DNA of 64,000 nucleotides, from IMG/VR virus record IMGVR_UViG_3300028048_000038, positions 128,001 to 192,000 of that record, one strand, 5' to 3'. This stretch comes from a virus (lineage: Duplodnaviria; Caudoviricetes). This document shows positions 1 to 64,000 of this stretch, one piece after another. The position numbers were made by a program, and so were the translations under genes. The notes beneath the pieces were generated by a model. That model did not search any database, was not told the DNA's origin, and was given only the letters and a program-made list of their open reading frames with translations. The stretch's first letter is position 1; each line of letters opens with the position of its first letter.

Positions 1-85
1 GGAGTGGGATTCAAACCCACATAATCCGCTATTAACGGAAAGCCAACTTAGGAGGTTGGTGCATCATTCCTTCTGCCATCCCACC
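1..85 (-). tRNA. tRNA with CCU (Arg) anticodon and long variable arm; 3' end runs off the window
   Basis: Revcomp GGTGGGA-TG-D arm-CCAAC CTCCTAA GTTGG-long V arm (TCCG..CGGA)-GTGGG TTTGAAT CCCAC. Confidence 0.75.
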
Positions 86-146
86 AAAAAAAAAAATAAA
101 AGGTTTATCATCCATTCTCCGAAATGATAAACCTTTGTTTAGATTT

Positions 147-683
147 TTAGTGCCTACCAATACGGAATCGGTGTCCCCTAATGACAGGTGCGCCCTCGTC
201 AACAACTCTAGTAGGTCTTGGAGCTGGCTCATCAACCTCTGGCTCCTCGAACTGAGGCTCTTGTCTTACAAAACGTCCATTTGCTGCACGAGCAACGTTG
301 TTTGTAGGAGCTGCAACCTTACGAGCTGCAACTGGAGCACCATACTGATTCTCACGAGGCATAACTGCGCCATTCATCAACTCGGTAACTACGCAAAGCA
401 ATACCGCAGATGCTACTGGCAACTCTGGAACATCCTCAATCTTGTAAACCTCGTTAGTGCCAAGGTCATACGCAAGGATTGCATGGTCGTGACATGAATC
501 AGCCTTAATTGTACGTGCAGTCTCACCCAAACGGAACTGGTCAACGTTAGGAACTGTCGCACACTCCACATGATTCTCAGAGAGGTGGTAAATCACTAGA
601 TTGATGTTAGCTTTGCAAGAGCACTTGGCAAGAATCTCTGCCATAGGACTCTCTCTACGACTAAGTTTTCTGTAATTCCACAT
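147..683 (-). CDS. hypothetical protein
   Basis: 178-aa ORF in the dominant orientation; no recognisable motif. Confidence 0.6.
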   Translation of the reverse strand: MWNYRKLSRRESPMAEILAKCSCKANINLVIYHLSENHVECATVPNVDQFRLGETARTIKADSCHDHAILAYDLGTNEVYKIEDVPELPVASAVLLCVVTELMNGAVMPRENQYGAPVAARKVAAPTNNVARAANGRFVRQEPQFEEPEVDEPAPRPTRVVDEGAPVIRGHRFRIGRH

Positions 684-725
684 AAGTCTCTTTGTGTTTT
701 TTGTTAATACTTAATTTTAGACTAA

Positions 726-755
726 AGGTGGGCGCTCAAGGCTGAACACCCACCT
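726..755 (-). terminator. intrinsic terminator-like hairpin
   Basis: AAGGTGGG...CCCACCTT inverted repeat downstream of ORF 791-1144. Confidence 0.5.
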
Positions 756-790
756 TGTTTTCACTCAGTAATAAGAGCTATTGCTAGTTC

Positions 791-1144
791 TTATTCCTCA
801 GTAGGAGCAAGAGCTGCATCCTCATCATCACCGAAGAACTCCTTCTGAGTAGCCTCGGCAATCTTCAGCTCGATGTTCAACTCGTAAAGACGAGTCTTAG
901 CATCCTGAAGGTCAGATGCCCACTTAGCTGGCTGCCAACCCTTTACGCCTGGACGAAGTGACTGAGTAGTGTCTGGTGCGAAATCAGTAAGATTCTGAAT
1001 CTCAATCTCCACCTCGGCAATGTCGTTCTTCAGCTTCTGAACGATGTTTGCCTGCGCAATTGAAGCCTGCATGTTAATCTGTGACGCACGTGCTACAAGA
1101 GCCTTTGAGTCATTCTGACTCATCATCTGCAAAAACTTTCCCAT
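791..1144 (-). CDS. hypothetical coiled-coil protein
   Basis: 117-aa ORF with upstream Bacteroidetes-type promoter near 1217. Confidence 0.7.
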   Translation of the reverse strand: MGKFLQMMSQNDSKALVARASQINMQASIAQANIVQKLKNDIAEVEIEIQNLTDFAPDTTQSLRPGVKGWQPAKWASDLQDAKTRLYELNIELKIAEATQKEFFGDDEDAALAPTEE

Positions 1145-1400
1145 TTTCTTAAAGTTTTAAAAGTTAATAATGTGAACTGTAATTTTATATGTTTGTTGTT
1201 TGTCTCATTGACATTGCAAAGATATATCCTTTTTTTCTTATTTCCAAATTTTTGAGAAGTTTTTTTGTTAAAATCTCTTAAGGAATTTATCTTTTGTGTT
1301 TCTCACAGTATTAGATAATGTGCTTTTCATAATACTGTTTTAATGTCTCATTGACATTGCAAAGATATAGATAATTTTCGTAACTTCCAAATTTTAAGTG

Positions 1401-2381
1401 TTAACTTTTGTAAAATGTGTCAAAGGCTTCATTTGCCATCTGACTAACTAAGTCTATCTGAGCTGCTGCTAGTTCACTGCGATACATTCTTCTAGATTTA
1501 CGTCCTCTCTTTGCCTTATGAGCCTTTACAACCTTTGTACCTTTGGAAACACTGCTTTTCTTTAACTGTTCATCCTCACTTGAGAAACCGATGTGAGTAA
1601 ATCCTAAGAAACTACCACTCTTCTCAATCTTGCAGAGGTAAACATGGTCAGCACCATACTTGAACTCACCAGTACGCACCTTAATCTGCTTGATATATCT
1701 CACTGAAGGGTCTTTGATACTCATACCAACTGCGAACATTGCATCAAAGAAGTTAGTCAATTTCTTGCTACCACTAAGGCTGTTCTGAGTTAATGGAGAA
1801 CCCAAGTTTCTCTTCGGTGTATGAGAAAGCACTAGAACACTAGCGCCATATTTCTTCTTAATTGTACAAAGCTTCTGCATGAGTTTACCAGCAGTAGTAG
1901 CAGTATCTTTCATATTAACCAACCAACTGAGGTTATCAACAATCAGAATCTTTGAATTGTATTTCTTTATATTGGCTTCAATAGCGTCCATGATGATGTC
2001 ATCAAAGCTAGCTTTTGTAGTCTCACAATACTCTTTTACCTTATCAGTGTTAAGTTCCACTCGAATGAACCTATCATTGAACTTAAAAGTGCTCTTATTC
2101 TTCTCGTCAGTGTAACGAAGCTCAAACTGCTTCTTGCTTAACTCAAAGTCATAATATAATATGTATTCATCCTTTGGTAGCTTTTCAGCAATGGCATTGC
2201 TAATCTGTACGGCAAGGATACTCTTACCGACATTAGCATCTGCAAATAAGCAGCACACCTCGTTCTCAAACCAGAACTCCTTATAGAGCTTCTTTGGATT
2301 CTTCTGCTCTTTCGCCACCTCGATTGTCTCGTTGGCTGTCATTGCACTAAAGATTTCCGTTAAATTTGGTTTTTCTGCCAT
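1401..2381 (-). CDS. RecA-like/AAA_25 P-loop ATPase
   Basis: Walker A-like ADANVGKS, Walker B ILIVDNL, LVLSHTPK motif typical of RecA/DnaB-like ATPases. Confidence 0.8.
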   Translation of the reverse strand: MAEKPNLTEIFSAMTANETIEVAKEQKNPKKLYKEFWFENEVCCLFADANVGKSILAVQISNAIAEKLPKDEYILYYDFELSKKQFELRYTDEKNKSTFKFNDRFIRVELNTDKVKEYCETTKASFDDIIMDAIEANIKKYNSKILIVDNLSWLVNMKDTATTAGKLMQKLCTIKKKYGASVLVLSHTPKRNLGSPLTQNSLSGSKKLTNFFDAMFAVGMSIKDPSVRYIKQIKVRTGEFKYGADHVYLCKIEKSGSFLGFTHIGFSSEDEQLKKSSVSKGTKVVKAHKAKRGRKSRRMYRSELAAAQIDLVSQMANEAFDTFYKS

Positions 2382-2674
2382 TAATCTTGTTTTAAAGTTA
2401 GAGTTATTTCGTTATTATCGTAGTTATAAACCCTATCAATTATTTTCCAATAAAGCCCACCTAATACCACAGTATCGCCTAATTCCAATACTAATGCAGT
2501 ATTATTAACGTAGAAATACATGTCATGCTTTACAAGTGTCCCACATTTAAGTATTTCTTTCAATGTGTCATCTGTAAAGTCATCTGGACGAGGGAAATTC
2601 CCTTTAACGATATATTTCTTAATGAAGTCTTTATCTTCTGAAATATAAAATCTAGTTCTAGTATAATAATCCAT
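2381..2674 (-). CDS. hypothetical protein
   Basis: 97-aa ORF whose stop overlaps the ATPase start. Confidence 0.6.
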   Translation of the reverse strand: MDYYTRTRFYISEDKDFIKKYIVKGNFPRPDDFTDDTLKEILKCGTLVKHDMYFYVNNTALVLELGDTVVLGGLYWKIIDRVYNYDNNEITLTLKQD

Positions 2675-2690
2675 AACGTTTTCTTTTAGA

Positions 2691-2826
2691 GTGCGGTAGA
2701 GGAGTCGAACCTCTGTTTACGGCTTGGAATGCATAATTTTTTCAATAATACATCTGCTGTCTATTTCCTAACGGAAACGTTAAAAAACTTTTAAAGCGTT
2801 GTCCTAGACCACTAGACGAACCGCAC
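2691..2826 (-). tRNA. tRNA (UCC, Gly anticodon) interrupted at position 29/30 by a 64-nt ACAGCA-stem insertion (2733-2796)
   Basis: Acceptor GTGCGGT/ACCGCAC, D arm, T arm AGAGG TTCGACT CCTCT; removing the insert gives a perfect anticodon arm ACGGC ATTCCAA GCCGT. Confidence 0.75.
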
Positions 2827-2924
2827 AGTTGTCTGCTACAAACGATGAACGTAGGTCTCACAGACTATGATGGTCAACCGAAGTCTTATTAAGTATTGCG
2901 CACTACACCATCATGACTTTTTGA

Positions 2925-2995
2925 ATCTCCTAGAGGAATCGAACCTCTCTTCCGACTTGCGATGCCACGTGTCCTAACCGATAGACGAAGGAGAT
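2925..2995 (-). tRNA. tRNA-like gene, irregular anticodon arm (loop ATCGCAA)
   Basis: Acceptor ATCTCCT/AGGAGAT, canonical T arm, Glu/Asp-type D arm. Confidence 0.55.
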
Positions 2996-3205
2996 ATAAA
3001 ATGGGGAAATGATTTTAACTAGTATGTTGCTCACTTCCCCAAAGGCAACGGCTGTACTCAGCCAACGAGACGGTTTATTTTCACCCACAGAGCCGAAATC
3101 CGACAACCCACTCAGCCCCTTAAGACAAGCCAATCTTACGAGTTTTTGAAGACACTTCACCCTAATGTCTTGCTAAAAAAGGAAAACTCGCCCATCCTTG
3201 TATTA

Positions 3206-4033
3206 TTAATGTTTGATGTTCCACATTGGGGTAGAACCACCACCAACCATCACATCAATATTTGCGCCATTCTTAGCTGCAATAGTCTCAATCCACTTCA
3301 GACTAATGAAGTCTTGCGTACTAAGACCAAGCTCCTCTCGATAAGCCTTATCAGCCTTTGCCCTCTGACGTTCAGCTTTCTCACGAGCTAACTCAACCTC
3401 AACTTGTCGCTCTTGAGTCTGCTTTGCTTGCACTGCCTTCGCTGTCTTATTCATTTCCGCAAGCTGCTCCTTATTAGGAATTGCCTTACCAATCGTTACC
3501 TGACGAATTGTTACTGGGAACTCCTTCTCCTTGGACAACTCTGCAACATAATTCTGCATCTGCTTGAGTACCTTTGTATCAATCTCATTCAGAATCGCTC
3601 GATTGGACATGAGGTCAAAGGGACTGTGCTGTGAGATATGGTCTCGCACAAGATTACAGTAGTAGTTGTAAAGGTTTGTGTTGAACCAATCAGTACCGTA
3701 GTTCTGCAAGAGAATTGGTGACTTACCCTTCTGAATCTGTGTGATGATAATGGTGTGGAAGTCCAACGGAGTATTGTCATCACTGAACAAGTCATCCATG
3801 TCTACTTGATGCTTGAAAGGTACAATCTTGAAAGTCTCTGTGTCAGTAGACCACCAAATCCACTCAAGACCAGTCTCAACTGGCTCATTCTGTACACCAC
3901 CATGACCCAAGAACCAAGGCTTGTCAATTAGAACTGTCTCCTCGTCAGCATTAACTGTGGTACAGCCGATGCAAGAGGTTAAACTTGTTGTTGCAAGGAA
4001 TGCAAACAATAACATTGTTAAAAATTTCTTCAT
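3206..4033 (-). CDS. SPFH/band-7 (prohibitin-like) lipoprotein
   Basis: Lipoprotein signal (LTSC), SPFH-like core, C-terminal coiled coil. Confidence 0.75.
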   Translation of the reverse strand: MKKFLTMLLFAFLATTSLTSCIGCTTVNADEETVLIDKPWFLGHGGVQNEPVETGLEWIWWSTDTETFKIVPFKHQVDMDDLFSDDNTPLDFHTIIITQIQKGKSPILLQNYGTDWFNTNLYNYYCNLVRDHISQHSPFDLMSNRAILNEIDTKVLKQMQNYVAELSKEKEFPVTIRQVTIGKAIPNKEQLAEMNKTAKAVQAKQTQERQVEVELAREKAERQRAKADKAYREELGLSTQDFISLKWIETIAAKNGANIDVMVGGGSTPMWNIKH

Positions 4034-4101
4034 TTCTTTGTAATTTTAAAAATTTCGATGCAAAGATACTAAAAAAATCTGAGATAACCAAATTATTTAA
4101 G

Positions 4102-4512
4102 TTAATATATGTTAACGTAATATGTTCCTACTTGTTTCTTAGCCTTTCTTACCAAAGATAAGCCATGTTCTTTCTCACTTGGGTCATACACAAACAATAA
4201 TTCGCCTTTCTTTCTATTACGTAACCTAATGCCAAAACTATGTTGTTTTGTGATTATGGTGTCTCTGAAATATCCAACATCTATAATCTTCCATTCCATT
4301 GAACCATATAGCTCATTGCATTTATTATATTGAGTATGTATGATTTGTTCATCCAAATATATTTCTCCACCTAGAGGAAATACAATACCTTTAGCCACAT
4401 GCACTTGGTTAGCAAACCTACAACCATAGTCGGTAATTTTAACAATATCGCCTATTGAAAATTCTAAATTATCCCTAGATTGAGCACCCCATTTTGTTAC
4501 AATTATATCCAT
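4102..4512 (-). CDS. hypothetical protein
   Basis: 136-aa ORF. Confidence 0.6.
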   Translation of the reverse strand: MDIIVTKWGAQSRDNLEFSIGDIVKITDYGCRFANQVHVAKGIVFPLGGEIYLDEQIIHTQYNKCNELYGSMEWKIIDVGYFRDTIITKQHSFGIRLRNRKKGELLFVYDPSEKEHGLSLVRKAKKQVGTYYVNIY

Positions 4513-4528
4513 TATATCATCTTTTATG

Positions 4529-4603
4529 TAGCGGAGAATGGATTCGAACCATTGACCTCTAGGGCATGCCCCCTAGTGCGCTAACCAACTGCGCCACCCC
4601 GCA
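4529..4603 (-). tRNA. initiator-like tRNA-Met (CAU) with atypical anticodon loop
   Basis: 1:72 mismatch, GCGC D stem, CTAGG-GGGCATGC-CCTAG, T arm AATGG TTCGAAT CCATT. Confidence 0.65.
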
Positions 4604-4729
4604 ATTACTTATTGATAACGCTCAACAAGTAAAGCCTAAACATGTCTAGAATATACCTCAGTGTTAATGAACTTCAAGAAGGTAAAGGCCTGATTACCAA
4701 CTTGCTCTATCTCCACCAAATGTATATTG

Positions 4730-4802
4730 TGGGCCCACCCAGATTCGAACTGGGGATACAAGATTATGAGTCGTGCGTTTTAACCTATTGAACTACAGGC
4801 CC
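4730..4802 (-). tRNA. tRNA-CAU (Ile2-type or Met)
   Basis: GGGCCTG/TGGGCCC acceptor, loop CTCATAA. Confidence 0.8.
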
Positions 4803-4811
4803 TTATTCATT

Positions 4812-5786
4812 TCATAGATACTTCATCAATAGTTTATAAGCAATGAAATACTTGAATATCATCACCACAACAGCGAATAATACTACAATACCAATAAACT
4901 TCCACCAAGAAAACCAATTCCATATCTCCCTAAGATATCCCACTGTTAAACCGCCAACAGAAGCTTCGTTTTCATCCACTTGAGTGGTTATAGGTGCAAC
5001 TCCTGGAAGTGTCGTGGTGGGTTTGGAATCAGCCTCTATTGGTTTCGGAGGAATAGGCTTCTGCGGCTCATTCCTTTTATACGTGTATAGAATGGTGTTT
5101 TCGTTGAATCTTCCTTTCATTGTTGGATGTTGCATATGGAGAAACTTATCAGTATTGTTCTTCAAATAGTTATGCAACTCCTTTGCAACAACCATTCCAT
5201 CCTTATTGGTATCAGCTTTTCCTTTCAAACCATCTATCAATGCAGTAAACAAATGACTATTTCTGTCACCTTCTGTCTCGTAGCTTTCCTCATTGTTTCT
5301 AGAAGATGTGAGGACAATTACATTTTCACCAAGAAGTTTGCCGTGTTTCTGGTTTGTAAAACTGCCACTATAACAAGCATCGATGATAACTACCTTACGT
5401 CTTGCCTTACACCCACTCAGTATAGATTTAATTTCAGAGAAATTGACGTATTGGTTTCCACATTGAATATATCCATCATTGCCGTGACCGCTATAAACGA
5501 ACATAATAATGTCGTTTGGTGTACAAACTGCTGCTTGCTTTTTGAGACCATCAAGGACGTTATTACGAGTGACACCATTACCTCTCACAAGGATAACTTG
5601 ACCACCATTCTTACGATAAAGTTCTGCAAGGTCTGTCACGTCATTCTCTGGACATTCCAAGCCATCGCAATCAATGCCATAGAATAACCCATACATCTTA
5701 GCATCTACGCTGAGTGCAACAAGCAGTGTCAGTACAATCGTAACTATTCTTCTATACATCTGAGTTGTTGTTATAATCTCCCACAT
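4812..5786 (-). CDS. caspase-like (peptidase C14) protease with signal peptide and C-terminal membrane anchor
   Basis: Catalytic dyad motifs YSGHG and IDACYSG; N-terminal hydrophobic signal; Pro/Thr linker then TM helix; true start may be near 5759. Confidence 0.85.
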   Translation of the reverse strand: MWEIITTTQMYRRIVTIVLTLLVALSVDAKMYGLFYGIDCDGLECPENDVTDLAELYRKNGGQVILVRGNGVTRNNVLDGLKKQAAVCTPNDIIMFVYSGHGNDGYIQCGNQYVNFSEIKSILSGCKARRKVVIIDACYSGSFTNQKHGKLLGENVIVLTSSRNNEESYETEGDRNSHLFTALIDGLKGKADTNKDGMVVAKELHNYLKNNTDKFLHMQHPTMKGRFNENTILYTYKRNEPQKPIPPKPIEADSKPTTTLPGVAPITTQVDENEASVGGLTVGYLREIWNWFSWWKFIGIVVLFAVVVMIFKYFIAYKLLMKYL

Positions 5787-6324
5787 TGGTGGGCGTTCCT
5801 ATATTCTGATTATTTGCTGTTGTTGTGTCCTTTTGAGCTGGAGCTACTGTAGGACTCTGCACACTTGGCTGTGCTGTAGGCTTAATTGGCTGCACCTCGA
5901 CAACTTGGGCTGGAGTATTGTCGTTCTCAATTCTAACAATTGCACCATCAACTGAGTTATAGATGACAATCACCTTATAAGCAAGATTTCCTTTGTTAAA
6001 TCTTACATTCTTAACACGATGTGAAACATCATCAAGGTCTTTTACACCCTTAACGCCACTTACGTAATACTCATACTGCTTTGATGGCTTACTAATACTA
6101 GTCACAATAAGGCTATCTGCACCATAGTTCTTCTGCAATTCCTTTGCGATATTCAAGTTGATGTCAGCCTCTGCAATGGTATCCCTTATTTCTTCGTTCC
6201 CAAGCTTGGTATTGACATAGGACTTGGCACTTGAGTATGTGCATTTATCCATAAACTCAAAGAAGAAATTGCCAATAAACAGCAATAATGCGCCAATTAA
6301 AAAACCTTTAAAAAAACCTTTCAT
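5752..6324 (-). CDS. hypothetical membrane-anchored protein
   Basis: N-terminal TM segment, low-complexity P/T/Q tail. Confidence 0.65.
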   Translation of the reverse strand: MKGFFKGFLIGALLLFIGNFFFEFMDKCTYSSAKSYVNTKLGNEEIRDTIAEADINLNIAKELQKNYGADSLIVTSISKPSKQYEYYVSGVKGVKDLDDVSHRVKNVRFNKGNLAYKVIVIYNSVDGAIVRIENDNTPAQVVEVQPIKPTAQPSVQSPTVAPAQKDTTTANNQNIGTPTNVGDYNNNSDV

Positions 6325-6373
6325 ATTCTTCTTTATAAAGTTAATAATGTTGTTTCTCTAGAATAAAAGCTAA

Positions 6374-6757
6374 CTAGTAATTCATACGTGAGGGTATAAC
6401 TCCTCTTACACCACCCCTAGGGTTTTCACAATCCCCATTATAACGAGGTATGATATGTACATGGCAATGCATAATGGTTTGTCCAGCAGCCTCACCACAG
6501 TTAACTCCCACATTATATCCATTTGGATGATATTTGGTATCCAATAGTCTCTTAACGACACCAATTGTCACACCAAGAGATTCAAGCTCAAGAAAATTCA
6601 AATCAAAATATGTTTCACAATGTCTCTTCGGTATTAATAATGTGTGACCCTCTGAAACTGGATATCCATCCAACATTGCAATCCAAGTTGAATCTTGATA
6701 TATTATCCTAGATTTATCAATCTTCTCTTCTATATCACAAAATGTACAACCATCCAT
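6374..6757 (-). CDS. HIT-family nucleotide hydrolase
   Basis: N-terminal CTFC, GHTLLIPK, histidine triad HCHVHII. Confidence 0.92.
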   Translation of the reverse strand: MDGCTFCDIEEKIDKSRIIYQDSTWIAMLDGYPVSEGHTLLIPKRHCETYFDLNFLELESLGVTIGVVKRLLDTKYHPNGYNVGVNCGEAAGQTIMHCHVHIIPRYNGDCENPRGGVRGVIPSRMNY

Positions 6758-6758
6758 A

Positions 6759-7250
6759 TTATTCTACAATTGTTTCCAATATGAGGATAAGAGCCTCTTT
6801 AATTGCCTCTTCGATGTTCCTTCCTCTATCCTTACCTCTAACAATCAGTTTCTTGTATTTGAAAGATACTGATTTTCCAACTAATTTCGCAACACAGATT
6901 TGTACATCCCCAGGTGGAACATTGGTACTTCCATATCCATCAACATACCCATTAATTGCCAACGCAATATTGACATCAAATTTATACAATGTTGTCAATG
7001 CCATTTGACTCATCACTTGAGTACTAACAAAGTCATTCCTTTTAATGGTATAATCTTGCACCTCTAACACTCTACAAGCACTAGCCTCATCATATGTGAC
7101 AATAGTGCCTTTATACCACCTCTGAGCGTAGTCTTGACTTGCAATGGCAGCACCTACAAGACCACTAGTACACTCTTCAGCAGTAGCAATCTTATAGTTC
7201 TTATCCATTAAGGCAATTGCCACTCTCCTTGCTAATTCTTCTATCTCCAT
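6759..7250 (-). CDS. CinA/PncC C-terminal domain protein (catalytic residues altered)
   Basis: IATAEECTSG corresponds to AESCTGG; G..VTY motif; likely start MEIEEL at 7250. Confidence 0.8.
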   Translation of the reverse strand: MEIEELARRVAIALMDKNYKIATAEECTSGLVGAAIASQDYAQRWYKGTIVTYDEASACRVLEVQDYTIKRNDFVSTQVMSQMALTTLYKFDVNIALAINGYVDGYGSTNVPPGDVQICVAKLVGKSVSFKYKKLIVRGKDRGRNIEEAIKEALILILETIVE

Positions 7251-7251
7251 A

Positions 7252-7683
7252 TTATTCTGAATATAATTCGTCTTGTAACTTACTAATTTGTTTATTAATC
7301 TTAAGCTTCTGCAACCTAAGACCATGCATTGCTGCATTATATGCATCTTCCTTTGAGGTGTATGCAGTATAGGTGCGATAGTCGCACTGAACCTTGGCAG
7401 ATGTTATCTCTAAACCTTTCTCAGCATCCTTATTGACTGCGAAAGATTTTATGCCATTGTACCAACTAAAAACTGGTTGTCCAACCTTTGAGTAGCATTG
7501 GCATACACATCTTCTCTCACCATAAGGACTTATTGTTCCCCTAGCCAAATATCTCTTAACTATATTCCCCTTTGCTAGTTTTAAGAACACCTCATAGAAG
7601 GTGGCACTCTTATCATTGAATATATCAGCAAAGGTGTTAGCAACCTTAAATTTAATTTCTGTCTTCTTATTTTCTTTAGCCAT
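7252..7683 (-). CDS. hypothetical protein
   Basis: 143-aa ORF behind promoter near 7703. Confidence 0.65.
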   Translation of the reverse strand: MAKENKKTEIKFKVANTFADIFNDKSATFYEVFLKLAKGNIVKRYLARGTISPYGERRCVCQCYSKVGQPVFSWYNGIKSFAVNKDAEKGLEITSAKVQCDYRTYTAYTSKEDAYNAAMHGLRLQKLKINKQISKLQDELYSE

Positions 7684-7776
7684 GATTAATATAACATTTT
7701 TGCAAATATATCAAAAAAAATTGAGAAAGGCAAATACCTTCCTCAATATTAACATTAATTATAGGACATTAACAGT

Positions 7777-8262
7777 CTAGTCTGAAATCTCAATACTTGA
7801 ATTTAACTCAGCAATCGTCCTAAGAGCATCTTCCTCAGTTGGATTCAGAATACTCTGAGTCTTAACTTGGAGTGCTACGTTGTTCATTATCTTGGCTACA
7901 GAACTATTCACGTAATACTTATGCAATGTGTCCTTATCCTTAAGAACAACTCCTTTGCTGCGATATACCATCTTTGCGACTATCTTATCACCATACTTGA
8001 TATATAAGGAATCGAAGCACTCGCTAGCAGCTTTCTCCATGATGAGAGTGAGTGAGTCTCTTAACTCATCTGCATCTGGTCTGTACTCTCCTTTTGAGTT
8101 GTATATCTTTGTCATATACTCACAATTGACTTGACTCTCTCGACACTCATAGTCAGCAAAGGCATACATGCAATCTGCCCATACTACTTGTGGATGCGCA
8201 TTCTTACAAGATGTGAGACACATCGTTACCAAAGCCACTGTAAATAAAATTACTTTCTTCAT
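7777..8262 (-). CDS. hypothetical lipoprotein
   Basis: MKK start, hydrophobic stretch, LTSC lipobox. Confidence 0.7.
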   Translation of the reverse strand: MKKVILFTVALVTMCLTSCKNAHPQVVWADCMYAFADYECRESQVNCEYMTKIYNSKGEYRPDADELRDSLTLIMEKAASECFDSLYIKYGDKIVAKMVYRSKGVVLKDKDTLHKYYVNSSVAKIMNNVALQVKTQSILNPTEEDALRTIAELNSSIEISD

Positions 8263-8577
8263 ATTTCCTTGTTTTTAAATTTCTGATGTAAAGATACGAA
8301 AAAAAGTTGAACCAACCAAATGATTAATTCAACTTTAACACTCATTAACCTTACACTTGTTCTCGGCTCTATTCACCTTGTTGTAAAAGTTAATCCTTTT
8401 CAACTTAATAGTAAATTAGATTTACCTGTATCAACCATGAAGGTATCCTCTTAACCATCAAGGAACTAGGGCAAGGGACTAATCCTTGCACCGCATTACT
8501 GCTTCATCTGCCATTTCTTACATGGCTTGCGCTTGTCTAACCTATTTCAGTATTTCAATGAATACACCAAGCCGTAG

Positions 8578-8653
8578 TGAGCATAGTAGGATTCGAACCC
8601 ACGCCTTTTACGGTCCTAGAAGCCGTTGCAATCGACCACTCTGCCATATGCCC
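8578..8653 (-). tRNA. tRNA with CUA anticodon (candidate amber suppressor)
   Basis: GGGCATA/TATGCTC acceptor, ACGGC TTCTAGG ACCGT anticodon arm, canonical T arm. Confidence 0.65.
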
Positions 8654-8792
8654 ATATTCTTTATTCAATTATTACAACATCTTTTTCATAATGCAAAGAT
8701 ATACAAAAAAATCTGAAATAACCAAATTTTTCTTGTTAAAAAAACAAAAAACGTCATAAACCACAAGAGCCTATGACGTTCTTATATTGTTT

Positions 8793-9092
8793 TTAGTCTT
8801 CGGTAACAACCTTCAATCTTTTGAATAGCTCTTCGTGTCCGAAAACCGCTAAAGCAGTTGTTTTAAAGTCAAGGTCAGGTTCTTTGAACTCCGTATACTC
8901 AACACCAAAACCCTTTAGCCTTCTCCTCCACTTAGGTACATCAGCACTTAAGTAAATCAAATAATCATTCTGCCATTCTCTACTATTGGGATGCTCTAAC
9001 ATCCATTGAGCAACTGCATGTCCACCTTGTACGCAACCATACACTGGTTTCAACGTCTTGTCAATCAAAACATATAACTTTCTCTTCTCCAT
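8793..9092 (-). CDS. peptidyl-tRNA hydrolase 2 (Pth2)-like protein
   Basis: KLYVLI..L....G..QGGHAV and FKEPDL..TTALA motifs of small Pth2-like proteins. Confidence 0.7.
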   Translation of the reverse strand: MEKRKLYVLIDKTLKPVYGCVQGGHAVAQWMLEHPNSREWQNDYLIYLSADVPKWRRRLKGFGVEYTEFKEPDLDFKTTALAVFGHEELFKRLKVVTED

Positions 9093-9469
9093 TACTCTTC
9101 TGTTGGGTCTGCATACTTGTTATACACCTTGATTACTGCGTTCTTGAATGCTGGGATAACATAACTCTCAGTCATGTCGCCACCGCTTACGCCCCAACGA
9201 CCACTGTGCAACATCTTGTAACAACGGTTTCTAACCTCATCCTCAAGATATGCGTCACGGTCTGCACCCTCGATACGATGCTTAAAAATGTAGTAAGCTA
9301 CATAGTCAGAATGGTCTTTGTATGCGTCTGACTTAATGAATTCCTTAAACTTAAGATACTGTTCCTTTGTGGTCTCCTTATCTGTAAAAATTTTCTTTTC
9401 CATATTAATATATTCTTTAATTTGTTTGTTATTAACTAATAATTTTAACTTATTCACTACTTTTCCCAT
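9092..9469 (-). CDS. hypothetical protein
   Basis: ORF coupled to Pth2-like gene; likely start MEKKIF near 9403. Confidence 0.6.
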   Translation of the reverse strand: MGKVVNKLKLLVNNKQIKEYINMEKKIFTDKETTKEQYLKFKEFIKSDAYKDHSDYVAYYIFKHRIEGADRDAYLEDEVRNRCYKMLHSGRWGVSGGDMTESYVIPAFKNAVIKVYNKYADPTEE

Positions 9470-9571
9470 CCAAATTAAGAATACATCAGGACCACGAATC
9501 TTTTTTAGCTACGTTGCATCTCCATTGTAACACACAATTCTCATACTTTTTTACTTTTTTATTAATATTAT

Positions 9572-9802
9572 GTTGTATTTCATGTAATATTAATACCACA
9601 TGCAACCCCACTTCATAAAAAGGGACGTTAGGGTTAGTTGTATTTCACTGTAATACTAATACCACATACAACTTTATTCTCTTTCTCACTGTAAGGTAGT
9701 TGTTGTATTTCACTGTAATACTAATACCACATACAACTCAGATTTAAATATAACATTTAGGTTGGTGTTGTATTTCACTGTAATACTAATACCACATACA
9801 AC
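9572..9802 (-). CRISPR. CRISPR mini-array: 4 repeats, 3 spacers (30, 29, 29 bp)
   Basis: Repeat GTTGTATTTCACTGTAATACTAATACCACATACAAC (36 bp) exact at 9637, 9702, 9767; degenerate 35-bp copy at 9572 marks the trailer, so the leader is on the TnpB side. Confidence 0.93.
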
Positions 9803-9849
9803 CTATCCGACATAAGTTGCTTATTATCAGTGATTTGTAATATGTATTA

Positions 9850-10008
9850 CGTCCGAAAAATCGCTTCTTCGGTGGTAGGATGACCACTTGTCACCCACTT
9901 TTTCTGTTTCATCCAAGCACTACTTTTTAGGTTTATTACTAAACGGTCATCCATAGGAGGCTAGTCCACAGACTTTACTTTCCCACTACACATGGGTAGG
10001 CACTATTT
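9850..10008 (-). ncRNA. putative omegaRNA/reRNA-like scaffold downstream of TnpB
   Basis: Structured, more GC-rich noncoding stretch right after the TnpB stop, resembling 3' ends of TnpB elements; boundaries approximate. Confidence 0.5.
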
Positions 10009-11166
10009 TCACTGTTGTGCTTCAGTTAGAATTCTATAGCCCTCATTTTTGATATTAATTGCAGCGTTTATATCTCTATCAATACGTTCACCGCAATTAG
10101 GGCATATCCAATATCGTTCACTAAGTTTAAGGTCTTGCTTGACATATCCACAATGACTACAAGTTTTAGAGCTAGGGAAGAACCTATCAATCTCAACAAC
10201 CTTGACACCGTTCCAAGATGATTTATACTGTAGTTTGGTTTTAATCTCGTTAAACGAAGACTCTTGTATACTTTTTGCTAGGTGATGATTACTTACCATT
10301 CCTTTGACATTTAAGTTTTCAAGACATACAGCACTAGTTCTGCTATCATAAGCAATGTCGTGTGTAACCTTGTCAATGAACGCCTTCTTCCTGTTATTTA
10401 TTTTATTCTTGAATTTAGCTAGCTTCAACCTAGCTTTTTCTTTATTCCTAGAACCATTTTTCTTCTTCGATAGCCTTCTGCAAAGCATTTTATATTTTTT
10501 GTCCTCTTTGCTGTCAGTCCTCAATGAATTGTATTTAGTTCCATCACTAGTGATAATTGAATTTTTAACGCCTAAATCAATACCAATAACGGTATCATAT
10601 GTGACTTCTTTTTTTTCAAGCGGCTCTGTTGTATCCTTTACCAAAATCGAAATAAAGTATTGGTCTGACTTGTTATATGACAATGTAGCTTGCTTAATTT
10701 CTCCGTTGAATTTTCTATGAAGCCTAGCATCTATCAAACTTGTCAATTTTGGTATCTTCACCTTATTCTCAGCCCAGAACACCTTAATCCCTTGGTATGT
10801 CGTATATGACCCACTGAAACTCTTTTTTTTGAAGGCTGGACCACCAGCATCGGTTTTAACTCCTTGTTTTCTAGCTTTACAAGCCCTAAAGAAATTATTG
10901 TAGGAAGCATCCAAATATGTAGATGTCCATATTAGAGACTTTGCATCAACACTTTTAAGCCACGAGGTTTCTTCATTCTTTTTGAGAGAAGGTAATTCTC
11001 TAGCTACATTGTATTGACAACTTAAGTGCTCTCCAGTCTCTTTAAAACACTTCTTAATTTTATCAAGAGCATAATTGTAAAACCATCTATTAGCACCTAC
11101 GTTTTGTCTTATAAACTGTTTTTGCTCCTCAGTTGGATAAATTCTATACTTATATGCTCTTAACAT
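10009..11166 (-). CDS. tnpB: TnpB/Cas12f-like RNA-guided endonuclease
   Basis: RAYKYRIYPT N-terminus, RuvC-I GIDLG, RuvC-II CLENL, Zn finger CSHC/CPNC, RuvC-III DRDINAAINI; no TnpA nearby. Confidence 0.93.
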   Translation of the reverse strand: MLRAYKYRIYPTEEQKQFIRQNVGANRWFYNYALDKIKKCFKETGEHLSCQYNVARELPSLKKNEETSWLKSVDAKSLIWTSTYLDASYNNFFRACKARKQGVKTDAGGPAFKKKSFSGSYTTYQGIKVFWAENKVKIPKLTSLIDARLHRKFNGEIKQATLSYNKSDQYFISILVKDTTEPLEKKEVTYDTVIGIDLGVKNSIITSDGTKYNSLRTDSKEDKKYKMLCRRLSKKKNGSRNKEKARLKLAKFKNKINNRKKAFIDKVTHDIAYDSRTSAVCLENLNVKGMVSNHHLAKSIQESSFNEIKTKLQYKSSWNGVKVVEIDRFFPSSKTCSHCGYVKQDLKLSERYWICPNCGERIDRDINAAINIKNEGYRILTEAQQ

Positions 11167-11195
11167 AATTATTTTTTTCTAGTAAAAAAAAAAAG

Positions 11196-11250
11196 CGGAA
11201 GCTAGTTAAACCTAGAGTTGCAATCTATGTAATATTGCTGTGAGCTTCCT
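11196..11250 (-). ncRNA. ACAGCA-stem RNA carrying a bare Cys(GCA) anticodon-like hairpin
   Basis: GGAAGCT-C-ACAGCAA...TAGA TTGCAAC TCTA...AGCTTCC. Confidence 0.65.
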
Positions 11251-11255
11251 ATTTG

Positions 11256-11337
11256 TAGCGGAGGTGGGATTTGCACCCACGAACCACATGGGACTAGGTT
11301 ATGAGCCTAGCGAGTTTGACTACTTCTCTACTCCACA
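11256..11337 (-). tRNA. tRNA-Met (CAU), initiator-like, enlarged variable region
   Basis: CTAGG CTCATAA CCTAG; T loop TGCAAAT. Confidence 0.7.
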
Positions 11338-11423
11338 ATGTTAAAAATGGAAACTATATACCTATAATGTTGTTCACAGAACAATGGAGAAATAGGGTCT
11401 TAGACGTTTAGTTCCCTTAGTTT

Positions 11424-11672
11424 AAAACCTACGGATATGATTTATCAGGAATCTAGCTTAACCTCTGCTGAAGACTTATTTTTACCTATCCACTCATAGG
11501 AACTTCACAGAGTGCTTCTCACACCATTAGGCAGCATCGAAAGAAATAGTATTCTATACGCTAGTGGTACTGCATAGACATTGTTACATATCTCTCCCTA
11601 CATTCTTCTTAGTGTGAACCCTTGCGACAAATGTGCCCACGCTTTCATATCTACGCCTACATCGTAGGTTTT
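11424..11672 (-). ncRNA. unassigned structured RNA (~250 nt)
   Basis: Terminal inverted repeat AAAACCTACG/CGTAGGTTTT plus inner GATATGA/TCATATC; no ORF; between tRNAs. Confidence 0.5.
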
Positions 11673-11675
11673 ATG

Positions 11676-11750
11676 TGGACCCAGACGGCTCTGCCCCGTC
11701 AACCTACTGCTTGCAAAACAGTCGCTCTAGCTAATTGGAGCTATAGGCCC
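11676..11750 (-). tRNA. tRNA-Ala (UGC)
   Basis: G3:U70 pair, loop TTTGCAA, non-canonical T loop GGCAGAG. Confidence 0.8.
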
Positions 11751-11928
11751 ATAAGATACCGATTTAAACTAGATATTACCTAGAATCACATTCACATCTT
11801 GTACTCTATCTAGAATGAATCGTACAATTTGTTACTCAGTTGGCGGTATCTACCAAACATGTGATTGTTGTCTCGTAATATGATTGTCAGTCACTAGGGA
11901 ATCGAACCCTCATTTGCCTTTTGTGACC

Positions 11929-12255
11929 TTAGAGAACTTCTACGACTTTACCATAGATTTGCTTTTTAGATACCCAACCATTCATATGACCATGATTATT
12001 ACCAATAAGGTATTCATTATCATTCTTGATGGCATGTATTAAATGCAAATAGTGATGACCTCTTACTTTACAAAGCACAATGTCTCTTTTGTTAAGTTTA
12101 GTATCATCTTTTACAGGTTCGCATATTACTGCTTGCCTTGATTTTAATATGGGAGTCATAGAGTTTCCAATTCCAGTAACCTTACATGTTTCTCCGTTTC
12201 TTAAATGGTTACATGTTTCTTGATTTTCGAAACCACTATAGGTAAAATCTCTCAT
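11929..12255 (-). CDS. S24/S26 peptidase-like protein
   Basis: GNSMTP motif and GNN signature. Confidence 0.65.
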   Translation of the reverse strand: MRDFTYSGFENQETCNHLRNGETCKVTGIGNSMTPILKSRQAVICEPVKDDTKLNKRDIVLCKVRGHHYLHLIHAIKNDNEYLIGNNHGHMNGWVSKKQIYGKVVEVL

Positions 12256-12418
12256 ATATAATATAAATATTAAGCCGTATAAAAAACGATTGGATGAAAA
12301 CTTTCATTTTACTAGCCACAATTAGTAGCCAAAACTTCTCCAATCTACTATAGCATGTTAACCTACTATAATAAGTAAGATGCTTATCATACGTGGAAGC
12401 ATCATAATCACGGTACGC

Positions 12419-12543
12419 ATGGGCAAAGGGATTCGAACCACTTGACCGTTTCATTATCACTTAAAGCATCAATGCGTTCCGAAGTCGGCATTGTGTATAG
12501 CTTAAATCGCAACAAAATTACTCTACCGCTGAGTTATGCCCAT
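12419..12543 (-). tRNA. tRNA-like gene with ~50-nt hairpin insertion in the anticodon arm
   Basis: ATGGGCA/TGCCCAT acceptor, D and T arms; insert contains CAATGC..TTCG..GCATTG hairpin. Confidence 0.55.
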
Positions 12544-12554
12544 AAATAAAAAAC

Positions 12555-13350
12555 ACAAAAGACTGAGAACATTGTCTTATTGTTGATGCCATTTCACAAC
12601 GGTTGGACGTTGCTGTTCACACGCTACCTTACGATAAGCCGTAGACACCATGCACGGACGGTTTTGAGAAAACCACCAAACACTTACTAGTTTATAACCT
12701 TTCGGTGCAGCATCATAGGTTTCAGTTCTTCGCCAAGCTCTTGCGGATTCATAGGATGCCTCCTATTAACTCAGACGAGTACTTTTAGTCCCTTGTTGGA
12801 TTCCTTGCGAGTCCCCAACCCCTTCATATTGCAGAAGGATAAGTGCATTTTAGCTGCCTAGTGCTCCACACTTTTGCTAATCAATACTATTCGAAGCTAT
12901 TATTCGACTTTTTAATCTGAGCGATATAGAGGATGAGGTGGAGCTAACACCATCCGTACCTTTTGAGTACAGCCCAATGAATCACCCCCTTACAAAGACT
13001 CACCACAAGTCTATTGCTGTTACATACTATTAGCCTTACGGTTCTCGCACCTTTCAATACGAGCCTAGTATATAACTGAACCCAACACGCCAACTGGTGA
13101 CTATTGCATCGAGTTCCATACGGTAATCTATTGTGTCACCACTCACCCAAAGATTCTCCACCCTTGAGAGCTTACACCTATGGTGTTACCCACGATGTAA
13201 ACCGTACCATATGCTTTTCAGTGAAATACCTAGAGTCACCCCTAAATATCTGCAACGCATTATCGCAAACAGCGTCACATTTATCCCATCACTGGATTAT
13301 CCTTCCTTTTGGCTACGAAAGCTAGCCAAACTCCTCATTTTCAGCCGAAA
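12555..13350 (-). ncRNA. large structured noncoding RNA candidate (~800 nt)
   Basis: No credible minus-strand ORF, raised GC, many short hairpins, embedded in tRNA cluster; boundaries approximate. Confidence 0.5.
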
Positions 13351-13368
13351 CCTACGATGTGGGAGTTG

Positions 13369-13483
13369 TTGAACGAGGTGAATTTGAATCACCGAAGTCA
13401 CCGAAGTGACACATTAAGCACGAACTTAATGCCCATTTGTCCACATCTGCCATTGCTGACAGTTCTCCTCTGGTATCGTTCAA
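13369..13483 (-). tRNA. non-canonical tRNA-like RNA, copy 1 (8-nt anticodon loop, D-loop hairpin insert, long V arm)
   Basis: TTGAACGA/TCGTTCAA acceptor; ATTAA GTTCGTGC TTAAT; V arm GTCAC TTCG GTGAC. Confidence 0.65.
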
Positions 13484-13489
13484 AACTAG

Positions 13490-13603
13490 TTGGAAGAGGT
13501 GGATTTGCACACACCGAAGCTCTCGAAAGAGCACATCAATCACGAAATTGATGCCCATTTGTCTACATCTAGGTTTCCCTAGTTCTCCTCTGGTATCTTC
13601 CAA
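13490..13603 (-). tRNA. non-canonical tRNA-like RNA, copy 2
   Basis: TTGGAAGA/TCTTCCAA acceptor; ATCAA TTTCGTGA TTGAT; same D-loop insert flanks as copy 1. Confidence 0.65.
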
Positions 13604-13609
13604 ATTAAG

Positions 13610-13683
13610 TGGCGGCACGCAAGAGTCGCACTTGGTGTTTCTAGGTTATGAGCCTAGCGTGTAATCTGTTTCACTCTGCCGCT
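13610..13683 (-). tRNA. divergent tRNA-Met (CAU)
   Basis: CTAGG CTCATAA CCTAG arm; weak D and T arms. Confidence 0.55.
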
Positions 13684-13699
13684 ATGTTATATAATAAAA

Positions 13700-13763
13700 C
13701 GGAAACTCTTGTTTACCCCTAAATTCACAGTTTAGTATAAAATTCACTTGCTGTTAGTTTCCT
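13700..13763 (-). ncRNA. ACAGCA-stem RNA carrying a bare His(GUG) anticodon arm
   Basis: GGAAAC-TA-ACAGCAA...CTAAA CTGTGAA TTTAG...GTTTCC; own promoter near 13785. Confidence 0.7.
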
Positions 13764-13839
13764 CATTTATTTCTTTCCAACTTTGCAAAGATATAGATAA
13801 TTTTTTTAATTTCCAAATTTTTTAGGAACTTTTTTTCAT

Positions 13840-14091
13840 TTACTTTGCAAATTCTTTCATTTTGGTAAGTTCAGCTAAAGTTTCATCTATATTCAACTCA
13901 GCTACAGTCCAATCATACATTTCTCTTTCAACCTTATCTAAAGCGTTTGATAGATTTTCCTTTAACTTGCCTCTAAGAGCTTCATAGTATTTCTTACCTA
14001 CAATGGCTTGAGCTTCTTTCTTCTCGTAGCCAGCCTCAGTAAGAGACTTATATAACTCTTTTCTAAATTCGCTCTCTAATATCTTACTCAT
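13840..14091 (-). CDS. hypothetical protein
   Basis: 83-aa ORF with promoter near 14116. Confidence 0.65.
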   Translation of the reverse strand: MSKILESEFRKELYKSLTEAGYEKKEAQAIVGKKYYEALRGKLKENLSNALDKVEREMYDWTVAELNIDETLAELTKMKEFAK

Positions 14092-14115
14092 AATGTATTG
14101 TTTTGTTTAACAATG

Positions 14116-14147
14116 CAAAGATATAGATAATTTTTGAGATTTCCAAA
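14116..14147 (-). promoter_or_regulatory. Bacteroidetes primary-sigma promoter (representative of ~20 copies)
   Basis: Minus strand TTTG-N20-TATCTTTG; similar copies near 1217, 1360, 4061, 8694, 13785, 16093, 19818, 25294, 25702, 32928, 36673, 36993, 41338, 46985, 48538, 50344, 52647, 56818, 63678. Confidence 0.85.
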
Positions 14148-14324
14148 TTTTCAAAGAACTTTTTTTCTTTTATAAAATAATCAGCTACACGAACCTCTTC
14201 AATGTACTTATGAAAGATTCCCTTCCACGTATGTTATACAGATTAATACATGACTTTTATCCTAATATAGCATAACTTTACTGTAAAAGTTTACTTCATC
14301 ATCCAACCCTGACTGATTATTAAG

Positions 14325-14780
14325 TGGACTTGCGCAGAGTCGAACTGCGGTCACAATTACCGACCCATAAAGGATTATACAAGCTTAAGAAAATTGGTGA
14401 GTGGCTTGCGCCACCCTTCCTCTCTGCCACCTCATTTTGAGAAAACGAGGAAAACTTGGGGAATGACTAGAGTCACCGATTCCACCATTTGATTATCAGA
14501 ATGTTCTACCAAGCTGTCAACAGCTACAACACACCTAAGTGTTTTGAACTAAAGCATTGCTCCCAAGGTCTCGAACCAGGAACCTTTCTTCTAATCAAAA
14601 AAAATTTGCTAGGATGTTCTGTTCCTAAGAGCCTAGCCTCTCGGCTCACGCTTACGCAGCTATAGCGTACTCGTAAACAGGAGAATCTACGTTCTCTGCG
14701 TTTATTTTTTTTGCTATTTGAAGTGTATGCCCACTGCTTGTCCTTTACCAGACGCATAACGTTCTATACCATTCAAGCCC
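14325..14780 (-). ncRNA. ssrA: tmRNA; tag peptide AENVDSPVYEYAIAA* (14652-14699)
   Basis: 5' GGGCTTG pairs with 3' CAAGTCC-A including G3:U70; terminal T arm CGCAG TTCGACT CTGCG; internal tag ORF ending YAIAA-stop. Confidence 0.88.
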
Positions 14781-14790
14781 ATTATGTTTG

Positions 14791-14864
14791 TGTTGATGAA
14801 GGGAGTTGAACCCCTGACCTCGTGAGTATCAGTCACGTGCTCTAACCTACTGAGCTACATCAAC
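14791..14864 (-). tRNA. tRNA-Ile (GAU)
   Basis: Canonical cloverleaf, loop CTGATAC. Confidence 0.9.
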
Positions 14865-14869
14865 ATCTT

Positions 14870-15088
14870 TTATAAATATACAATCTTGGAATTTTGTTCA
14901 AACTCTTCAAACGTTCCATTGAATCTATACCAATTTGAACCACTTCCTCTATCAAAGAATACTCTTACCACATTCTCACCATTTTCTTTGTATGAGTAAA
15001 TATCAGTAATTGTACTCCTTTTGATTCGTGCCTTATTGCCATCTTTGAAATCTATTTCCAAGTATGGCTCTGCATATTCATAGTTCAT
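14870..15088 (-). CDS. hypothetical protein
   Basis: 72-aa ORF overlapping the stop of the adenylyltransferase. Confidence 0.6.
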   Translation of the reverse strand: MNYEYAEPYLEIDFKDGNKARIKRSTITDIYSYKENGENVVRVFFDRGSGSNWYRFNGTFEEFEQNSKIVYL

Positions 15089-15645
15089 ACGTCTTGAAAT
15101 GCTTCAATGAAATGTTTCAAAATAACTGCATTTTCAGCAACACAAGTTGGTACTGCTTCTGCAAGTGCCTCTTCATCACCTTTGAGAATCATTTGTCTTA
15201 CCTTTGTGGCAGACAAGTTGTTGTGGATTGCACCTCTAGCATTCAATTTAAAAGAAACGAAGTCTCTTGTAATGAATGGAGGAAACCACTGCATGATAAT
15301 CTCAAATCCATCTGAATAATAAATGGTGAATTCAGGTGACTTAGTGATTCCTACTATATGGCTGTAGAGATAAAACCCCCAATCATGAGAATTATCTGAT
15401 TCATCTGTAAGGTCATTGAGTGGCATTACTTTAACTTTGCCAGCATCCTCACCAAACTCATCAGTAATAGCCTTGTTTGCCAAATCCAAACGCATTGCGA
15501 TAGGAATTGGATTACGCTTATTCAACTTATCTGCTGAACCGACAAGGATAAGAACCTCGTCATTCTCATTAAGAGCTTGTCTAACCAACTCAAGGTGTCC
15601 TTTGTGGATTGGCTGAAGTCTTGCGATAATTACACCTACTGCCAT
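15085..15645 (-). CDS. NMN/NaMN adenylyltransferase (NadM-like cytidylyltransferase family)
   Basis: ARLQPIHKGH (HxGH), GSA...RNP, LSATKVR motifs. Confidence 0.85.
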   Translation of the reverse strand: MAVGVIIARLQPIHKGHLELVRQALNENDEVLILVGSADKLNKRNPIPIAMRLDLANKAITDEFGEDAGKVKVMPLNDLTDESDNSHDWGFYLYSHIVGITKSPEFTIYYSDGFEIIMQWFPPFITRDFVSFKLNARGAIHNNLSATKVRQMILKGDEEALAEAVPTCVAENAVILKHFIEAFQDV

Positions 15646-15669
15646 TGCTATTTCGTTTTAATTAAAAAT

Positions 15670-15803
15670 CGGAAACGTTTTTAACATTTTAAGTTGCTCT
15701 ACCGGACTGAGCTACAAGGAGCTTACACCCCTCGATGGGATTTGAACCCATGACCTACTGCTTACAAGGCTTATTAAAAAATAACCATTGCTGTCTGTTT
15801 CCT
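15670..15803 (-). ncRNA. circularly permuted tRNA-Thr(UGU)-like RNA clamped by ACAGCA stem
   Basis: Order: GGAAAC-AG-ACAGCAA, GC CTTGTAA GCAGT, V, T arm, 3' acceptor CGAGGGG, loop, 5' acceptor CTCCTTG, D arm, ACT, GTTTCC. Confidence 0.8.
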
Positions 15804-16143
15804 TGGTGCTTGTGGTAGGATTTGAACCTACTGTTCTGTCAACCCTTGTGGGTCTCGTAGATGTTACCTATTCATATGTCTTCAAGCATTTGGGAGCGTT
15901 TGTTTTTAAAGTGTGATTCGCCCTTTCAACAAGACCTGAGGTTTCCGAAGATTCCACTATTACAGTTCTCTTGTTCCACTGTTTCTTTTGGTTAAAGTCC
16001 TAACTTACCTTTATACTTGTAAGCGAGCCATCCACCAACTAAACCAATGATAAGTTCAAACATAGTATTTAATTTTAAATTGTTTAACGATGCAAAGATA
16101 TGAAAAATATTTGAGATAACCAAATTTTTCTTGTTAATAATTA

Positions 16144-16326
16144 TTAATCATCATATGGGTTAAGTTGAGATTCTAAATTTGTTATATCATTAGTCACTTT
16201 TACTAGTTCCAATTTACTAGCACTTAACCATTCATTCAGTATGTGTATGTCGTTTAATAGTTTCCCTTTCTTTTTTTGGAGAAAGGAAATCTTTTTCATT
16301 AACACTATCTCGTTATTATCATTCAT
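16144..16326 (-). CDS. hypothetical coiled-coil protein
   Basis: Short ORF; likely start MNDNN. Confidence 0.45.
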   Translation of the reverse strand: MNDNNEIVLMKKISFLQKKKGKLLNDIHILNEWLSASKLELVKVTNDITNLESQLNPYDD

Positions 16327-16906
16327 TTGTATTAACTTTAGATTCTGCCAATATTTCCTCGTTGAGTTTATCAAGTTCTAACTCCTCATTTTCATCATAT
16401 GTAAAATTACGGTACTTCTTCTTTTTTACGTTACAACGTCTTACGCATTGAGATTTGTTATTCATATCATCTATCATGGCATTTTCTCCGTATTCAATAG
16501 AGTTTTTACCATTTCCCCAACGGTATTGAAGCCATCCATCATATTCACCAAAGTCCCACTTATAATTATCTGGAACTTCTCCTTCTTTTCTAAAGAACTT
16601 ATCCTTAACTGCTCTTATATCACCGTCTTTCTTGTAGTATTTCAATTGGTCATGTCCCCATTTCACTATTTTCTCTTCATTGAAATCAATGATAACATAA
16701 CCCCAAAGTGCTTCTCCTAAATATGATTCACCCCAAACATAGTCATAGAATCTAAATCTTGGTTTTGGAGTGTCTGAATAGAATTCCTCTAAAAGTTTAG
16801 CTTCTTCTAATGCTTCATTGAGCGTATCATATTCAGTTTTATCCTCATGGAATTTGTATTTGTTCCATTTTTGGAATACTACCATATATCTTTTAGTATG
16901 ATTCAT
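16319..16906 (-). CDS. hypothetical protein
   Basis: 195-aa ORF in an overlapping operon. Confidence 0.65.
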   Translation of the reverse strand: MNHTKRYMVVFQKWNKYKFHEDKTEYDTLNEALEEAKLLEEFYSDTPKPRFRFYDYVWGESYLGEALWGYVIIDFNEEKIVKWGHDQLKYYKKDGDIRAVKDKFFRKEGEVPDNYKWDFGEYDGWLQYRWGNGKNSIEYGENAMIDDMNNKSQCVRRCNVKKKKYRNFTYDENEELELDKLNEEILAESKVNTNE

Positions 16907-17499
16907 TTCTTTTTTCTTTTCATCTTTCTGAAAGATTCCTTTGGGTCAAAACCATGAGATATAATCTTTACCTCATTATCAACTGTGCTATAACCTTTAG
17001 TATTACCAAATATTTCCTTGTAAACTTTGTCCTTGGTTCTAGCAATCCCCTTTATTGGGGCACCAGACACAAAAATGTTATCAAGAACTTTATTTAGTGC
17101 CTTTATAAAGTTTTCTTTCATGGACATATCACCAATACATATATCCCAAGGTCTTGCGTCAAACCCTATTTTAACATCATTGCATGATACTGGATATGTA
17201 ATTGTATAATAATGGTCAGAAAGATAAACATATACTACATGGTATTGTATCTTAGAACTAACTGGAGTTTCTACCTCATGTTCAACCTCTTCCATTGAAT
17301 TATAATAAAATCCCAATGGAGATTCCTTAACAACCTTTTCCCATTTTTTATTAATGGCGGTGATTGTCATACCTTTTGGGTATATTGTTTCATAAGATGT
17401 TGTCCAAGCAACTCTGAACTTCTCAGAATATTTGCCCATATCCGTATAGGTTATCTTAATGTGGTTTTTACTAAAAATGATATTCTCCATTAGAAACAA
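16903..17499 (-). CDS. hypothetical protein
   Basis: 198-aa ORF in an overlapping operon. Confidence 0.65.
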   Translation of the reverse strand: MFLMENIIFSKNHIKITYTDMGKYSEKFRVAWTTSYETIYPKGMTITAINKKWEKVVKESPLGFYYNSMEEVEHEVETPVSSKIQYHVVYVYLSDHYYTITYPVSCNDVKIGFDARPWDICIGDMSMKENFIKALNKVLDNIFVSGAPIKGIARTKDKVYKEIFGNTKGYSTVDNEVKIISHGFDPKESFRKMKRKKK

Positions 17500-17674
17500 T
17501 TCTTCTTTACCATTATATAGTATCCAACATGTTTAAATCTGACACCATAAATATCAATCCACCAAGTTAATTTCTTGTGGTAGAACTCAACCATCTTTTT
17601 CCTTTTATCCTTTCTTACGATTACTGTTTTACCAATCTCGAACAATCTATTCTTGATATATGACTTTGGAAAAT

Positions 17675-17902
17675 TCATAACGTTTTATGTTTTATTAGGT
17701 TTTTTATTAATACAAATGGCCAGAATGCGATGAATCCCAAAAGTAATAATCCAACCATCCCTCTTTCAATTGGTTCATCATTCTCGTCTGCTCTCTCATA
17801 TTCCTCTTCGTAATCACGCTTGAACCAATAAAACGATAATACGAATCCAATAACACAATATGAGACAACTAGTAAAGCTTCTATTCCCATAGCTAATATC
17901 AA
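17675..17902 (-). CDS. small membrane protein
   Basis: Two hydrophobic segments. Confidence 0.55.
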   Translation of the reverse strand: MILAMGIEALLVVSYCVIGFVLSFYWFKRDYEEEYERADENDEPIERGMVGLLLLGFIAFWPFVLIKNLIKHKTL

Positions 17903-17916
17903 AATTTCTTTTATTG

Positions 17917-17990
17917 CAGAGGTGGAGGGACTCGAACCCCCACTAATTCGGTTTTGGAGACCGACTGACTAACCAATTGCCGACACCTCT
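17917..17990 (-). tRNA. tRNA-Trp (CCA)
   Basis: TCGGT CTCCAAA ACCGA; G73. Confidence 0.88.
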
Positions 17991-18113
17991 ATATCTTCTT
18001 TTATCCACCATATACTGCCATGAAGACAGAAAAGGCAAATATTAAGCAAAATATGAAAATTGATTTACAACATCCACAGCTATCCTTCCTACAATCATAA
18101 TTATTCATTTCTC

Positions 18114-18776
18114 TTATCTATATTTAAATCCGTTTTTAGTGCAAGTAGCCATGAATTCATCAACGTCTCCCATTGAGATATCTATTGGCTTTGAATTATA
18201 TTCTTCTTCAAGTTCTTTTTCAATTTCATCACTATCCTCATGCCCAAGTTCCCTTGTTTTAGTATCAACAGCCTTTAAGATTGATGGTATTCTATAATCG
18301 CCATGCATAATCTTTACCATATTTGAATAATGTTCTGCAAGACAAGGCTCACTGCATGTCACAAATAATGGCTTTGCTGATTCCAAACCACGCTCAATAT
18401 CATAGCAATCTGGTATCTCCACATGATATCTGTTCTTGGCAACACCAACAACTGTTATCTTCTCACCATATTTCTCAAGTATCGCTTCTTGAAGATGAGC
18501 ACCCAATCCCTTTGTCAATGTCTTTCCATCCTCAGAAAGCCATACAAAGCCATCTACCATGATAAGGGTAATGTCCTTAAGTGGTAATAGTGTCAAACAC
18601 TGCATAATGCATGGAAGCTCACGCTTATAGAGTTCACCTGGTTTATAGTCAGCATCAATACACATCCTCTTGCTAGTGGCATAATATAAAACCTCCTTGT
18701 CATTCCATGACTTAAATACACCAGCTACGGTATATGAGTAACCGTTGTAATAATATGTATCAAAAGCAACTATCAT
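18114..18776 (-). CDS. endonuclease V-like (deoxyinosine 3' endonuclease) protein
   Basis: AFDTYY, YKPGELYKRELP, VDG and GVAK motifs. Confidence 0.8.
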   Translation of the reverse strand: MIVAFDTYYYNGYSYTVAGVFKSWNDKEVLYYATSKRMCIDADYKPGELYKRELPCIMQCLTLLPLKDITLIMVDGFVWLSEDGKTLTKGLGAHLQEAILEKYGEKITVVGVAKNRYHVEIPDCYDIERGLESAKPLFVTCSEPCLAEHYSNMVKIMHGDYRIPSILKAVDTKTRELGHEDSDEIEKELEEEYNSKPIDISMGDVDEFMATCTKNGFKYR

Positions 18777-18794
18777 TTTTTCTTCTTAAATTCA

Positions 18795-18864
18795 GTGTGC
18801 GGTGAGGAATCGAACCTCAATTGAGCTGTATAAGAACTTGTAATTACCATTATACTACCGCACA
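18795..18864 (-). tRNA. tRNA-Ile (UAU)
   Basis: AGTT CTTATAC AGCT anticodon arm; T arm TGAGG TTCGATT CCTCA. Confidence 0.65.
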
Positions 18865-18965
18865 AGAGACGAATCAATATATCTCTATAACTAGAACTGA
18901 TATATCAATTCATAGTGTCTCATTAAACGCCTTATGTGTTGGAAGAGTGGGACTCGAACCCACAT

Positions 18966-19355
18966 TCACTCCCATATTATTTCTGCAACAAATTCCTTTC
19001 GATTGCACAAACAATCAAACAAGCATCTACAAGAAATACCATCAGTAAGAAAAACAGAAAAACCAAAGTTCTTAAAATGTCCACTCACTGACTCATTTAA
19101 TTCCTTCAAAATGTCTTTCCTAGTGCCCTCATTAGAACTAAGTTTTTTAGGAGAACATGACCTTGGTAATGATATCTTAACTGACTTGCAGTTAAAATTA
19201 TTGTCAATCGCTGACTTGATTACACCTTCATACCTAGAAGAAATGTAGTCAATAATTTTATTGGCAACATTATCTACATTTGTATTCATTCTCTCCTTTA
19301 CTATATTGCTATACGATATAGCAACGTCTTTCGAAAACTTGTCTAACTCTCTCAT
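18966..19355 (-). CDS. hypothetical protein
   Basis: 129-aa ORF. Confidence 0.5.
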   Translation of the reverse strand: MRELDKFSKDVAISYSNIVKERMNTNVDNVANKIIDYISSRYEGVIKSAIDNNFNCKSVKISLPRSCSPKKLSSNEGTRKDILKELNESVSGHFKNFGFSVFLTDGISCRCLFDCLCNRKEFVAEIIWE

Positions 19356-19508
19356 AAATTATTATTTTGCGTATCTAAACGGATAACCACAATGATTACA
19401 TTTGAACACCTCACCATCGGCATCGATGGCCTTGCTAATGTCAATCTCGGTTTCCTTTCCACATTTCGCACATTTAATCTTATCCATATAGTAAATTTTT
19501 TTAATAGA

Positions 19509-19790
19509 TTAGTCTAAATATCCATGTTCAGCAAGATACTTCTCACCTTTCTTCGTTGCACGATATTTTACTCTCACAACTTCGCCATACTTTCTCCTAT
19601 ACTCTTTTGTACGGTATGGATGTCTATCGACAATCTTCTCAATTATAAAGTCTCTCTTAATCAACGTCTCAATTGAAAAATCAATACCATAATGAGATAT
19701 TGTCTTAAGATATGGCAAATCACTTATTTCGCTATATGTCATTGGTGTCGCATGGATGCTAGCCAATATTTTCTCTGTTATTTCTAACAT
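19509..19790 (-). CDS. hypothetical winged-helix-like protein
   Basis: 93-aa ORF ending in YRATKKG..YL wing motif; promoter near 19818. Confidence 0.55.
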   Translation of the reverse strand: MLEITEKILASIHATPMTYSEISDLPYLKTISHYGIDFSIETLIKRDFIIEKIVDRHPYRTKEYRRKYGEVVRVKYRATKKGEKYLAEHGYLD

Positions 19791-20088
19791 GTTATTCGTA
19801 GATTACGTTATTATGATGCAAAGATACGAAAAAAAAATGGAACAACCAAATTTTTTAAGAAAAATTAATATCATCGTTGCTAAAAATAAGCATAATAACG
19901 GCAAACCATGAACCTAATGAGAATACTATCATATTAAATAAATCTTTAGCATCCTCAAACATACGACCATTATAAGCTTTATTTCTAACTTTAAATTCAT
20001 AATAGTCACTTGTACCCCATATAAACGCAATTAAGCATCCTAATATATAAAATACCCAAAAATTCATAACATTTCCTTTCTTCCATTG

Positions 20089-20161
20089 AGCCTCGTGAGG
20101 GATTCAAACCCCCGACATTCACATTACTAAAGTGACGCTCTATCAACTGAGCTAACGAGGC
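20089..20161 (-). tRNA. tRNA-Thr (AGU)
   Basis: GCCTCGT/ACGAGGC acceptor, loop TTAGTAA. Confidence 0.8.
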
Positions 20162-20162
20162 A

Positions 20163-20444
20163 TTAATCTTCAATTTTTATCCATTTCAATTTATCTGAAG
20201 TTACAACACTTTCACAACCATCATAATCTCTAATAAAATATGTATCGCTTTCAATTTCTTTAATAATAGGTCTTCCATGTTTATCTTCTGCCTCAAGACC
20301 TAATTCTTCAACACATTCGACCAACTTATTATCATGCCTAGTTTTAGGATGCTCTAAATTATGTTTTTTAAACCATTCTTTTACTGGTTCCGTCCATATA
20401 GAGCCACCAAATTTTGTATTGATAACTACTTTATGCTTCATCAT
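20163..20444 (-). CDS. hypothetical phage protein
   Basis: Likely start MMKHKVVIN; GG, RHD, YDG.E motifs. Confidence 0.6.
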   Translation of the reverse strand: MMKHKVVINTKFGGSIWTEPVKEWFKKHNLEHPKTRHDNKLVECVEELGLEAEDKHGRPIIKEIESDTYFIRDYDGCESVVTSDKLKWIKIED

Positions 20445-20462
20445 TTTCAATTTTATAAAATG

Positions 20463-20586
20463 CGGTGACGTGTGGACTCGAACCACAGACCAACGGATTA
20501 ACAATCGACATTCATAATCTGCTGTGGGTTACGCACACGAGGTAACACGTGAATTTACGCTGCTCTACCAACTGAGCTACGTCACC
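20463..20586 (-). tRNA. tRNA-Asn (GUU) interrupted at 29/30 by a 51-nt ACAGCA-stem insertion (20507-20557)
   Basis: Canonical acceptor, D and T arms; removal gives GCGGA TTGTTAA TCCGT; insert has GTTAC/GTAAC-CC-ACAGCAG. Confidence 0.8.
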
Positions 20587-20595
20587 ATGTAAAAA

Positions 20596-20727
20596 GGGTA
20601 CATAAAACCAACATTTCAACCCCTCCAGTTTATTTAATTCTCTTTGCGGAGGGGGTGGGAATCGAACCCACGTTACACAAATTGACAGTCTGTTTGAAGT
20701 GTAAATTTATACTTGCTGTGTGTACCC
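20596..20727 (-). ncRNA. circularly permuted tRNA-Asp(GUC)-like RNA clamped by ACAGCA stem (D arm lost)
   Basis: GGGTAC-AC-ACAGCAA, ACAGA CTGTCAA TTTGT, T arm, CCCCTCC-G, linker, GGAGGGG, GTACCC. Confidence 0.75.
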
Positions 20728-20862
20728 ACTATTAAAATCCAAAGTAACCTTCCCTGATATCGAACCTTTGGCACACCATTACAGACTGATGTGTTCTGTT
20801 CTAGATTCCTCACCATACAAAATTACGTCTGTACGTCTATTATATGATTTCTCCTAGCATCG

Positions 20863-20945
20863 AGCTGGGGACAGGATTCGAACCTGCGAGGGCTTTCGCC
20901 TTTGGGTTACAAAGCCAACCTATTCAACCACTCTAGCACCCCAGC
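20863..20945 (-). tRNA. tRNA-Thr (UGU) with long variable arm
   Basis: G1:C72 and C2:G71, loop TTTGTAA, V arm GGC GAAA GCC; a Tyr (GUA) reading is less well positioned. Confidence 0.7.
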
Positions 20946-21112
20946 GATTATTTCTTTTTTTTCTTTTTCTTTGACTTATAACCAATATTCAATAATTCCT
21001 TGTCTAAGTCAGACAGCACATATAAGCTGTTCTTCAACTTGGACTTGATAATCTTGTGGTTAAAATCCACAATATCTATTTTATTCTGTTTACGTTTCAT
21101 ATATTCTTTTTG

Positions 21113-21194
21113 TGCATCGTGTAGGACTCGAACCCACGTTACTGTTACCAGTACAGATTAAGAGTCTGTTGCATAGCCTCTCTGCCAACGATGC
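21113..21194 (-). tRNA. tRNA-Lys (CUU) with long variable arm
   Basis: ACAGA CTCTTAA TCTGT; V arm ACTG GTAA CAGT. Confidence 0.8.
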
Positions 21195-21396
21195 ATATGA
21201 AAACTGCCAATCTTATCTTTCCTCCCAGTCTTTACACGTACAGTCAAAGAATTCGTCCGTAGACATTCCAAATCCGTGTTTGTCACACCATCCAGCGTAC
21301 ATTTCGTCTTCACCATATAGACACGAACAACACGCTTTTGTGATGTATTTGGCTGGAGTTAATTTTACTTTTTTATCCATAATGTATTTTATTTTG

Positions 21397-21486
21397 TCCT
21401 CCGTGTTGGAGTCGAACCAACCACACTCGCTTTAAAAGAGCGATGTTCTTGTCTCTTTCGAGCACTCACCGATGAACTAACGGAGG
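21397..21486 (-). tRNA. tRNA-Lys (UUU) with hairpin inserted in the D loop
   Basis: TCGCT CTTTTAA AGCGA; D loop contains CTC GAAA GAG. Confidence 0.75.
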
Positions 21487-21497
21487 TTAGAAATCAG

Positions 21498-21571
21498 TGC
21501 GCCCAGAGGGACTCGAACCCTCGACCCCGAAATTAAAAGTTTCGTGCATCTACCATCTGAGCTATAGGCGC
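21498..21571 (-). tRNA. tRNA-Lys (UUU)
   Basis: CGAAA CTTTTAA TTTCG. Confidence 0.88.
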
Positions 21572-21576
21572 ATATG

Positions 21577-21648
21577 TGCTCCCATAGGGACTTGAACCCT
21601 AAACCCTCGGCTTAAGAGGCCGCAGCTCTACCATTAAGCTATAGGAGC
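21577..21648 (-). tRNA. tRNA-Lys (CUU)
   Basis: loop CTCTTAA, canonical arms. Confidence 0.88.
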
Positions 21649-21754
21649 AATTATCTATATCTTATTAATAACACTCCTAGCCCAACGGTGTTGGTAGCCA
21701 ACAGAGTGTTACTTCTGTTTCTTACGTTTTATGCACTTTATCTTTTTCATATGT

Positions 21755-22051
21755 TTATTTATGTTTTCTCTTATAATTCATTATTTCAAATAAAAACCTT
21801 TCTCTCTTTTCAAGGCAATCTTTCTTATATTCTTTGTATCTCATGATAACCACTATACCATCAAGTGCCGTAATAAAGAAGTTAAAAACCCCAAATATTA
21901 TTCTGCCAATGACAAAACAATATATCGTGTTAATTAACATACTAATGGACACAATTGCCCATCCAATATACTGCATTTTCTTATTTCCCCAAGTAAGCAT
22001 CAAACCTACGACAATGATAATAAACGAAATAAACGGTATTGCTTCATTCAT
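21755..22051 (-). CDS. small membrane protein
   Basis: Three hydrophobic segments. Confidence 0.55.
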   Translation of the reverse strand: MNEAIPFISFIIIVVGLMLTWGNKKMQYIGWAIVSISMLINTIYCFVIGRIIFGVFNFFITALDGIVVIMRYKEYKKDCLEKRERFLFEIMNYKRKHK

Positions 22052-22071
22052 AACATTAATCTGTTTTTATG

Positions 22072-22160
22072 CGGAGGGAGTGGGATTCGAACCCACGTGC
22101 CGTTTCACCGACCTAACACGTTAGCAGTGTGCCCCCTTACGACCTCTTGGGTATCCCTCC
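22072..22160 (-). tRNA. tRNA-Ser (GCU)
   Basis: Long V arm, G73, loop CTGCTAA. Confidence 0.9.
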
Positions 22161-22272
22161 ATAAAATCAGTTCCTTACATTCCACTATCTCGTACAACTG
22201 TAGCTAGCTAGCCTTGATGAATGATACCGACTCTCTCGTTGCCTACGATAACTTCTCTAGGTGGTTTATTTC

Positions 22273-22551
22273 CTAGCGTTTCCTTCTAGAACGATTATAT
22301 CTTAAACATTTGACATACCTATAGTTTATTTCATATTTGGTATGCTTTTGTTCCCATTTTCTTGTTTCTAAGTTGTATCTATGTGATATTCCATACACGA
22401 TGAAACAATCTCCTAAGATTTCAACTTTTGTCAAATGATTGTCATACTTTTCCTTTTCGCTGTGCTCTTTATAAATCTCAATCCAGCGAGGGTCTTCAAT
22501 TGGTTGATTCCATCTTAACCATTCAAATTGTTTCCTAGTCATATTTATCAA
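22273..22551 (-). CDS. hypothetical protein
   Basis: 92-aa ORF. Confidence 0.5.
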   Translation of the reverse strand: MINMTRKQFEWLRWNQPIEDPRWIEIYKEHSEKEKYDNHLTKVEILGDCFIVYGISHRYNLETRKWEQKHTKYEINYRYVKCLRYNRSRRKR

Positions 22552-22570
22552 CCGCCACCAACTATATTTA

Positions 22571-22960
22571 TTACACCCCTAATGTTGGAAGGGTAGCTTT
22601 TCTAATCATTGTTGGTAATAGTTCCCCACAAGAAACAAAACCAAACTTACTGTAGAATCTCTTCAAGTCACTAACAGTTTTGTGTGCCTCATCACAGTTG
22701 CCTCTTGGCATTGGATGGCATAACAAATACATATTGTGCTCTGGATACAGTTCTATTGCTTTACGAATAAGAGCACTTCCAATACCTTTGTTGGTATGCT
22801 CATTAGATGTTTCAAGTCGAACAATTTTTAATAGTTTATCACCATTGCATCTGTCTTTATATCTCTCGTATTCAATATCATCAGATAAAACAATTGCTCC
22901 TAAATAAACATCATTTTCATATGCAAAAATAGTTTTACAACTTTCTCTAAATGTTATCAT
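22571..22960 (-). CDS. GNAT-family acetyltransferase
   Basis: NKGIGSALI acetyl-CoA motif A and FYSKFGF motif B. Confidence 0.8.
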   Translation of the reverse strand: MITFRESCKTIFAYENDVYLGAIVLSDDIEYERYKDRCNGDKLLKIVRLETSNEHTNKGIGSALIRKAIELYPEHNMYLLCHPMPRGNCDEAHKTVSDLKRFYSKFGFVSCGELLPTMIRKATLPTLGV

Positions 22961-22987
22961 ATTCTGATTATGTATCAGTTAAAATTG

Positions 22988-23073
22988 CGGAAGCAGAGGG
23001 ACTCGAACCCCCAAGCCGTTTCACCGACCAACTGTTTTCAAGACAGCCCGACTACCAATTATCACATGCTTCC
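22988..23073 (-). tRNA. tRNA-Ser (UGA)
   Basis: Long V arm, G73, loop CTTGAAA. Confidence 0.9.
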
Positions 23074-23075
23074 AG

Positions 23076-23151
23076 TGGTGGAGAAGGAGGGACTCGAACC
23101 CTCTAATATAGCTTGCAAAGCTATCAGTTTAGCCAGTTAGCCTACAACCCC
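23076..23151 (-). tRNA. tRNA-Ala (UGC), CCA encoded
   Basis: G3:U70, loop TTTGCAA. Confidence 0.82.
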
Positions 23152-23283
23152 AAGCAATGCACAGCAGCAGTATCGTTGGCTTAGTGCTTCCTTACGGCTA
23201 GGTGAAACAGTTTCATATCATTAAAAAACCTAGCAAGTCATATGTACATCTTTGACTTTTTTCTTGAGACCCACGTCTGGGAG

Positions 23284-23366
23284 TGGGGGCTATGGGAATC
23301 GAACCCATCTTCTATGCTCACCTCAACAATGGCATAGCACACTATTTACCAGTGCTCTCAGCCTCC
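23284..23366 (-). tRNA. tRNA-like gene with 14-nt anticodon loop
   Basis: Acceptor GGAGGCT/AGCCCCC, T arm, CTATGC-N14-GCATAG. Confidence 0.5.
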
Positions 23367-23386
23367 TAATTGCGTTTGGGATATTT

Positions 23387-24151
23387 CTATAAATTGTTTA
23401 TATATTCAATCAAATCTTTTTTTCTCCAAGGGAGATTGTTTCTATAACACCATTTTTGAAGCGCTTTATCTGATACATTAAATTTTTTACTAGTGGCAGT
23501 GAATGATTTTAGTTCTTTGAAAGAAGTTAGAAAATTTTCTTTTGTTAAATCTTTTAATTTTCCGTTATTTTTACTTTCAATATATGTTATACCATTTTTT
23601 CTTAAAAATCTTTTGAGTGTTGTTAGTCCAACAGAATATTTCTTTGCTATATCAGCTTTTTTTATCCTATTAGTTATATCGTTTTTTATTTCTTCAATAT
23701 TTAAAATAATTTTTTTATTTTTTATCTTAATATTTTTATTTTTCTTTTTAGTTTTAAAAATGGCTTCGTTTTCTATTTTCTTTTTATCCCTTTCCAATAT
23801 TTTCCTTTCTCTTTCTTCAGCGTGAATTTCCCTGTGGCAATTTGCACATACCATTATGCATTTATCCGCTTCAGCCTTTAATTTTTCGAAACTCCTTGTA
23901 TCGCCACAAGAAACACCAAAATCCTTTTCATCTGGATTAAGATGATGGAACTCTAAAGCATCAATGCATTTATCATATCCGCATCTTTCACATTTGCCGC
24001 CTTTATATTCTACTAATTTAATTTTATTCCTACGTCTTATATCAATTACAGCGTCTTTCCTACATTCTTTACATTTGTAAGAACCGTTTGTTTGCAAAAC
24101 GTGTTCTGTTAGTCCGTGTTTAGGACATTCTTTGATAATTGTTTTATCCAT
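23387..24151 (-). CDS. HNH homing-type endonuclease
   Basis: CERCG...LEFHH...CANCHREIH. Confidence 0.85.
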   Translation of the reverse strand: MDKTIIKECPKHGLTEHVLQTNGSYKCKECRKDAVIDIRRRNKIKLVEYKGGKCERCGYDKCIDALEFHHLNPDEKDFGVSCGDTRSFEKLKAEADKCIMVCANCHREIHAEERERKILERDKKKIENEAIFKTKKKNKNIKIKNKKIILNIEEIKNDITNRIKKADIAKKYSVGLTTLKRFLRKNGITYIESKNNGKLKDLTKENFLTSFKELKSFTATSKKFNVSDKALQKWCYRNNLPWRKKDLIEYINNL

Positions 24152-24224
24152 AATAAAATACTCTTTATTATAAATATAACAAAAATCTTTAAATTAACAA
24201 TAGATGTTAATCATTTTTTTTTTG

Positions 24225-24296
24225 CTGGAACGGAGAATTTCGAAATCTCGACCCCTTGTTTAACAGACAAGCGCTCTGCCTCTGAGCTACGTTCCA
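24225..24296 (-). tRNA. tRNA-Asn (GUU)
   Basis: CTTGT CTGTTAA ACAAG; G73. Confidence 0.88.
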
Positions 24297-24307
24297 ATTT
24301 TTTTTTG

Positions 24308-24384
24308 TAGGGTATGAGGGAATCGAACCCACGAAACCTCTTGTTTGTAAGACAAGCGCTCTAAACCAACTGAGCTAATACCCT
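24308..24384 (-). tRNA. tRNA-Val (UAC)
   Basis: CTTGT CTTACAA ACAAG. Confidence 0.9.
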
Positions 24385-24390
24385 ATATTG

Positions 24391-24466
24391 TGGATGCAAT
24401 AGGATTCGAACCTATGTTTGTTACCAATCACACGGTCACTCCCCAAAGGAGTCCTTACACGCATCC
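24391..24466 (-). tRNA. aberrant tRNA-like gene
   Basis: Acceptor and T arm intact; D and anticodon regions replaced by other hairpins. Confidence 0.45.
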
Positions 24467-24562
24467 ATTTAAATAAACAAGCAAGGTTTATACATAAAGC
24501 CTACTTACTGCCAGATGACAGTGGAGTTCGCTGTTAAACAGTCCCTCTTTTGCTTGTTTTTG

Positions 24563-24635
24563 TGTGAGAAGATGGAATCGAACCACCGTTGTCGTGGGGC
24601 TTCAACCCACCGCTAAACCTCTCAGCTACTCCCAC
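24563..24635 (-). tRNA. tRNA-Phe (GAA)
   Basis: GTGGG TTGAAGC CCCAC. Confidence 0.85.
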
Positions 24636-24757
24636 ATATGGGGTTGGAACTCTTGCAAGATATATAGTCTTATCTCAGCACCTTTAAGCTTCGGAATATC
24701 CGCATCGTGTCGATTCACTTCTAAACTCTACCTCCAACTATATAAGTTCCAACTTTG

Positions 24758-24834
24758 CAGCCCCAATGGGATTCGAACCCACCTGGTTGAACACTGTGAC
24801 AGAGTGACGGACACACCTAGCATCCCCTGAGGCT
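24758..24834 (-). tRNA. tRNA-Asp (GUC)
   Basis: loop CTGTCAC, G73. Confidence 0.8.
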
Positions 24835-24852
24835 ATTTTGAAAATTTATACG

Positions 24853-24925
24853 TGGAGGTTCGTGCTGCTGCCGCACGTCCTGATGATTTTCAGTCATCCG
24901 CTTCTACTGAGTTAGCTTAACCTCC
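24853..24925 (-). tRNA. tRNA-Phe (GAA) with non-canonical T loop
   Basis: GATGA CTGAAAA TCATC; T loop GGCAGCA. Confidence 0.75.
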
Positions 24926-24936
24926 GAATATATGGA

Positions 24937-25275
24937 TTACGCAAATATGTAATCCCTTATTTTATCGAGTAATGACTCTTTTTCTTCTTTTTTATCTTCT
25001 GTGTCTTCATCCTTGAAACCGAAGTTCCTAAGAAACTCTCTAAAGTCGTTTTCTTCCTCTACAAACTTCTTATTTACCTCAACTGTGCTTCCACTAGTCT
25101 TGTCCTCTACAAGTTCCTCTACGACCTCGAAATGAAGCATGAAGTCCTCTGACTTAACACCTACTGAATCAACAATCCAATAGTTTGCATTCACCATATT
25201 AGCAAGGTATGTCTCTCCCTCTCTGAATGTGAGGCCGTGACCTTCAAACCTCTCTATACATACTGCTACTTTCAT
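24937..25275 (-). CDS. hypothetical protein
   Basis: Likely start MKVAV downstream of promoter near 25294. Confidence 0.6.
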   Translation of the reverse strand: MKVAVCIERFEGHGLTFREGETYLANMVNANYWIVDSVGVKSEDFMLHFEVVEELVEDKTSGSTVEVNKKFVEEENDFREFLRNFGFKDEDTEDKKEEKESLLDKIRDYIFA

Positions 25276-25354
25276 TTCGAACACAATTTTTTGCAAAGAT
25301 ACTAAAATTTTTCTTATAATCCAAACTTATTGGGTTAAGAAAAGTTAAGCACAC

Positions 25355-25398
25355 AAAAAAAAGCTGCTAAAGACTTTCTTGGAGTTCTTCAACAGCTT
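25355..25398 (-). terminator. intrinsic terminator
   Basis: AAGCTGTTGAAGA...TCTTTAGCAGCTT followed by a U run on the minus strand. Confidence 0.7.
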
Positions 25399-25752
25399 GG
25401 GAAATATATAGTGAAGTAAGTGCCTAGATTTTCTTACATCTTATATTTCAGTATAACCGCATAGCTGTTGCTTGACCCCTGTATCAAAATTAGATACAAT
25501 GGCATCATTCCACTTACTTGATGTAAATGAACTAGCATTGGCTTTGACGATATTTTTAACTACTGTAATCATAATATAAAATGTATTGATTTTTTTCTAT
25601 AATTATATACTTAATTTTAAAAAGTTTCGTTTTTGACGAATTTTTTTGGTATTTTTTCTTATTTTTTTAGTTTCTTACTTCATTATAAGCTTCTAACATT
25701 GCAAAGATATAGATAATTTTTGAGAATTCCAAATTTTTTGAGAACTTTTTTT

Positions 25753-26115
25753 TCATTCACTTAAAGCAGCTTCCCATTCAGCTTTCATCATTTCCTCATA
25801 AGCATCTGCTTCATCATCTTCGCAATCACTGTCTGTAATTACAGATAAATGTTTGATGGTTTTCTTAGTGCCATGTTTAATTGCATATAAATCATGGATA
25901 CCCCTTAACTTGATTCTTCTATTACAAGTATATCCATCGACTGTTCCACTAACCCAACAATCTACTCCGAAAGCATTGGTGAAACAAAACTTAACTTTAT
26001 CGCCCTCAATAGCTTCATACTCGTTAGTATTTTTATTGAACAACTTACCATCTTTTACAACTAAACATTGCTCAAATACATTGAGAATAAGTTTCTTATT
26101 TATCTCTATAACCAT
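25753..26115 (-). CDS. hypothetical protein
   Basis: 120-aa ORF. Confidence 0.6.
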   Translation of the reverse strand: MVIEINKKLILNVFEQCLVVKDGKLFNKNTNEYEAIEGDKVKFCFTNAFGVDCWVSGTVDGYTCNRRIKLRGIHDLYAIKHGTKKTIKHLSVITDSDCEDDEADAYEEMMKAEWEAALSE

Positions 26116-26139
26116 AACATTCTCCTTAAAAAAAGTGTG

Positions 26140-26213
26140 TACACCCAGTAGGACTCGAACCTACAACCCCATGCTTCGTAGACAAGTGCTCTAATCCATT
26201 GAGCTATGGGTGC
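26140..26213 (-). tRNA. tRNA-Arg (ACG)
   Basis: loop CTACGAA, A20. Confidence 0.88.
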
Positions 26214-26218
26214 ATGAA

Positions 26219-26509
26219 GGAAGCGTAGGTTTATTCTAGTTGGAGATTCAGCTATTACGATGAGGGCGATATTTCAAGGTTGACTCCACAACTCCTTGCG
26301 AAGATGCTTCAACGTCTCTCGCCTATCCTACACTCACATGCCTTTGCTACTATCTTCACAAGAGTAATACGTTACCTCAACCCTTTGCCTAGTGTGATTA
26401 AAGATTAGAGAGGTACGCTTACTGGTTGCCTTTGCAAGTGTTTAATTGGAAACCTCTAAAATCAGCAATCGTTAGTAACAAGATGATTAAGTACATGCTG
26501 TACGCTTCC
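26219..26509 (-). ncRNA. large (291 nt) ACAGCA-stem RNA with non-tRNA cargo
   Basis: 5' GGAAGCGT-ACAGCAT ... 3' ACGCTTCC. Confidence 0.6.
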
Positions 26510-26542
26510 ACTATGTTTTGTGTCAATTGCGACAAAAGAAAA

Positions 26543-26693
26543 AGGAACGGTCAATTTATTGTCATGACTAGACATTCGCTCCGAAGAGCATAGATAAGTG
26601 CCTCGCAATTATGATTTAGTGCTTCGCTTATCCTCATTTACGAATCTAATTAACAAAATGCTTTTAAATAAGTAAATGCTGCTGTACGTTCCT
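26543..26693 (-). ncRNA. 151-nt ACAGCA-stem RNA with non-tRNA cargo
   Basis: 5' AGGAAC-GT-ACAGCAG ... 3' GTTCCT. Confidence 0.6.
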
Positions 26694-26868
26694 ACTGATG
26701 CAGCTAGGCGCAACTGGGCATCCTAGATACATATTTTTGACCTCAACTTAACCATAATCCCCACGAGTTAACATCGGAAACTCATAGTGTGGAGATAAGC
26801 AAGAATCGAACACTGCTTTGTTGAATTTACCTAATCTCGGTCACTGAAGCGGACTCGAACCGCATTCG

Positions 26869-26949
26869 TGATGGGACTGGGACTCGAACCCAGATTCCTT
26901 TCGGAGCCAGTTTAGAAGACTGGTGCATTATCCATCCTGCCCTCCCACC
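26869..26949 (-). tRNA. tRNA-Arg (UCU) with long variable arm; 5' end overlaps the endonuclease stop
   Basis: CCAGT CTTCTAA ACTGG; V arm TCC GAAA GGA. Confidence 0.8.
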
Positions 26950-27752
26950 AGATAAAATTTATCTATTTTTTCATTATATCTATAAAACTTACAACCAAGT
27001 TCAGATATTATTTCTTTTTGCCTTTTGATGTCTCTTTCACACAATATATTATTATAAACATCACTATAATGTTTTGGTTCATCATATTCAAAGGCAATAT
27101 TTAATTCTTCATCATATCCATCAAGAAAATATCCACATACTTGTTTTTCTCCCCCATTTTTAGCGTGTACAAGATGCCATCCATTTTTTTCATTCAAAAA
27201 ATCAATATACCTACAACCATTTTCCGAAAAATGTTCACCAAAATTACCATTTCCAACACTTTTGATGTAATCTATCATTTTCTCCCTCAAAACCCTTTTT
27301 GTAGCATCGGTATGTGGTTTTCCAATAATAGTAAATTTTCCTTCTTCAAAAGATTTTCTACGACTAACGGATTGTTTAAGGATTCTTTCATCTTGAATCA
27401 TTGTTAAGCCTTTGTTCCAAGCATTATGCCCTTTGTTTTTTCCACCATTACCATTACGATTTGGACACTTTTCCCTATTTGGGTTTAATTCACACGCTTT
27501 CTCGTGAATTGCCAAACATCCAGCATTAGATACAACCTTACCACAATATTGACAAACATAATCAATATTACTGCTATGGTGTTTTACATTTTTCCTTGCT
27601 TCATTTAGGTTTTTTAAATGTTCTTCTAGTTTAGGGTTTTGTGGACAGTATGTTACGTGTCCAGCTAATTTACGTTTATCATTAAAACCCTTTCTACAAT
27701 ATTTACAATAATACGTTTTCTCTAGTGTCTTTTCTTTCTCAGCCATATTCAT
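26928..27752 (-). CDS. putative homing endonuclease (Zn fingers, NUMOD3-like motif, PD-(D/E)XK-type domain)
   Basis: C2HC fingers, AWNKGLT, GKPHT, FLDGYD...AFEYDE..HY. Confidence 0.75.
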   Translation of the reverse strand: MNMAEKEKTLEKTYYCKYCRKGFNDKRKLAGHVTYCPQNPKLEEHLKNLNEARKNVKHHSSNIDYVCQYCGKVVSNAGCLAIHEKACELNPNREKCPNRNGNGGKNKGHNAWNKGLTMIQDERILKQSVSRRKSFEEGKFTIIGKPHTDATKRVLREKMIDYIKSVGNGNFGEHFSENGCRYIDFLNEKNGWHLVHAKNGGEKQVCGYFLDGYDEELNIAFEYDEPKHYSDVYNNILCERDIKRQKEIISELGCKFYRYNEKIDKFYLVGGQDG

Positions 27753-27847
27753 TATACATTACATACAATAAATATCAGCTAAGTTATTTAGTTCAGCTAG
27801 ACAGAGTAACTTTTTTTAATCCAACTGAGCTACCCCACCATTAAGTT

Positions 27848-28132
27848 TTATTTTGGTTCAAAGAACCCATCTGTTTTGCATATAATTGTATTATGATTAC
27901 TCAAGATGCCGAAATTATTTTCATGAAGGCATGTTGCTGTTCCATCAAAGAATTTACAGTTCTTGCAATAAACATTATGATACTTCACATATGGTTCTTC
28001 CTCCACATAGTTACCCTCAAGGAAAGGTTCTGTGTCTGGAACTATCGGTGCATGTCTAATCTCGTAGGAAAATAGTAATGATACTATAAATCCAATAAAA
28101 ATAAGAGCACCAAGTATAATACATAAAATCAT
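27848..28132 (-). CDS. small membrane-anchored protein
   Basis: N-terminal TM, CxxC. Confidence 0.5.
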   Translation of the reverse strand: MILCIILGALIFIGFIVSLLFSYEIRHAPIVPDTEPFLEGNYVEEEPYVKYHNVYCKNCKFFDGTATCLHENNFGILSNHNTIICKTDGFFEPK

Positions 28133-28391
28133 GCTTCTCTTCTCATTTTAATTTCTTTAGCAACTGCTTCAATATCGTCATTGAAAGACTTTCTCTTCTC
28201 TTCCTTTGACATTGTATTACCATTTCTCTTATTGAGGTAGTTATTGACAACTACAACAACAAGCGTCATGATAAAAGCAACGAACAATATAAATAATATT
28301 CTTCCCATAACATTTTCAATTACTGTGCAAATATACGAAAAATATTTGGAATAACCAAATTTATTAATATCTTTTAACATAAAAATAAATA

Positions 28392-28705
28392 GAGAGGTGT
28401 GCTATTACGCCAAAGACAGTATGTGTACCTCATACCTCACGATTTACGTTTACATTCGACCAAGAATCCAGCAGCGGCTTTAAAGGTTCTCCAACTTGAC
28501 TTCACGAGCCTCATTCGGTCTTATATTTCAGATTCTCAGACTTTGACCTCTCGTCTCTCGCCAATTAGGGACTTGCAACTCCCAACTTATTTGGATACAC
28601 CTAGGGTTTTTATACGAGGTGTAAACCCTTTAACATGATACCTCACCACTTACTGAGTACTGTCACTCCTTAGACGATGGCCGCTTCCAAGCCAACATTC
28701 CTCTC
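28392..28705 (-). ncRNA. RNA mimicking the 23S rRNA L11-binding (GTPase-associated) domain with a large insert
   Basis: 5' GGAATGTTGGCTTGGAAGCGGCCATCGTCTAAGGAG and 3' GCGTAATAGCACA closed by GAGAGG/CCTCTC. Confidence 0.75.
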
Positions 28706-28808
28706 CATTCATTAAAAAGGCTGTTTATCAAATTCCATTTAACTACAGCGTTCTACGAACTCGCCACTATCAAATTGGCTTCCACAGTCTGTCGTAGCAC
28801 CTTTTTTG

Positions 28809-28892
28809 TGCGCCTAATCAGACTTGCACTGATACGTGTATTTCAACATATGTTCCTAAGACATACGGGTCTACTTATTCCCCCATAGGCGC
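28809..28892 (-). tRNA. tRNA-Leu (UAG)
   Basis: TATGT CTTAGGA ACATA, long V arm, A73. Confidence 0.85.
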
Positions 28893-28897
28893 AAATT

Positions 28898-29036
28898 CGG
28901 AAACATTTTATTCTCCAATAGCCGTGTTTACCAATTCCACCAACGCCCTCGTTAAGATAGACGTGTGGGAGTCGAACCCACAAACCGTTACGGTAGCAAT
29001 TTACAATAATAACTCTTTATTTGCTGGATGTTTCCT
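28898..29036 (-). ncRNA. circularly permuted tRNA-Tyr(GUA)-like RNA clamped by the stem motif (CCAGCAA variant)
   Basis: GGAAAC-AT-CCAGCAA, loop TTGTAAA, V arm ACCG TAA CGGT, T arm, ACGTCT, linker, GGGCGT, D arm, GTTTCC. Confidence 0.75.
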
Positions 29037-29040
29037 TGCG

Positions 29041-29114
29041 TGGGCCTTGATGGGTTTGAACCAACGACCTTCAGATTATGAGTCTGCTGCTCTAACCAAC
29101 TGAGCTAAAGGCCC
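29041..29114 (-). tRNA. tRNA-CAU (Ile2-type or Met)
   Basis: GGGCCTT acceptor, loop CTCATAA. Confidence 0.85.
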
Positions 29115-29314
29115 CTTACATTATTCCAATATGGATAGTTCTTCTTTTCAGATTGTGGTGTGTCGTATAGTTCATACCTTGCTCCGCAATAAGGGCAAGA
29201 TGCATTTGTTACCATTGCATCATCCTCCTCTGCCAAAATTTCTCCGTTGATTTCACTGAGCATGAAATTACCTCCAATGATAATCTCATGTCCGCAACGC
29301 ATACATTTTTCCAT
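29105..29314 (-). CDS. small zinc-ribbon protein
   Basis: CMRC and CPYC; stop lies inside the tRNA 5' end. Confidence 0.55.
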   Translation of the reverse strand: MEKCMRCGHEIIIGGNFMLSEINGEILAEEDDAMVTNASCPYCGARYELYDTPQSEKKNYPYWNNVRGL

Positions 29315-29340
29315 ATTGTTAGATTTTAGTTTAATTAGTG

Positions 29341-29570
29341 AAAGAATTACTTTGATGTCCCTTTCAAGGCAAAGGAGTCCCGTATGTCCTACCGAAATCT
29401 GAGTTCATAACCTCGCCATACTGCCAACACCTATTCTCTTAGGGTGGACTTTTACCCCATTATAGGTGGCAGACCATTGAGTTTACAATGTCAATTCACA
29501 ATAGTTACCTATTGCTTCTGCCCACTCTTTAGAAGATGGCTTTCTACGCCAACTTTTCATGTAATTCTTT
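29341..29570 (-). ncRNA. divergent second L11-domain-like RNA
   Basis: Closed by AAAGAATTAC/GTAATTCTTT; GTTGGCGTAGAAAGCCATCTTCTAAAGAGTG at 5' end. Confidence 0.6.
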
Positions 29571-29582
29571 ATTATTTAGTTT

Positions 29583-29906
29583 TTATGCGTTCTTTTTAGG
29601 CACAAACTTAAGTTTATCAACGATACTCTGTATGAAAGGAATATCATAGATACCATTACTACTGAGTCCTACAACTCCGCACAAGCATACAACTGCAAGC
29701 CATGTTGGTGTTCCAAGAGGAATCAAACCAAGTAGCCAACCACCTACGGTTAGAACTGAACCGCAAATCCATGCAACGAGCTGTGGCCAAATACCACTAG
29801 TAATGTTAAACTTATTGTTAATCGCACCAGCAAGTGCAACTGTTAATGTGCTAAGAATTGGTGCATAATACCAAAACTCAACTGTAAACAATGTAGATAC
29901 ATCCAT
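29583..29906 (-). CDS. holin-like membrane protein
   Basis: Three TM segments, GLSSNGIYD, basic C-terminus. Confidence 0.55.
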   Translation of the reverse strand: MDVSTLFTVEFWYYAPILSTLTVALAGAINNKFNITSGIWPQLVAWICGSVLTVGGWLLGLIPLGTPTWLAVVCLCGVVGLSSNGIYDIPFIQSIVDKLKFVPKKNA

Positions 29907-29945
29907 AATTTTGAATTTTTTTAATTTATTAGGTTTAAATAATTG

Positions 29946-30020
29946 AGCGATTAAATAGTTTCGAGCTATTGACCTTTAGTTTGGAATAAACTAACGCTCT
30001 ACCGTCTGAGCTATAACCGC
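29946..30020 (-). tRNA. tRNA-Gly (UCC)-like with extended anticodon arm
   Basis: GCG acceptor start, U73, TTAGT TTATTCCAA ACTAA. Confidence 0.6.
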
Positions 30021-30054
30021 ATGGCGCAACTCCTCAATTTAACAACTGTTTGTG

Positions 30055-30126
30055 AGACGATGACCAGAATCGAACTGGCGTCCTCTGCATGGCAAGCAGA
30101 CGCACTAGCCACTGTGCTACACCGTC
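30055..30126 (-). tRNA. tRNA-Gly (GCC)
   Basis: TCTGC TTGCCAT GCAGA, U73. Confidence 0.88.
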
Positions 30127-30128
30127 AT

Positions 30129-30815
30129 TTAATATCTCATTCTATTATCCTTTCTTGTGGCATTTGGATTTCTTCTACCAAAATTCTCGGTCATTGCATG
30201 GCAAGTAGGACATAGCAATTGAAGATTTTCTTCTTTATTGTTAGTACAATCTCCATCTTTATGATGTATTTGTAAAACAGATAAATTAGTATATGGATTT
30301 ATATAACTTTTTCCACAACATTCACATTTGTCTCCATTTTTCTCAAAAATATAATGTCTAACATATTGCGAAATTCCATATTTACCACTCAATCCATTTT
30401 CTTCGCCATTTTTCCAACGTTCAATATATTGTTTTGCATTATATTCTGCACAACAAGTATTGTTACAAAATTTACCTCGTTTTATTTCTTTACCACAATT
30501 AATACAATAGTGTTTTTTTGCACTTCTTAACTTATTATTATATGATGCTGCACAAGAACTATTACAAAATTTCTTTTTACTATCCCCACCTATGATTGGT
30601 TTTCCACAATGTAAACAATATCTAACCCTATTATACCAAGTTGGTATATCCCAACCTTGTTCTTCACATATTTCTTTAATTATAGTTCTAGCAAGTGTGC
30701 TATCTGTGCCTAAAATTTCTCTTGCAGCATAACTAATAGAATTAGTACTTTCAATTATTTTTTTTTGTTCTTCAATGCTTTTATTTATAGTTTTCCTTAA
30801 ATCTTCTTTTTTCAT
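30129..30815 (-). CDS. HNH homing-type endonuclease
   Basis: LQIHHKDG...NN..ENL..LCPTCH plus zinc-binding repeats. Confidence 0.88.
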   Translation of the reverse strand: MKKEDLRKTINKSIEEQKKIIESTNSISYAAREILGTDSTLARTIIKEICEEQGWDIPTWYNRVRYCLHCGKPIIGGDSKKKFCNSSCAASYNNKLRSAKKHYCINCGKEIKRGKFCNNTCCAEYNAKQYIERWKNGEENGLSGKYGISQYVRHYIFEKNGDKCECCGKSYINPYTNLSVLQIHHKDGDCTNNKEENLQLLCPTCHAMTENFGRRNPNATRKDNRMRY

Positions 30816-30895
30816 AATTTATATACATTACCTATATATAAATATAATGAAATGTGCGAAAATATCAAGTCGAACTAACATTTTTTTTTATTTTG

Positions 30896-30973
30896 AGTGG
30901 GATAAGGGAATCGAACCCTCGGATGCTTGCAGAGTGGAAGTCTGCCGTGCCCCTCCAGCTACACTAATCCCAC
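30896..30973 (-). tRNA. tRNA-Gly (UCC)
   Basis: GCAGA CTTCCAC TCTGC, U73. Confidence 0.85.
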
Positions 30974-31174
30974 AATGGTGAACTAACTTAGTGATATTAA
31001 CTCAATATCTGGTTTGGTATTAGTTCGTGAGCTGTTTACCTTTCGCAGCAACCGTTTATCTAGTTATCTGAAGAAAAGGAGAATGTAGACGAATTGATAA
31101 CTGATAAACCTACGGTTTTTGTGCATGTACACCGTCAAAGCATAGTCTTATTCTCCTAACGCCACTCGGCTAAT

Positions 31175-32185
31175 TTACTCTACTGTAGTTACGATAGCGG
31201 TTCTACCAGTTGAGGCATCAACACCCTTACCAACTGCGCTATTGACCTTTACACCACGATTAGTCAAGTAATCTGCAACTGTAGCAGCTCTTTTCTCAGA
31301 AAGCTTCTGATTGAACTCCTTGCTGCCATTTGGACTTGCAGTTGCTACAACGTCAACGATTGAATCTTCACCAATCTGATTAAGGATAAATACAGCCTCC
31401 TCAGACAATGTGGACTTACCGTTTGCGAAAGGAACAACCCACTTAACAGTACCTACTGTAACTGTAACCTCTTCCTTTGCAATCTTCTCAACTACCTTTG
31501 GTTTTCTGCTCTCACACTCTGACAATGCGCCATTCAAACGGTCAATCTCACCAATCATTGCACCAACGTCATATGTCTTGAAATTATGTGTACCATTGCT
31601 TGTCTTGAAGTGATAGATGTATGAAACATTGATAGCAAGCTGTGAGCCACGTCTATCAAAGTATACATTACCGAACTTGTTCAAATTCCAATATACTGCT
31701 GGAGTAATCACAATTGAACTTGCCTTTTTCTTACCAAGATTAAATGCGAGGTCAAAACCAGTCTTTGCTGTCAAGAAATTGTTTGGTGTATCCCAATTAT
31801 GTAACCAACCAAAACCAGTTACGGTGCTAACCTCGAAAGTACGTGGTGTGCCCTTATAGCCGCCAAAGATATTAGAAAGGTTGAAAACACCATTCACGCC
31901 TACATTAGTAGCCTTAATAGCAGTCTTGAGGTCGTTGAAATGGTTGCTGTTAAGAAAAGCGATACCTTCAAGCTGTAGACCAAAACAAGGTGTGAAATCC
32001 TTCTGAAGTTTCAAACCAACGTTTGTGTTAAGCGGAAACATTGAGTTGAAATCAAGAGGAGTAGTTACTCCTGCGGTAACACCAATGCTTACATTATCCA
32101 AAGCATTGCTATTCTCAGTTGCAATCTGTGCATTTGCACTCACTACGGCACTAAACAGTGCCAACATTAAAAGAATTTTCTTCAT
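31175..32185 (-). CDS. OmpA-family outer membrane protein
   Basis: Signal peptide, beta-barrel-like N-terminal region, C-terminal FNQKLSEKRA..V..YL OmpA motif. Confidence 0.88.
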   Translation of the reverse strand: MKKILLMLALFSAVVSANAQIATENSNALDNVSIGVTAGVTTPLDFNSMFPLNTNVGLKLQKDFTPCFGLQLEGIAFLNSNHFNDLKTAIKATNVGVNGVFNLSNIFGGYKGTPRTFEVSTVTGFGWLHNWDTPNNFLTAKTGFDLAFNLGKKKASSIVITPAVYWNLNKFGNVYFDRRGSQLAINVSYIYHFKTSNGTHNFKTYDVGAMIGEIDRLNGALSECESRKPKVVEKIAKEEVTVTVGTVKWVVPFANGKSTLSEEAVFILNQIGEDSIVDVVATASPNGSKEFNQKLSEKRAATVADYLTNRGVKVNSAVGKGVDASTGRTAIVTTVE

Positions 32186-32244
32186 AACTTTTGTTTTTAA
32201 AAAAAAATTACTATTTTATTATTATAAATGTTATTCAATTAAAA

Positions 32245-32332
32245 GGGAACTATAACTTTGATAGGCTCGAACTATCTATTTTCATTTTGGTCAAATAAAA
32301 AATTATCCATTTTAAACTTGCTGTAAGTTCCC
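32245..32332 (-). ncRNA. ACAGCA-stem RNA with residual T arm
   Basis: GGGAAC-TT-ACAGCAA...GATAG TTCGAGC CTATC...GTTCCC. Confidence 0.65.
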
Positions 32333-32343
32333 AAATATTTCAT

Positions 32344-32682
32344 TTAAAAGTCATCATAATAATCATAGTTAAAAGGGAGGTCATCATAATCTACCTCCTT
32401 TCTTATACCCCATTTATATAGATAATGTGGTATTCCATCTACCTTATCCATCTTATATGTTGGAGTTCTCAATTCAAGACCCTTTCGTGTGAATGTCTTT
32501 GCTATTAGGTCAAAGGCATCAGAACAATAAGGATAAGTTGTTTCAACTTCCACGTTTAAGAATTCCATATAGCTCAAGTCATTTTTTGACTTATCAATAG
32601 CCTCTTGTATTTTCTTTATGAAAAAGAGGCAATATTTTGGAAAATTAATGTCTTCCTTTGTGATTTTCCTATATTCACCCAT
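32344..32682 (-). CDS. hypothetical protein
   Basis: 112-aa ORF ending DDLPF-like tail. Confidence 0.55.
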   Translation of the reverse strand: MGEYRKITKEDINFPKYCLFFIKKIQEAIDKSKNDLSYMEFLNVEVETTYPYCSDAFDLIAKTFTRKGLELRTPTYKMDKVDGIPHYLYKWGIRKEVDYDDLPFNYDYYDDF

Positions 32683-32714
32683 AACATTATTTTAAAAATG
32701 TTCCTCTATAATAG

Positions 32715-32787
32715 TCGGGGTGACAGGACTCGAACCTGCGACCCCAGCATCCCAAATGCCGTGCGCTACCAACTGCGCCACACCCCG
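32715..32787 (-). tRNA. tRNA-Pro (UGG)
   Basis: Canonical, loop TTTGGGA. Confidence 0.92.
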
Positions 32788-32792
32788 AATTT

Positions 32793-32913
32793 CGGAAACA
32801 TTTATCCATCTTAGCTATCACGCCAACCTTGGTAGCGTGAGTTGGACTCGAACCAACGACCCTTAAATTATCAGTTTAATGCTATACCTATTAATACTTG
32901 CTGTATGTTTCCT
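32793..32913 (-). ncRNA. circularly permuted tRNA-Ile(GAU)-like RNA, opened in the D loop, clamped by ACAGCA stem
   Basis: GGAAAC-AT-ACAGCAA, GGTATAGC-A, TTAAA CTGATAA TTTAA, T arm, TCACGCT-ACCA, linker, GGCGTGA-TA-GCTA, GTTTCC. Confidence 0.8.
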
Positions 32914-32981
32914 TTTTTTTTCATTTGCAAAGATATACAAAAAAAAATTAAATTCCAAATTTTTTTGATAACTTTTTTCAT

Positions 32982-33056
32982 TGGGTGAAAGGAGAATTTC
33001 GCAATCTCGACCTCTAGAGCCACAATCTAGCGTTCTACTTCTGAACTACAATCACC
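32982..33056 (-). tRNA. tRNA-His (GUG)
   Basis: G-1, C73, loop TTGTGGC. Confidence 0.85.
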
Positions 33057-33339
33057 ATATTTGAACAGTAGTATATACCATTACGAGCAGATACCATTAT
33101 CAGTTACAATCAATTACCTCAACATATCGTCATCATTTTTACAGTACTACTATTATATGACTATTGTTTGTCTACTTCTTATCATGTCTGTTCTTCTGTG
33201 TAGACTTCCCAGCATTGCACGAAGCGGAGACTACAATCCCCCAAGGCGTGAACCGTATCGGACTCGAACCGATGTTTCGCAGTTTGCTATGCATTATACC
33301 GCATTTGCTATCCACGTTGCATAAACGGCTCATAAAAAT

Positions 33340-33455
33340 CGGAATCCTTTAACTTTAGGTAGATATGGACTCGAACCATAATCTCTTGGTAAAATCCAAG
33401 GCTCTAACCAATTGAGCTATCCATCTGATGTTATATCCATTGCTGTAAGATTCCT
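33340..33455 (-). ncRNA. ACAGCA-stem RNA enclosing a whole unpermuted tRNA-like cloverleaf (6-nt anticodon loop)
   Basis: GGAATC-TT-ACAGCAA...AGATGGA, D arm, CTTGG ATTTTA CCAAG, T arm, TCTACCT...GATTCC. Confidence 0.7.
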
Positions 33456-33460
33456 TTTTG

Positions 33461-33541
33461 TCTAGGCGAAGGGACTCGAACCCCCATGCATTACGCCTGC
33501 ATTCCAAATGCAGTTGGAAACCTATTACCAGTTACACCTAG
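33461..33541 (-). tRNA. tRNA-Pro (UGG) with enlarged variable region
   Basis: CTGCA TTTGGAA TGCAG; C1:G72, A73. Confidence 0.75.
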
Positions 33542-33551
33542 ATTTATTTTG

Positions 33552-33632
33552 TTGTGGAGGTAGGATTTGAACCTACGAAGCCGAAGCAGAGGTTTTACAG
33601 ACCCCCCCATTTGACCACTCTGGAACTCCACA
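33552..33632 (-). tRNA. tRNA-Tyr (GUA)
   Basis: loop CTGTAAA, V arm. Confidence 0.88.
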
Positions 33633-33638
33633 GTATTG

Positions 33639-33727
33639 TCGGAAGGGAGGGATTCGAACCCCCAATGTTTACCCTGTGGGACCAGATTTACAGTCTGGCA
33701 CAACACCACCATCGTTGCTGCCTCCCG
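33639..33727 (-). tRNA. tRNA-Tyr (GUA)
   Basis: CCAGA CTGTAAA TCTGG, long V arm, C1:G72. Confidence 0.82.
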
Positions 33728-34176
33728 AAGCTTGTTGATGGAAAGTGCTTAGACTGCTCCATCAAACTTTATCCACTATAATAATAATAATCGTAATAAT
33801 ACATATCTTTATTTTATTTAAATTTATTCATAATCTTCAATATCATTCTCCAAAACCCAATCAATCAATTCCTTATATTCTTTGGCGTTAATTTTGTGTT
33901 TAACTATACAATACAAATAAAATGGTGAGAACCATCTATTCATATGTTCTTCATCACACTTATCAATAAGCTTTTCAAACGCTTTATGCCATCTTTTGAA
34001 TTTAGCCGAATTGTCTGATTTATCCATATATTTTACTTTATTTTGAACTGTTTATAAAACTATTTATTCCTTCTAACTCTCCCTCAAGTTCTGCAAGCTT
34101 ATCTTTATGCCAAGTAATCTTGCTTACTAGAGTATTCTTTCTGTCGTTTAGTATCTTTAAGTCTCTGTCACTCATT

Positions 34177-34614
34177 TTACTTAAATTTCCCAAGTCTTAT
34201 ACCTTCAACAAGGTAATTGTACAATATTTCCCAATCTGTTTCAGCATCAAAGCCAAACTTATCATCGATACCCACATTGAAATAAGTCTTTTCATCGAAG
34301 CAAGACAAATCAGTGTTCTTTGTCTCATGGTTTATGTTCACCATGTCGAATGTGATGCCATTCTCCTTAAAGTGCTTGAGATAGTCAGCGATGATGTCAT
34401 CATAGGTTGATGTCCAGAGAATGAGCGATATTTGCTGCGCATGACTCATGATGTCCAAAGCCTCTTTAGCATATGGAAACCACTGATGCGTTTCTTCATC
34501 ATTGTAACATGCTTTCAATATTGTATCATGGATATCTACTAGCACGTATATCTTTTCCCAATTGCGGTCTCTCATTCGTTTGAAAGCACCATCGAAACTT
34601 TTCTCTATACTCAT
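34177..34614 (-). CDS. HAD-superfamily hydrolase-like protein
   Basis: VDIHDT motif I, LILWTS motif II, IDDK motif IV. Confidence 0.7.
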   Translation of the reverse strand: MSIEKSFDGAFKRMRDRNWEKIYVLVDIHDTILKACYNDEETHQWFPYAKEALDIMSHAQQISLILWTSTYDDIIADYLKHFKENGITFDMVNINHETKNTDLSCFDEKTYFNVGIDDKFGFDAETDWEILYNYLVEGIRLGKFK

Positions 34615-34814
34615 ATTCTATATATTGTCAAAAACAAGGAGAGTAGTATCTAATCAAGCAAACAAGCCAAAGTACCCTCTATGGTTGTTATGACATTCTC
34701 ATATGCCTTGGGTAATCTGCATCAAATGACATATCTCGAAAGACTTGCTCTCCGACAAGGCTTACAATAGTTTTAGTGACGCTTGGCGACTCTAAGGGAC
34801 TAATAAGCTCCATG

Positions 34815-35072
34815 TTACACGTGAGGGATTCGAACCCATCGAAGGAAGTAATTGTACCAAATGCATTTGCAACTACATCAATACCTTCCGAACCGTATCT
34901 AATAAGGGCGATACTAATCGTTTAAGAACCATTACGTTTATGGTAGAAGTTTTTTATTCTTCTTTCTACTCCCCTTATTTCATTGACCTGCGTTCCCATT
35001 TATCCCAGTTATGAGAGAATATGCTCTAGAAAAATATTCCCATTTCACAACCATTCCTTTGGTAACGTGTAA
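34815..35072 (-). ncRNA. giant tRNA-like RNA with ~170-nt insertion in the variable region
   Basis: TTACACGT/ACGTGTAA ends, D-like arm, GAATAT-TTTTCTAGAGC-ATATTC, terminal T arm GGG TTCGAAT CCC. Confidence 0.5.
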
Positions 35073-35075
35073 TTG

Positions 35076-35149
35076 TTGGACTTGAGGGACTCAAACCCCC
35101 ATTCTTCAGAGCCAGAATCTGACGTGTTAATCAATTCCACTAAAGTCCA
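35076..35149 (-). tRNA. tRNA-Gln (CUG)
   Basis: U1:A72, TCAGA TTCTGGC TCTGA. Confidence 0.85.
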
Positions 35150-35156
35150 ATAAAAA

Positions 35157-35231
35157 GGGAACATTTTTTAACCGTACTCTTAAAACCCAAAATTAATTAC
35201 TTGTTAATAGAAATACTTGCTGTGTGTTCCC
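35157..35231 (-). ncRNA. minimal ACAGCA-stem RNA
   Basis: GGGAAC-AC-ACAGCAA...GTTCCC. Confidence 0.65.
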
Positions 35232-35247
35232 ACTTATTTGTTTTTAT

Positions 35248-36402
35248 TTATAATTTTCTACCTCTAACCCATCCTTGAGTTATATACTCTTCAACTTCAT
35301 CTTTTCCAATTCTTTTATTGGTAAAAGTGCCATCATTATTAACATTATAAACCCATAGATTAGATTTTTTCCTATTTTCTTTATCTACTAAACCATTTTC
35401 TTTGATGTATCTCTTATAGCATTCATCACAACAGAATTTACTATTATGAAAGGTTGTATAATATTCTTTACCACATCGTAAACATATATGTGATTCCTTT
35501 GAATATTTATGCTCTTTACCAATCAATTGGTCTATATCCTTTTTACGGTATGGCAGATTATATTGTTTACACCAATTAGCTACTGCTCTATCAGAAACAC
35601 CATATTCTTGTGCTATTGTTGTAAATGGTTTATACTTTACCATTTCAAATAACTTTTCCTTTGATGGTCTTTCAACTCTCCTTTGTTTAAAGGTGTTTAG
35701 TCTTTGCTTGTTGGTTAGTCCGTCTTCACCACGAACAGCTTTCTTGTATACTTTAGGCGCTTTCAAAATGCCAACAGTTTCATAGTGCGTTATTGGTTCT
35801 TCAAGCATATCTAGAACTGCTTTCAATGCCTTTGTACCATCATGAGTAACCTCATTTGCAGCTATTCTAAGAACTTTCCACCCTTTAGATAATAGCAATG
35901 CATCTTTCTTTTTGTCTCTTTTTTTTCTTTCCTCTTCCAAATGTTGTGACCCATCTATTTCAACTGCCAATTTTTCATTTATAAAGGCAAAATCTATAAA
36001 ATATGGAAAAACTGAATATTCCCTATATACTAGATATTTTTTGTCTAATCCATTATCTTCAAGTATTTTTTGAAAGCATTTTTCTGGATATGACATATTT
36101 TTCAGCCTCCAAGCAGTTTGCTCTGGGTGTTCTTTCATCCATCTAAGATGCGCCTTTCTTATCTTATCCTTTGTTTCTTCTGAAAGTTTGTAACTATTTG
36201 GGTGTTTTTTATGGGCAATCTTATTTGCCTCAGATAAACTCCTAGTTTTATCTTTTAATAATTTATCAAGCCAAAGTTTAGACCCTATATTGTACTTTTT
36301 ATAAAGTTCTCTTAGACTTAAGTAATTTTCAACATAATCTTTTATTATTTGTTCTTTTTCTTCTTTAGTGAAAAATTTATCATATGATTCTACTTTTTTC
36401 AT
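35248..36402 (-). CDS. DUF559/Vsr-like putative homing endonuclease
   Basis: YFIDFA...LAVEIDGSQH...GWKVLR; NUMOD3-like SEETKDKI. Confidence 0.8.
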   Translation of the reverse strand: MKKVESYDKFFTKEEKEQIIKDYVENYLSLRELYKKYNIGSKLWLDKLLKDKTRSLSEANKIAHKKHPNSYKLSEETKDKIRKAHLRWMKEHPEQTAWRLKNMSYPEKCFQKILEDNGLDKKYLVYREYSVFPYFIDFAFINEKLAVEIDGSQHLEEERKKRDKKKDALLLSKGWKVLRIAANEVTHDGTKALKAVLDMLEEPITHYETVGILKAPKVYKKAVRGEDGLTNKQRLNTFKQRRVERPSKEKLFEMVKYKPFTTIAQEYGVSDRAVANWCKQYNLPYRKKDIDQLIGKEHKYSKESHICLRCGKEYYTTFHNSKFCCDECYKRYIKENGLVDKENRKKSNLWVYNVNNDGTFTNKRIGKDEVEEYITQGWVRGRKL

Positions 36403-36507
36403 AATAATACTGATTTACATATAAAATATAATGATTATTTTCTATATATAAATAGTACTAACTATGATTTTCGAACACTTTTTTAATGATAATTTTTAAT
36501 GTCTTAG

Positions 36508-36579
36508 TGACGCATCCCAGAGTTGAACTGGGCTTCTAGGGTTGAAAACCCTATGTACTAACCGATATACGAATGCGCC
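36508..36579 (-). tRNA. tRNA-Glu (UUC)
   Basis: TAGGG TTTTCAA CCCTA. Confidence 0.85.
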
Positions 36580-36590
36580 ATTAAATTAAG

Positions 36591-36661
36591 TAGCGGAATT
36601 AGGTACTGCCCCTAAGTCTAGTCCTTGAGAGAGACTTGTTCTACTTTTAAACTATACCGCC
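36591..36661 (-). tRNA. tRNA-Glu (CUC) with non-canonical T loop
   Basis: AGTCT CTCTCAA GGACT; T loop GGCAGTA. Confidence 0.7.
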
Positions 36662-37048
36662 ATAATAGCATTGCAAAGATATGAAAAAAAATCGAGATAA
36701 CCAAATTTTTATCAAACTTTTAACAACTTTAAACAGTTTAAGGTGGATAATCCGTAGACTACCCACCTATTATAGCTCTAATAAACACTATGAAACTTCG
36801 GTTTATGATAATAATAAAATGACGTAAATCTACATTAGAACATGGACACACCTTCATATCTTGGATAACCATATCCAAGACCACGAGGCTGCTCTTCTAT
36901 ATGTAGACTGAATGTAATCATAATATTATTCTCTATTTTTGTTGTTTATTATAAATATAGTATTTATTTCAAAAATTTCAAGTTTTATAATGCAAAGATA
37001 TGAAAAATATTTGAGAAAACCAAATTTTTCACTGATTTTTTAACATTT

Positions 37049-37495
37049 TTAAGAATATGTGGCTTCTCTTTCTGCTTTTTCGGCTTCCATTGCAAGCCTC
37101 ATTTCCTCAGTGAACTCTTGGTATATGTCAGTACCTTTTGCAATTCCATAGACTTCTTTTGTCCAACCGAAGATTGAGGTTCCAGTGCTACCAATCTTAA
37201 ACCAAAGCTCATTGGTATGGCTTGCGTCTGATATCTCCCATACTTGGTGTACCATAGACCATGAACCTCCAGTATCATCATGTAGTACGCAGAATACGGC
37301 ATCACCTCTTTTAACGTCTCTTGGGGCGCAAGGAGTAACCCTACAATATTCCATGTGATTAATTAATGGCGACATTGAGTTACCCATCTCCCAATGATAG
37401 AAGGATTCACCATTCTTTAATGCCTCTTCCATTTCATGTGGGTCTTGTATAACTCTCAACCCATCTATTGTTTTTGGTTCATTTACAATTCTCAT
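37049..37495 (-). CDS. S24/S26 peptidase-like protein
   Basis: GNSMSP and RGDAVF motifs; resembles ORF 11929-12255. Confidence 0.6.
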   Translation of the reverse strand: MRIVNEPKTIDGLRVIQDPHEMEEALKNGESFYHWEMGNSMSPLINHMEYCRVTPCAPRDVKRGDAVFCVLHDDTGGSWSMVHQVWEISDASHTNELWFKIGSTGTSIFGWTKEVYGIAKGTDIYQEFTEEMRLAMEAEKAEREATYS

Positions 37496-37507
37496 ATTGT
37501 TTTTCTA

Positions 37508-39055
37508 TTAAAGTTTTAACATATCAAATAATGAATTCGTGGACTTAGAATTTCTGTCATTTTGGTTAACGCCCATAATCTTAAACATGCCATTCAAGTC
37601 CTTTGAAAGTGTCTTCAATGAAGAATCAAGTGTATCGAAATACACATCAAGACTATCCATATATAGGTTAAGAGAGCTTAATCCATTTGCTATTTTAATA
37701 TTCGGCATTTTAGGGAAGCTTGGGATTTTGATGTTGTATTCTTTCATCTTATCTACGGCTTGCTCCACTAGTTTTCTCTTTTCCTTAAGTCTTCTTTCTT
37801 CCTCGGCTATTCTCTTTTGTCTTTCTTTCTCTTCCCTCTCAATTCTCTCTTTTCTAGCCTTTTCTTTTCTAGCTTTCTCTGCTTCATACTCTTCAACTGT
37901 ATAAGCACCCAATTCATCCCAAGCAATCTTGAAATGGTCGTTTGGATTAAAACCATCCAAGTAAGGTCTCTCAACACCACTTTTTCCATCAATTGCGGTT
38001 GGGTCATTGGTGTGTTTCACAAGTTTGATAAGTATATACACTGTATCGTCCTCAGAAATGAAGTTGCCGTGAGTATAATTCAAACCGCTTGGATATGCAA
38101 TCTGGGCATCCAATCTTGTATTTGACGCAATCATGACTCCATTTTTTGTTTCTCCACTTGGCTTTTCATACACGATTGGCTCATCGCTTGTAACTCTCAA
38201 GGACTTCATGAATCTTTCTTCCTTAATCAGTTTACCGCTTGGCGTTACCACATAACCATCAGAATAATCCTTAAAGCCATTAAGCTTCAATAAGACATAT
38301 CTGATTGTGTTATCTATTTCGCTTGTTGGTGTAGTGCCCAAGTTGTTTTTATCGAATGGTATTGTTTCCTTAACTCTTCGCCAACTAAGGTGTTTTGGGA
38401 ATAGTTGCAATCCATTTTCATATTCTATCCCCATGCATTCGCAATCATGCTTTGAGAGAGTAAAGATTTTATCTTTGTATCCACCAACTTGTTTAACGAT
38501 TACTGAATTAATATTGATACCATCGTACTCATCATGTACGCCAACAAGTTCATATATCTTCTCAGGCATTTCGAATCCCTCACAAGACACACCACTTAAT
38601 GCATACTTTTCTCCTTTTATAAACTTTGGAATACAATTACTTGGCTCATTGACAACCCCCATATCCGTGAAATCGACAGCCTCAAACATTTCCTTTGGAT
38701 GATAAAATAAGTTTTCGACATACCCACTGTCATTTTTTGCTGAACTTGGGTATGCATATGATTTCAGCGTAGTATTGCGTTTGAAGTCAGCATCTACCAT
38801 TTCACTGATACCACTAATCACTTTATTTGACATCTTTGGTCTAGCTATACATGGACTTGCTATTTTTCCCATAGGGTTATGAGTTAATTCAGATAATTTA
38901 ACTGCTATTTCTCTGCCATCTGAGGCATTTTTAAGGTGAATGTAGTCACCAATAACATATGCGCTAGAAACAGTCCAATCATCACTTAGGGTGATTGGAA
39001 CTAGTTCTATCTTATTGTTTCTGTATGTATTTACTAATACTTGCTTATAGTTCAT
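37508..39055 (-). CDS. hypothetical protein with C-terminal coiled coil
   Basis: 515-aa ORF coupled to TelA-like gene. Confidence 0.7.
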   Translation of the reverse strand: MNYKQVLVNTYRNNKIELVPITLSDDWTVSSAYVIGDYIHLKNASDGREIAVKLSELTHNPMGKIASPCIARPKMSNKVISGISEMVDADFKRNTTLKSYAYPSSAKNDSGYVENLFYHPKEMFEAVDFTDMGVVNEPSNCIPKFIKGEKYALSGVSCEGFEMPEKIYELVGVHDEYDGININSVIVKQVGGYKDKIFTLSKHDCECMGIEYENGLQLFPKHLSWRRVKETIPFDKNNLGTTPTSEIDNTIRYVLLKLNGFKDYSDGYVVTPSGKLIKEERFMKSLRVTSDEPIVYEKPSGETKNGVMIASNTRLDAQIAYPSGLNYTHGNFISEDDTVYILIKLVKHTNDPTAIDGKSGVERPYLDGFNPNDHFKIAWDELGAYTVEEYEAEKARKEKARKERIEREEKERQKRIAEEERRLKEKRKLVEQAVDKMKEYNIKIPSFPKMPNIKIANGLSSLNLYMDSLDVYFDTLDSSLKTLSKDLNGMFKIMGVNQNDRNSKSTNSLFDMLKL

Positions 39056-40350
39056 TATTCATTGAGCAACTTTGGGTCTCTCTTCCCACGAAGTTCACTT
39101 GAGATAACTTTCTGAGTGGACTCTGCAACACCGATTGCTTTCATATGCATTTCCTTCTCAAGCTTTGCAATTTCAGCCTCGGCAGCAGCACGTCTTTCAG
39201 CACCTTCCTTCTGAGCCTTTTGTACCCCCTCTACAGTGGCTACAAGCTCTTGTGTAGACTTACGAAGAGTCTCTACATCAAGAACCATACGCTGACTCTG
39301 TTTCGCAACCTCAATGGCTTGTACCTTCATCATTTCAGCGTTCTTACGGAACAACTCATTGGTGGTATCAGTTACCTTTGTACCAATCTCAATGGCTTGC
39401 TTCTGGTCATACAATGCCACAGCCAATGACAACTGATTCTTCCAAAGAGGAATTGTCATAGCAATCTGAGACTCAGTGTTGTTAGCATGCATGATGTTTG
39501 TACGCTGAATAATACGAATCTGAGTCAATGACTGCTTAAACGCATAACGAAGGGCGATAAGGTCAGTGAGTCGCTTATCAAGAGCATTCTTGTACTCTTC
39601 GATGTCACTAATCTGATACTCTTCATACTCATTTGAGCGTGACTTCATATCGTCAATCAGTGTACCAAGCTCCTCAGACTTCATCTTACCTGCTACGATA
39701 AGGTCTTCCAATTGGTCTACATAATCACAGTTATTCTCAAACTGCTTCTGCAAGAGATTATTATCTCGAATGGCAATCTGACGTGTTGCCTCAAGCTTCT
39801 TAACAATACCGTCAATGTTCTTCTCGATAGTGTTGTACTTAGCCTTAATCTGCTCAACAGAAATAACGAGTCTCTTAAGTCCAGGAATACGTCTCAAGAA
39901 TCTCTTGACTGCATTAGGTGCTTCAAGGTCGTTAATGTCAACCTCATGCAACTCACCCAAGAGGTTTGAAATCAACTGAGCTGACTCAATACCAGCCTTG
40001 GAATCAAATGATTGCTTAAGGAAGTCACTTGAGTATGAACTCATTGCTCTCTGGAGGTCTGAGCCATAGCTAGTAATGGTTGACATTTCCTTCTCATTGA
40101 GAACTGATGCAATCTCCTTATAATACGCTTTACGAGCTGGAGTAAGATTACTCGTATTAATCTCTCCACTATCATCAACACGCTTCAGTGAGGTACTACC
40201 ACTAGTAAGTTCAGTCTCTGCCTCTGCTGAAATCTCATCAAGGGCACGTCTTGTGCGTGTTGGAGACTTACGAGTAGTTCTCTTAACTCTTGGCTTCTTC
40301 ACTTCACTTACTTCAGCCTCAACAATTGTTTCTTTTGTCTTTTTCGCCAT
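39055..40350 (-). CDS. toxic anion resistance protein (TelA/KlaB family)
   Basis: Long helical protein with TIPLWKNQL..A and N.L.R.NAEM signature. Confidence 0.85.
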   Translation of the reverse strand: MAKKTKETIVEAEVSEVKKPRVKRTTRKSPTRTRRALDEISAEAETELTSGSTSLKRVDDSGEINTSNLTPARKAYYKEIASVLNEKEMSTITSYGSDLQRAMSSYSSDFLKQSFDSKAGIESAQLISNLLGELHEVDINDLEAPNAVKRFLRRIPGLKRLVISVEQIKAKYNTIEKNIDGIVKKLEATRQIAIRDNNLLQKQFENNCDYVDQLEDLIVAGKMKSEELGTLIDDMKSRSNEYEEYQISDIEEYKNALDKRLTDLIALRYAFKQSLTQIRIIQRTNIMHANNTESQIAMTIPLWKNQLSLAVALYDQKQAIEIGTKVTDTTNELFRKNAEMMKVQAIEVAKQSQRMVLDVETLRKSTQELVATVEGVQKAQKEGAERRAAAEAEIAKLEKEMHMKAIGVAESTQKVISSELRGKRDPKLLNE

Positions 40351-40635
40351 TATTATTCTACTTTTAAGTTATTAATTTGTGCAAATATATAGTTATTTTT
40401 TGAATAATCAAAATTTTAAGTTATAATTAATGTTAATTCAAATGCGTTAAATGCTAAGCATGACATTCTTTACAATAGTATATACGTTTTTCTTGTCGTT
40501 TCCAATTATGAAAACGATTGCGGCTACGCATACATTTGATTAGTGCCAACATCGCACCTATTTTGTCATATCTTTTTTTATTACACACATTTTTATAAAA
40601 AGAAAGCCACCCATCTTGTGAGTGGCTTTGTTTAG

Positions 40636-41049
40636 TTAGAATGGTAAATCATCTGCATCTGTTGATGCTGCTGTCTCTTGTGGTTTTGGCTTATGGGTTC
40701 CAGTGTCTGTGACAGCCTCATTTGTCTGAGTGTCACCACTCTTGCCCAAGTTCACAAAGTCAACTCTATCTGCGAATAAATCAGTAGAGATTGATTGTTC
40801 ACCATTCTTGTTAGTGAAGAGAGAAGTTCTTAATGTACCGTGTACAGAAACGGCACTACCTTTCTTCATGTGCTCTTGCATCTTAACTGCACGTTCTCCA
40901 GACCACATAACATTAGCCCATGTCGTAACATTCTCACCATTGAAGAAGTCGTTAGATGCAACCCTCATGGAAACAAATTGGTTTCCCTTTGCGGAAGTCT
41001 TTAGTTCAGCATCTGCTCCAAGTCTTCCTATTAGTTCTACGTATAACAT
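40636..41049 (-). CDS. ssb: single-stranded DNA-binding protein
   Basis: LIGRLGADAE, KKGS.V.V.G.L, acidic DDLPF tail. Confidence 0.93.
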   Translation of the reverse strand: MLYVELIGRLGADAELKTSAKGNQFVSMRVASNDFFNGENVTTWANVMWSGERAVKMQEHMKKGSAVSVHGTLRTSLFTNKNGEQSISTDLFADRVDFVNLGKSGDTQTNEAVTDTGTHKPKPQETAASTDADDLPF

Positions 41050-41061
41050 AATATGAAATTG

Positions 41062-41316
41062 TTAAATTAATATTTTTAAGTAATTCTCATTTATTGTCCA
41101 ACCTTGCTCTTTCATAACATTATATTCCTCATCTGGCATTTCAGAACCCAATAGTTCGTCAATGCTAACATCGTAATAGTAATCTAATGTCTTATCATCC
41201 ATTCTCAAATTAACGGCTGCAAACTTGATTATGTTTGCCAAAGCTGCTGCTGAAATCCTTTTGGAATCTGATAATTTATTATCCTTAAATAATTCTAATA
41301 ACTCTTCCTTTGTCAT
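41062..41316 (-). CDS. hypothetical protein
   Basis: 84-aa ORF behind promoter near 41338. Confidence 0.6.
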   Translation of the reverse strand: MTKEELLELFKDNKLSDSKRISAAALANIIKFAAVNLRMDDKTLDYYYDVSIDELLGSEMPDEEYNVMKEQGWTINENYLKILI

Positions 41317-41409
41317 GTTAAAATCTGTTTAACACTGCAAAGATATAGTTAAATTTCGTAAATTCCAAATTTTTACATAAAAAAATGAGGACTAATGTAA
41401 AACTAGCCC

Positions 41410-42768
41410 TCATCTTCTCTTGTCCTCTGCTGCCTTGATGTTCATCTTTGGCTTCATGAAGAACTTGATGTCAACTGTTGGCTCAATGAGTTTCACAATC
41501 TCATCCATTGGCTTGTATGCAGCTGGAGCCTCATCCAATGTTTTCTCGTCAGCAGTGGTGGTATAGATACCAGCATCTGCCATCTGCTTCTTGAACTCCT
41601 CAACATCCAAGGTCTTGTTAGCCTTATCACGAGACATAGAACGTCCACAGCCATGCGGGGCTGTCCAGTTCCAATCCTCGTTTGACTTACCTTCACAGAT
41701 TGAGATACCATCCCTCATATTGAATGGGATAATTAACTTCTCTCCCTCATAGGCACGAATAGCACCCTTACGAATCATCATATTTGGCTTTCCACTCAAC
41801 GCCTTAAAGTCATAATCGATGTAATTATGAGTAGTGGCAATAAAGTCAATTGGCTTGCCACCATCTGACATCTTACGATAAATTTCAACCAACTGCTCGT
41901 GGATAACCTCGTGGTTCAACTTGGCATATACTTGAGCAATCAAGACATCGACAAGATAACCCATAAGTTTGTCACCGTTCAAGTATCCTGGAATCTTACG
42001 TGATAAGTACTCCTCTCTTGCTGCATCAATCTCTGCCTTAATCTTCTTTCTATCAGTATTCTTCTCCTTGACCTTATCCTCAAGCATCTTCATTTCCTCT
42101 CTAGAAACTACCATGCTTCTTGCTATCTTATCCCAATAGTTGAATACAGCCAAGCCCAACTTACGTGAGCCACAGTGTACGCACATGCAGTACTTACCAA
42201 GGTCATCATTAACATCGTACTCCACAAAATGATTACCACCACCCACAGAGCCAATAGACTTCATGAAATCACCATAAGGAATGTGTACATGTTTACACCA
42301 ATTCTCTAAATCCATTTCTGAGTTGAAATAGATTGCATAGTCCACAAACTTAGGATAAAGTGAAACCAATCTATCCATAGCTGAATTAATAGCCTTTGCA
42401 ATTCGCTTCCAATCAATCTTGGACTTGTCATTGATGGTGAATCCAAACGGAATATCCTTGCGAATCTTGTGCTCAAACTCCTTCATCTTATCCTCGACAA
42501 TAGGCTTGTCGAAGAAAGTGGCAGAGATTGTACAACCAATGTCACAACCTACATGCTCAGGATTAACGTGGTCTGTTTCAATGTTAACTGGGCATGAGAA
42601 TCCAATCACAATGCCCTTACCATCGTGACAATCAGGCATGATACGAATCTTTCTATCCTTAAATGCCCTACAATCAGCAATCCTATATATCGTTGACAAT
42701 GCGGTCTCCTCCACATTGTCGGTAAAGACCTTTATGTACTTACAATACTGTCCTTTAATTTCTAACAT
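41410..42768 (-). CDS. rtcB: RtcB-family RNA 2',3'-cyclic phosphate/5'-OH ligase
   Basis: MPDCH, VGCDIGC, GGGNHFVE, HCGSR, HNY, RKGA, PHGCGR, DEAP.AYK. Confidence 0.95.
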   Translation of the reverse strand: MLEIKGQYCKYIKVFTDNVEETALSTIYRIADCRAFKDRKIRIMPDCHDGKGIVIGFSCPVNIETDHVNPEHVGCDIGCTISATFFDKPIVEDKMKEFEHKIRKDIPFGFTINDKSKIDWKRIAKAINSAMDRLVSLYPKFVDYAIYFNSEMDLENWCKHVHIPYGDFMKSIGSVGGGNHFVEYDVNDDLGKYCMCVHCGSRKLGLAVFNYWDKIARSMVVSREEMKMLEDKVKEKNTDRKKIKAEIDAAREEYLSRKIPGYLNGDKLMGYLVDVLIAQVYAKLNHEVIHEQLVEIYRKMSDGGKPIDFIATTHNYIDYDFKALSGKPNMMIRKGAIRAYEGEKLIIPFNMRDGISICEGKSNEDWNWTAPHGCGRSMSRDKANKTLDVEEFKKQMADAGIYTTTADEKTLDEAPAAYKPMDEIVKLIEPTVDIKFFMKPKMNIKAAEDKRR

Positions 42769-42777
42769 AACTTAATC

Positions 42778-43659
42778 CTAAAATAACAAACTACCCTTAT
42801 CGTCCCACTGTGTGTATAGCTTGCAGTTTGGACGAAGAATTAGATACTTCAAAGCTTGTTTTTCCTCGCTCTTAGCCATACAATCCTCGTCAATGACTGT
42901 TGATATACCCATTACTGAATAACGTCTGCTACCATATTCCAATGTATCTAGATAACGTCCATTTTTAAGAATATAATCATTAAGACCACCAAAATATGAT
43001 GTTGTTTTAACGTTATTTTCCTTAATCCACGTTGTCTGAGGTGTGTCGCTACCATCAGTGTACATCTTGCGGAATGTAATTTGGTCAGCACCCAATACCT
43101 TGCTGCAATATTCGAATATTGGCTCATATTCTCCATTTGGCTCTTCATAAAGATAAAGCCACTTTGTCACATTGAGGGACAAACGAAGGTTCATACCATA
43201 TTCTTTAATTTTAGAACAAAGCCACTTCAAGTTAATGCGTGTATGCCCACCATTAATAATATCACTATTGATTTCATCGTTGTTTAAACAAGACACTGAA
43301 AGGCTGATTGTGGTAATGCCGTTATTGCGAAGACAATTAAGTGTATACTCATCAATCTTAGCTCCAGTGGTTTGAATCTCAATGTTTCTAAACGGCATTG
43401 TCAATTCAGAATTCATTCTAGCAAATTTGCCAATGAATGCCATGTTCTGCTGTGGCTCACCTTGCCCAGTGAGCATAACGGTATTGCACCCATTATCCCT
43501 AGCAAAAGCCATACGATTCTTATAACTCTCTACATGAAAATAGTCATCAGTAGAAATCAAATCATCATATTCCTCTTTATGCATGCGGCTTACACAGAAC
43601 TTACACTGATTCATGCAGCCATGTGTAGGAACTACGATTGATAACGATTGTATATTCAT
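42778..43659 (-). CDS. radical SAM protein
   Basis: CMNQCKFC (CxxxCxxC), TGQGEP. Confidence 0.9.
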   Translation of the reverse strand: MNIQSLSIVVPTHGCMNQCKFCVSRMHKEEYDDLISTDDYFHVESYKNRMAFARDNGCNTVMLTGQGEPQQNMAFIGKFARMNSELTMPFRNIEIQTTGAKIDEYTLNCLRNNGITTISLSVSCLNNDEINSDIINGGHTRINLKWLCSKIKEYGMNLRLSLNVTKWLYLYEEPNGEYEPIFEYCSKVLGADQITFRKMYTDGSDTPQTTWIKENNVKTTSYFGGLNDYILKNGRYLDTLEYGSRRYSVMGISTVIDEDCMAKSEEKQALKYLILRPNCKLYTQWDDKGSLLF

Positions 43660-43994
43660 TTTCTAAGGTTCTCCCAAACAAACTTCAATAATTCCATAGG
43701 TGCTTCTTTAAGAAAGATGTTGCACCACTGTCCCTCTCTGTTCTTGGTGTTGATTCTGACATTATCCAATGAGATATCACCATCTAAAGGTTTATCACTA
43801 GTTACAGAAACATACACCACTTTTGTAGATTCAAAGTGTTTGTCAATTTTAACTTTCTTGGTATATACCTTGTCTTCCATTGGGTCATCACCCAATATAT
43901 CGGCTTTGGATGTTTCAAGTCCATTTACCATGACAAAACCTAAGATACCATTCTCCAACTTAAATCTTTCACTAAACTTATCCATACCATTCAA
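43656..43994 (-). CDS. hypothetical protein
   Basis: Overlapping operon ORF. Confidence 0.6.
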   Translation of the reverse strand: MNGMDKFSERFKLENGILGFVMVNGLETSKADILGDDPMEDKVYTKKVKIDKHFESTKVVYVSVTSDKPLDGDISLDNVRINTKNREGQWCNIFLKEAPMELLKFVWENLRK

Positions 43995-44248
43995 AATTTA
44001 ATTGTACTTACATATCCCTTATCCTTAAATTTGTTATAGACATCTTGGGTAAGGTCATGTTCCTCTTGTTTCATTTGGTTTACAATCCCTTGCAAAGCAT
44101 CAATACACTCCCTAGAGTTGCGAAGATTGGCAATGGCATAATCAAAGCTGCCTTTATCCTCACCATCCCTTCGTACTTCTTCTTTAGTCTGTTCAAGACG
44201 CATATTGAAATTCCCAATACATGCATCTACGTATTTTTTATCTATCAT
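43991..44248 (-). CDS. hypothetical protein
   Basis: Overlapping operon ORF. Confidence 0.6.
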   Translation of the reverse strand: MIDKKYVDACIGNFNMRLEQTKEEVRRDGEDKGSFDYAIANLRNSRECIDALQGIVNQMKQEEHDLTQDVYNKFKDKGYVSTIKF

Positions 44249-45401
44249 ATAACTTAATTTTACTTATTAACTCATCAACATTTGTAGTGTTCTCATATGG
44301 AAAATCTATTTTTTCTTCGCTATAATACAATATTTTAACTCCATTGTCTTCACAAAGTTTTCTTTTCTTTTCGTCCAAACCAATGCGATATTTGAGTTTA
44401 TCTTCTCCACCGAAATAATCCACAGAATAAAAATGTTGCCCACCTTGACATTCTATGGCAATTTTGTATTGTGGCAAATAAAAATCTAATGTTAGTTCTT
44501 CTAACCAAGGTAAAGTTTTTCTTCTAGCATCATATCTATATTCAATATTATTGTCTATTAATGCTTTTTCAACATTGCATTCAGCATGGCTCATTTTACA
44601 TTTTGGACATCCTTTACTACCTAAGTGATTCGCTGGCGTACAAGTAAAATCTCCGTGTTTTGGGCAAGTAATTATTACATCAGAATGCATTTTCTTATAT
44701 ACCACTTTTGAATAATCATACTTATCACCATATTTTTTAATAAAACGACTTATAATCGTTTCTTGTGATAATTTCTTTTTATTTGACCTTTCTTTTATAC
44801 CACATTCCTTACAGCCCTTGCCACACAAGTGGTTGTGCGGAGTTTGCCAAAAATCTCCGTGAATTGGACAAGTGATTATTATCCTACCTTTTTCATCACG
44901 AGAATTTAAATCAGTTTTATTATAGATGTATTTCATGTTGTGAACTTTAGTGGCTTTGGCGATGAAATCTTCTGTTTTTAAACAACGTTTGTTAGCAGTA
45001 GTAATTTTTCCGCATTCTTTACAGCCTTCACCACCTAAATGTTTATTTGGTGTTTGCCAAAATTCGCCATGAATAGGACAAATAATACATACATCTTGAT
45101 TTGAACGTTTATATTCTACTTTTGAATAGTCATACTTATCACCATGAACTTTTTTAGCTTTTTCAATAAATTCATTGGTGTTACTAAATAAACATTTGTC
45201 CTTTCTTTCTTCCCAGCACTTCGGACACCCACAACCATGTGTGTGAGAGTTAGGTCTTTGCCAGAACTCACCATGTTTAGGGCATATTATACACACTCTA
45301 CCTTTCTCGTCACGATGCTCTAAATCTACCTTAGAATAATCATATTTCTCTCCATGAATATCTCTAGATTTTTCTATAAAAATATCAGTCCTATTTATCA
45401 T
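44238..45401 (-). CDS. putative homing endonuclease with four zinc-binding repeats and a C-terminal PD-(D/E)XK-like domain
   Basis: Repeats HG.KYDYSK...I.CP.HG.F...P..H..G.GC..C; LDFYLP...IAIECQG.QH; likely start MINRTD. Confidence 0.8.
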   Translation of the reverse strand: MINRTDIFIEKSRDIHGEKYDYSKVDLEHRDEKGRVCIICPKHGEFWQRPNSHTHGCGCPKCWEERKDKCLFSNTNEFIEKAKKVHGDKYDYSKVEYKRSNQDVCIICPIHGEFWQTPNKHLGGEGCKECGKITTANKRCLKTEDFIAKATKVHNMKYIYNKTDLNSRDEKGRIIITCPIHGDFWQTPHNHLCGKGCKECGIKERSNKKKLSQETIISRFIKKYGDKYDYSKVVYKKMHSDVIITCPKHGDFTCTPANHLGSKGCPKCKMSHAECNVEKALIDNNIEYRYDARRKTLPWLEELTLDFYLPQYKIAIECQGGQHFYSVDYFGGEDKLKYRIGLDEKKRKLCEDNGVKILYYSEEKIDFPYENTTNVDELISKIKLYDR

Positions 45402-45464
45402 ATAACATAACCATTTATACATATAAATATCAATTACATAATAAAAAAGACTGATAAATTATCC

Positions 45465-46433
45465 TTAATGTAATAAAATATTTCCATCTTTAAGATTTAT
45501 ACAAACCTCAAGATTTCTACGTTTAAATTCGCTATTCCAAGAGCGCATACAAACCTTACGTACAGAGTCCACTCCATATAAATCTCCAAGATTTGGTACA
45601 AACTCTTTGTCACTCTTCTTGCAAGCCTCCATTCTACGCTGCTTAACATCTTCATTTTCAACATCAAATACAGTATTTTTAATGGATTCTGTTAAGCCAT
45701 CAGTAGCATACATTGGTTTAATCTTCTCTGAAAGACCGTCCCATTTGCTTAATACGTGGTCAATCTCATTATAAGTATATCCTGGCATTATCTGTTCAGC
45801 ATCACCTCCAGCTTTAACCCCATTACCATCTGTAGGTATGAGTGCAATCGACTGCTCAAGTGCCTTAGAATCTTTGAAAACATTTTCCTTCATCCACTTT
45901 GCAAGAGCGTAAACTTCTGTTTTCCAAAGTTCACCAATTGGGTTTATATCACCAACATCACCATGTAGTGTCCAAAAGCCTGTTAGCCACTCAGTTTTAT
46001 TTGATGTGCCCATTACAATACCTCCAACCTTTGAAGCGATATCGTACAACGTAATCATACGCAAACGTGCCTTGATGTTACCTTGTGAAATTGGTGTCTT
46101 CTCCTTACCGCTAGCCTCAGTACAGAACTTCTCCATTACCTCATATGGCTCTTGTAGGTTAACCACCTTGAAAGTGTCACAGAACTCGGTGCCAGCAGCC
46201 TTGGCTGCATCATTCTCCACATCTGCATTGGTTGAGCATGGAAGAGATACGCCAATAAGGGGAATGTTTCCAGCCTTACATAGTGCAGCTACTACTGTGG
46301 AGTCAATACCACCACTTAATCCAAGAACTACAACCTTAATATGATTCTGATTTACATAACTCTTAATTCCCTCTACAAGAATCTTAAATACAACTTCCAT
46401 ATCTAATGGAATTGGACGATACGTTTCTACCAT
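45465..46433 (-). CDS. nadE: NH3-dependent NAD+ synthetase
   Basis: LGLSGGIDS, GNIKARLRM, GTSNKTE...G..T.HGD. Confidence 0.93.
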   Translation of the reverse strand: MVETYRPIPLDMEVVFKILVEGIKSYVNQNHIKVVVLGLSGGIDSTVVAALCKAGNIPLIGVSLPCSTNADVENDAAKAAGTEFCDTFKVVNLQEPYEVMEKFCTEASGKEKTPISQGNIKARLRMITLYDIASKVGGIVMGTSNKTEWLTGFWTLHGDVGDINPIGELWKTEVYALAKWMKENVFKDSKALEQSIALIPTDGNGVKAGGDAEQIMPGYTYNEIDHVLSKWDGLSEKIKPMYATDGLTESIKNTVFDVENEDVKQRRMEACKKSDKEFVPNLGDLYGVDSVRKVCMRSWNSEFKRRNLEVCINLKDGNILLH

Positions 46434-46435
46434 AT

Positions 46436-46969
46436 TTATTTATTGTTTATTGCTTTCCTTACTTTATCCTTTCTAAATGCTTCAATGTCAACATCCATCT
46501 TTATCTTGCGACACTTATCAGCAAGTTCCTTAACTTCATCAATAGTCAATGCTGCCTCCAACTGTATATCTGCCATAGATGGAATCGTAGATGGTGCTGA
46601 AACCATAAACCTTGGTTCAAGATTCTTATTAATCACAATTCTACCCAATAATTTTCCAAGTGAACTAAATGATTCTTGAAGACGTTTGATATTATAAGTG
46701 TCATAAGGTTTTAAATCAACCTTAACATCATCCAAAGATAATTTTTCCATCTTACTAGCAAAGTCCATAAGAGAATCATAGAATTTATCACCGAATCTAT
46801 CAGCATATTCGGTTATACCATCTAATTCTTCTTTTACATCATTTTGAAGGTCGGCAATCCTTCTTTCTTCAGCTTCTTTTTTTTCGTTGCGGTCAGATAG
46901 TACCGATTGCGCAAGACATAAAAAAACAATTCCTAAACTTATTAATAGAATATATAAAACACCCATAAT
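46436..46969 (-). CDS. hypothetical membrane-anchored protein
   Basis: N-terminal TM helix; start approximate. Confidence 0.55.
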   Translation of the reverse strand: MMGVLYILLISLGIVFLCLAQSVLSDRNEKKEAEERRIADLQNDVKEELDGITEYADRFGDKFYDSLMDFASKMEKLSLDDVKVDLKPYDTYNIKRLQESFSSLGKLLGRIVINKNLEPRFMVSAPSTIPSMADIQLEAALTIDEVKELADKCRKIKMDVDIEAFRKDKVRKAINNK

Positions 46970-47040
46970 TACATTATTTTTTTGCAAAGATACGAAAAAA
47001 AACTGAGACTACCAAATGATAATCTCAGTTTTAATATTAT

Positions 47041-48333
47041 TTAACCATTTGCAAGAATCAGTGTATAATCTTTGCGTCCTTTGGTTAACAATAGATATTT
47101 ACCATTAATCAAGTTACTAGTATCAATAACGGCTTTTTCATTGGTTGCTTTCTCCTTATTGATAGAGAAACCATTAGCCTTAATCAGTTTTCTAGCCTCA
47201 GACTTTGACGGTACTTTATCATGCATTGTTGCAAGGTCTAATACTGTAAGTCCACTTGTAAACTGCTCCTTGGATACTTCGACCTTTGACACGCCATTCA
47301 TTGCAGCAAGAAGGGACTTTTCATCAATAGAGGCAAGTTGTTCTGTAGTACCCTTACCAAACAGAATCTCAGTAGCTTCTACTGCCTTGTTATACTCTTC
47401 CTCAGAGTGAACCATGCAAGTCATGTACTTTGCAAGCTCTTTCTGTAATACACGAGCTGAAGGCTGCTCACGATGTTTCTCAATTAGAGCATTAATCTCG
47501 TCTAATGGAATAAGAGTAAATAGTTTAATGAAACGTTCTGAGTCTGTATCTGACTGATTAAGCCAAAATTGATAGAACTCATATGGACTTGTCTTTTCGG
47601 CATCAAGCCAAATGTTACCCTTCTCTGACTTACCAAACTTTGTACCATCTGCCTTGGTTACAAGAGGCCAAGTAATCATACATGCATCAGTACCGCCAAC
47701 CATCTTACGGATAAGCTCAATACCAGTTGTACCGTTTCCAAATTGGTCACTACCACCAATCTGAAGTTTACAATTATATTTCTTATATAATTCTACGAAA
47801 TCGTAACCTTGGATAAGCTGATATGTAAACTCAGTGAATGACATTCCGTTACCATCACGTTCAAGACGTTTCTTGACGGAATCCTTTGCCATCATATAAT
47901 TCACGCTAATACACTTACCAACCTCACGTGCGAAATCAATAAATGAGAAGTTTTTCATCCAATCATAGTTATTAACCATAATTGCACCATTCTCATCCTT
48001 TGAATCGAAATCAAGAAGTTTGCTAACTTGTGCATGAATTCCCTTAATGTTGTGTTCTACAGTTTCAGCACTAAGGAGTTTTCTTTCTTCTGACTTAAAC
48101 GATGGGTCTCCAATAAAGGCTGTTGCACCGCCTAAAAGAACAATAGGCTTATGCCCATAGGACTGAAGCAACTTAGCAGTTGTAAAGGCAAGCAAATGCC
48201 CTAAGTGAAGACTATCAGCAGTAGGGTCAGTTCCCACATAGAATGTTGTTGGCGTTTTTAACAATTCCTCTAAGTTTCCAGAGAGACTTGCTATAAGTCC
48301 TCTCTCTTTAAGTTCTGAAAGTAATGGATTCAT
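47041..48333 (-). CDS. tyrS: tyrosine--tRNA ligase
   Basis: DPTADSLHLGH, QIGGSDQ.GN, KFGKS, C-terminal S4 domain. Confidence 0.97.
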   Translation of the reverse strand: MNPLLSELKERGLIASLSGNLEELLKTPTTFYVGTDPTADSLHLGHLLAFTTAKLLQSYGHKPIVLLGGATAFIGDPSFKSEERKLLSAETVEHNIKGIHAQVSKLLDFDSKDENGAIMVNNYDWMKNFSFIDFAREVGKCISVNYMMAKDSVKKRLERDGNGMSFTEFTYQLIQGYDFVELYKKYNCKLQIGGSDQFGNGTTGIELIRKMVGGTDACMITWPLVTKADGTKFGKSEKGNIWLDAEKTSPYEFYQFWLNQSDTDSERFIKLFTLIPLDEINALIEKHREQPSARVLQKELAKYMTCMVHSEEEYNKAVEATEILFGKGTTEQLASIDEKSLLAAMNGVSKVEVSKEQFTSGLTVLDLATMHDKVPSKSEARKLIKANGFSINKEKATNEKAVIDTSNLINGKYLLLTKGRKDYTLILANG

Positions 48334-48642
48334 CTTTATTTTATAATTTTAAATTGATTCACTGAATACAAGCAGTCTCTTTTTACTGAGCACAGCATTA
48401 GTTATCTCCATCATTTGAATTTTACTGATGGAGTTTTTCTTATATGAATTCTCAGTAAACTTGGATTTCTTACCCTTATTTTTCTTTTTCTTCTTTTTAA
48501 AGTAATTAAAGAACATATATACACTATTTTACTTTTGCAAAGATATGAAAAAAAAATCAATAAACAAAATCATTTAACGTTATTTAATAAAAATGACCAT
48601 CAACTCTCGTCAATGGTCATTTTATATATAAGTAGGAACTCA

Positions 48643-50316
48643 TTAAATATTAATGTAGTTCAAAATCTCTTGGCTAAGAGCCTTTTCAACTAGCTCTTCG
48701 GCAGTCATCTGACGCACCTCACCTGTTTTCTCGTCAATCACTTTAGTATCTCCCATCAGCATTGTGATGATTGAAGGGTCAAAGCCAGAAAGGAATGTAC
48801 ATCCTGGTTCTATCGACTTACCCTCAAAGTGAGTAACACCATGCCTTGAAGCTACATCCCACCAAATGAATTTCATGTTATTCACGAACTCCTCTGGGAA
48901 CACTGTCTTCAATGACCTTACTGAGTACTCATAGTTGGTTGGCTCAGTACGTCTTGAGTACCATCCTCCAGTTGGGTTAAACTCCATATCACTTACAACC
49001 AATATACTTGTACAATACTGCTCAAGTGGAATCTCAGGGTGTTCCTTTCTAATCTTAATAATCTCGTCAACCGCAGATTGGAAGTTAGTACCACCGCAAC
49101 CCACGCTTGGAAGATTCATTATTCTATCGCAGAATGAATCACCCTTCATGTCATAAGGTGTTGACACATTATCGAACATGATGACCTTGTTATGGAATGG
49201 ACCAGTGTTAAGGTCAGCAAAGAACAGTGCAAGAGAACTTGCAACATCTGAACAGTAAATATCCTTTAAGCCAGTAACTGGCTGGTTCATACTTCCACTA
49301 GTATCAAGGCAACACCATACATTCTCAGTAATTCTACCGCCATCACGTGCCTTGTCTACAAGACCCTTAAACTGTGCATCAAGGGTGTGCTTAACCTCTA
49401 GAGGAATTGTCATAGAACCTCTACGATATCCACGTGAACCACGTGCCTCACGAAGACGTTTTGCAAGCTCGAAGACATAACCAGTGAATTTTGCTACTGG
49501 CTGCTGCATAATCCACTCTGTGTAGTTATCCTTCAAACCGTGATTTGAAAGGAACTTACTTGTTACAAGGAGGTTAAGAGCACGACCTGGAATGTGATTC
49601 CAATTCAAATCCTTATAGTTACGAGAACAAATCAACTTTTGGAAGTCGTGTGCTCTACCGCTTGACTTCATCTTATTGTACTCCTTATAGGTAATACCCA
49701 TCTGATTAGCAAATGCCTTTGCCAAATCATTAGTGATGGTAGTCCACTCAGTTTTGCACTTGCTCTGTGACTTGATACGAGGCATATACTTCTTAATCAA
49801 GTCAACATGTGTGTCACAAAGCAAACCTTGTGCAATAACCTCAAAGAGTGCCTTTTGATTTAAGCACTTGATGTTATCCTTGATGTCGTAGTACATGAGT
49901 GTCCACAAGTCCTTCCAAGAACCAACAAGAGGCAATGCCCAAATGTTCTTGTAGAATGCGTCCTTTTGCTCTTGAGCAATCCAAAGCAAACGCTTGAATG
50001 ACTCGTCACGAGCACCTTGACCATTCTGAACCTTATCAGTCTCATTATCGGCATTCACCTTAACCTTGCGTGTAACCATACGAAGGTAGAATGGGAAACG
50101 AAGAGCTGCACTTGGATTCTCAGCCCAAATTGTAGCTTGGTCAGCAAATACTTCTGCTAGTGTACGTCCTCTGAAGTTACCAGCCTTACCGAATTGGTCA
50201 ACAATGGCACTACCGCTAGAAATAAGAGTTTTTGCCCCGTTTTCGGTAGTTGTAAAACTCTCGAATCCCACTGCATCAATAAATGCGTTTGTCTTTGTTG
50301 CTGTTTTTGTATTCAT
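48643..50316 (-). CDS. TROVE-like/vWA protein (DUF2828-like, Ro60-related architecture)
   Basis: TENGA N-terminus, G.G.R, GSWKDL, helical region, then MIDAS CLDTSGSM, GTNF, VSDMEF. Confidence 0.75.
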   Translation of the reverse strand: MNTKTATKTNAFIDAVGFESFTTTENGAKTLISSGSAIVDQFGKAGNFRGRTLAEVFADQATIWAENPSAALRFPFYLRMVTRKVKVNADNETDKVQNGQGARDESFKRLLWIAQEQKDAFYKNIWALPLVGSWKDLWTLMYYDIKDNIKCLNQKALFEVIAQGLLCDTHVDLIKKYMPRIKSQSKCKTEWTTITNDLAKAFANQMGITYKEYNKMKSSGRAHDFQKLICSRNYKDLNWNHIPGRALNLLVTSKFLSNHGLKDNYTEWIMQQPVAKFTGYVFELAKRLREARGSRGYRRGSMTIPLEVKHTLDAQFKGLVDKARDGGRITENVWCCLDTSGSMNQPVTGLKDIYCSDVASSLALFFADLNTGPFHNKVIMFDNVSTPYDMKGDSFCDRIMNLPSVGCGGTNFQSAVDEIIKIRKEHPEIPLEQYCTSILVVSDMEFNPTGGWYSRRTEPTNYEYSVRSLKTVFPEEFVNNMKFIWWDVASRHGVTHFEGKSIEPGCTFLSGFDPSIITMLMGDTKVIDEKTGEVRQMTAEELVEKALSQEILNYINI

Positions 50317-50432
50317 TTTTTTTTTCCGATTTTGTTACTTATGCAAAGATATGAAAAATAATTGGAATAACCAAATATTTTAAGACTTTTTTTCAATAAA
50401 AATGTATTTATAGTAAGAAATTAACATATATT

Positions 50433-50882
50433 ATGGATAGTAAGAGAATAAATGCAATTATAAAAGAAGAAATTGAGAAAGTAATCAACGAGGACTTTAT
50501 GGGCGAAAAGAGTAATCACGTTAAAGACCTTGTTCAGAAATACTTTGGTCATACCAAACATCATAATAAAAAGCATCATGATGAAGCGCCTAAAAAGAAG
50601 CTACGTAAGAAAGCTGGCGGTGGTAAGGAGTATTATGATTATGATGACTATGAGAGAAAGAATAAGAAAATATCAAACGGTGATGCAAACTCAATTCGTA
50701 CAACAATTGATACTGAGAAAACCAATATGGCAGCAGTGGCAAGAGAATTGTTTCCAGACCATACAGAGGAAGGTGCTCAATCTCAATTCAGAAAGATTGT
50801 TAATGGTGAGAGGCCAATGACAAAGAATATTGCGTCTAAGGTTGAAAAGATGATTTCAGCAGGACAAATTGCTGTTAAATAA
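50433..50882 (+). CDS. hypothetical protein (only clear plus-strand gene)
   Basis: 149-aa ORF, TATTTATA upstream, convergent terminator at 50889-50917. Confidence 0.7.
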   Translation: MDSKRINAIIKEEIEKVINEDFMGEKSNHVKDLVQKYFGHTKHHNKKHHDEAPKKKLRKKAGGGKEYYDYDDYERKNKKISNGDANSIRTTIDTEKTNMAAVARELFPDHTEEGAQSQFRKIVNGERPMTKNIASKVEKMISAGQIAVK

Positions 50883-50888
50883 GACATA

Positions 50889-50917
50889 AATGGGTGTTAC
50901 AAAATGTAACACCCATT
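50889..50917. terminator. bidirectional terminator
   Basis: AATGGGTGTTACA/TGTAACACCCATT perfect inverted repeat between convergent genes. Confidence 0.8.
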
Positions 50918-50923
50918 ATTTGT

Positions 50924-51829
50924 TTAATTAAGCTTTTTCATTTCTTTAATGTACTCAATCTTGATTTCTTCCATAGCTGCAAGTTCAAGCTGTCTTACAC
51001 GCTCTGAGGTCAAGCCAAGAATCTGCCCGATTTCCTCACGTTCATATTCATGTCTGAGTCCATTATCCTCTTCATACATTCCAAAACGCATCTTGATAAT
51101 CTGTTGTTTACGTGGTGAGAGTTTGCCAAGTAATGAAGATACTAGCTTTCTATTAAATTCATTTGTTTCTTCCTCTTCATAGTCATTATATGAAGCGCTC
51201 ACTCGGTTATATGCTGCCATATCACCATAGTTTGGGCTTTCATCTTCATCGCTTGAAGATTCATCCACGTAACTGACTTTCAAATCTAAGATGTCGTTTT
51301 TGTCCCTAATGTCCTTTCCGTACTTTGTTGTTACAATATCAAACAACTCATCTGGACTTGGTGTCCTCTCATTACTCTGTAGGAAGTCGTTTGTAGCTTT
51401 GGAAATTACGTGGAACGTCTTAGAGAAGTTTGGTCGTTTAACAACTTGCAAATCTCCACAGATATACTTGTTAATTGCACGTTTAATAAACCACATCGCA
51501 TAGGTTGAGAACTTAACGTCCTTGGATATGTCAAATCTCTCAATAGCCTCAAGAAGTCCAAAGTTAGCCTCATTAACATAATCCATATAGGAATCAGTCT
51601 TTGCCCATTTCTTAGCTGCTGCCAACACTAATCTTTGGTTGCATAACATGAGATAATCCCTTGCCATGTCACTCTCCTTCTTATTACCATATTTGTATCT
51701 TTTGAACCATTCTACAGCCTCTTCCTTTGTCAATGTCGGATAGTCCTTAACATCCTTAAGAAATCTAATTGTATTCTCAGTGCGGTCTACAAGTCCTGTG
51801 TCAGCTTTAAGATTAATTACGTAACCCAT
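50924..51829 (-). CDS. sigma-70 family RNA polymerase sigma factor
   Basis: NQRLV..AKK, GLLEAIERFD, KFSTYA.W, region 4 EIG..LGLTSERVRQLE. Confidence 0.92.
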   Translation of the reverse strand: MGYVINLKADTGLVDRTENTIRFLKDVKDYPTLTKEEAVEWFKRYKYGNKKESDMARDYLMLCNQRLVLAAAKKWAKTDSYMDYVNEANFGLLEAIERFDISKDVKFSTYAMWFIKRAINKYICGDLQVVKRPNFSKTFHVISKATNDFLQSNERTPSPDELFDIVTTKYGKDIRDKNDILDLKVSYVDESSSDEDESPNYGDMAAYNRVSASYNDYEEEETNEFNRKLVSSLLGKLSPRKQQIIKMRFGMYEEDNGLRHEYEREEIGQILGLTSERVRQLELAAMEEIKIEYIKEMKKLN

Positions 51830-51833
51830 CTAA

Positions 51834-52373
51834 TTATTGTTTAATGTTATTTTTTCTTTTTAATGTCACTACTGTTTTATTGCCTTCATCACGCAATGCA
51901 GACTCTGGCACTGCCACATCCTCCAATAGAACAACGAATTCAAGAATAGATTTCTTATTTTCCTCTCTCCTAGATAATTCACGTCCCTTCATTGAAAGTG
52001 TTACTCTAACACGACTCCCGTCTTCAAGAAACTTACGAGCATTATTAGCCTTAGTTTCGAGGTCGTGTTTTGCAATATTCACGCTAAGTTGAATCTCCTT
52101 GAGAGGCTTTGCTGCTTGTTTATTCTTTTTTGCAGATTTCTTAAGTTCATACAGCATTTTCTCATAGTTACAGATTCTAATGATTGGAATCTCAAGATTA
52201 CCTTGAATCTCAACCAAATCTAGTTCCATATCATCAGCAATCTCCCTTGCTTCTGACATTGAGACAACTCTACTTTCAATGTCATTACCTACGATTCTCA
52301 CATTGCCCTTGAATCGTATTTCATCGTTCACACGGAACTTTGAAGAAAAATCATTCTTCTTCTGTTTTGCCAT
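51834..52373 (-). CDS. infC: translation initiation factor IF-3
   Basis: VNDEIR, LDLVEI, KEIQLS.NI..HDL.TK...A.KFLE.G.RV.V. Confidence 0.92.
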   Translation of the reverse strand: MAKQKKNDFSSKFRVNDEIRFKGNVRIVGNDIESRVVSMSEAREIADDMELDLVEIQGNLEIPIIRICNYEKMLYELKKSAKKNKQAAKPLKEIQLSVNIAKHDLETKANNARKFLEDGSRVRVTLSMKGRELSRREENKKSILEFVVLLEDVAVPESALRDEGNKTVVTLKRKNNIKQ

Positions 52374-52596
52374 TCTTTTCTTTTAAAGTTTTTATTTCTT
52401 GTTCTAATTTCATTAATCTCTTTTCTTCATCCTCAAGTTCTCTCTTATGCATATCGAAAACTATCTTGCTAACCTCATACCTTCTTTCAAGTTCATCTAA
52501 TGTTGGGGGCGTTTTCGCACGTTCTTCTGCCTTGCGATTATTCTCTTCCATCATTGTGATAAACCTTTCAGCATATTTGCCTTTTAAGGTGGGCAT
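52351..52596 (-). CDS. hypothetical coiled-coil protein
   Basis: Probable start MPTLKG just downstream of promoter near 52647. Confidence 0.55.
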   Translation of the reverse strand: MPTLKGKYAERFITMMEENNRKAEERAKTPPTLDELERRYEVSKIVFDMHKRELEDEEKRLMKLEQEIKTLKEKNGKTEEE

Positions 52597-52687
52597 TGGT
52601 TTTGTGAAGTCAGTATATGCCAATGCCGTAGGCTCAGATTGTGATGCAAAGATACGAAATTTTTTTGGTTTAGCAAAACCTTTTATC

Positions 52688-53596
52688 TTAAATTTTGTTA
52701 ATCGGTGTATTATTTCTATTGAGCCAAAACATTTCATCAATCCATCTATTTTTAAGAGCAGCATTATATGCGCTTTTATTACCGTTTTTAAAACTTCCTC
52801 TACTGTTATATTTCTTCGATTCCTCAATCACTGCGTTTTTATTCCATTTTAACTTAGGGGCAAGCCAAGACATTTCATCAAGCCATCCATTATCTAATGC
52901 AACACGATATGCACCAGGACTACCAACTTTAAATGGTTTTCTATGAGAGTATTTTTTAGACTCTTCAAATACCAATTCTTTTGTCCATTTTTTATAATGA
53001 CCAACTATCTTTAACCAAGGCATTTCGTCTAACCATCTATTCTTCAGCGCAACATTATATGCACTATTACTACCAACTTCAAAGTTTCTTCTAGTTTGAT
53101 ATTTTTTAGCCTCTTCAAATGTTGCTTCTTTTGTCCATTTGATATATATTGGTCTTTTAAACCAAGTCATTTCTTTTAACCATCCATTAAGTCGTGCCGT
53201 TGAATATGCACTATTATTGTTATATTTAAATTGACTTAAAGAATTATATTTTTTGGCTTCTTCAAATACATTATCTTTTGTCCATTTTATAGCGCCACTA
53301 GAGCCGCCTACTTCTCCACCTTTTGTTTTATTTAAGACATTATAAGTACTATGTTCTCTATACTCATTTATCCAATATTTTTCTCGTTCAACACCTTCTT
53401 CAACAGATAAATCACTCTCAATAATAATCATCTTAGGGTGTTTAACTCCATGCTCACTACTGAATTTATATGTAGATTCAGTTTCCCTTGTTCTATGTGC
53501 TTGATGTCTTGATTTTGGATTTACTGTCCTACCTATATATATAGTGTTAAACCCTTCCCACAAATAAATGTAAATATTATCTCTTTTTCCGTTCAT
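52688..53596 (-). CDS. GIY-YIG-like endonuclease with four C-terminal repeats
   Basis: YIY...IYIGRT, R..H, E..WI; repeats KW.KE..FEE.KKY....F......AY..A....WL. Confidence 0.8.
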   Translation of the reverse strand: MNGKRDNIYIYLWEGFNTIYIGRTVNPKSRHQAHRTRETESTYKFSSEHGVKHPKMIIIESDLSVEEGVEREKYWINEYREHSTYNVLNKTKGGEVGGSSGAIKWTKDNVFEEAKKYNSLSQFKYNNNSAYSTARLNGWLKEMTWFKRPIYIKWTKEATFEEAKKYQTRRNFEVGSNSAYNVALKNRWLDEMPWLKIVGHYKKWTKELVFEESKKYSHRKPFKVGSPGAYRVALDNGWLDEMSWLAPKLKWNKNAVIEESKKYNSRGSFKNGNKSAYNAALKNRWIDEMFWLNRNNTPINKI

Positions 53597-53646
53597 AATA
53601 ATACTATTTTAATATAAATATTATCGTAAACGGAAAAGTATACTTT

Positions 53647-54012
53647 TTATGGGCAAATTTCCCAAATCATATCACTATCACGGCACTTATAATGCCCACT
53701 CTGAACCCCTTCCAACACTCTTTGATGCAAAAGTGTTTCAATCAAGTAAAGGTTGTCAGATACATAATGGTATGTGTCAAGCATGTATTTCTCAACATCA
53801 TCTGGATATGCACTCCCATCTGCGTCCTCACTTGTGTTTTTAATTGCTTTATCCCTCAATCCTAGAATCATAGCCACATCATCCAAGATATGTGTCTGCA
53901 TTGTCAACATTACCTTTTTATTAATGGTAAGCACGTCATCGTCTTTGTCCTCGATGTTCAAGAATCTGACCAACTTCAAGTGGTCTTCTGTTAAGTTCAA
54001 ATGTAATATCAT
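53647..54012 (-). CDS. hypothetical protein
   Basis: 121-aa ORF. Confidence 0.6.
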   Translation of the reverse strand: MILHLNLTEDHLKLVRFLNIEDKDDDVLTINKKVMLTMQTHILDDVAMILGLRDKAIKNTSEDADGSAYPDDVEKYMLDTYHYVSDNLYLIETLLHQRVLEGVQSGHYKCRDSDMIWEICP

Positions 54013-54037
54013 AATTTATTTTTTCTGTTTTTTGTCT

Positions 54038-54643
54038 TTAGTATCTTCTATGCCCATTCTTCTTAAATCTTTCCTCTGCTTTCCTTTTTCGTTCTGAAAC
54101 CATTTGATAATAAGCCTTTCTATCGACTTTTTTTACAGCAAGCTCATTATCCCTCACCTCTTTCATTTCTTCAGCTCTAGACTTCTGGAAATAGTCATAC
54201 ACCGTAACATTTACATCTGTTAATGTTCTCTCGAATATCTCCATTATCCTATCCCTATCACCATTACCATCAAATCTACTTGCGCCAAGCAATGTTGTGG
54301 CAATATTTTTCCCCTTATACATAATATTAACTAATGAAAGACATTTTTCAAGACTTTCATAGGATAAATAATCTTTTCTAATATCAGGTCTGAAGTTTCC
54401 CTCATAAATGAAACAAAGACAAAATCTTGGTTCATCTTCATGTTCGCATTCAAGGATTGTTCCAAGCTTCTCAGGGTCACCGTACTTTGTCTCCAAATTC
54501 TTATTATAAGCATAGGGATATTCTAACATGACTTTAAGCTGTATTCCTTGGGTCATGGCACAATAAGTTCCAGTCCCAATTAATACAGCTTCATATTCAT
54601 TCACATGCTCAAATAAATCAACATCCTTTATTATGTTAATCAT
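54038..54643 (-). CDS. macro-domain-like protein
   Basis: DLF start, M..GI, LG...DGNG pattern resembling macro domains; weak. Confidence 0.45.
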   Translation of the reverse strand: MINIIKDVDLFEHVNEYEAVLIGTGTYCAMTQGIQLKVMLEYPYAYNKNLETKYGDPEKLGTILECEHEDEPRFCLCFIYEGNFRPDIRKDYLSYESLEKCLSLVNIMYKGKNIATTLLGASRFDGNGDRDRIMEIFERTLTDVNVTVYDYFQKSRAEEMKEVRDNELAVKKVDRKAYYQMVSERKRKAEERFKKNGHRRY

Positions 54644-55689
54644 TTAAAACCGCTAATTCTAACCTTATTTCTACTAGTTTCTATAATGCAAGGAGTAGGA
54701 TTACAAGTGCTTCCCTCACTTGGTGTGCCTTCGTCTGCCTCGCAATCATTAGATTCTGTGGCTCCAGAGTTGAAACCAATCCTCTTGGCTGCGTCTTCAG
54801 TAACCTTAACCTTTCCATCCTTTTTGATTAATTCCTCAAGTCTCTCAAATAACTGAACTTCAGAGAACCCATCCACATAAATGCCTTGAATAACCTCTTT
54901 CAAGAAATCAAAGGTATATCCCTCTGTCTTCTTAACATATCTTTCAATGTCATTCTTAACTTTCTCATCACTCACATCAATGCCACTGTCAGATAACTTG
55001 TTGATGATATATGCCCTTCTAACTTCGGCATTAGGTTTCTTATACTCAATAACAAGATTAAACCTACTTGGTCTGCAAGTGAACCTCTTCTCAAGAATCT
55101 CTGGATAATTTGTCGTTGCAATCGTCACAACATTATCAAATTGCCCATTACCATCCAATAACTGCAATAGCATTGCTGAATAATAATCATCCCTTGCTAA
55201 ACGCTCAAAGTCCTCGATAAGAGTTATTACCTTACGATTAGGTTCAATACTTCTAAGTCTCTCCATGCAGCCACTATAACTGTTTAGTTCATCTGTACTA
55301 TCAATACAAATAACTACACCATTATAGTCATCAATGAGAGTTTTACAGATGATGTTAATGAGAGAGGTTTTACCATTTCCTGGGAGTGAATACAACAGTA
55401 TGTTCCTTTTATATACTTGCCCAAACTGTCTATAACGTTCCTCTGACTCCCAAAATCGCTGAATGTCATCCAAGATGCTTATCTGAATTTCATTGGGTAA
55501 CACATACAACTTTGGCATTACAATCTCCTTACTAGTGAAGAAATATCTACCATTGTACCTATCCCATATAGGTTTGTAGAAACCACTAGGTAATACCTCC
55601 TTTGTAACACCTATTGGCTCATACATGTTGCCGTTTTTCTCGTAACGTGTGTAATTTCTCTCTTTGGTTTCCTTTTCTTGTTTTGCCAT
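54640..55689 (-). CDS. AAA+ ATPase
   Basis: LPGNGKT, LIEDFE, ATTNYPE, RPSRF. Confidence 0.9.
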   Translation of the reverse strand: MAKQEKETKERNYTRYEKNGNMYEPIGVTKEVLPSGFYKPIWDRYNGRYFFTSKEIVMPKLYVLPNEIQISILDDIQRFWESEERYRQFGQVYKRNILLYSLPGNGKTSLINIICKTLIDDYNGVVICIDSTDELNSYSGCMERLRSIEPNRKVITLIEDFERLARDDYYSAMLLQLLDGNGQFDNVVTIATTNYPEILEKRFTCRPSRFNLVIEYKKPNAEVRRAYIINKLSDSGIDVSDEKVKNDIERYVKKTEGYTFDFLKEVIQGIYVDGFSEVQLFERLEELIKKDGKVKVTEDAAKRIGFNSGATESNDCEADEGTPSEGSTCNPTPCIIETSRNKVRISGFK

Positions 55690-55704
55690 AAAAAATTAAT
55701 AAGT

Positions 55705-56787
55705 TTATTTGAAATGTTCTTGTTTCTTCAATTCATCTATAAGTCTCTTTTCATCGTTGTTAAGTGTCTTAGGTACTGTAACGCTTACAATACCTATCAT
55801 ATTTCCTGGCGAACCAATCGTATTGCCGTATCTAGGCAAACCATATCCTTTAAATCTCAACTCACTGCCACTGCTAGTTCCTTGTGGAATCTTAACCTTA
55901 ATGGTCTTACCATCCAAAGTCTTGATTTCCTTTGTACAACCAAGAATGGCTTCCACAACATTGATGTTAAGGTCAAATACAAGGTCCCTACCTTGTTTTT
56001 CGAATGTATCATGTTCCTTTATCTCAATGGTTACTAATAAACTGCCATTCGTACCCTTACCATGTGGTGAAGCATTTCCAAGTCCTGCGTATTCAATGGT
56101 CATTCCATCTTCCACACCTCTTGGAATGTTGAATGAAATTTGTGAAGTAGCATTTTGAACCACGCCATGACCATTACAATGTTTACATGGATTTTCAATT
56201 ATATACCCACTACCGCCACAAGTGGGGCACTTTTGCTTCATCATGAATCCAGTGGAATCAAATGTCATTCCAGTACCACCACAAGTTTTACAAGTCTTTC
56301 TGCGAGATTCGGCAGTCATGCCAGTACCATTACAATGTTTACATGGTTCAAATCTCTTAATCTTAATAGTCTTGTTACACCCACTCATTACCTCTTCAAG
56401 AGTGAGCTTCATGTTAATCTTGATATTGCCACCCTTGATTGGTTTCTCTTGCTGTTGATTGAATCCAAAGTCGAAATCTGCAAATGGGTTGCCATGCATA
56501 TGAAAATGCCTAAATATTTCATCCATATTCATATGGGCATAATCCGCACCGCCACTATGAAATTCAAACTTGCTCTTAGGACTATCGTATTCCTTGCGCT
56601 TTGCTTCATCCCCTAGTACTTCATAAGCTTCGGCAATCTCCTTAAACTTAGCTTCTGCCTCCTTAGAGCCGTTATTACGGTCTGGATGCCACTTTACACT
56701 AAGCTTACGGAAAGCTTTCTTAATTTCATCTTGAGAAGCACTTTTATCAACACCAAGAATCTTATAATAATCCTTTGTATCAGCCAT
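55705..56787 (-). CDS. dnaJ: chaperone DnaJ
   Basis: J domain HPD, four CxxCxGxG repeats. Confidence 0.97.
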
Positions 56788-56929
56788 TATTCTTATCTTA
56801 AGTTATAAACCTTTTTGCAAAGATATATATATTATTTCTAATTTCCAAATAAAATGCTAAAAATCTGAGAGACTTGTTGGGAAAGCCCCTCAGATTTGCA
56901 CAGATTTATCTTCAACCTTGCCAAGTCAT

Positions 56930-58828
56930 TTACTTCACTTCCTCAAAGTCTGCGTCTTGTACATCCTCTGTAGAAGCTGTAGCAGAGTCAAAATCATTTG
57001 GCTGTTGTGCAGTGTCATTCTGCTGCTGATTCTGACCATAAACACGCTGCGAAATTGTTTGCCATACCTCATTGATGGCAGTCTCAGTCTCGTTAATCTT
57101 GTTCACGTCCTTTGAGCTGACAGCAGACTTCATCTGAGCGATAAGACCCTCAATCTTGCTCTTCTCGTCCTCAGTGATATTGTCTTTCTGCTCCTCAAGC
57201 ATCTTCTCTTGGGTAAATACAATGGTATCACCCTTATTGACAGCCTCGGCAGTCTCACGCTCCTTCTTATCAGACTCAGCGTTAGCCTCTGCCTCTGCTT
57301 TCATGCGCTCAATCTCTTCCTTAGACAAGCTGCTAGAACCCTCTACACGGATAGACTGTGCCTTGCCAGTACCCTTATCGGTTGCACTAACCTCAACGAT
57401 ACCATTGGCATTGATGCTAATCTTAACGGCAATCTGAGGAATACCACGCTTTGCTGGAAGAATGCCAGTCAAGTTGAACTTACCAATTGACTTGTTCTGT
57501 GAAGCCATTGGGCGATTACCTTGCAAAAGGTTAATCGTTACCTCAGTCTGATTGTCTGCTGCGGTTGAGAATACTTGCTCCTTATCGCAAGGGATGGTAG
57601 AGTTAGCCTCGATAAGTGTGGTCATCACACCACCAAGGGTCTCGATACCCAAGTTAAGAGGTGTAACGTCAAGCAATACGATTTCTCCAACACCTTCCTC
57701 ACCACCAAGCACAGCACCTTGGATACATGCACCAAGAGAAACTGCCTCGTCAGGGTTAACTGCCTTTGATGGGTCTTTCTGGAACACGCTCTTTGCAGCC
57801 TCTACGACCTTTGGAATACGTGTAGAACCACCAACAAGGATAACCTCGTCAATATCCTTAATCTCAAGCTTAGAAAGCTTCAATGCCTCGTTACAGAGGT
57901 CAACAAGCTTCTTATACAGAGGTTCAATCAACTGCTCGAATTTAGCACGTGACAATGATGCAACAAAGTGCTTTGGAGTACCATTCACTGGAGCCAAGTA
58001 TGGCAAGTTAATCTCAGTTGACATTGCTGTAGAAAGTTCAATCTTAGCCTTTTCAGCAGCCTCCTTAATACGCTGCATAGCCATAGAGTCAGTGCTTACA
58101 TCAGCACCCTCTTGTTTCTTGAACTCTTCAACCACCCAATTGACAATGGCTTGGTCAAAGTCCTCACCACCAAGGTGTGAGTCACCATTGGTTGAAATAA
58201 CCTCGAATACGCCACCACCAAAGTTAAGGATTGATACATCTGATGTACCACCACCAATATCATATACAACGATATTCATGTCCTTGTCTGACTTGTCGAT
58301 ACCGTAGGCAAGTGCAGCAGCAGTAGGCTCATTGATAATACGCTTAACGTTAAGGCCAGCAATCTGACCAGCCTCACTAGTAGCCTTACGTTGGTCATCG
58401 TTGAAGTACGCTGGAACTGTAATCACAGCATCAGTAACCTCAGTGCCAAGATAATCCTCGGCAGTCTTCTTCATCTTCTGCAAGATGGTTGCTGAAATCT
58501 CTTGAGGGGTATATTTTCGGTTATCAATGCTTACACGTGGAAAACCACCCTCATTAACGACATCGTAAGTCACACGCTTTGCTTCATCTGCAACGCTAGC
58601 AAATGGCATACCCATGAAACGCTTGATAGCGTACACAGTATTCTTAGGGTTAGTAATAGCTTGTCTACGTGCAGCATCACCGACCTTACGTTCACCATCC
58701 TTAAATCCTACAACTGATGGAGTTGTACGATTACCTTCACTATTAACAATAACAGTAGGTTGACCACCTTCAAAAACTGATACGCAAGATGTTGACGTAC
58801 CAAGGTCAATTCCAATAATTTTTCCCAT
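56930..58828 (-). CDS. dnaK: chaperone DnaK (Hsp70)
   Basis: [33 protein letters not shown]. Confidence 0.98.
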
Positions 58829-58935
58829 AAACTATCTTATATTTTTCTCTTAATTATTTTATCCTTTACAAAATACACTGAATAGATTATTCCTATCAGT
58901 GCTAATTTTAACGTATTCTTGTATAGCATAACCTA

Positions 58936-59196
58936 TCACATTATTTTTCCCCAATCTTTAGATAGTATTCCTTTTACATCCTTAAATGGTATTGAAGAGC
59001 GTAGTCTTGAATTATTAGCTTTTCCGTAATAAAGTCTAGTACCATACCCACAATCTTCAATTTGTGGATTTAGTTCATCAATAATATGATTTTCATAACA
59101 CCATTTTAGTTCCAAAGTTCCATCTTCCATTATATACAGAAAATATTTCGAACCTTTGAATATACCATCACAAGAATATATCTCCTTTGCATCCAC
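58936..59196 (-). CDS. hypothetical protein (paralog of 59198-59494)
   Basis: Shares REIY/KEIY, KGSK, LELKWC.EN, PF, W.KIM. Confidence 0.65.
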   Translation of the reverse strand: MDAKEIYSCDGIFKGSKYFLYIMEDGTLELKWCYENHIIDELNPQIEDCGYGTRLYYGKANNSRLRSSIPFKDVKGILSKDWGKIM

Positions 59197-59197
59197 A

Positions 59198-59494
59198 CTA
59201 CATTATTTTCTCCCAACAAGGCTCAAGCTCCCCTTGTTCATTCTGAAACGGCAACATCTGTCTTATCTGAAATAGGTTTGGTTCGCCATATTCCAATTTC
59301 ATTGTCCTTCCAACCTTCACAAACGAAGGGCATACTTGGCGTTCAACTATATTCTCACAACACCACTTCAATTCCAAGTCTCCACTTTCATAGACAATCA
59401 ATACGTTCTTTGAACCTTTGATGCTACTATCTGAGACATATATTTCCCTCACATCCCCTTGCAAATTATATGCCATATTTTTAACAATTTTCAA
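59198..59494 (-). CDS. hypothetical protein (paralog of 58936-59196)
   Basis: Shared motifs as above. Confidence 0.65.
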   Translation of the reverse strand: MKIVKNMAYNLQGDVREIYVSDSSIKGSKNVLIVYESGDLELKWCCENIVERQVCPSFVKVGRTMKLEYGEPNLFQIRQMLPFQNEQGELEPCWEKIM

Positions 59495-59572
59495 TCATAT
59501 GCAAATATATGAAAAAAAATTGAGATAGCAAAATACTATCCCAATCTTTTAAGCTTTTTTAATATTCCAAGA

Positions 59573-59992
59573 TTAATCTTCAGAGATATAATCAGTTATA
59601 TGACCTATCACATGGTTTAGTTTGCAAAGGAGTTCTCCCATAATTGCATCCTCTGTAAGCATTGTAACATTGGTTGTCTCAAGTGAACCAAGGTCATAAC
59701 CCTTTTCAATTCTAGCCTTTGCGATATTAACGCCAATCTCTTCGTCAAATGTGTCAGATGGGTGACAAATTGACATACCTAGTGTCAGTTTTCTCTTCAT
59801 CTGCTTAATCTTATACTTAAGCTCTCCCTTGACAAAGTTAGTTGGCTTTGTCTCAACGTCAACAATCTCAGTTACCTCAGTATTCTCTCGTGACTGCTCA
59901 AGCTTTCCTACGACAGTAACTACATGCTTCTTCCGTCCTGTCTTCGCAATTCCATAAACATGAAAGTACTTTACTCTTACATTATTTGCCAT
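59573..59992 (-). CDS. hypothetical phage protein
   Basis: CHPSDTFDEEIG..IA..R motif. Confidence 0.65.
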   Translation of the reverse strand: MANNVRVKYFHVYGIAKTGRKKHVVTVVGKLEQSRENTEVTEIVDVETKPTNFVKGELKYKIKQMKRKLTLGMSICHPSDTFDEEIGVNIAKARIEKGYDLGSLETTNVTMLTEDAIMGELLCKLNHVIGHITDYISED

Positions 59993-60015
59993 AACTATAT
60001 AGTTTTTTAGTTTTA

Positions 60016-60339
60016 TTATTTCTTCATTGCTGCTTCATACTCCCTATCCCTTCTCTCAATCTCATCGAATGGAGATACACCTTGGGGTAAGGTAGTTATC
60101 TTTTCAAATCCGTTTTCCTCTGTTATAAGTGAATCCTTTTCAGCAACACAACCCTCATATCTCTCACCATATGAGCCACTCATCTTTTTTGTGCTTGGGT
60201 CTAAATCTCCCCAACCAACAGAATGTGCGTTACCAATCACTTCAACAAAATATCTCTTATTGGTTACTTTGGATTTGACAATGAAGCGTCCAGTATTATC
60301 ACTATCCTTCAAAAATCTTTTTTTATCCATTACTACCAT
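60016..60339 (-). CDS. hypothetical protein
   Basis: 107-aa ORF. Confidence 0.65.
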   Translation of the reverse strand: MVVMDKKRFLKDSDNTGRFIVKSKVTNKRYFVEVIGNAHSVGWGDLDPSTKKMSGSYGERYEGCVAEKDSLITEENGFEKITTLPQGVSPFDEIERRDREYEAAMKK

Positions 60340-60615
60340 TTATATGACGGTATCATAAAACGCTGCTCTAAATCGCTGAATTGAGTTTGTTATTTTTTCA
60401 TTTTTCGTATCAATGACCACAGTATTATTATTCGTTTTGTAAACTAACCAATCACTATTAATATCATCAAAATGACGGTTCACAAGTTCTATAAGGTCAT
60501 CATCACTCAATCTATCAAATTTTATTTTTACCTTATTTTCATTATCTAATTCAAAAGAATACTTTTCCCTTAAACCTTTAATAAAGTATTCATTATTTAA
60601 TCTTATTTTCATCAA
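60340..60615 (-). CDS. hypothetical protein
   Basis: Operon ORF. Confidence 0.55.
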   Translation of the reverse strand: MMKIRLNNEYFIKGLREKYSFELDNENKVKIKFDRLSDDDLIELVNRHFDDINSDWLVYKTNNNTVVIDTKNEKITNSIQRFRAAFYDTVI

Positions 60616-60812
60616 AACATATTTTTAGGTATTTTTGCCTTTCTAACATACTCTGGATTTGTAATCAACTTCTTAAGCATTGCATTATAATATGTTGGTG
60701 CTGGACCTCCATTTACCCAAAATTGTCCTCTGAAATAAATGATTTCACTTCCCTCTGGAAGTGTTCCCTCACCAGCTTCGAAAGGTTTGATTAAAATGTA
60801 CTTCTCGCTCAT
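60612..60812 (-). CDS. hypothetical protein
   Basis: Operon ORF. Confidence 0.55.
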   Translation of the reverse strand: MSEKYILIKPFEAGEGTLPEGSEIIYFRGQFWVNGGPAPTYYNAMLKKLITNPEYVRKAKIPKNMF

Positions 60813-61315
60813 AATTTAACTTTGTCTAAGGTGGCACTTATATGTTCCAATATAGGTGTCATTATTTTATCAACTTCAGCCCAATCGACATGTGGTCTGT
60901 TACAACCATTAAGCCACTTAACTGGAGTTCCAATATTTCGGTCATCAATGCAAAATACAGCAAATGACTTTGTGACCTCTTTATGTTTATCATCCCCAAT
61001 TTGTCTTGGGTTCTTTCTTAAATTATAAAGTTTTACACCCTCTTTTTCAAGAGTTATTAAAGGTTCTTTTAATAATTCGTCATTTCTCATTGAATTAAGA
61101 ATCCAACCAACGTTATAATCCTTAGTCCAACGTTTCATAACCTCGAATGCTTCATAGTTTATATCCATTGTTCCATCTTCCCAACAAGAGCATTTTGTAA
61201 GCGTATAATCCCAATCAACCTCAATTGGAATTATCCACCTACCGTCCTCTGTTCTCTCACTATAGAACAAAATTTCATCCACTACTCCATTATATCTTTT
61301 ATCCATCTTCACCAA
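60809..61315 (-). CDS. HAD-superfamily hydrolase-like protein
   Basis: VDWDYTL (DxD) and IDDR motifs. Confidence 0.7.
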   Translation of the reverse strand: MVKMDKRYNGVVDEILFYSERTEDGRWIIPIEVDWDYTLTKCSCWEDGTMDINYEAFEVMKRWTKDYNVGWILNSMRNDELLKEPLITLEKEGVKLYNLRKNPRQIGDDKHKEVTKSFAVFCIDDRNIGTPVKWLNGCNRPHVDWAEVDKIMTPILEHISATLDKVKL

Positions 61316-61887
61316 TTTATCTCTCTTATGGGAGGACTAACAATATCACGTGGATATTCTGTCTTTCCATCCTCATATTGTTTTAAATTATGTTTCTTCC
61401 AATAGGCGTGATTAAGCTTTCCCAATACGCCATAATTCAATACAGTTGTATAGTTATCTCTTTCTTCATATTCAACGTCAATATCATGTTCTTGGCAGTA
61501 TCTATATATGAATTCAGCAAATGCACGTGAACGAGACATTCCAGCTCTACAGTGGATATCAAAGCTCTCAACACCCTTATTGATGTTGTCCTCGATAAAC
61601 TGAATTGCCCTCTCAGCTTGTTCAATCCTCATGGTCTTGAAATGATGCCCATTATACATCACATCGTCTGCAATGTCATCGAAATCAAGGTTAAGGACAT
61701 TTGGATGGTCTTTGAAGAAGTGTTCCGTATTTCCCTCATCCAAATAATACTTAAGGCATTCTGGTGTCCCTATAATCGAGATAAACGCCTTATTCTCATT
61801 CTCCACGTTATCATCATCCAAACCCATTTTTATCATCTTCTCATCAAAGAGATAATGAGAAAGGACTGTTATTCTAATCTTAGCCAT
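61309..61887 (-). CDS. protein-tyrosine/dual-specificity phosphatase-like protein
   Basis: HCRAGMSRS (CX5R) P-loop, FDDI. Confidence 0.85.
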   Translation of the reverse strand: MAKIRITVLSHYLFDEKMIKMGLDDDNVENENKAFISIIGTPECLKYYLDEGNTEHFFKDHPNVLNLDFDDIADDVMYNGHHFKTMRIEQAERAIQFIEDNINKGVESFDIHCRAGMSRSRAFAEFIYRYCQEHDIDVEYEERDNYTTVLNYGVLGKLNHAYWKKHNLKQYEDGKTEYPRDIVSPPIREINW

Positions 61888-62162
61888 TTCTTTACCTTTA
61901 TTTTATATGACCACACGAGGCTCTTCAGAAGTCTTATAATTGCCATTTCAGCAGCCTCATCATATGTATCACCATGTACCCAAAAACCAAATGAGGTACG
62001 GCTATCATTGAGTGTCTTGAAATTCGTAATATAGATTTCAAATACCACATTACTAGTATCACTTAACTCCCAATCTGTTACGCCAATTGGTTTTGTGCGT
62101 ACTTTCTTTTCAATCTTAACATTGGTTAACCTAACCAAAATATCCAAAAATTTACCAACCAT
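61869..62162 (-). CDS. hypothetical protein
   Basis: Operon ORF. Confidence 0.5.
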   Translation of the reverse strand: MVGKFLDILVRLTNVKIEKKVRTKPIGVTDWELSDTSNVVFEIYITNFKTLNDSRTSFGFWVHGDTYDEAAEMAIIRLLKSLVWSYKIKVKKWLRLE

Positions 62163-62496
62163 AACTGTTTGTTGCTAATGTTGTTGTTGATGAAATTGTC
62201 CAAGTACTATATGTATTCGTATTATAGTAATATGTATCTGAATAATATACACTACTAGGCTTCCTTTTCTTTATTTCGAAATCGATAGTCCTCACATACC
62301 CAAACTTATATCTATGTATTTTTGTATATCTGTTCTTTAATGCCCTATATGCCAAGTTTAACACATCCAATTCATTATCTGTGTATTTCCTACTGAAGTC
62401 AATTTCCTTTTCCACTGCATAGCTCCCAAGTTTCTTCTTCAGATTATTAAGGCGTATCCTAATTTCGCTTAAACTATATTTCTTAACATCTTTCAT
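62152..62496 (-). CDS. hypothetical protein
   Basis: Operon ORF. Confidence 0.5.
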   Translation of the reverse strand: MKDVKKYSLSEIRIRLNNLKKKLGSYAVEKEIDFSRKYTDNELDVLNLAYRALKNRYTKIHRYKFGYVRTIDFEIKKRKPSSVYYSDTYYYNTNTYSTWTISSTTTLATNSYGW

Positions 62497-62812
62497 AATC
62501 GTTAGAATTTCTTTATATCATCCCACTTCTCAAAACCTTTTCTGAGTTTCTTAATTGATTTCTTGAACACCACGTAAAAATAACTTGATGATATCAATGT
62601 CAAAAACAACGTACTTATAAAACTACCTAAAAATATTTTCTCTTTTGTTTCCATTTTCTATTATAATGTTTCTCTTAATCTATCAATTAATTCATTATCT
62701 ATATCCCTAAAAAATACATAATTTTTATCTTTATAGAACTCATTTAATAATATCGTTTATATATAAAAACCACAAATAACCTAAAAGATATTATTATTTA
62801 CAATTATTTTAT

Positions 62813-63661
62813 TCAAAAAGCGTTTTTAAACCAATCTTCCCTATATATTAAGTTAATTGGTATCAATTCATATGTTCCATCATCCCTTAGCCAAATAACT
62901 CTAGCTGCTATTGGAGGTAAACCTATGCCAGCTAGACATAAACTATATAAATTCAACTGTAATGTGTAATATGAAAGTGGCTCTTCATATAAATCTCCAA
63001 ATGGTGGTAATAAAAACTTACCATTTTCCCTACTGAAATCTTTTCTTAACTCACGGTTAGTTTTCCAATCTAGTACAACCAAGCCACTTTTACTCTTGTC
63101 TGCTGGGTGCTCATACCAAGCTAAAAGGTCAAAAGTACCACAAAAAGGTTGTCTTACAGTTGAAATATCACTTTTATTTGAATATACCTTTGTCTCAGCC
63201 AACACAAAATGAAGATTCTCATTCAATTCATCATAGAACTTCAATACAGATTCCTCTTTTGGCCTCGTTGGTATCAACCAATCCTTATCCTTAACATACT
63301 TTGGTTCGCAAGATTTTGGCATCAATTCTGGATGTCCATTCCTCAACCAACCCAATCCCTCCGCAAACTCGTGAACCAGGGTGCCTGACGTTGTAGCCTT
63401 AAGATTTGTGAACTTCCATTTGTCCAACCAATACTCTGCTGTCTCTCCATGAGTCTCAGCATACCTTATCGCTTGCGTTTCAGAATCGAAAGGATATTGA
63501 CAGAATTTGTGTGTAACCTCTGATACAGATGGTAACTGCTCCCCATTCAAAAAGTATTTGTGTCCCTCTTCTATAAATGTTAAATCCTTGAATTCCTTTA
63601 GTATCTTATTCCTAATGCTCGTTACTTCCTTTGGTTCTCCATCTACTACTATTTTCTTCAT
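62813..63661 (-). CDS. PD-(D/E)XK exonuclease (Cas4/RecB-like)
   Basis: PSVS, GT.VH, GTFDL, DWKT, QL.LY motifs. Confidence 0.8.
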   Translation of the reverse strand: MKKIVVDGEPKEVTSIRNKILKEFKDLTFIEEGHKYFLNGEQLPSVSEVTHKFCQYPFDSETQAIRYAETHGETAEYWLDKWKFTNLKATTSGTLVHEFAEGLGWLRNGHPELMPKSCEPKYVKDKDWLIPTRPKEESVLKFYDELNENLHFVLAETKVYSNKSDISTVRQPFCGTFDLLAWYEHPADKSKSGLVVLDWKTNRELRKDFSRENGKFLLPPFGDLYEEPLSYYTLQLNLYSLCLAGIGLPPIAARVIWLRDDGTYELIPINLIYREDWFKNAF

Positions 63662-64000
63662 TTTTATACAATTTATGCAAAGATATAGATAAATTTTTAA
63701 AAAAACAAATAATTTAATAAAAAAACAATATTCTTGTTAACACAAAAACTTCCTTACCAAGATATACTATGAGTGGTACACACGTAACAATACGGCATAA
63801 GAAAAGAGCAACCATTGTTGATTGCTCTTTTTTACAACATTAATTGTATTGTTATTCATCCCCGTTCAGGGTGAGAGTATCTTAACCGTTTTTTAGATAC
63901 ACAATACCTGTATCTTCATAATGTTTATTACCACTAGAATCAAGGTAATACCAAGTCACATCGGCTGTTGCTATCTGTTCCACCGTTATGCCAGTCATTG

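What the first reader, a model, noticed from the sequence alone, without database searches (positions are those of the whole stretch)
20463..20586. Second tRNA (Asn, GUU) interrupted at exactly the same 29/30 site by the same module
Seen: an unrelated tRNA body carries a 51-nt insert with a different stem (GTTAC/GTAAC) but the same NN-ACAGCAG, again after the third base of the anticodon stem. Recurrence at one structural position argues against random decay. An uninterrupted tRNA-Asn exists at 24225, so this copy is not needed for decoding.
Basis: seen in the sequence. Interest (0 to 1): 0.8.

Follow-up and report, generated by a model that had tools for sequence, protein, structure and literature searches.

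The report
Phage tRNA carrying Ro60-type handle
A giant rumen phage has an asparagine tRNA gene with a conserved 51-base side arm in its anticodon stem; the arm is most likely a docking handle for the phage's own Ro60-shaped protein rather than an intron, and I found no published description of this RNA family.

Summary
Window 20463-20586 (-) is a full tRNA (Rfam 47 bits). A 51-nt insert follows nt 29, made of hairpin GTTAC/GTAAC, then CC, then ACAGCAG. Removing it restores a canonical tRNA-Asn(GUU) arm.

The same module sits at 29/30 in tRNA-Gly and tRNA-His of this phage and in tRNAs of at least five unrelated phages. Eleven orthologs all keep the insert. ACAGCA is invariant, and the hairpin and split anticodon stem covary.

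The module is not tRNA-specific. It also closes many small RNAs without tRNA parts, including the gene next door and arrays directly upstream of a DUF2828/DUF7788-vWA gene in other phages. That gene was present in 14 of 18 handle-bearing records against 1 of 30 controls, and the single control turned out to hold handle RNAs too. Its model matches Ro60 structures only.

No BHB motif, splicing endonuclease or ribozyme was found. Among orthologs the tRNA top half and handle are frozen while the anticodon arm drifts (GUU, GUC, GCU), the reverse of plain tRNAs.

Best reading (0.6): a Y-RNA-like particle RNA with a whole tRNA as cargo. Splicing stays possible (0.15). No RNA data could be obtained.

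This scan has noted the same handle/Ro60-like system on this genome and on several other genomes.

The parts
20463..20586 (-). Whole gene: 124-nt chimeric RNA, a complete class-I tRNA body (Asn, GUU) plus a 51-nt handle insert
   Evidence: Rfam RF00005, 47 bits, model 1-71. Sequence read. Eleven orthologs found.
20558..20586 (-). tRNA nt 1-29: acceptor 5' strand, D arm, and the first 3 nt (GCG) of the anticodon stem
   Evidence: Acceptor and D stem are invariant in orthologs; nt 27-29 covary with 41-43.
20507..20557 (-). 51-nt insert after nt 29: UAA, P1 5' strand, CGU, P2 hairpin, CC, ACAGCAG, AUUA, P1 3' strand, GUC
   Evidence: Present in all 12 orthologs.
20550..20554 (-). P1 5' strand ATTCA, which pairs with TGAAT at 20510-20514
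   Evidence: Read from the sequence. The relatives keep a pairing here: ATCA/TGAT, a matched one-base loss on each strand, or AATCA/TGATT. P1 is absent from some other phages' inserts (L023), so it is not universal.
20528..20546 (-). P2 handle hairpin: GTTAC, 9-nt loop CTCGTGTGC, GTAAC
   Evidence: One pair switches A-U to G-C in 3 distinct sequences and all cells are paired. Only 3 of 19 columns vary.
20519..20525 (-). ACAGCAG box, 2 nt after P2
   Evidence: ACAGCA is invariant in 12 orthologs; the 7th base is A or G. The same box occurs in the Gly and His inserts and in terminal-stem RNAs.
20463..20506 (-). tRNA nt 30-73: GA, loop TTGTTAA (anticodon GTT at 20500-20502), TCCGT, variable loop, T arm, acceptor 3' strand, G73
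   Evidence: The joined D-stem/anticodon-arm sequence (22 nt) is identical to plain tRNA-Asn genes in 11 other phage contigs.
20596..20727 (-). Neighbouring handle RNA of the terminal-stem type. It runs GGGTACA-C-ACAGCAAG, extra arm, T arm, acceptor stem closed by a loop, D-like arm, TGTACCC. This is a YrlA-like permuted tRNA look-alike lying 9 nt upstream of the Asn gene.
   Evidence: (weak YrlA and tmRNA-type hits). Conserved in L135 and L136.
2691..2826 (-). Sister gene: tRNA-Gly(UCC) with a 64-nt handle insert at 29/30
48643..50316 (-). Gene for the DUF2828/DUF7788-vWA protein (557 aa, MIDAS DTSGSM), the proposed partner of the handle
   Evidence: Pfam DUF7788 63 bits, DUF2828 25.9 bits. 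AF2 model pLDDT 74. The top 13 Foldseek PDB hits are all Ro60/TROVE. Co-occurs with handle RNAs.
41410..42768 (-). RtcB RNA ligase gene, a possible functional associate
   Evidence: Pfam RtcB 191 bits. Present in 4 of 18 handle-bearing records against 1 of 30 controls.
24224..24296 (-). Uninterrupted tRNA-Asn(GUU), the ordinary decoder copy
   Evidence: ARAGORN and Rfam, 58.3 bits.

Best explanation
The locus encodes one stable chimeric small RNA of about 124 nt. It has a complete tRNA-Asn body. The 5' strand of its anticodon stem is opened after nt 29 by a 51-nt structured side arm.

The conserved core of that arm is a short covarying helix, 2 nt, then ACAGCA(A/G). This is the shared 'handle' of a phage small-RNA family. 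Most likely the handle is the docking site for the phage's own Ro60-shaped ring protein (DUF2828/DUF7788 plus a vWA domain, window 48643-50316).

On this reading the insert is not removed. The RNA works like a Y RNA: the handle holds the protein, and the tRNA part (an intact acceptor/D/T 'top half' plus an anticodon stem-loop) is the effector module. That module would present a tRNA shape to tRNA-handling factors such as RNase P/Z, the CCA enzyme, a synthetase, RtcB or a host anticodon nuclease.

Shown: the tRNA body and insert; their conservation and covariation; the sharing of the handle with non-tRNA RNAs; linkage to the protein gene; and the protein's Ro60-like fold.

Inferred: physical binding, non-removal of the insert, and the downstream function.
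For: 1. The gene and insert are real and conserved. Rfam scores it 47 bits. Eleven orthologs from viral and metagenome contigs all carry the insert and none lacks it.

2. Selection acts on the insert. P2 varies at 3 of 19 columns and NN+ACAGCAR at 2 of 9, while the linkers vary at 16 of 27. One P2 pair switches A-U to G-C.

3. The handle is not tRNA-specific.
- The same helix-NN-ACAGCAA closes the next-door RNA at 20596-20727 and about a dozen others in the tRNA region.
- In other phages, tandem arrays of such RNAs with non-tRNA cargo lie directly upstream of the DUF7788 gene on the same strand: L160, L158, L156, L159, L157.

4. Co-occurrence. DUF7788 was found in 14 of 18 records I had already classed as handle-bearing, against 1 of 30 tRNA-bearing control phage records (Fisher p = 8e-8). 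The one positive control (G046) proved to hold five handle RNAs next to the gene.

5. Protein fold. The top 13 Foldseek PDB hits are all full-length Ro60/TROVE proteins (E 7.6e-9 to 1e-4), including Thermus phage phiLo Ro60, Xenopus Ro60 and Deinococcus Rsr. The next hits match the vWA domain only.

6. Precedent. Bacterial and phage YrlA Y RNAs are tRNA mimics whose Ro60-binding module extends from the anticodon-stem position through short unpaired linkers. Their genes lie within 4 kb of the Ro60 gene on the same strand (PMC4201824; bioRxiv 10.1101/312249).

7. The selective regime is the opposite of a decoder's.
- Among the 12 orthologs the acceptor, D, T and connector columns vary at 2 of 52 positions. 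The anticodon stem varies at 8 of 10 and the loop at 3 of 7. The anticodon reads GTT (7), GTC (4) and GCT (1).
- Plain tRNA orthologs of the same genomes show 113 differences, of which only 4 fall in anticodon loops and 1 in an anticodon.

8. One family member (L134) keeps the tRNA top half and the handle but has no canonical anticodon arm.
Against:
- Removing the insert gives a perfect tRNA-Asn arm, identical over 22 nt to plain phage tRNA-Asn genes.
- All nine well-parsed family members keep a 7-nt loop with U33 and a purine at 37. The split stem is kept paired by compensatory changes. A pure protein adaptor would not obviously need either feature.
- tRNA-His exists in this phage only in interrupted form.
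- The phage encodes RtcB, the ligase of protein-catalysed tRNA splicing.
- The handle motif is not the YrlA Ro60 motif GNCGAAN0-1G (PMC4201824).
- The protein fails Pfam TROVE and has no sequence-level PDB match.
- The structure model is only moderate: pLDDT 74, TM 0.41-0.57.
- The proposed three-way-junction fold scores -21.4 kcal/mol against an MFE of -40.2.
- 'Handle-bearing' was judged by eye and regex, and many records are fragments.
Confidence: 0.6

Rival explanations
1. The insert is a new kind of protein-spliced tRNA intron. An unknown endonuclease, phage or host, recognises the handle and the tRNA body and cuts at 29/30. RtcB then joins the exons to give a working tRNA-Asn (or Asp in relatives). 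The terminal-stem and permuted relatives would be processed the same way, by circularisation followed by opening at the acceptor end. This would be a bacterial-virus analogue of archaeal intron-containing, split and permuted tRNA genes. The Ro60-like protein could act as a chaperone or platform.
For: - Exact restoration of a canonical tRNA-Asn arm.
- Canonical anticodon loops in nine family members of different identity: Asn, Gly, His, Thr, Lys, Met and Pro.
- A constant 29/30 site across unrelated phages.
- Compensatory changes in both halves of the split stem.
- tRNA-His is present only in interrupted form.
- RtcB is encoded in this phage, and in G002 it lies about 4 kb from the DUF7788 gene and handle RNAs.
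- The hairpin type and the terminal-stem type are exact circular permutations of one design, as archaeal introns and permuted tRNAs are.
Against: - There is no bulge-helix-bulge at the junctions (sequence).
- The phage has no tRNA_int_endo domain.
- The distance from ACAGCAR to the 3' junction varies from 4 to 21 nt, and from the 5' junction to the helix from 8 to 15 nt, so there is no fixed ruler.
- The junction would have to shift to 28/29 in the CTA subgroup.
- The handle also occurs on RNAs with no tRNA parts.
- The complete handle-bearing phages G001 and G009 lack RtcB.
- The insert is under stronger constraint than the anticodon arm.
- The GCT variant could be charged neither by SerRS (no long variable arm) nor by AsnRS (established identity rules).
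- Ro60-type proteins have no known nuclease activity.
Confidence: 0.15
2. The insert is a small mobile DNA element, or the scar of one, that targets tRNA genes, and the interrupted genes are decaying pseudogenes.
For: - Plain Asn and Gly(UCC) copies exist.
- tRNA arrays in these phages are highly dynamic. The relative L135 has a plain tRNA-Met at the syntenic place.
Against: - The three inserts in this genome share only the hairpin shape and ACAGCAG and are otherwise unlike each other, so they are not recent copies.
- All 12 orthologs keep the insert, with an invariant tRNA top half and handle plus compensatory changes. That is purifying selection, not decay.
- There is no insert-less allele.
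- The flanks share only YG|G, too little for a DNA target. A shared structural position points to constraint at the RNA level.
Confidence: 0.04
3. The insert is a small self-cleaving ribozyme or a degenerate self-splicing intron.
For: It has a conserved single-stranded box next to a helix. Small ribozymes leave ends that RtcB can join.
Against: - Nothing in Rfam 15 matches, even at E up to 1, on 20400-21000.
- 51 nt cannot hold a group I core or two cleavage sites.
- Group I tRNA introns sit in the anticodon loop, not the stem.
- The same box occurs in RNAs where cleavage would serve no evident purpose.
Confidence: 0.03

Closest known systems
YrlA-type Y RNAs bound by Ro60/Rsr in bacteria and phages (Rfam RF02553; Chen et al. 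2014, PMC4201824; Wang et al. 2018, bioRxiv 10.1101/312249)
   Same: - A two-module RNA: a protein-binding helix with a short conserved box, joined by short unpaired linkers to a tRNA-shaped module at the anticodon-stem position.
- T, D and acceptor parts are the conserved ones.
- The genes are linked to a Ro60-fold TROVE+vWA protein and sometimes to RtcB.
- They occur in phages too.
- M. smegmatis YrlA is even cut by RNase P and receives CCA.
   Different: - The box is ACAGCA(A/G), not GNCGAAN0-1G.
- The partner protein is DUF2828/DUF7788. It fails Pfam TROVE and resembles Ro60 only by fold.
- This gene keeps the normal tRNA topology with a free acceptor end, and keeps a canonical anticodon loop.
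- The handle is a side branch after the third base pair of the anticodon stem rather than a replacement for it.
- The Rfam YrlA model gives only a sub-threshold hybrid hit (21.8 bits against 69).
Archaeal and algal non-canonical tRNA introns, split tRNAs and permuted tRNA genes (BHB motif, EndA endonuclease, RtcB ligase; review PMC4090602)
   Same: - Interruption at a non-canonical site inside the anticodon stem.
- The same module is found both inside tRNAs and at the termini of permuted tRNA genes.
- An RtcB gene is present.
   Different: - There is no bulge-helix-bulge motif.
- No EndA-type domain occurs in the phage.
- The host is bacterial (the phage carries a tmRNA).
- The module is sequence-conserved and also occurs on non-tRNA RNAs.
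- Splicing has not been shown.
Class I RNAs of dictyostelid amoebae (Rfam RF01414; Kjellin et al. 2021, PMC7919456)
   Same: - A short covarying stem joins the 5' and 3' ends.
- A conserved unpaired motif lies right after the 5' strand. The Rfam consensus reads CCUUACAGCAAU, which contains ACAGCAA.
- The rest of the RNA is variable, and the 3' end reads CUG.
- RF01414 was the only Rfam family to appear on a phage handle-RNA array, aligned over model positions 1-56.
   Different: - The hit is far below threshold (15.3 bits against 41.5, E = 5.3).
- The family is eukaryotic and has no tRNA cargo.
- The known binder is the RRM protein Rnp1A.
- The Asn gene studied here is the circularly permuted (hairpin) form and does not match the model.
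Group I introns in bacterial and phage tRNA genes
   Same: They are interrupted tRNA genes in a bacterial or phage setting.
   Different: Those introns are 200 nt or longer, lie in the anticodon loop and have the P1-P9 core. This insert is 51 nt, lies in the stem and gives no Rfam intron hit.

Membership tests
tRNA (RF00005) | Cloverleaf with acceptor, D, anticodon and T arms, scoring above the family threshold | tested here: met
   47 bits against 29, model positions 1-71, with the insert treated as a local insertion. Deleting the 51 nt gives a 73-nt canonical tRNA-Asn(GUU) with G73.
tRNA (RF00005) | Acts as a decoder (continuous anticodon stem, aminoacylated, used by ribosomes) | not testable with these tools
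   This needs RNA and biochemical data. The gene as encoded has a 51-nt branch at 29/30. Ortholog anticodons drift among GTT, GTC and GCT.
Protein-spliced (BHB) tRNA intron | Bulge-helix-bulge: two 3-nt bulges holding the splice sites, separated by a 4-bp helix | tested here: not met
   In neither register does the exon or intron sequence at the 5' junction pair with sequence at the 3' junction. In the window copy the junctions read ...CAGCG|TAAATT and ...AATGTC|GATT. The same holds in the L163 group.
Protein-spliced (BHB) tRNA intron | EndA/Sen-type splicing endonuclease available | tested here: not met
   PF01974 gives no match in the complete 409.5-kb phage genome, while the search rings in 4 archaeal control genomes. 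The host genome is unknown.
Protein-spliced (BHB) tRNA intron | RtcB-type ligase available | tested here: met
   RtcB at window 41410-42768, 191 bits. It is absent from the complete handle-bearing phages G001 and G009.
Protein-spliced (BHB) tRNA intron | A spliced product exists | not testable with these tools
Group I intron in tRNA | P1-P9 catalytic core, 200 nt or more, located in the anticodon loop | tested here: not met
   The insert is 51 nt and lies in the stem. There is no Rfam intron hit at E up to 1.
YrlA / Y RNA (RF02553) | tRNA-like module with conserved T and D arms | tested here: met
   Full T and D arms are present. They vary at 0 of 17 and 2 of 17 columns in 12 orthologs.
YrlA / Y RNA (RF02553) | Ro60-binding helix carrying the GNCGAAN0-1G motif near the 5' end | tested here: not met
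   The box is ACAGCA(A/G) after a covarying helix. The YrlA motif is as given in PMC4201824.
YrlA / Y RNA (RF02553) | Acceptor stem closed by a loop, RNA ends in the handle (permuted topology), no anticodon loop | tested here: not met
   This gene has normal tRNA topology and a 7-nt anticodon loop. The neighbour at 20596-20727 does have the YrlA topology.
YrlA / Y RNA (RF02553) | Score above the Rfam gathering threshold | tested here: not met
   The only hit is a hybrid of 21.8 bits against 69, spanning two genes.
YrlA / Y RNA (RF02553) | Encoded with a Ro60-type protein gene, usually nearby on the same strand | tested here: met
   A Ro60-fold gene lies on the same strand 28 kb away in this phage. 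In smaller phages the handle RNAs lie within 500 nt upstream of it. Co-occurrence is 14 of 18 against 1 of 30.
ACAGCA-handle phage small RNAs (undescribed family; noted repeatedly by this scan) | A 5-9-bp covarying helix followed after 0-4 nt by ACAGCA(A/G) | tested here: met
   GTTAC/GTAAC-CC-ACAGCAG here, with a covarying pair in orthologs.
ACAGCA-handle phage small RNAs (undescribed family; noted repeatedly by this scan) | A DUF2828/DUF7788-vWA gene in the same genome | tested here: met
   Window 48643-50316.
Ro60/TROVE proteins (for the partner protein) | Pfam TROVE domain by sequence | tested here: not met
   PF05731 gives no match in the genome. phmmer against PDB gives no hit at E up to 1.
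Ro60/TROVE proteins (for the partner protein) | Helical-repeat ring plus a C-terminal vWA domain with a MIDAS motif (fold) | tested here: met
   The top 13 Foldseek hits are all Ro60/TROVE over about 560 columns. D338, S340, G341, S342 and M343 are invariant in alignment A2.
Dictyostelium Class I RNA (RF01414) | Score above the Rfam gathering threshold | tested here: not met
   15.3 bits against 41.5 on a phage terminal-stem handle RNA (L160), and no hit on the Asn gene. The resemblance is in the motif and layout only.

The most novel reading that the evidence does not exclude
The helix-ACAGCA module is the recognition element of a bacterial-virus tRNA splicing and permutation system. Interrupted, permuted and split-looking tRNA genes of these phages would be cut at the module and rejoined by RtcB, possibly on the Ro60-like ring as a platform. 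That would produce working tRNAs, for example the phage's only tRNA-His. It would be a convergent counterpart of the archaeal BHB/EndA/RtcB pathway, perhaps used to hide tRNAs from host anticodon nucleases until they are needed.
Probability: 0.12. Interest if true: 0.92.

Novelty: new variant of a known kind. Interest (0 to 1): 0.68.

Why it matters
Ro60/Y-RNA particles are conserved from bacteria to humans, yet what their RNA 'effector' modules do is still largely open.

This gene belongs to a large phage family that I could not find in Rfam 15 or in the papers searched. In this family a different handle and a divergent Ro60-shaped protein are combined with cargo. The cargo ranges from plain hairpins to scrambled tRNA pieces and, as here, a whole and otherwise canonical tRNA with a free acceptor end.

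Such a molecule is a ready-made probe for what the particle does with tRNAs. It could be charged, cut, repaired or used as bait. The fast-changing anticodon on a frozen body hints at a conflict with host factors that read anticodons.

If the minority reading (splicing) were right, it would be, to my knowledge, the first protein-dependent tRNA splicing system in the bacterial world.

Tried and rejected
- First pattern search (ACAGCAG ... GATTGTTAATCC) in viral contigs returned 15 hits, all chance matches in coding DNA.
- Deletion scan plus ARAGORN to locate the insert objectively was too permissive. Hundreds of deletions gave some tRNA call, so I placed the junction by stem complementarity instead.
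- ACAGCAG alone is not enriched in the window (8 against 6.1 expected).
- My loose search for terminal stems of 7 bp or more gives many chance hits in this AT-rich genome. I did not use it for counting.
- P1 as a general feature: it is present in the Asn, His and permuted-Thr genes but absent in L023 and weak in L099, so it is not part of the core.
- The MFE fold pairs the insert with exon parts (-40.2 kcal/mol). Those pairings are not conserved in orthologs, so I rejected it as the native fold. The proposed fold is not favoured by energy alone.
- Pfam TROVE and a PDB sequence search for the protein were both negative. Only the fold comparison linked it to Ro60.
- Redundancy test: whether handle-tRNAs are redundant with plain tRNAs in the complete phages G001, G002 and G009 gave a mixed picture and is not decisive.
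- Literature searches for DUF2828/DUF7788 and for phage permuted or interrupted tRNAs found nothing relevant.
- The phage-database BLAST of the region gave only ordinary tRNA similarities.
Full report
**Setting.** The window is bases 128001-192000 of a complete 409,537-bp virus record with inverted terminal repeats and 35% G+C. It holds a long minus-strand array of more than 40 tRNA genes, a tmRNA and a CUA suppressor tRNA. The tmRNA points to a bacterial host.

**Observation.** Rfam's tRNA model matches 20463-20586 (-) over its whole length at 47 bits, with 62 nt in place of 11 in the anticodon arm. ARAGORN misses the gene.

Read directly, the RNA consists of:
- a normal acceptor stem, D arm and T arm, with G73
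- nt 27-29, GCG
- a 51-nt insert
- GA, then loop TTGTTAA, then TCCGT

Removing the insert gives a 5-bp stem GCGGA/TCCGT and a canonical Asn loop. The rejoined 22-nt D-stem/anticodon-arm string occurs verbatim in plain tRNA-Asn genes of 11 unrelated phage contigs. None of those shares this gene's acceptor or T arm. The gene therefore derives from a genuine tRNA-Asn, and no insert-less allele turned up.

**Anatomy of the insert**:
- UAA
- P1 5' strand AUUCA
- CGU
- P2 hairpin GUUAC, 9-nt loop, GUAAC
- CC
- ACAGCAG
- AUUA
- P1 3' strand UGAAU
- GUC

**Recurrence in this genome.** A search for tRNA halves (T arm plus a matching acceptor strand and D arm) found three over-long genes on the minus strand of the tRNA region:
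- this one
- tRNA-Gly(UCC) at window 2691-2826, with a 64-nt insert
- tRNA-His(GUG) at genome 124729-124847, with a 49-nt insert

All three are opened after nt 29. All three carry a hairpin followed 2-3 nt later by ACAGCAG. The inserts are otherwise unlike each other.

**Recurrence in other phages.** Two pattern scans of viral contigs brought in further interrupted tRNAs from unrelated phages:
- Thr(GGU) in L023
- Lys(UUU) in L099
- Met(CAU) in a group of eight contigs (L101, L140-L148, L153)
- Pro(UGG) in L018, where the junction is ambiguous between 29/30 and 31/32
- a tRNA-shaped gene in L134 that keeps the top half and the handle but has no canonical anticodon arm

Rfam's tRNA model spans the L018 and L134 genes at 36.6 and 41.1 bits. 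In all parsed cases the loop has 7 nt with U33 and a purine at position 37.

**Orthologs.** One close relative in viral contigs and ten metagenome contigs share this gene's exact T arm and acceptor strand. All twelve sequences carry the insert.

In alignment A3:
- ACAGCA is invariant.
- One P2 pair switches A-U to G-C.
- All five pairs of the split anticodon stem change on both sides and stay paired.
- P1 is kept through a matched one-base loss on each strand.

The junction is 29/30. In the 'CTA' subgroup either nt 29 is mismatched or the junction lies at 28/29.

Variable columns by region:

| Region | Variable columns |
|---|---|
| Acceptor + nt 73 | 0/15 |
| T arm | 0/17 |
| D arm | 2/17 |
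| P2 hairpin | 3/19 |
| NN + ACAGCAR | 2/9 |
| Anticodon stem | 8/10 |
| Anticodon loop | 3/7 |
| Linkers | 16/27 |

The anticodon reads GTT in seven sequences, GTC in four and GCT in one. Plain tRNA orthologs between this phage and its two relatives behave the opposite way. They show 113 differences, of which 4 fall in anticodon loops and 1 in an anticodon. A second relative (L135) has a plain tRNA-Met at the syntenic place.

**The module is not tRNA-specific.** On the minus strand of the tRNA region, a helix strand followed by about 2 nt and ACAGCAA starts about a dozen small RNAs that end in the complementary strand.

One of them lies 9 nt upstream of the Asn gene, at 20596-20727. It runs:
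- GGGTACA-C-ACAGCAAG
- an extra arm
- a T arm
- an acceptor stem closed by a loop
- a D-like arm
- TGTACCC

That is the YrlA topology. It explains the weak YrlA and permuted-tmRNA hits.

The hairpin form (inside a tRNA) and the terminal-stem form are exact circular permutations of one design. In other phages, tandem arrays of terminal-stem RNAs lie directly upstream of a DUF7788 gene on the same strand, and many have cargo that is not tRNA-like. These are L160, L158, L156, L159 and L157.

**Linkage to a protein.** Before any protein search I had classed 18 fetched records as handle-bearing. I took 30 other tRNA-bearing phage records from the same pattern scan as controls.
- DUF7788 was found in 14 of the 18 and in 1 of the 30 (Fisher p = 8e-8).
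- The four misses are small fragments or doubtful cases.
- The one positive control has five handle RNAs next to the gene.
- RtcB is less tightly linked, at 4 of 18 against 1 of 30 (p = 0.06). It is absent from two complete handle-bearing phages.

In this phage the protein is encoded at window 48643-50316. It scores 63 bits for DUF7788 and a sub-threshold 25.9 bits for DUF2828, and has a vWA domain with MIDAS DTSGSM. RtcB lies at 41410-42768.

**Protein fold.** Pfam TROVE and a PDB sequence search are both negative. An AlphaFold2 model from an 18-sequence alignment has pLDDT 74 and pTM 0.73. Its best 13 PDB matches are all full-length Ro60/TROVE proteins, including:
- Thermus phage phiLo Ro60
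- Xenopus Ro60
- human Ro60
- Deinococcus Rsr

E-values run from 7.6e-9 to 1e-4 and TM-scores from 0.41 to 0.57. After these come matches to the vWA domain only.

**Tests of the intron reading.**
- No bulge-helix-bulge can be drawn at the junctions in either register.
- No EndA-type domain occurs in the genome.
- No ribozyme or intron family matches at E up to 1.
- The box lies 4-21 nt from the 3' junction and the helix 8-15 nt from the 5' junction, so there is no fixed ruler.
- RNA data could not be obtained.

In favour of splicing are these points:
- the perfect exon join
- the canonical loops
- the maintained stem
- the phage's RtcB
- tRNA-His existing only in interrupted form

**Mechanism proposed.** The RNA is most likely a Y-RNA-like adaptor. 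The handle (P2 plus ACAGCAR) docks the Ro60-shaped protein. The tRNA body, whose acceptor/T/D top half is frozen, is the effector module. The 5-bp anticodon stem can stay coaxial on its unbroken 3' strand, with the handle as a structured branch at 29/30. Binding, retention of the insert and the downstream function are all inferred. The drifting anticodon on a frozen body is unexplained. It may reflect interaction with factors that read anticodons.

**Comparison with known systems.**
- The closest is Ro60/Rsr with YrlA (PMC4201824; 10.1101/312249). Ro/TROVE proteins with a tRNA-like partner have been noted in some jumbo phages (PMC7824862). The differences here are the box, the protein subfamily, the unpermuted topology with a free acceptor end, and the retained anticodon loop.
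- The handle layout and the motif ACAGCAA also match the Rfam consensus of Dictyostelium Class I RNAs. That was the only family to appear on a phage handle array, but far below threshold (PMC7919456).
- No Rfam family covers the handle RNAs.

**Caveats.**
- 'Handle-bearing' was judged by eye and regex.
- Many records are fragments.
- The structure model is moderate.
- The proposed fold is not the MFE.
- Several orthologs may represent few independent lineages.

Earlier notes of this scan on this genome and on other genomes reached the same Ro60-like reading. I used them as leads and re-tested the main points myself.

Noticed in passing
window 20596-20727 (-): A terminal-stem handle RNA lies 9 nt upstream of the Asn gene. 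It has GGGTACA/TGTACCC ends, ACAGCAAG, a T arm, an acceptor stem closed by a 20-nt loop and a weak D-like arm, which is the YrlA topology. It is conserved in L135 and L136.
   Followed up: partly
L164, L165, L168, L170 (GTC); L166 (GCT); alignment A3 columns 93-99: Orthologs of the Asn gene with identical tRNA bodies carry anticodon GTC (Asp-type) or GCT. L166 differs from L163 by that single base. The anticodon loop is the fastest-changing part of the tRNA body, the reverse of plain tRNAs.
   Followed up: partly
genome 124729-124847 (-), 3.2 kb before the window start: The only tRNA-His(GUG) of the phage is a handle-interrupted gene. It has A73 and a U at -1 that could pair with it, not the bacterial G-1:C73.
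   Followed up: no
window 20862-20945 (-): tRNA-Thr(UGU) has a 12-nt hairpin in the variable region, like a class-II arm. Several other tRNAs of the array (Lys, Arg, Pro, Met) are also 82-84 nt long.
   Followed up: no
L135:9144-9216: The 412-kb relative L135 has a plain tRNA-Met at the place where this phage and L136 have the Asn-handle gene, so members of the tRNA array are exchanged between close relatives.
   Followed up: no
G002 (contig of L023/L158), about 24.7-31.1 kb: A compact island holds RtcB, 16 tRNAs, the DUF7788 gene, four handle RNAs including the interrupted Thr, and more tRNAs. The RtcB match comes in two pieces (24760-25557 and 25615-25863), which suggests an interruption or a frameshift.
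   Followed up: no
L160:565-970 (G046): Five head-to-tail handle RNAs of 40-110 nt with non-tRNA cargo end 3 nt before the DUF7788 start codon. One of them gives the only Rfam hit, a weak one, to the Dictyostelium Class I RNA model, whose consensus contains CUUACAGCAA.
   Followed up: partly
L134 / L181:2564-2684 (G009): A handle-bearing tRNA (Rfam 41 bits) keeps nt 27-29/41-43 and the tRNA top half but has no canonical anticodon stem-loop.
   Followed up: no
window 26543-26700 (-): A handle RNA (AGGAACG-T-ACAGCAG ... CGTTCCT) has cargo that is not obviously tRNA-like. It is conserved in L135 and L136.
   Followed up: no
window 8577-8653 (-): A suppressor-type tRNA with anticodon CUA is present, although long ORFs cover 72% of the genome under the standard code and TAG ends 43 of 314 long ORFs.
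   Followed up: no

What the first reader, a model, noticed from the sequence alone, without database searches (positions are those of the whole stretch)
32793..32913. Permuted tRNA-Ile(GAU) opened in the D loop, with an internal encoded ACCA
Seen: here the clamp is inserted in the D loop (GCTA and TAGC halves lie at opposite ends). The acceptor 3' strand is followed by ACCA and a 5-nt linker before the 5' strand. Inference: cutting the linker would give a two-piece, chargeable tRNA held together by the clamp, analogous to two-piece tmRNA. It has its own promoter near 32928.
Basis: partly seen in the sequence, partly recalled or inferred. Interest (0 to 1): 0.8.

Follow-up and report, generated by a model that had tools for sequence, protein, structure and literature searches.

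The report
Phage Y-like RNA carrying whole tRNA
A giant phage encodes a small RNA that is a complete isoleucine-type tRNA written back to front and opened in its D loop, where a conserved "handle" is inserted; it is most likely a partner RNA of the phage's Ro60-like ring protein that imitates a tRNA, not a working tRNA, and neither its layout nor its family turned up in Rfam or in the papers searched.

Summary
Observation confirmed. Window 32794-32912 (-) is a 119-nt circularly permuted tRNA-Ile(GAU) body: D loop split by an 8-bp handle plus ACAGCAA, encoded ACCA, 5-nt linker, and a Bacteroidetes-type promoter at 32935-32928, in a 410-kb phage. Fourteen orthologues keep the fold (98.8% of cells paired; four pairs change on both sides). 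The linker looks processable: permuted handle RNAs with linkers of 9 nt or more keep C74 in 86/87 cases, short loops in 1/34, and the phage encodes a probable CCA-adding enzyme. But the anticodon drifts (six triplets in 14), one orthologue is sealed by a tetraloop, and the phage has a normal tRNA-Ile(GAU), so decoding is unlikely. The handle marks an RNA family found beside DUF2828 genes; the phage's DUF2828 protein folds like Ro60. Best reading: a Y-RNA-like, probably two-piece tRNA mimic on a Ro60-like protein, used against host tRNA-targeting defence. Binding, processing and function are inferred; no expression data. This scan noted the handle/DUF2828 family before in many other genomes and this topology once; what is added here is the orthologue set, the linker dichotomy and its origin from a sister form.

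The parts
32956..32959 (-). Promoter -33 element TTTG (Bacteroidetes type)
   Evidence: consensus from own knowledge
32928..32935 (-). Promoter -7 element TATCTTTG; same motif before about 20 genes of the window and 10 of 14 orthologues
32794..32912 (-). The whole 119-nt handle RNA with D-loop-opened tRNA body
32905..32912 (-). Handle (clamp) 5' strand
32898..32904 (-). ACAGCAA box, invariant in 14 of 14 orthologues; presumed protein-binding site
32881..32888 (-). D-loop 3' half GGTA (18-21) and D-stem 3' strand TAGC (22-25)
32863..32879 (-). Anticodon arm, five A-U pairs, loop CTGATAA, anticodon GAT at 32872-32870
32841..32862 (-). Variable loop (C48) and T arm
32834..32840 (-). Acceptor stem 3' strand (66-72)
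32830..32833 (-). A73 plus encoded CCA
32825..32829 (-). 5-nt linker ending in U(-1); predicted RNase P cut between 32825 and 32824
   Evidence: inference
32812..32824 (-). Acceptor 5' strand (1-7), U8 A9, D-stem 5' strand GCTA (10-13)
32802..32811 (-). D-loop 5' half (A14 G15, second GG) and spacer
32794..32801 (-). Handle 3' strand
32714..32787 (-). tRNA-Pro(TGG), 6 nt downstream; probably co-transcribed, its 5' maturation would free the 3' end of the handle RNA
   Evidence: inference
48643..50316 (-). DUF2828/DUF7788 protein, 557 aa, Ro60-like fold; presumed binding partner
41410..42768 (-). RtcB RNA ligase; possible functional partner

Best explanation
A Y-RNA-like partner RNA of a divergent Ro60-type protein, whose cargo is a complete tRNA body. 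How it works: (1) it is transcribed from a Bacteroidetes-type promoter together with the downstream tRNA-Pro (motif shown, transcription inferred); (2) its two ends pair into the handle next to ACAGCAA, and the middle folds into a tRNA L-shape with the handle leaving from the D loop, so that both the anticodon loop and the acceptor end stay exposed (helices shown by comparison, 3D inferred); (3) host RNase P cuts before G1 and the 3' piece is trimmed to CCA or mended by the phage's nucleotidyltransferase, giving a two-piece RNA of about 83 and 31 nt held by handle, acceptor and D stems (inferred from linker signatures, about 65%); (4) the phage DUF2828 ring protein binds the handle (inferred from fold and gene neighbourhood, about 75%); (5) the particle is not a decoder but one of a panel of about ten tRNA look-alikes that the phage presents to host tRNA-recognising enzymes, most likely as bait or repair platform against tRNA-cleaving anti-phage nucleases, with phage RtcB resealing cut loops (inferred, about 40%). 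It arose from a sister form at the same locus whose D arm lies wholly on the 3' side, by a switch of D-stem partner to a redundant upstream copy.
For: Fold conserved in 14 distinct orthologues: 98.8% of cells paired, 4 pairs changed on both sides, 0/500 shuffles as high, slid controls at most 51.5%. Handle plus ACAGCAA: 8 copies in the window against 0.24 expected (more with looser rules). DUF2828 model: the 12 Foldseek hits with E<=0.001 are all Ro60/Rsr, full length; VIA Z 14.0, 13.8, 12.8 over about 400 residues against 10.2 for the next fold. Handle RNAs lie within 8 kb of a DUF2828 gene in unrelated records (Clostridia, Bacilli, Gammaproteobacteria, Saccharibacteria, Mycolicibacterium contigs): strict test 3/5 against 3/115, p=0.0007, and the other three DUF2828 loci also show handles. 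Linker dichotomy: C74 in 86/87 long linkers (29/30 distinct stems; background C 12%) against 1/34 short loops; U(-1) 72/87 against 7/34, the same signature as the phage's ordinary tRNAs (C74 35/38, U(-1) 32/38). Probable CCA-adding enzyme in the genome. Anticodon identity 0.41 against T arm 0.95, D strands 0.96-1.0, while neighbouring real tRNA-His and tRNA-Pro keep their anticodons. Every orthologue keeps at least one GG on one side of the split D loop. One clade, 100/99, syntenic with the sister form. Precedent: YrlA is a permuted tRNA mimic and M. smegmatis YrlA is cut by RNase P and gains CCA (PMC4201824).
Against: D and anticodon stems are weak by thermodynamics (about 0.08); the D stem has no two-sided change inside the class. 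The two-sided changes probably reflect few events among close relatives. DUF2828 is 16 kb away in this genome, and the model has pTM 0.50 and 12-16% identity to Ro60. C74 and U(-1) could partly be inherited from tRNA ends. In this copy the linker can pair with A73 and C74, which slows RNase P (PMC9433436). GAT is kept in 5 of 14 and in much of the sister class. The bait or repair role has no direct test.
Confidence: 0.6

Rival explanations
1. Same RNA and partner, but the linker stays closed: a sealed one-piece mimic like Salmonella YrlA, with the ACCA only a relic.
For: One orthologue has a 4-nt closing loop (L058); 34 family members have short sealed loops; linker pairs back onto A73/C74 in the predicted fold; most YrlA are thought to be uncut (10.1101/312249).
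Against: 13 of 14 orthologues keep C74 and a linker of 8-18 nt; 7-bp acceptor stem always kept; C74 tracks linker length across the family.
Confidence: 0.17
2. One reading: a chargeable two-piece tRNA-Ile(GAU) that decodes, for example as a nuclease-resistant spare.
For: Un-permuted sequence is a canonical tRNA-Ile with A73, G34 A35 U36 A37 A38, U12-A23, G15-C48; CCA encoded; GAT is the ancestral state on the tree; processing signatures; phage tRNAs are known to rescue from tRNA-cleaving defences (PMC11555353, PMC10802454).
Against: Six anticodons in 14 orthologues with no matching change of acceptor identity, one without U33, 6-nt loops in the sister class; acceptor hairpin was replaced while the anticodon stayed; all-A-U anticodon stem and G1-U72; an ordinary tRNA-Ile(GAU) exists; a helix plus a 64-kDa protein at the elbow should clash in the ribosome (inference).
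Confidence: 0.12
3. Algal/archaeal-type permuted tRNA gene: the handle is excised, the D loop is ligated (phage RtcB) and the circle is opened at the linker to give a normal tRNA.
For: Removing the handle restores a canonical tRNA; RtcB is encoded; this route is known in algae and Thermofilum (PMC3978253).
Against: No bulge-helix-bulge at the junction and spacers of variable length and sequence; the same handle encloses cargos that cannot give a tRNA (T arm only, bare hairpins, non-tRNA); anticodon drift.
Confidence: 0.06
4. Decayed remnants of two tandem tRNA genes that only look permuted.
For: Two tandem tRNA-Lys genes at 21497-21648 pass the same architecture filter, and YrlA is proposed to come from dimeric tRNAs.
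Against: The acceptor strands co-vary with each other, the handle encloses the unit, the outer halves are absent, and the unit is kept while flanking genes change.
Confidence: 0.03

Closest known systems
YrlA-type bacterial and phage Y RNAs with Ro60/Rsr (Rfam RF02553; PMC4201824; 10.1101/312249; phiRo60 PMC12135203)
   Same: Terminal stem with a conserved protein-binding motif at the 5' side; circularly permuted tRNA module with T arm before D stem; acceptor closed by a linker that can be cut by RNase P and receive CCA (M. smegmatis); Ro60-fold protein and RtcB in the genome.
   Different: Motif is ACAGCAA, not GNCGAAN0-1G; the RF02553 model does not match this element; the protein is DUF2828/DUF7788, not Pfam TROVE; the opening is in the D loop, so a full anticodon arm is kept, whereas YrlA has no anticodon loop.
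Circularly permuted tRNA genes of Cyanidioschyzon, green algae and Thermofilum (PMC3978253)
   Same: 3' half before 5' half, short intervening sequence closing the acceptor stem, complete tRNA recoverable.
   Different: Those are spliced at a bulge-helix-bulge and re-ligated to functional tRNAs; here there is no such motif, the ends form a family-wide handle, and the anticodon is not conserved.
Two-piece tmRNA (permuted ssrA; described in PMC3978253)
   Same: Permuted gene, linker removed from the acceptor end, two pieces not ligated (predicted here).
   Different: No tag reading frame, no G3-U70 alanine identity, anticodon arm present; the phage has a separate one-piece tmRNA at 14322-14780.
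Dictyostelium Class I RNAs (Rfam RF01414; PMC7919456)
   Same: Short stem joining the ends with a conserved unpaired motif next to the 5' strand; the conserved positions reported (C6, C9, A10, A11) fit ACAGCAA; variable interior.
   Different: Those are about 60 nt without a tRNA body, eukaryotic, bound by an RRM protein; RF01414 finds nothing in this genome.

Membership tests
YrlA Y RNA (RF02553) | GNCGAAN0-1G motif near the 5' end | tested here: not met
   5' region carries ACAGCAA in 14/14; motif definition
YrlA Y RNA (RF02553) | Match to the covariance model over its cut-off | tested here: not met
   only the sibling at window 15674-15781 scores, 36.2 bits against cut-off 69; this element not at all
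YrlA Y RNA (RF02553) | tRNA-like module with T arm 5' of acceptor stem and D stem | tested here: met
YrlA Y RNA (RF02553) | Protein-binding stem replaces the anticodon loop | tested here: not met
   anticodon arm intact, handle in D loop
YrlA Y RNA (RF02553) | TROVE-domain Ro60 gene within about 4 kb | tested here: not met
   no PF05731 match in the genome; Ro60-fold DUF2828 gene is 16 kb away
Y RNA in the broad sense | A Ro60-fold (helical repeat ring plus vWA) protein in the same genome | tested here: met
Y RNA in the broad sense | Physical binding to that protein through the terminal stem | not testable with these tools
   only gene-neighbourhood support
Algal/archaeal permuted tRNA genes | 3' half precedes 5' half and a whole cloverleaf is recoverable | tested here: met
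Algal/archaeal permuted tRNA genes | Bulge-helix-bulge at the joined termini | tested here: not met
   junction is an 8-bp stem, ACAGCAA and variable spacers (by inspection)
Algal/archaeal permuted tRNA genes | Circular intermediate and ligated mature tRNA | not testable with these tools
Functional tRNA-Ile(GAU) | Anticodon conserved among orthologues | tested here: not met
   5 of 14 GAT; six triplets
Functional tRNA-Ile(GAU) | Aminoacylation by IleRS | not testable with these tools
   A73 and G34-A38 present; no phage IleRS
Two-piece tmRNA | Alanine acceptor (G3-U70) and tag reading frame | tested here: not met
   C3-G70, no coding part; no RF00023 match here
Dictyostelium Class I RNA (RF01414) | Match to the covariance model | tested here: not met
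   (only 150 of 331 candidates scored)
Dictyostelium Class I RNA (RF01414) | Short terminal stem with adjacent 11-nt motif | tested here: inconclusive
   architecture and four of five conserved positions fit; homology not shown

The most novel reading that the evidence does not exclude
After cutting at the linker the RNA is aminoacylated and used by EF-Tu or the ribosome as a two-piece tRNA that carries a Ro60-like protein on a D-loop handle: a protein-tethered, D-loop-split tRNA that decodes, or that delivers or sequesters amino acids and synthetases during infection.
Probability: 0.15. Interest if true: 0.88.

Novelty: new variant of a known kind. Interest (0 to 1): 0.62.

Why it matters
It shows a Y-RNA-like scaffold can carry a whole tRNA with both business ends free, which YrlA cannot, and that the opening point of the permutation can move by switching D-stem partners. 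The family splits into sealed and apparently processable members, a clean and testable prediction. It also gives DUF2828/DUF7788 a likely identity as a divergent Ro60, and offers a compact phage system (ring protein, RtcB, CCA enzyme, panel of tRNA mimics) to test the open question of what the tRNA-like module of bacterial Y RNAs is for. tRNA finders miss these genes.

Tried and rejected
Pfam TROVE search of the genome: none; sequence search of the DUF2828 protein against PDB: none, the link to Ro60 is by fold only. BLAST against isolate phages found only tRNA-Pro matches. The pattern had a gap one base too long to catch this topology; repeated correctly, it found the D-loop-opened form only in this phage clade, none in GTDB contigs (pattern-limited, one metagenome scan only). 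Sigma-70 promoter scan uninformative. No phage RNase P RNA or IleRS. Rfam gathering gave no family for the handle RNAs, including bacterial copies. The single-strand folding z-score is only -1.45, so folding energy alone is not evidence.

Full report
Setting. The window lies in a 409,537-bp complete virus record and holds a dense minus-strand tRNA cluster (37 ARAGORN calls, a tmRNA). The promoter motif before about 20 genes of the window fits the Bacteroidetes -33/-7 consensus (consensus from own knowledge), so the host is probably a Bacteroidota; a rumen origin is likely from the related record sets but was not shown by a tool.

Observation. On the minus strand, 32912-32794 reads: 8-nt handle strand, ACAGCAA, 9-nt spacer, GGTA, TAGC, A, anticodon arm with GAT, variable loop, T arm, acceptor 3' strand, ACCA, AGGTT, acceptor 5' strand, TA, GCTA, AGATGG, spacer, complementary handle strand. 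Un-permuted, it is a 76-nt tRNA-Ile(GAT) for ARAGORN, with U8, A14, G15-C48, G18G19 and A21 in place. The architecture never arose in 200 shuffles of the window. The promoter boxes are at 32959-32956 and 32935-32928, and tRNA-Pro starts 6 nt after the handle. Thermodynamics supports the handle, T and acceptor helices, not the D and anticodon stems (about 0.08).

Orthologues. Searches through the phage's relatives and by pattern gave 287 distinct handle RNAs, 140 with a permuted acceptor stem, 14 of them D-loop-opened like this one. On their alignment 98.8% of cells pair; three acceptor pairs and one anticodon-stem pair change on both sides; the D stem shows one G-C to G-U change; slid controls reach at most 51.5%. 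These are relatives, so the changes are few events. GGTA before TAGC is kept in 13 of 14, and the one that lost it keeps the second GG on the other side, while three that lost the second GG keep the first: selection appears to keep one GG for the elbow. The class is one clade (100/99) between tRNA-His and tRNA-Pro, the locus where other phages carry a sister form whose D arm is complete on the 3' side and which already has a redundant TAGC or AAGC upstream. The simplest origin is a switch of D-stem partner with C13 to A13 (inference; the tree root is not fixed). A corrected pattern found the topology only in this clade.

Is it a working tRNA? The anticodon is GAT in 5, AAT 2, CAT 1, ATG 1, AGG 4, CGG 1; mean identity 0.41 against 0.95 for the T arm and 0.66-0.68 for the spacers. 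One orthologue lacks U33; several sisters have 6-nt loops. The acceptor hairpin was replaced within the GAT-bearing lineage. CCA is encoded in 6, ACAA or ACTA in 7, and one has a closing tetraloop. The phage has an ordinary tRNA-Ile(GAU) and no IleRS. Decoding is therefore not what selection keeps across the clade, though it is not excluded for the GAT copies.

Is the linker cut? Across 121 clear permuted members, linkers of 9 nt or more have C at position 74 in 86 of 87 (29 of 30 distinct acceptor stems; 12% C in the linker interior) and U(-1) in 72, whereas loops under 9 nt have C74 in 1 of 34 and U(-1) in 7. The phage's ordinary tRNAs, which mostly lack encoded CCA, show the same signature (C74 35/38, U(-1) 32/38), and the genome encodes a 464-aa nucleotidyltransferase whose best model is a CCA-adding enzyme, below the cut-off. 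U(-1) is optimal for RNase P and the 3' RCCA pairs with its L15 loop, while leader-RCCA pairing slows it (PMC9433436); some such pairing is predicted here. M. smegmatis YrlA, with a 7-bp acceptor stem, is cut by RNase P and gains CCA in vivo (PMC4201824).

What the handle is. Eight strict copies lie in the window (0.24 expected), enclosing permuted tRNAs, a tRNA body with extended acceptor, a T arm alone, bare anticodon hairpins or non-tRNA cargo. The genome has no Pfam TROVE gene, but the DUF2828/DUF7788 protein at 48643-50316, modelled at pLDDT 71.7 and pTM 0.50, matches only Ro60/Rsr chains at E<=0.001, over its full length, and Ro60 chains lead the independent search (Z 14.0, 13.8, 12.8). 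In unrelated bacterial and viral contigs, handle RNAs, several of them anticodon-opened permuted tRNAs, cluster beside DUF2828 genes (25% identity to the phage protein). RtcB is at 41410-42768.

Mechanism. Shown: sequence anatomy, conservation, covariation, linker dichotomy, anticodon drift, fold likeness, co-location. Inferred: transcription, L-shaped fold, cutting to two pieces, binding to the ring protein, and the role. I favour bait or repair platform against tRNA-targeting host defence, because the phage keeps a panel of different tRNA parts on one handle next to RtcB and a CCA enzyme, the elbow is conserved and the anticodon loops change quickly; phage tRNAs are known to counter such defences (PMC11555353, PMC10802454) and Ro60/Y RNA has been proposed as an RtcB cofactor (10.1101/312249). 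Tethering of a host RNase such as PNPase, as for phiRo60 (PMC12135203), is an open alternative for the same particle.

Comparison and novelty. It works like a YrlA-type Y RNA but fails the YrlA membership tests: other motif, no model match, other protein family, anticodon arm present. It is not an algal-type spliced permuted tRNA (no bulge-helix-bulge) nor a tmRNA. Dictyostelium Class I RNAs share the stem-plus-motif design but their model finds nothing here. No paper in the searched library describes the handle family or a D-loop-opened form. Verdict: real, conserved, a new variant of the Y RNA/Ro60 kind; interest 0.62; the chargeable or decoding reading has about 15% and would be worth 0.88.

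Noticed in passing
window 20596-20727 (-); L093, L203, L201, L092, L114, L139, L161, L183: Possibly a second, independent D-loop-opened class: GAA after the acceptor 5' strand and an invariant upstream TTC (10 of 10) could form a 3-bp D stem across the handle, with a GG-containing loop half on the 3' side; anticodons vary (GTC, GTT, TTT, GTA, irregular). No covariation, so unproven.
   Followed up: partly
window 15670-15802 (-): Anticodon-opened permuted tRNA-Thr(TGT)-like handle RNA with a sealed 6-nt acceptor loop; the only sub-threshold YrlA model hit in the genome (36.2 bits).
   Followed up: partly
window 33341-33454, 32245-32332, 35157-35231, 28898-29035, 13700-13762, 11196-11249, 26219-26693 (-); G000 about 3.4 kb left of the window: Further handle RNAs with other cargos: tRNA body with 6-nt anticodon loop, T arm only, type II permuted Tyr-like, bare His and Cys anticodon hairpins, non-tRNA cargo.
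   Followed up: partly
L093, L138, L201 against the TCACGCT subclade of alignment A2: The acceptor hairpin of this element is one compensatory pair away from that of a paralogous Gly-like handle RNA, suggesting module exchange between paralogues.
   Followed up: no
window 21497-21648 (-): Two tandem tRNA-Lys genes 6 nt apart mimic the permuted layout, a natural example of the dimeric-tRNA origin proposed for YrlA.
   Followed up: no
window 8577-8653 (-): tRNA with CTA anticodon (amber suppressor type) although long table-11 ORFs suggest no general TAG recoding.
   Followed up: no
window 2923-2995, 3217-3312, 20088-20161, 21396-21486 (-): Unusual anticodons for a bacterial system: Ala CGC, Leu AAG, Thr AGT, Ser AGA.
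   Followed up: no
window 20463-20586 (-): 124-nt tRNA-Asn-like Rfam hit with a long insertion containing a stem plus ACAGCAG: apparently a handle inserted into an unpermuted tRNA.
   Followed up: no
window 10009-11166, 39055-40350, 47041-48333, 45465-46433, 50924-51829, 55705-58828 (-): TnpB nuclease inside the tRNA cluster; TelA, TyrRS, NAD synthase, a sigma-70 factor, DnaJ and DnaK near the Ro60-like and RtcB genes.
   Followed up: no
L240:6360-6916 (-), L244:3800-4075 (-), L226:3820-4285 (-), L221:1734-2090 (+): Arrays of three to five handle RNAs beside DUF2828 in Saccharibacteria, Mycolicibacterium, Gammaproteobacteria and Clostridia contigs; a cultured Mycolicibacterium strain would be a handy test system.
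   Followed up: partly
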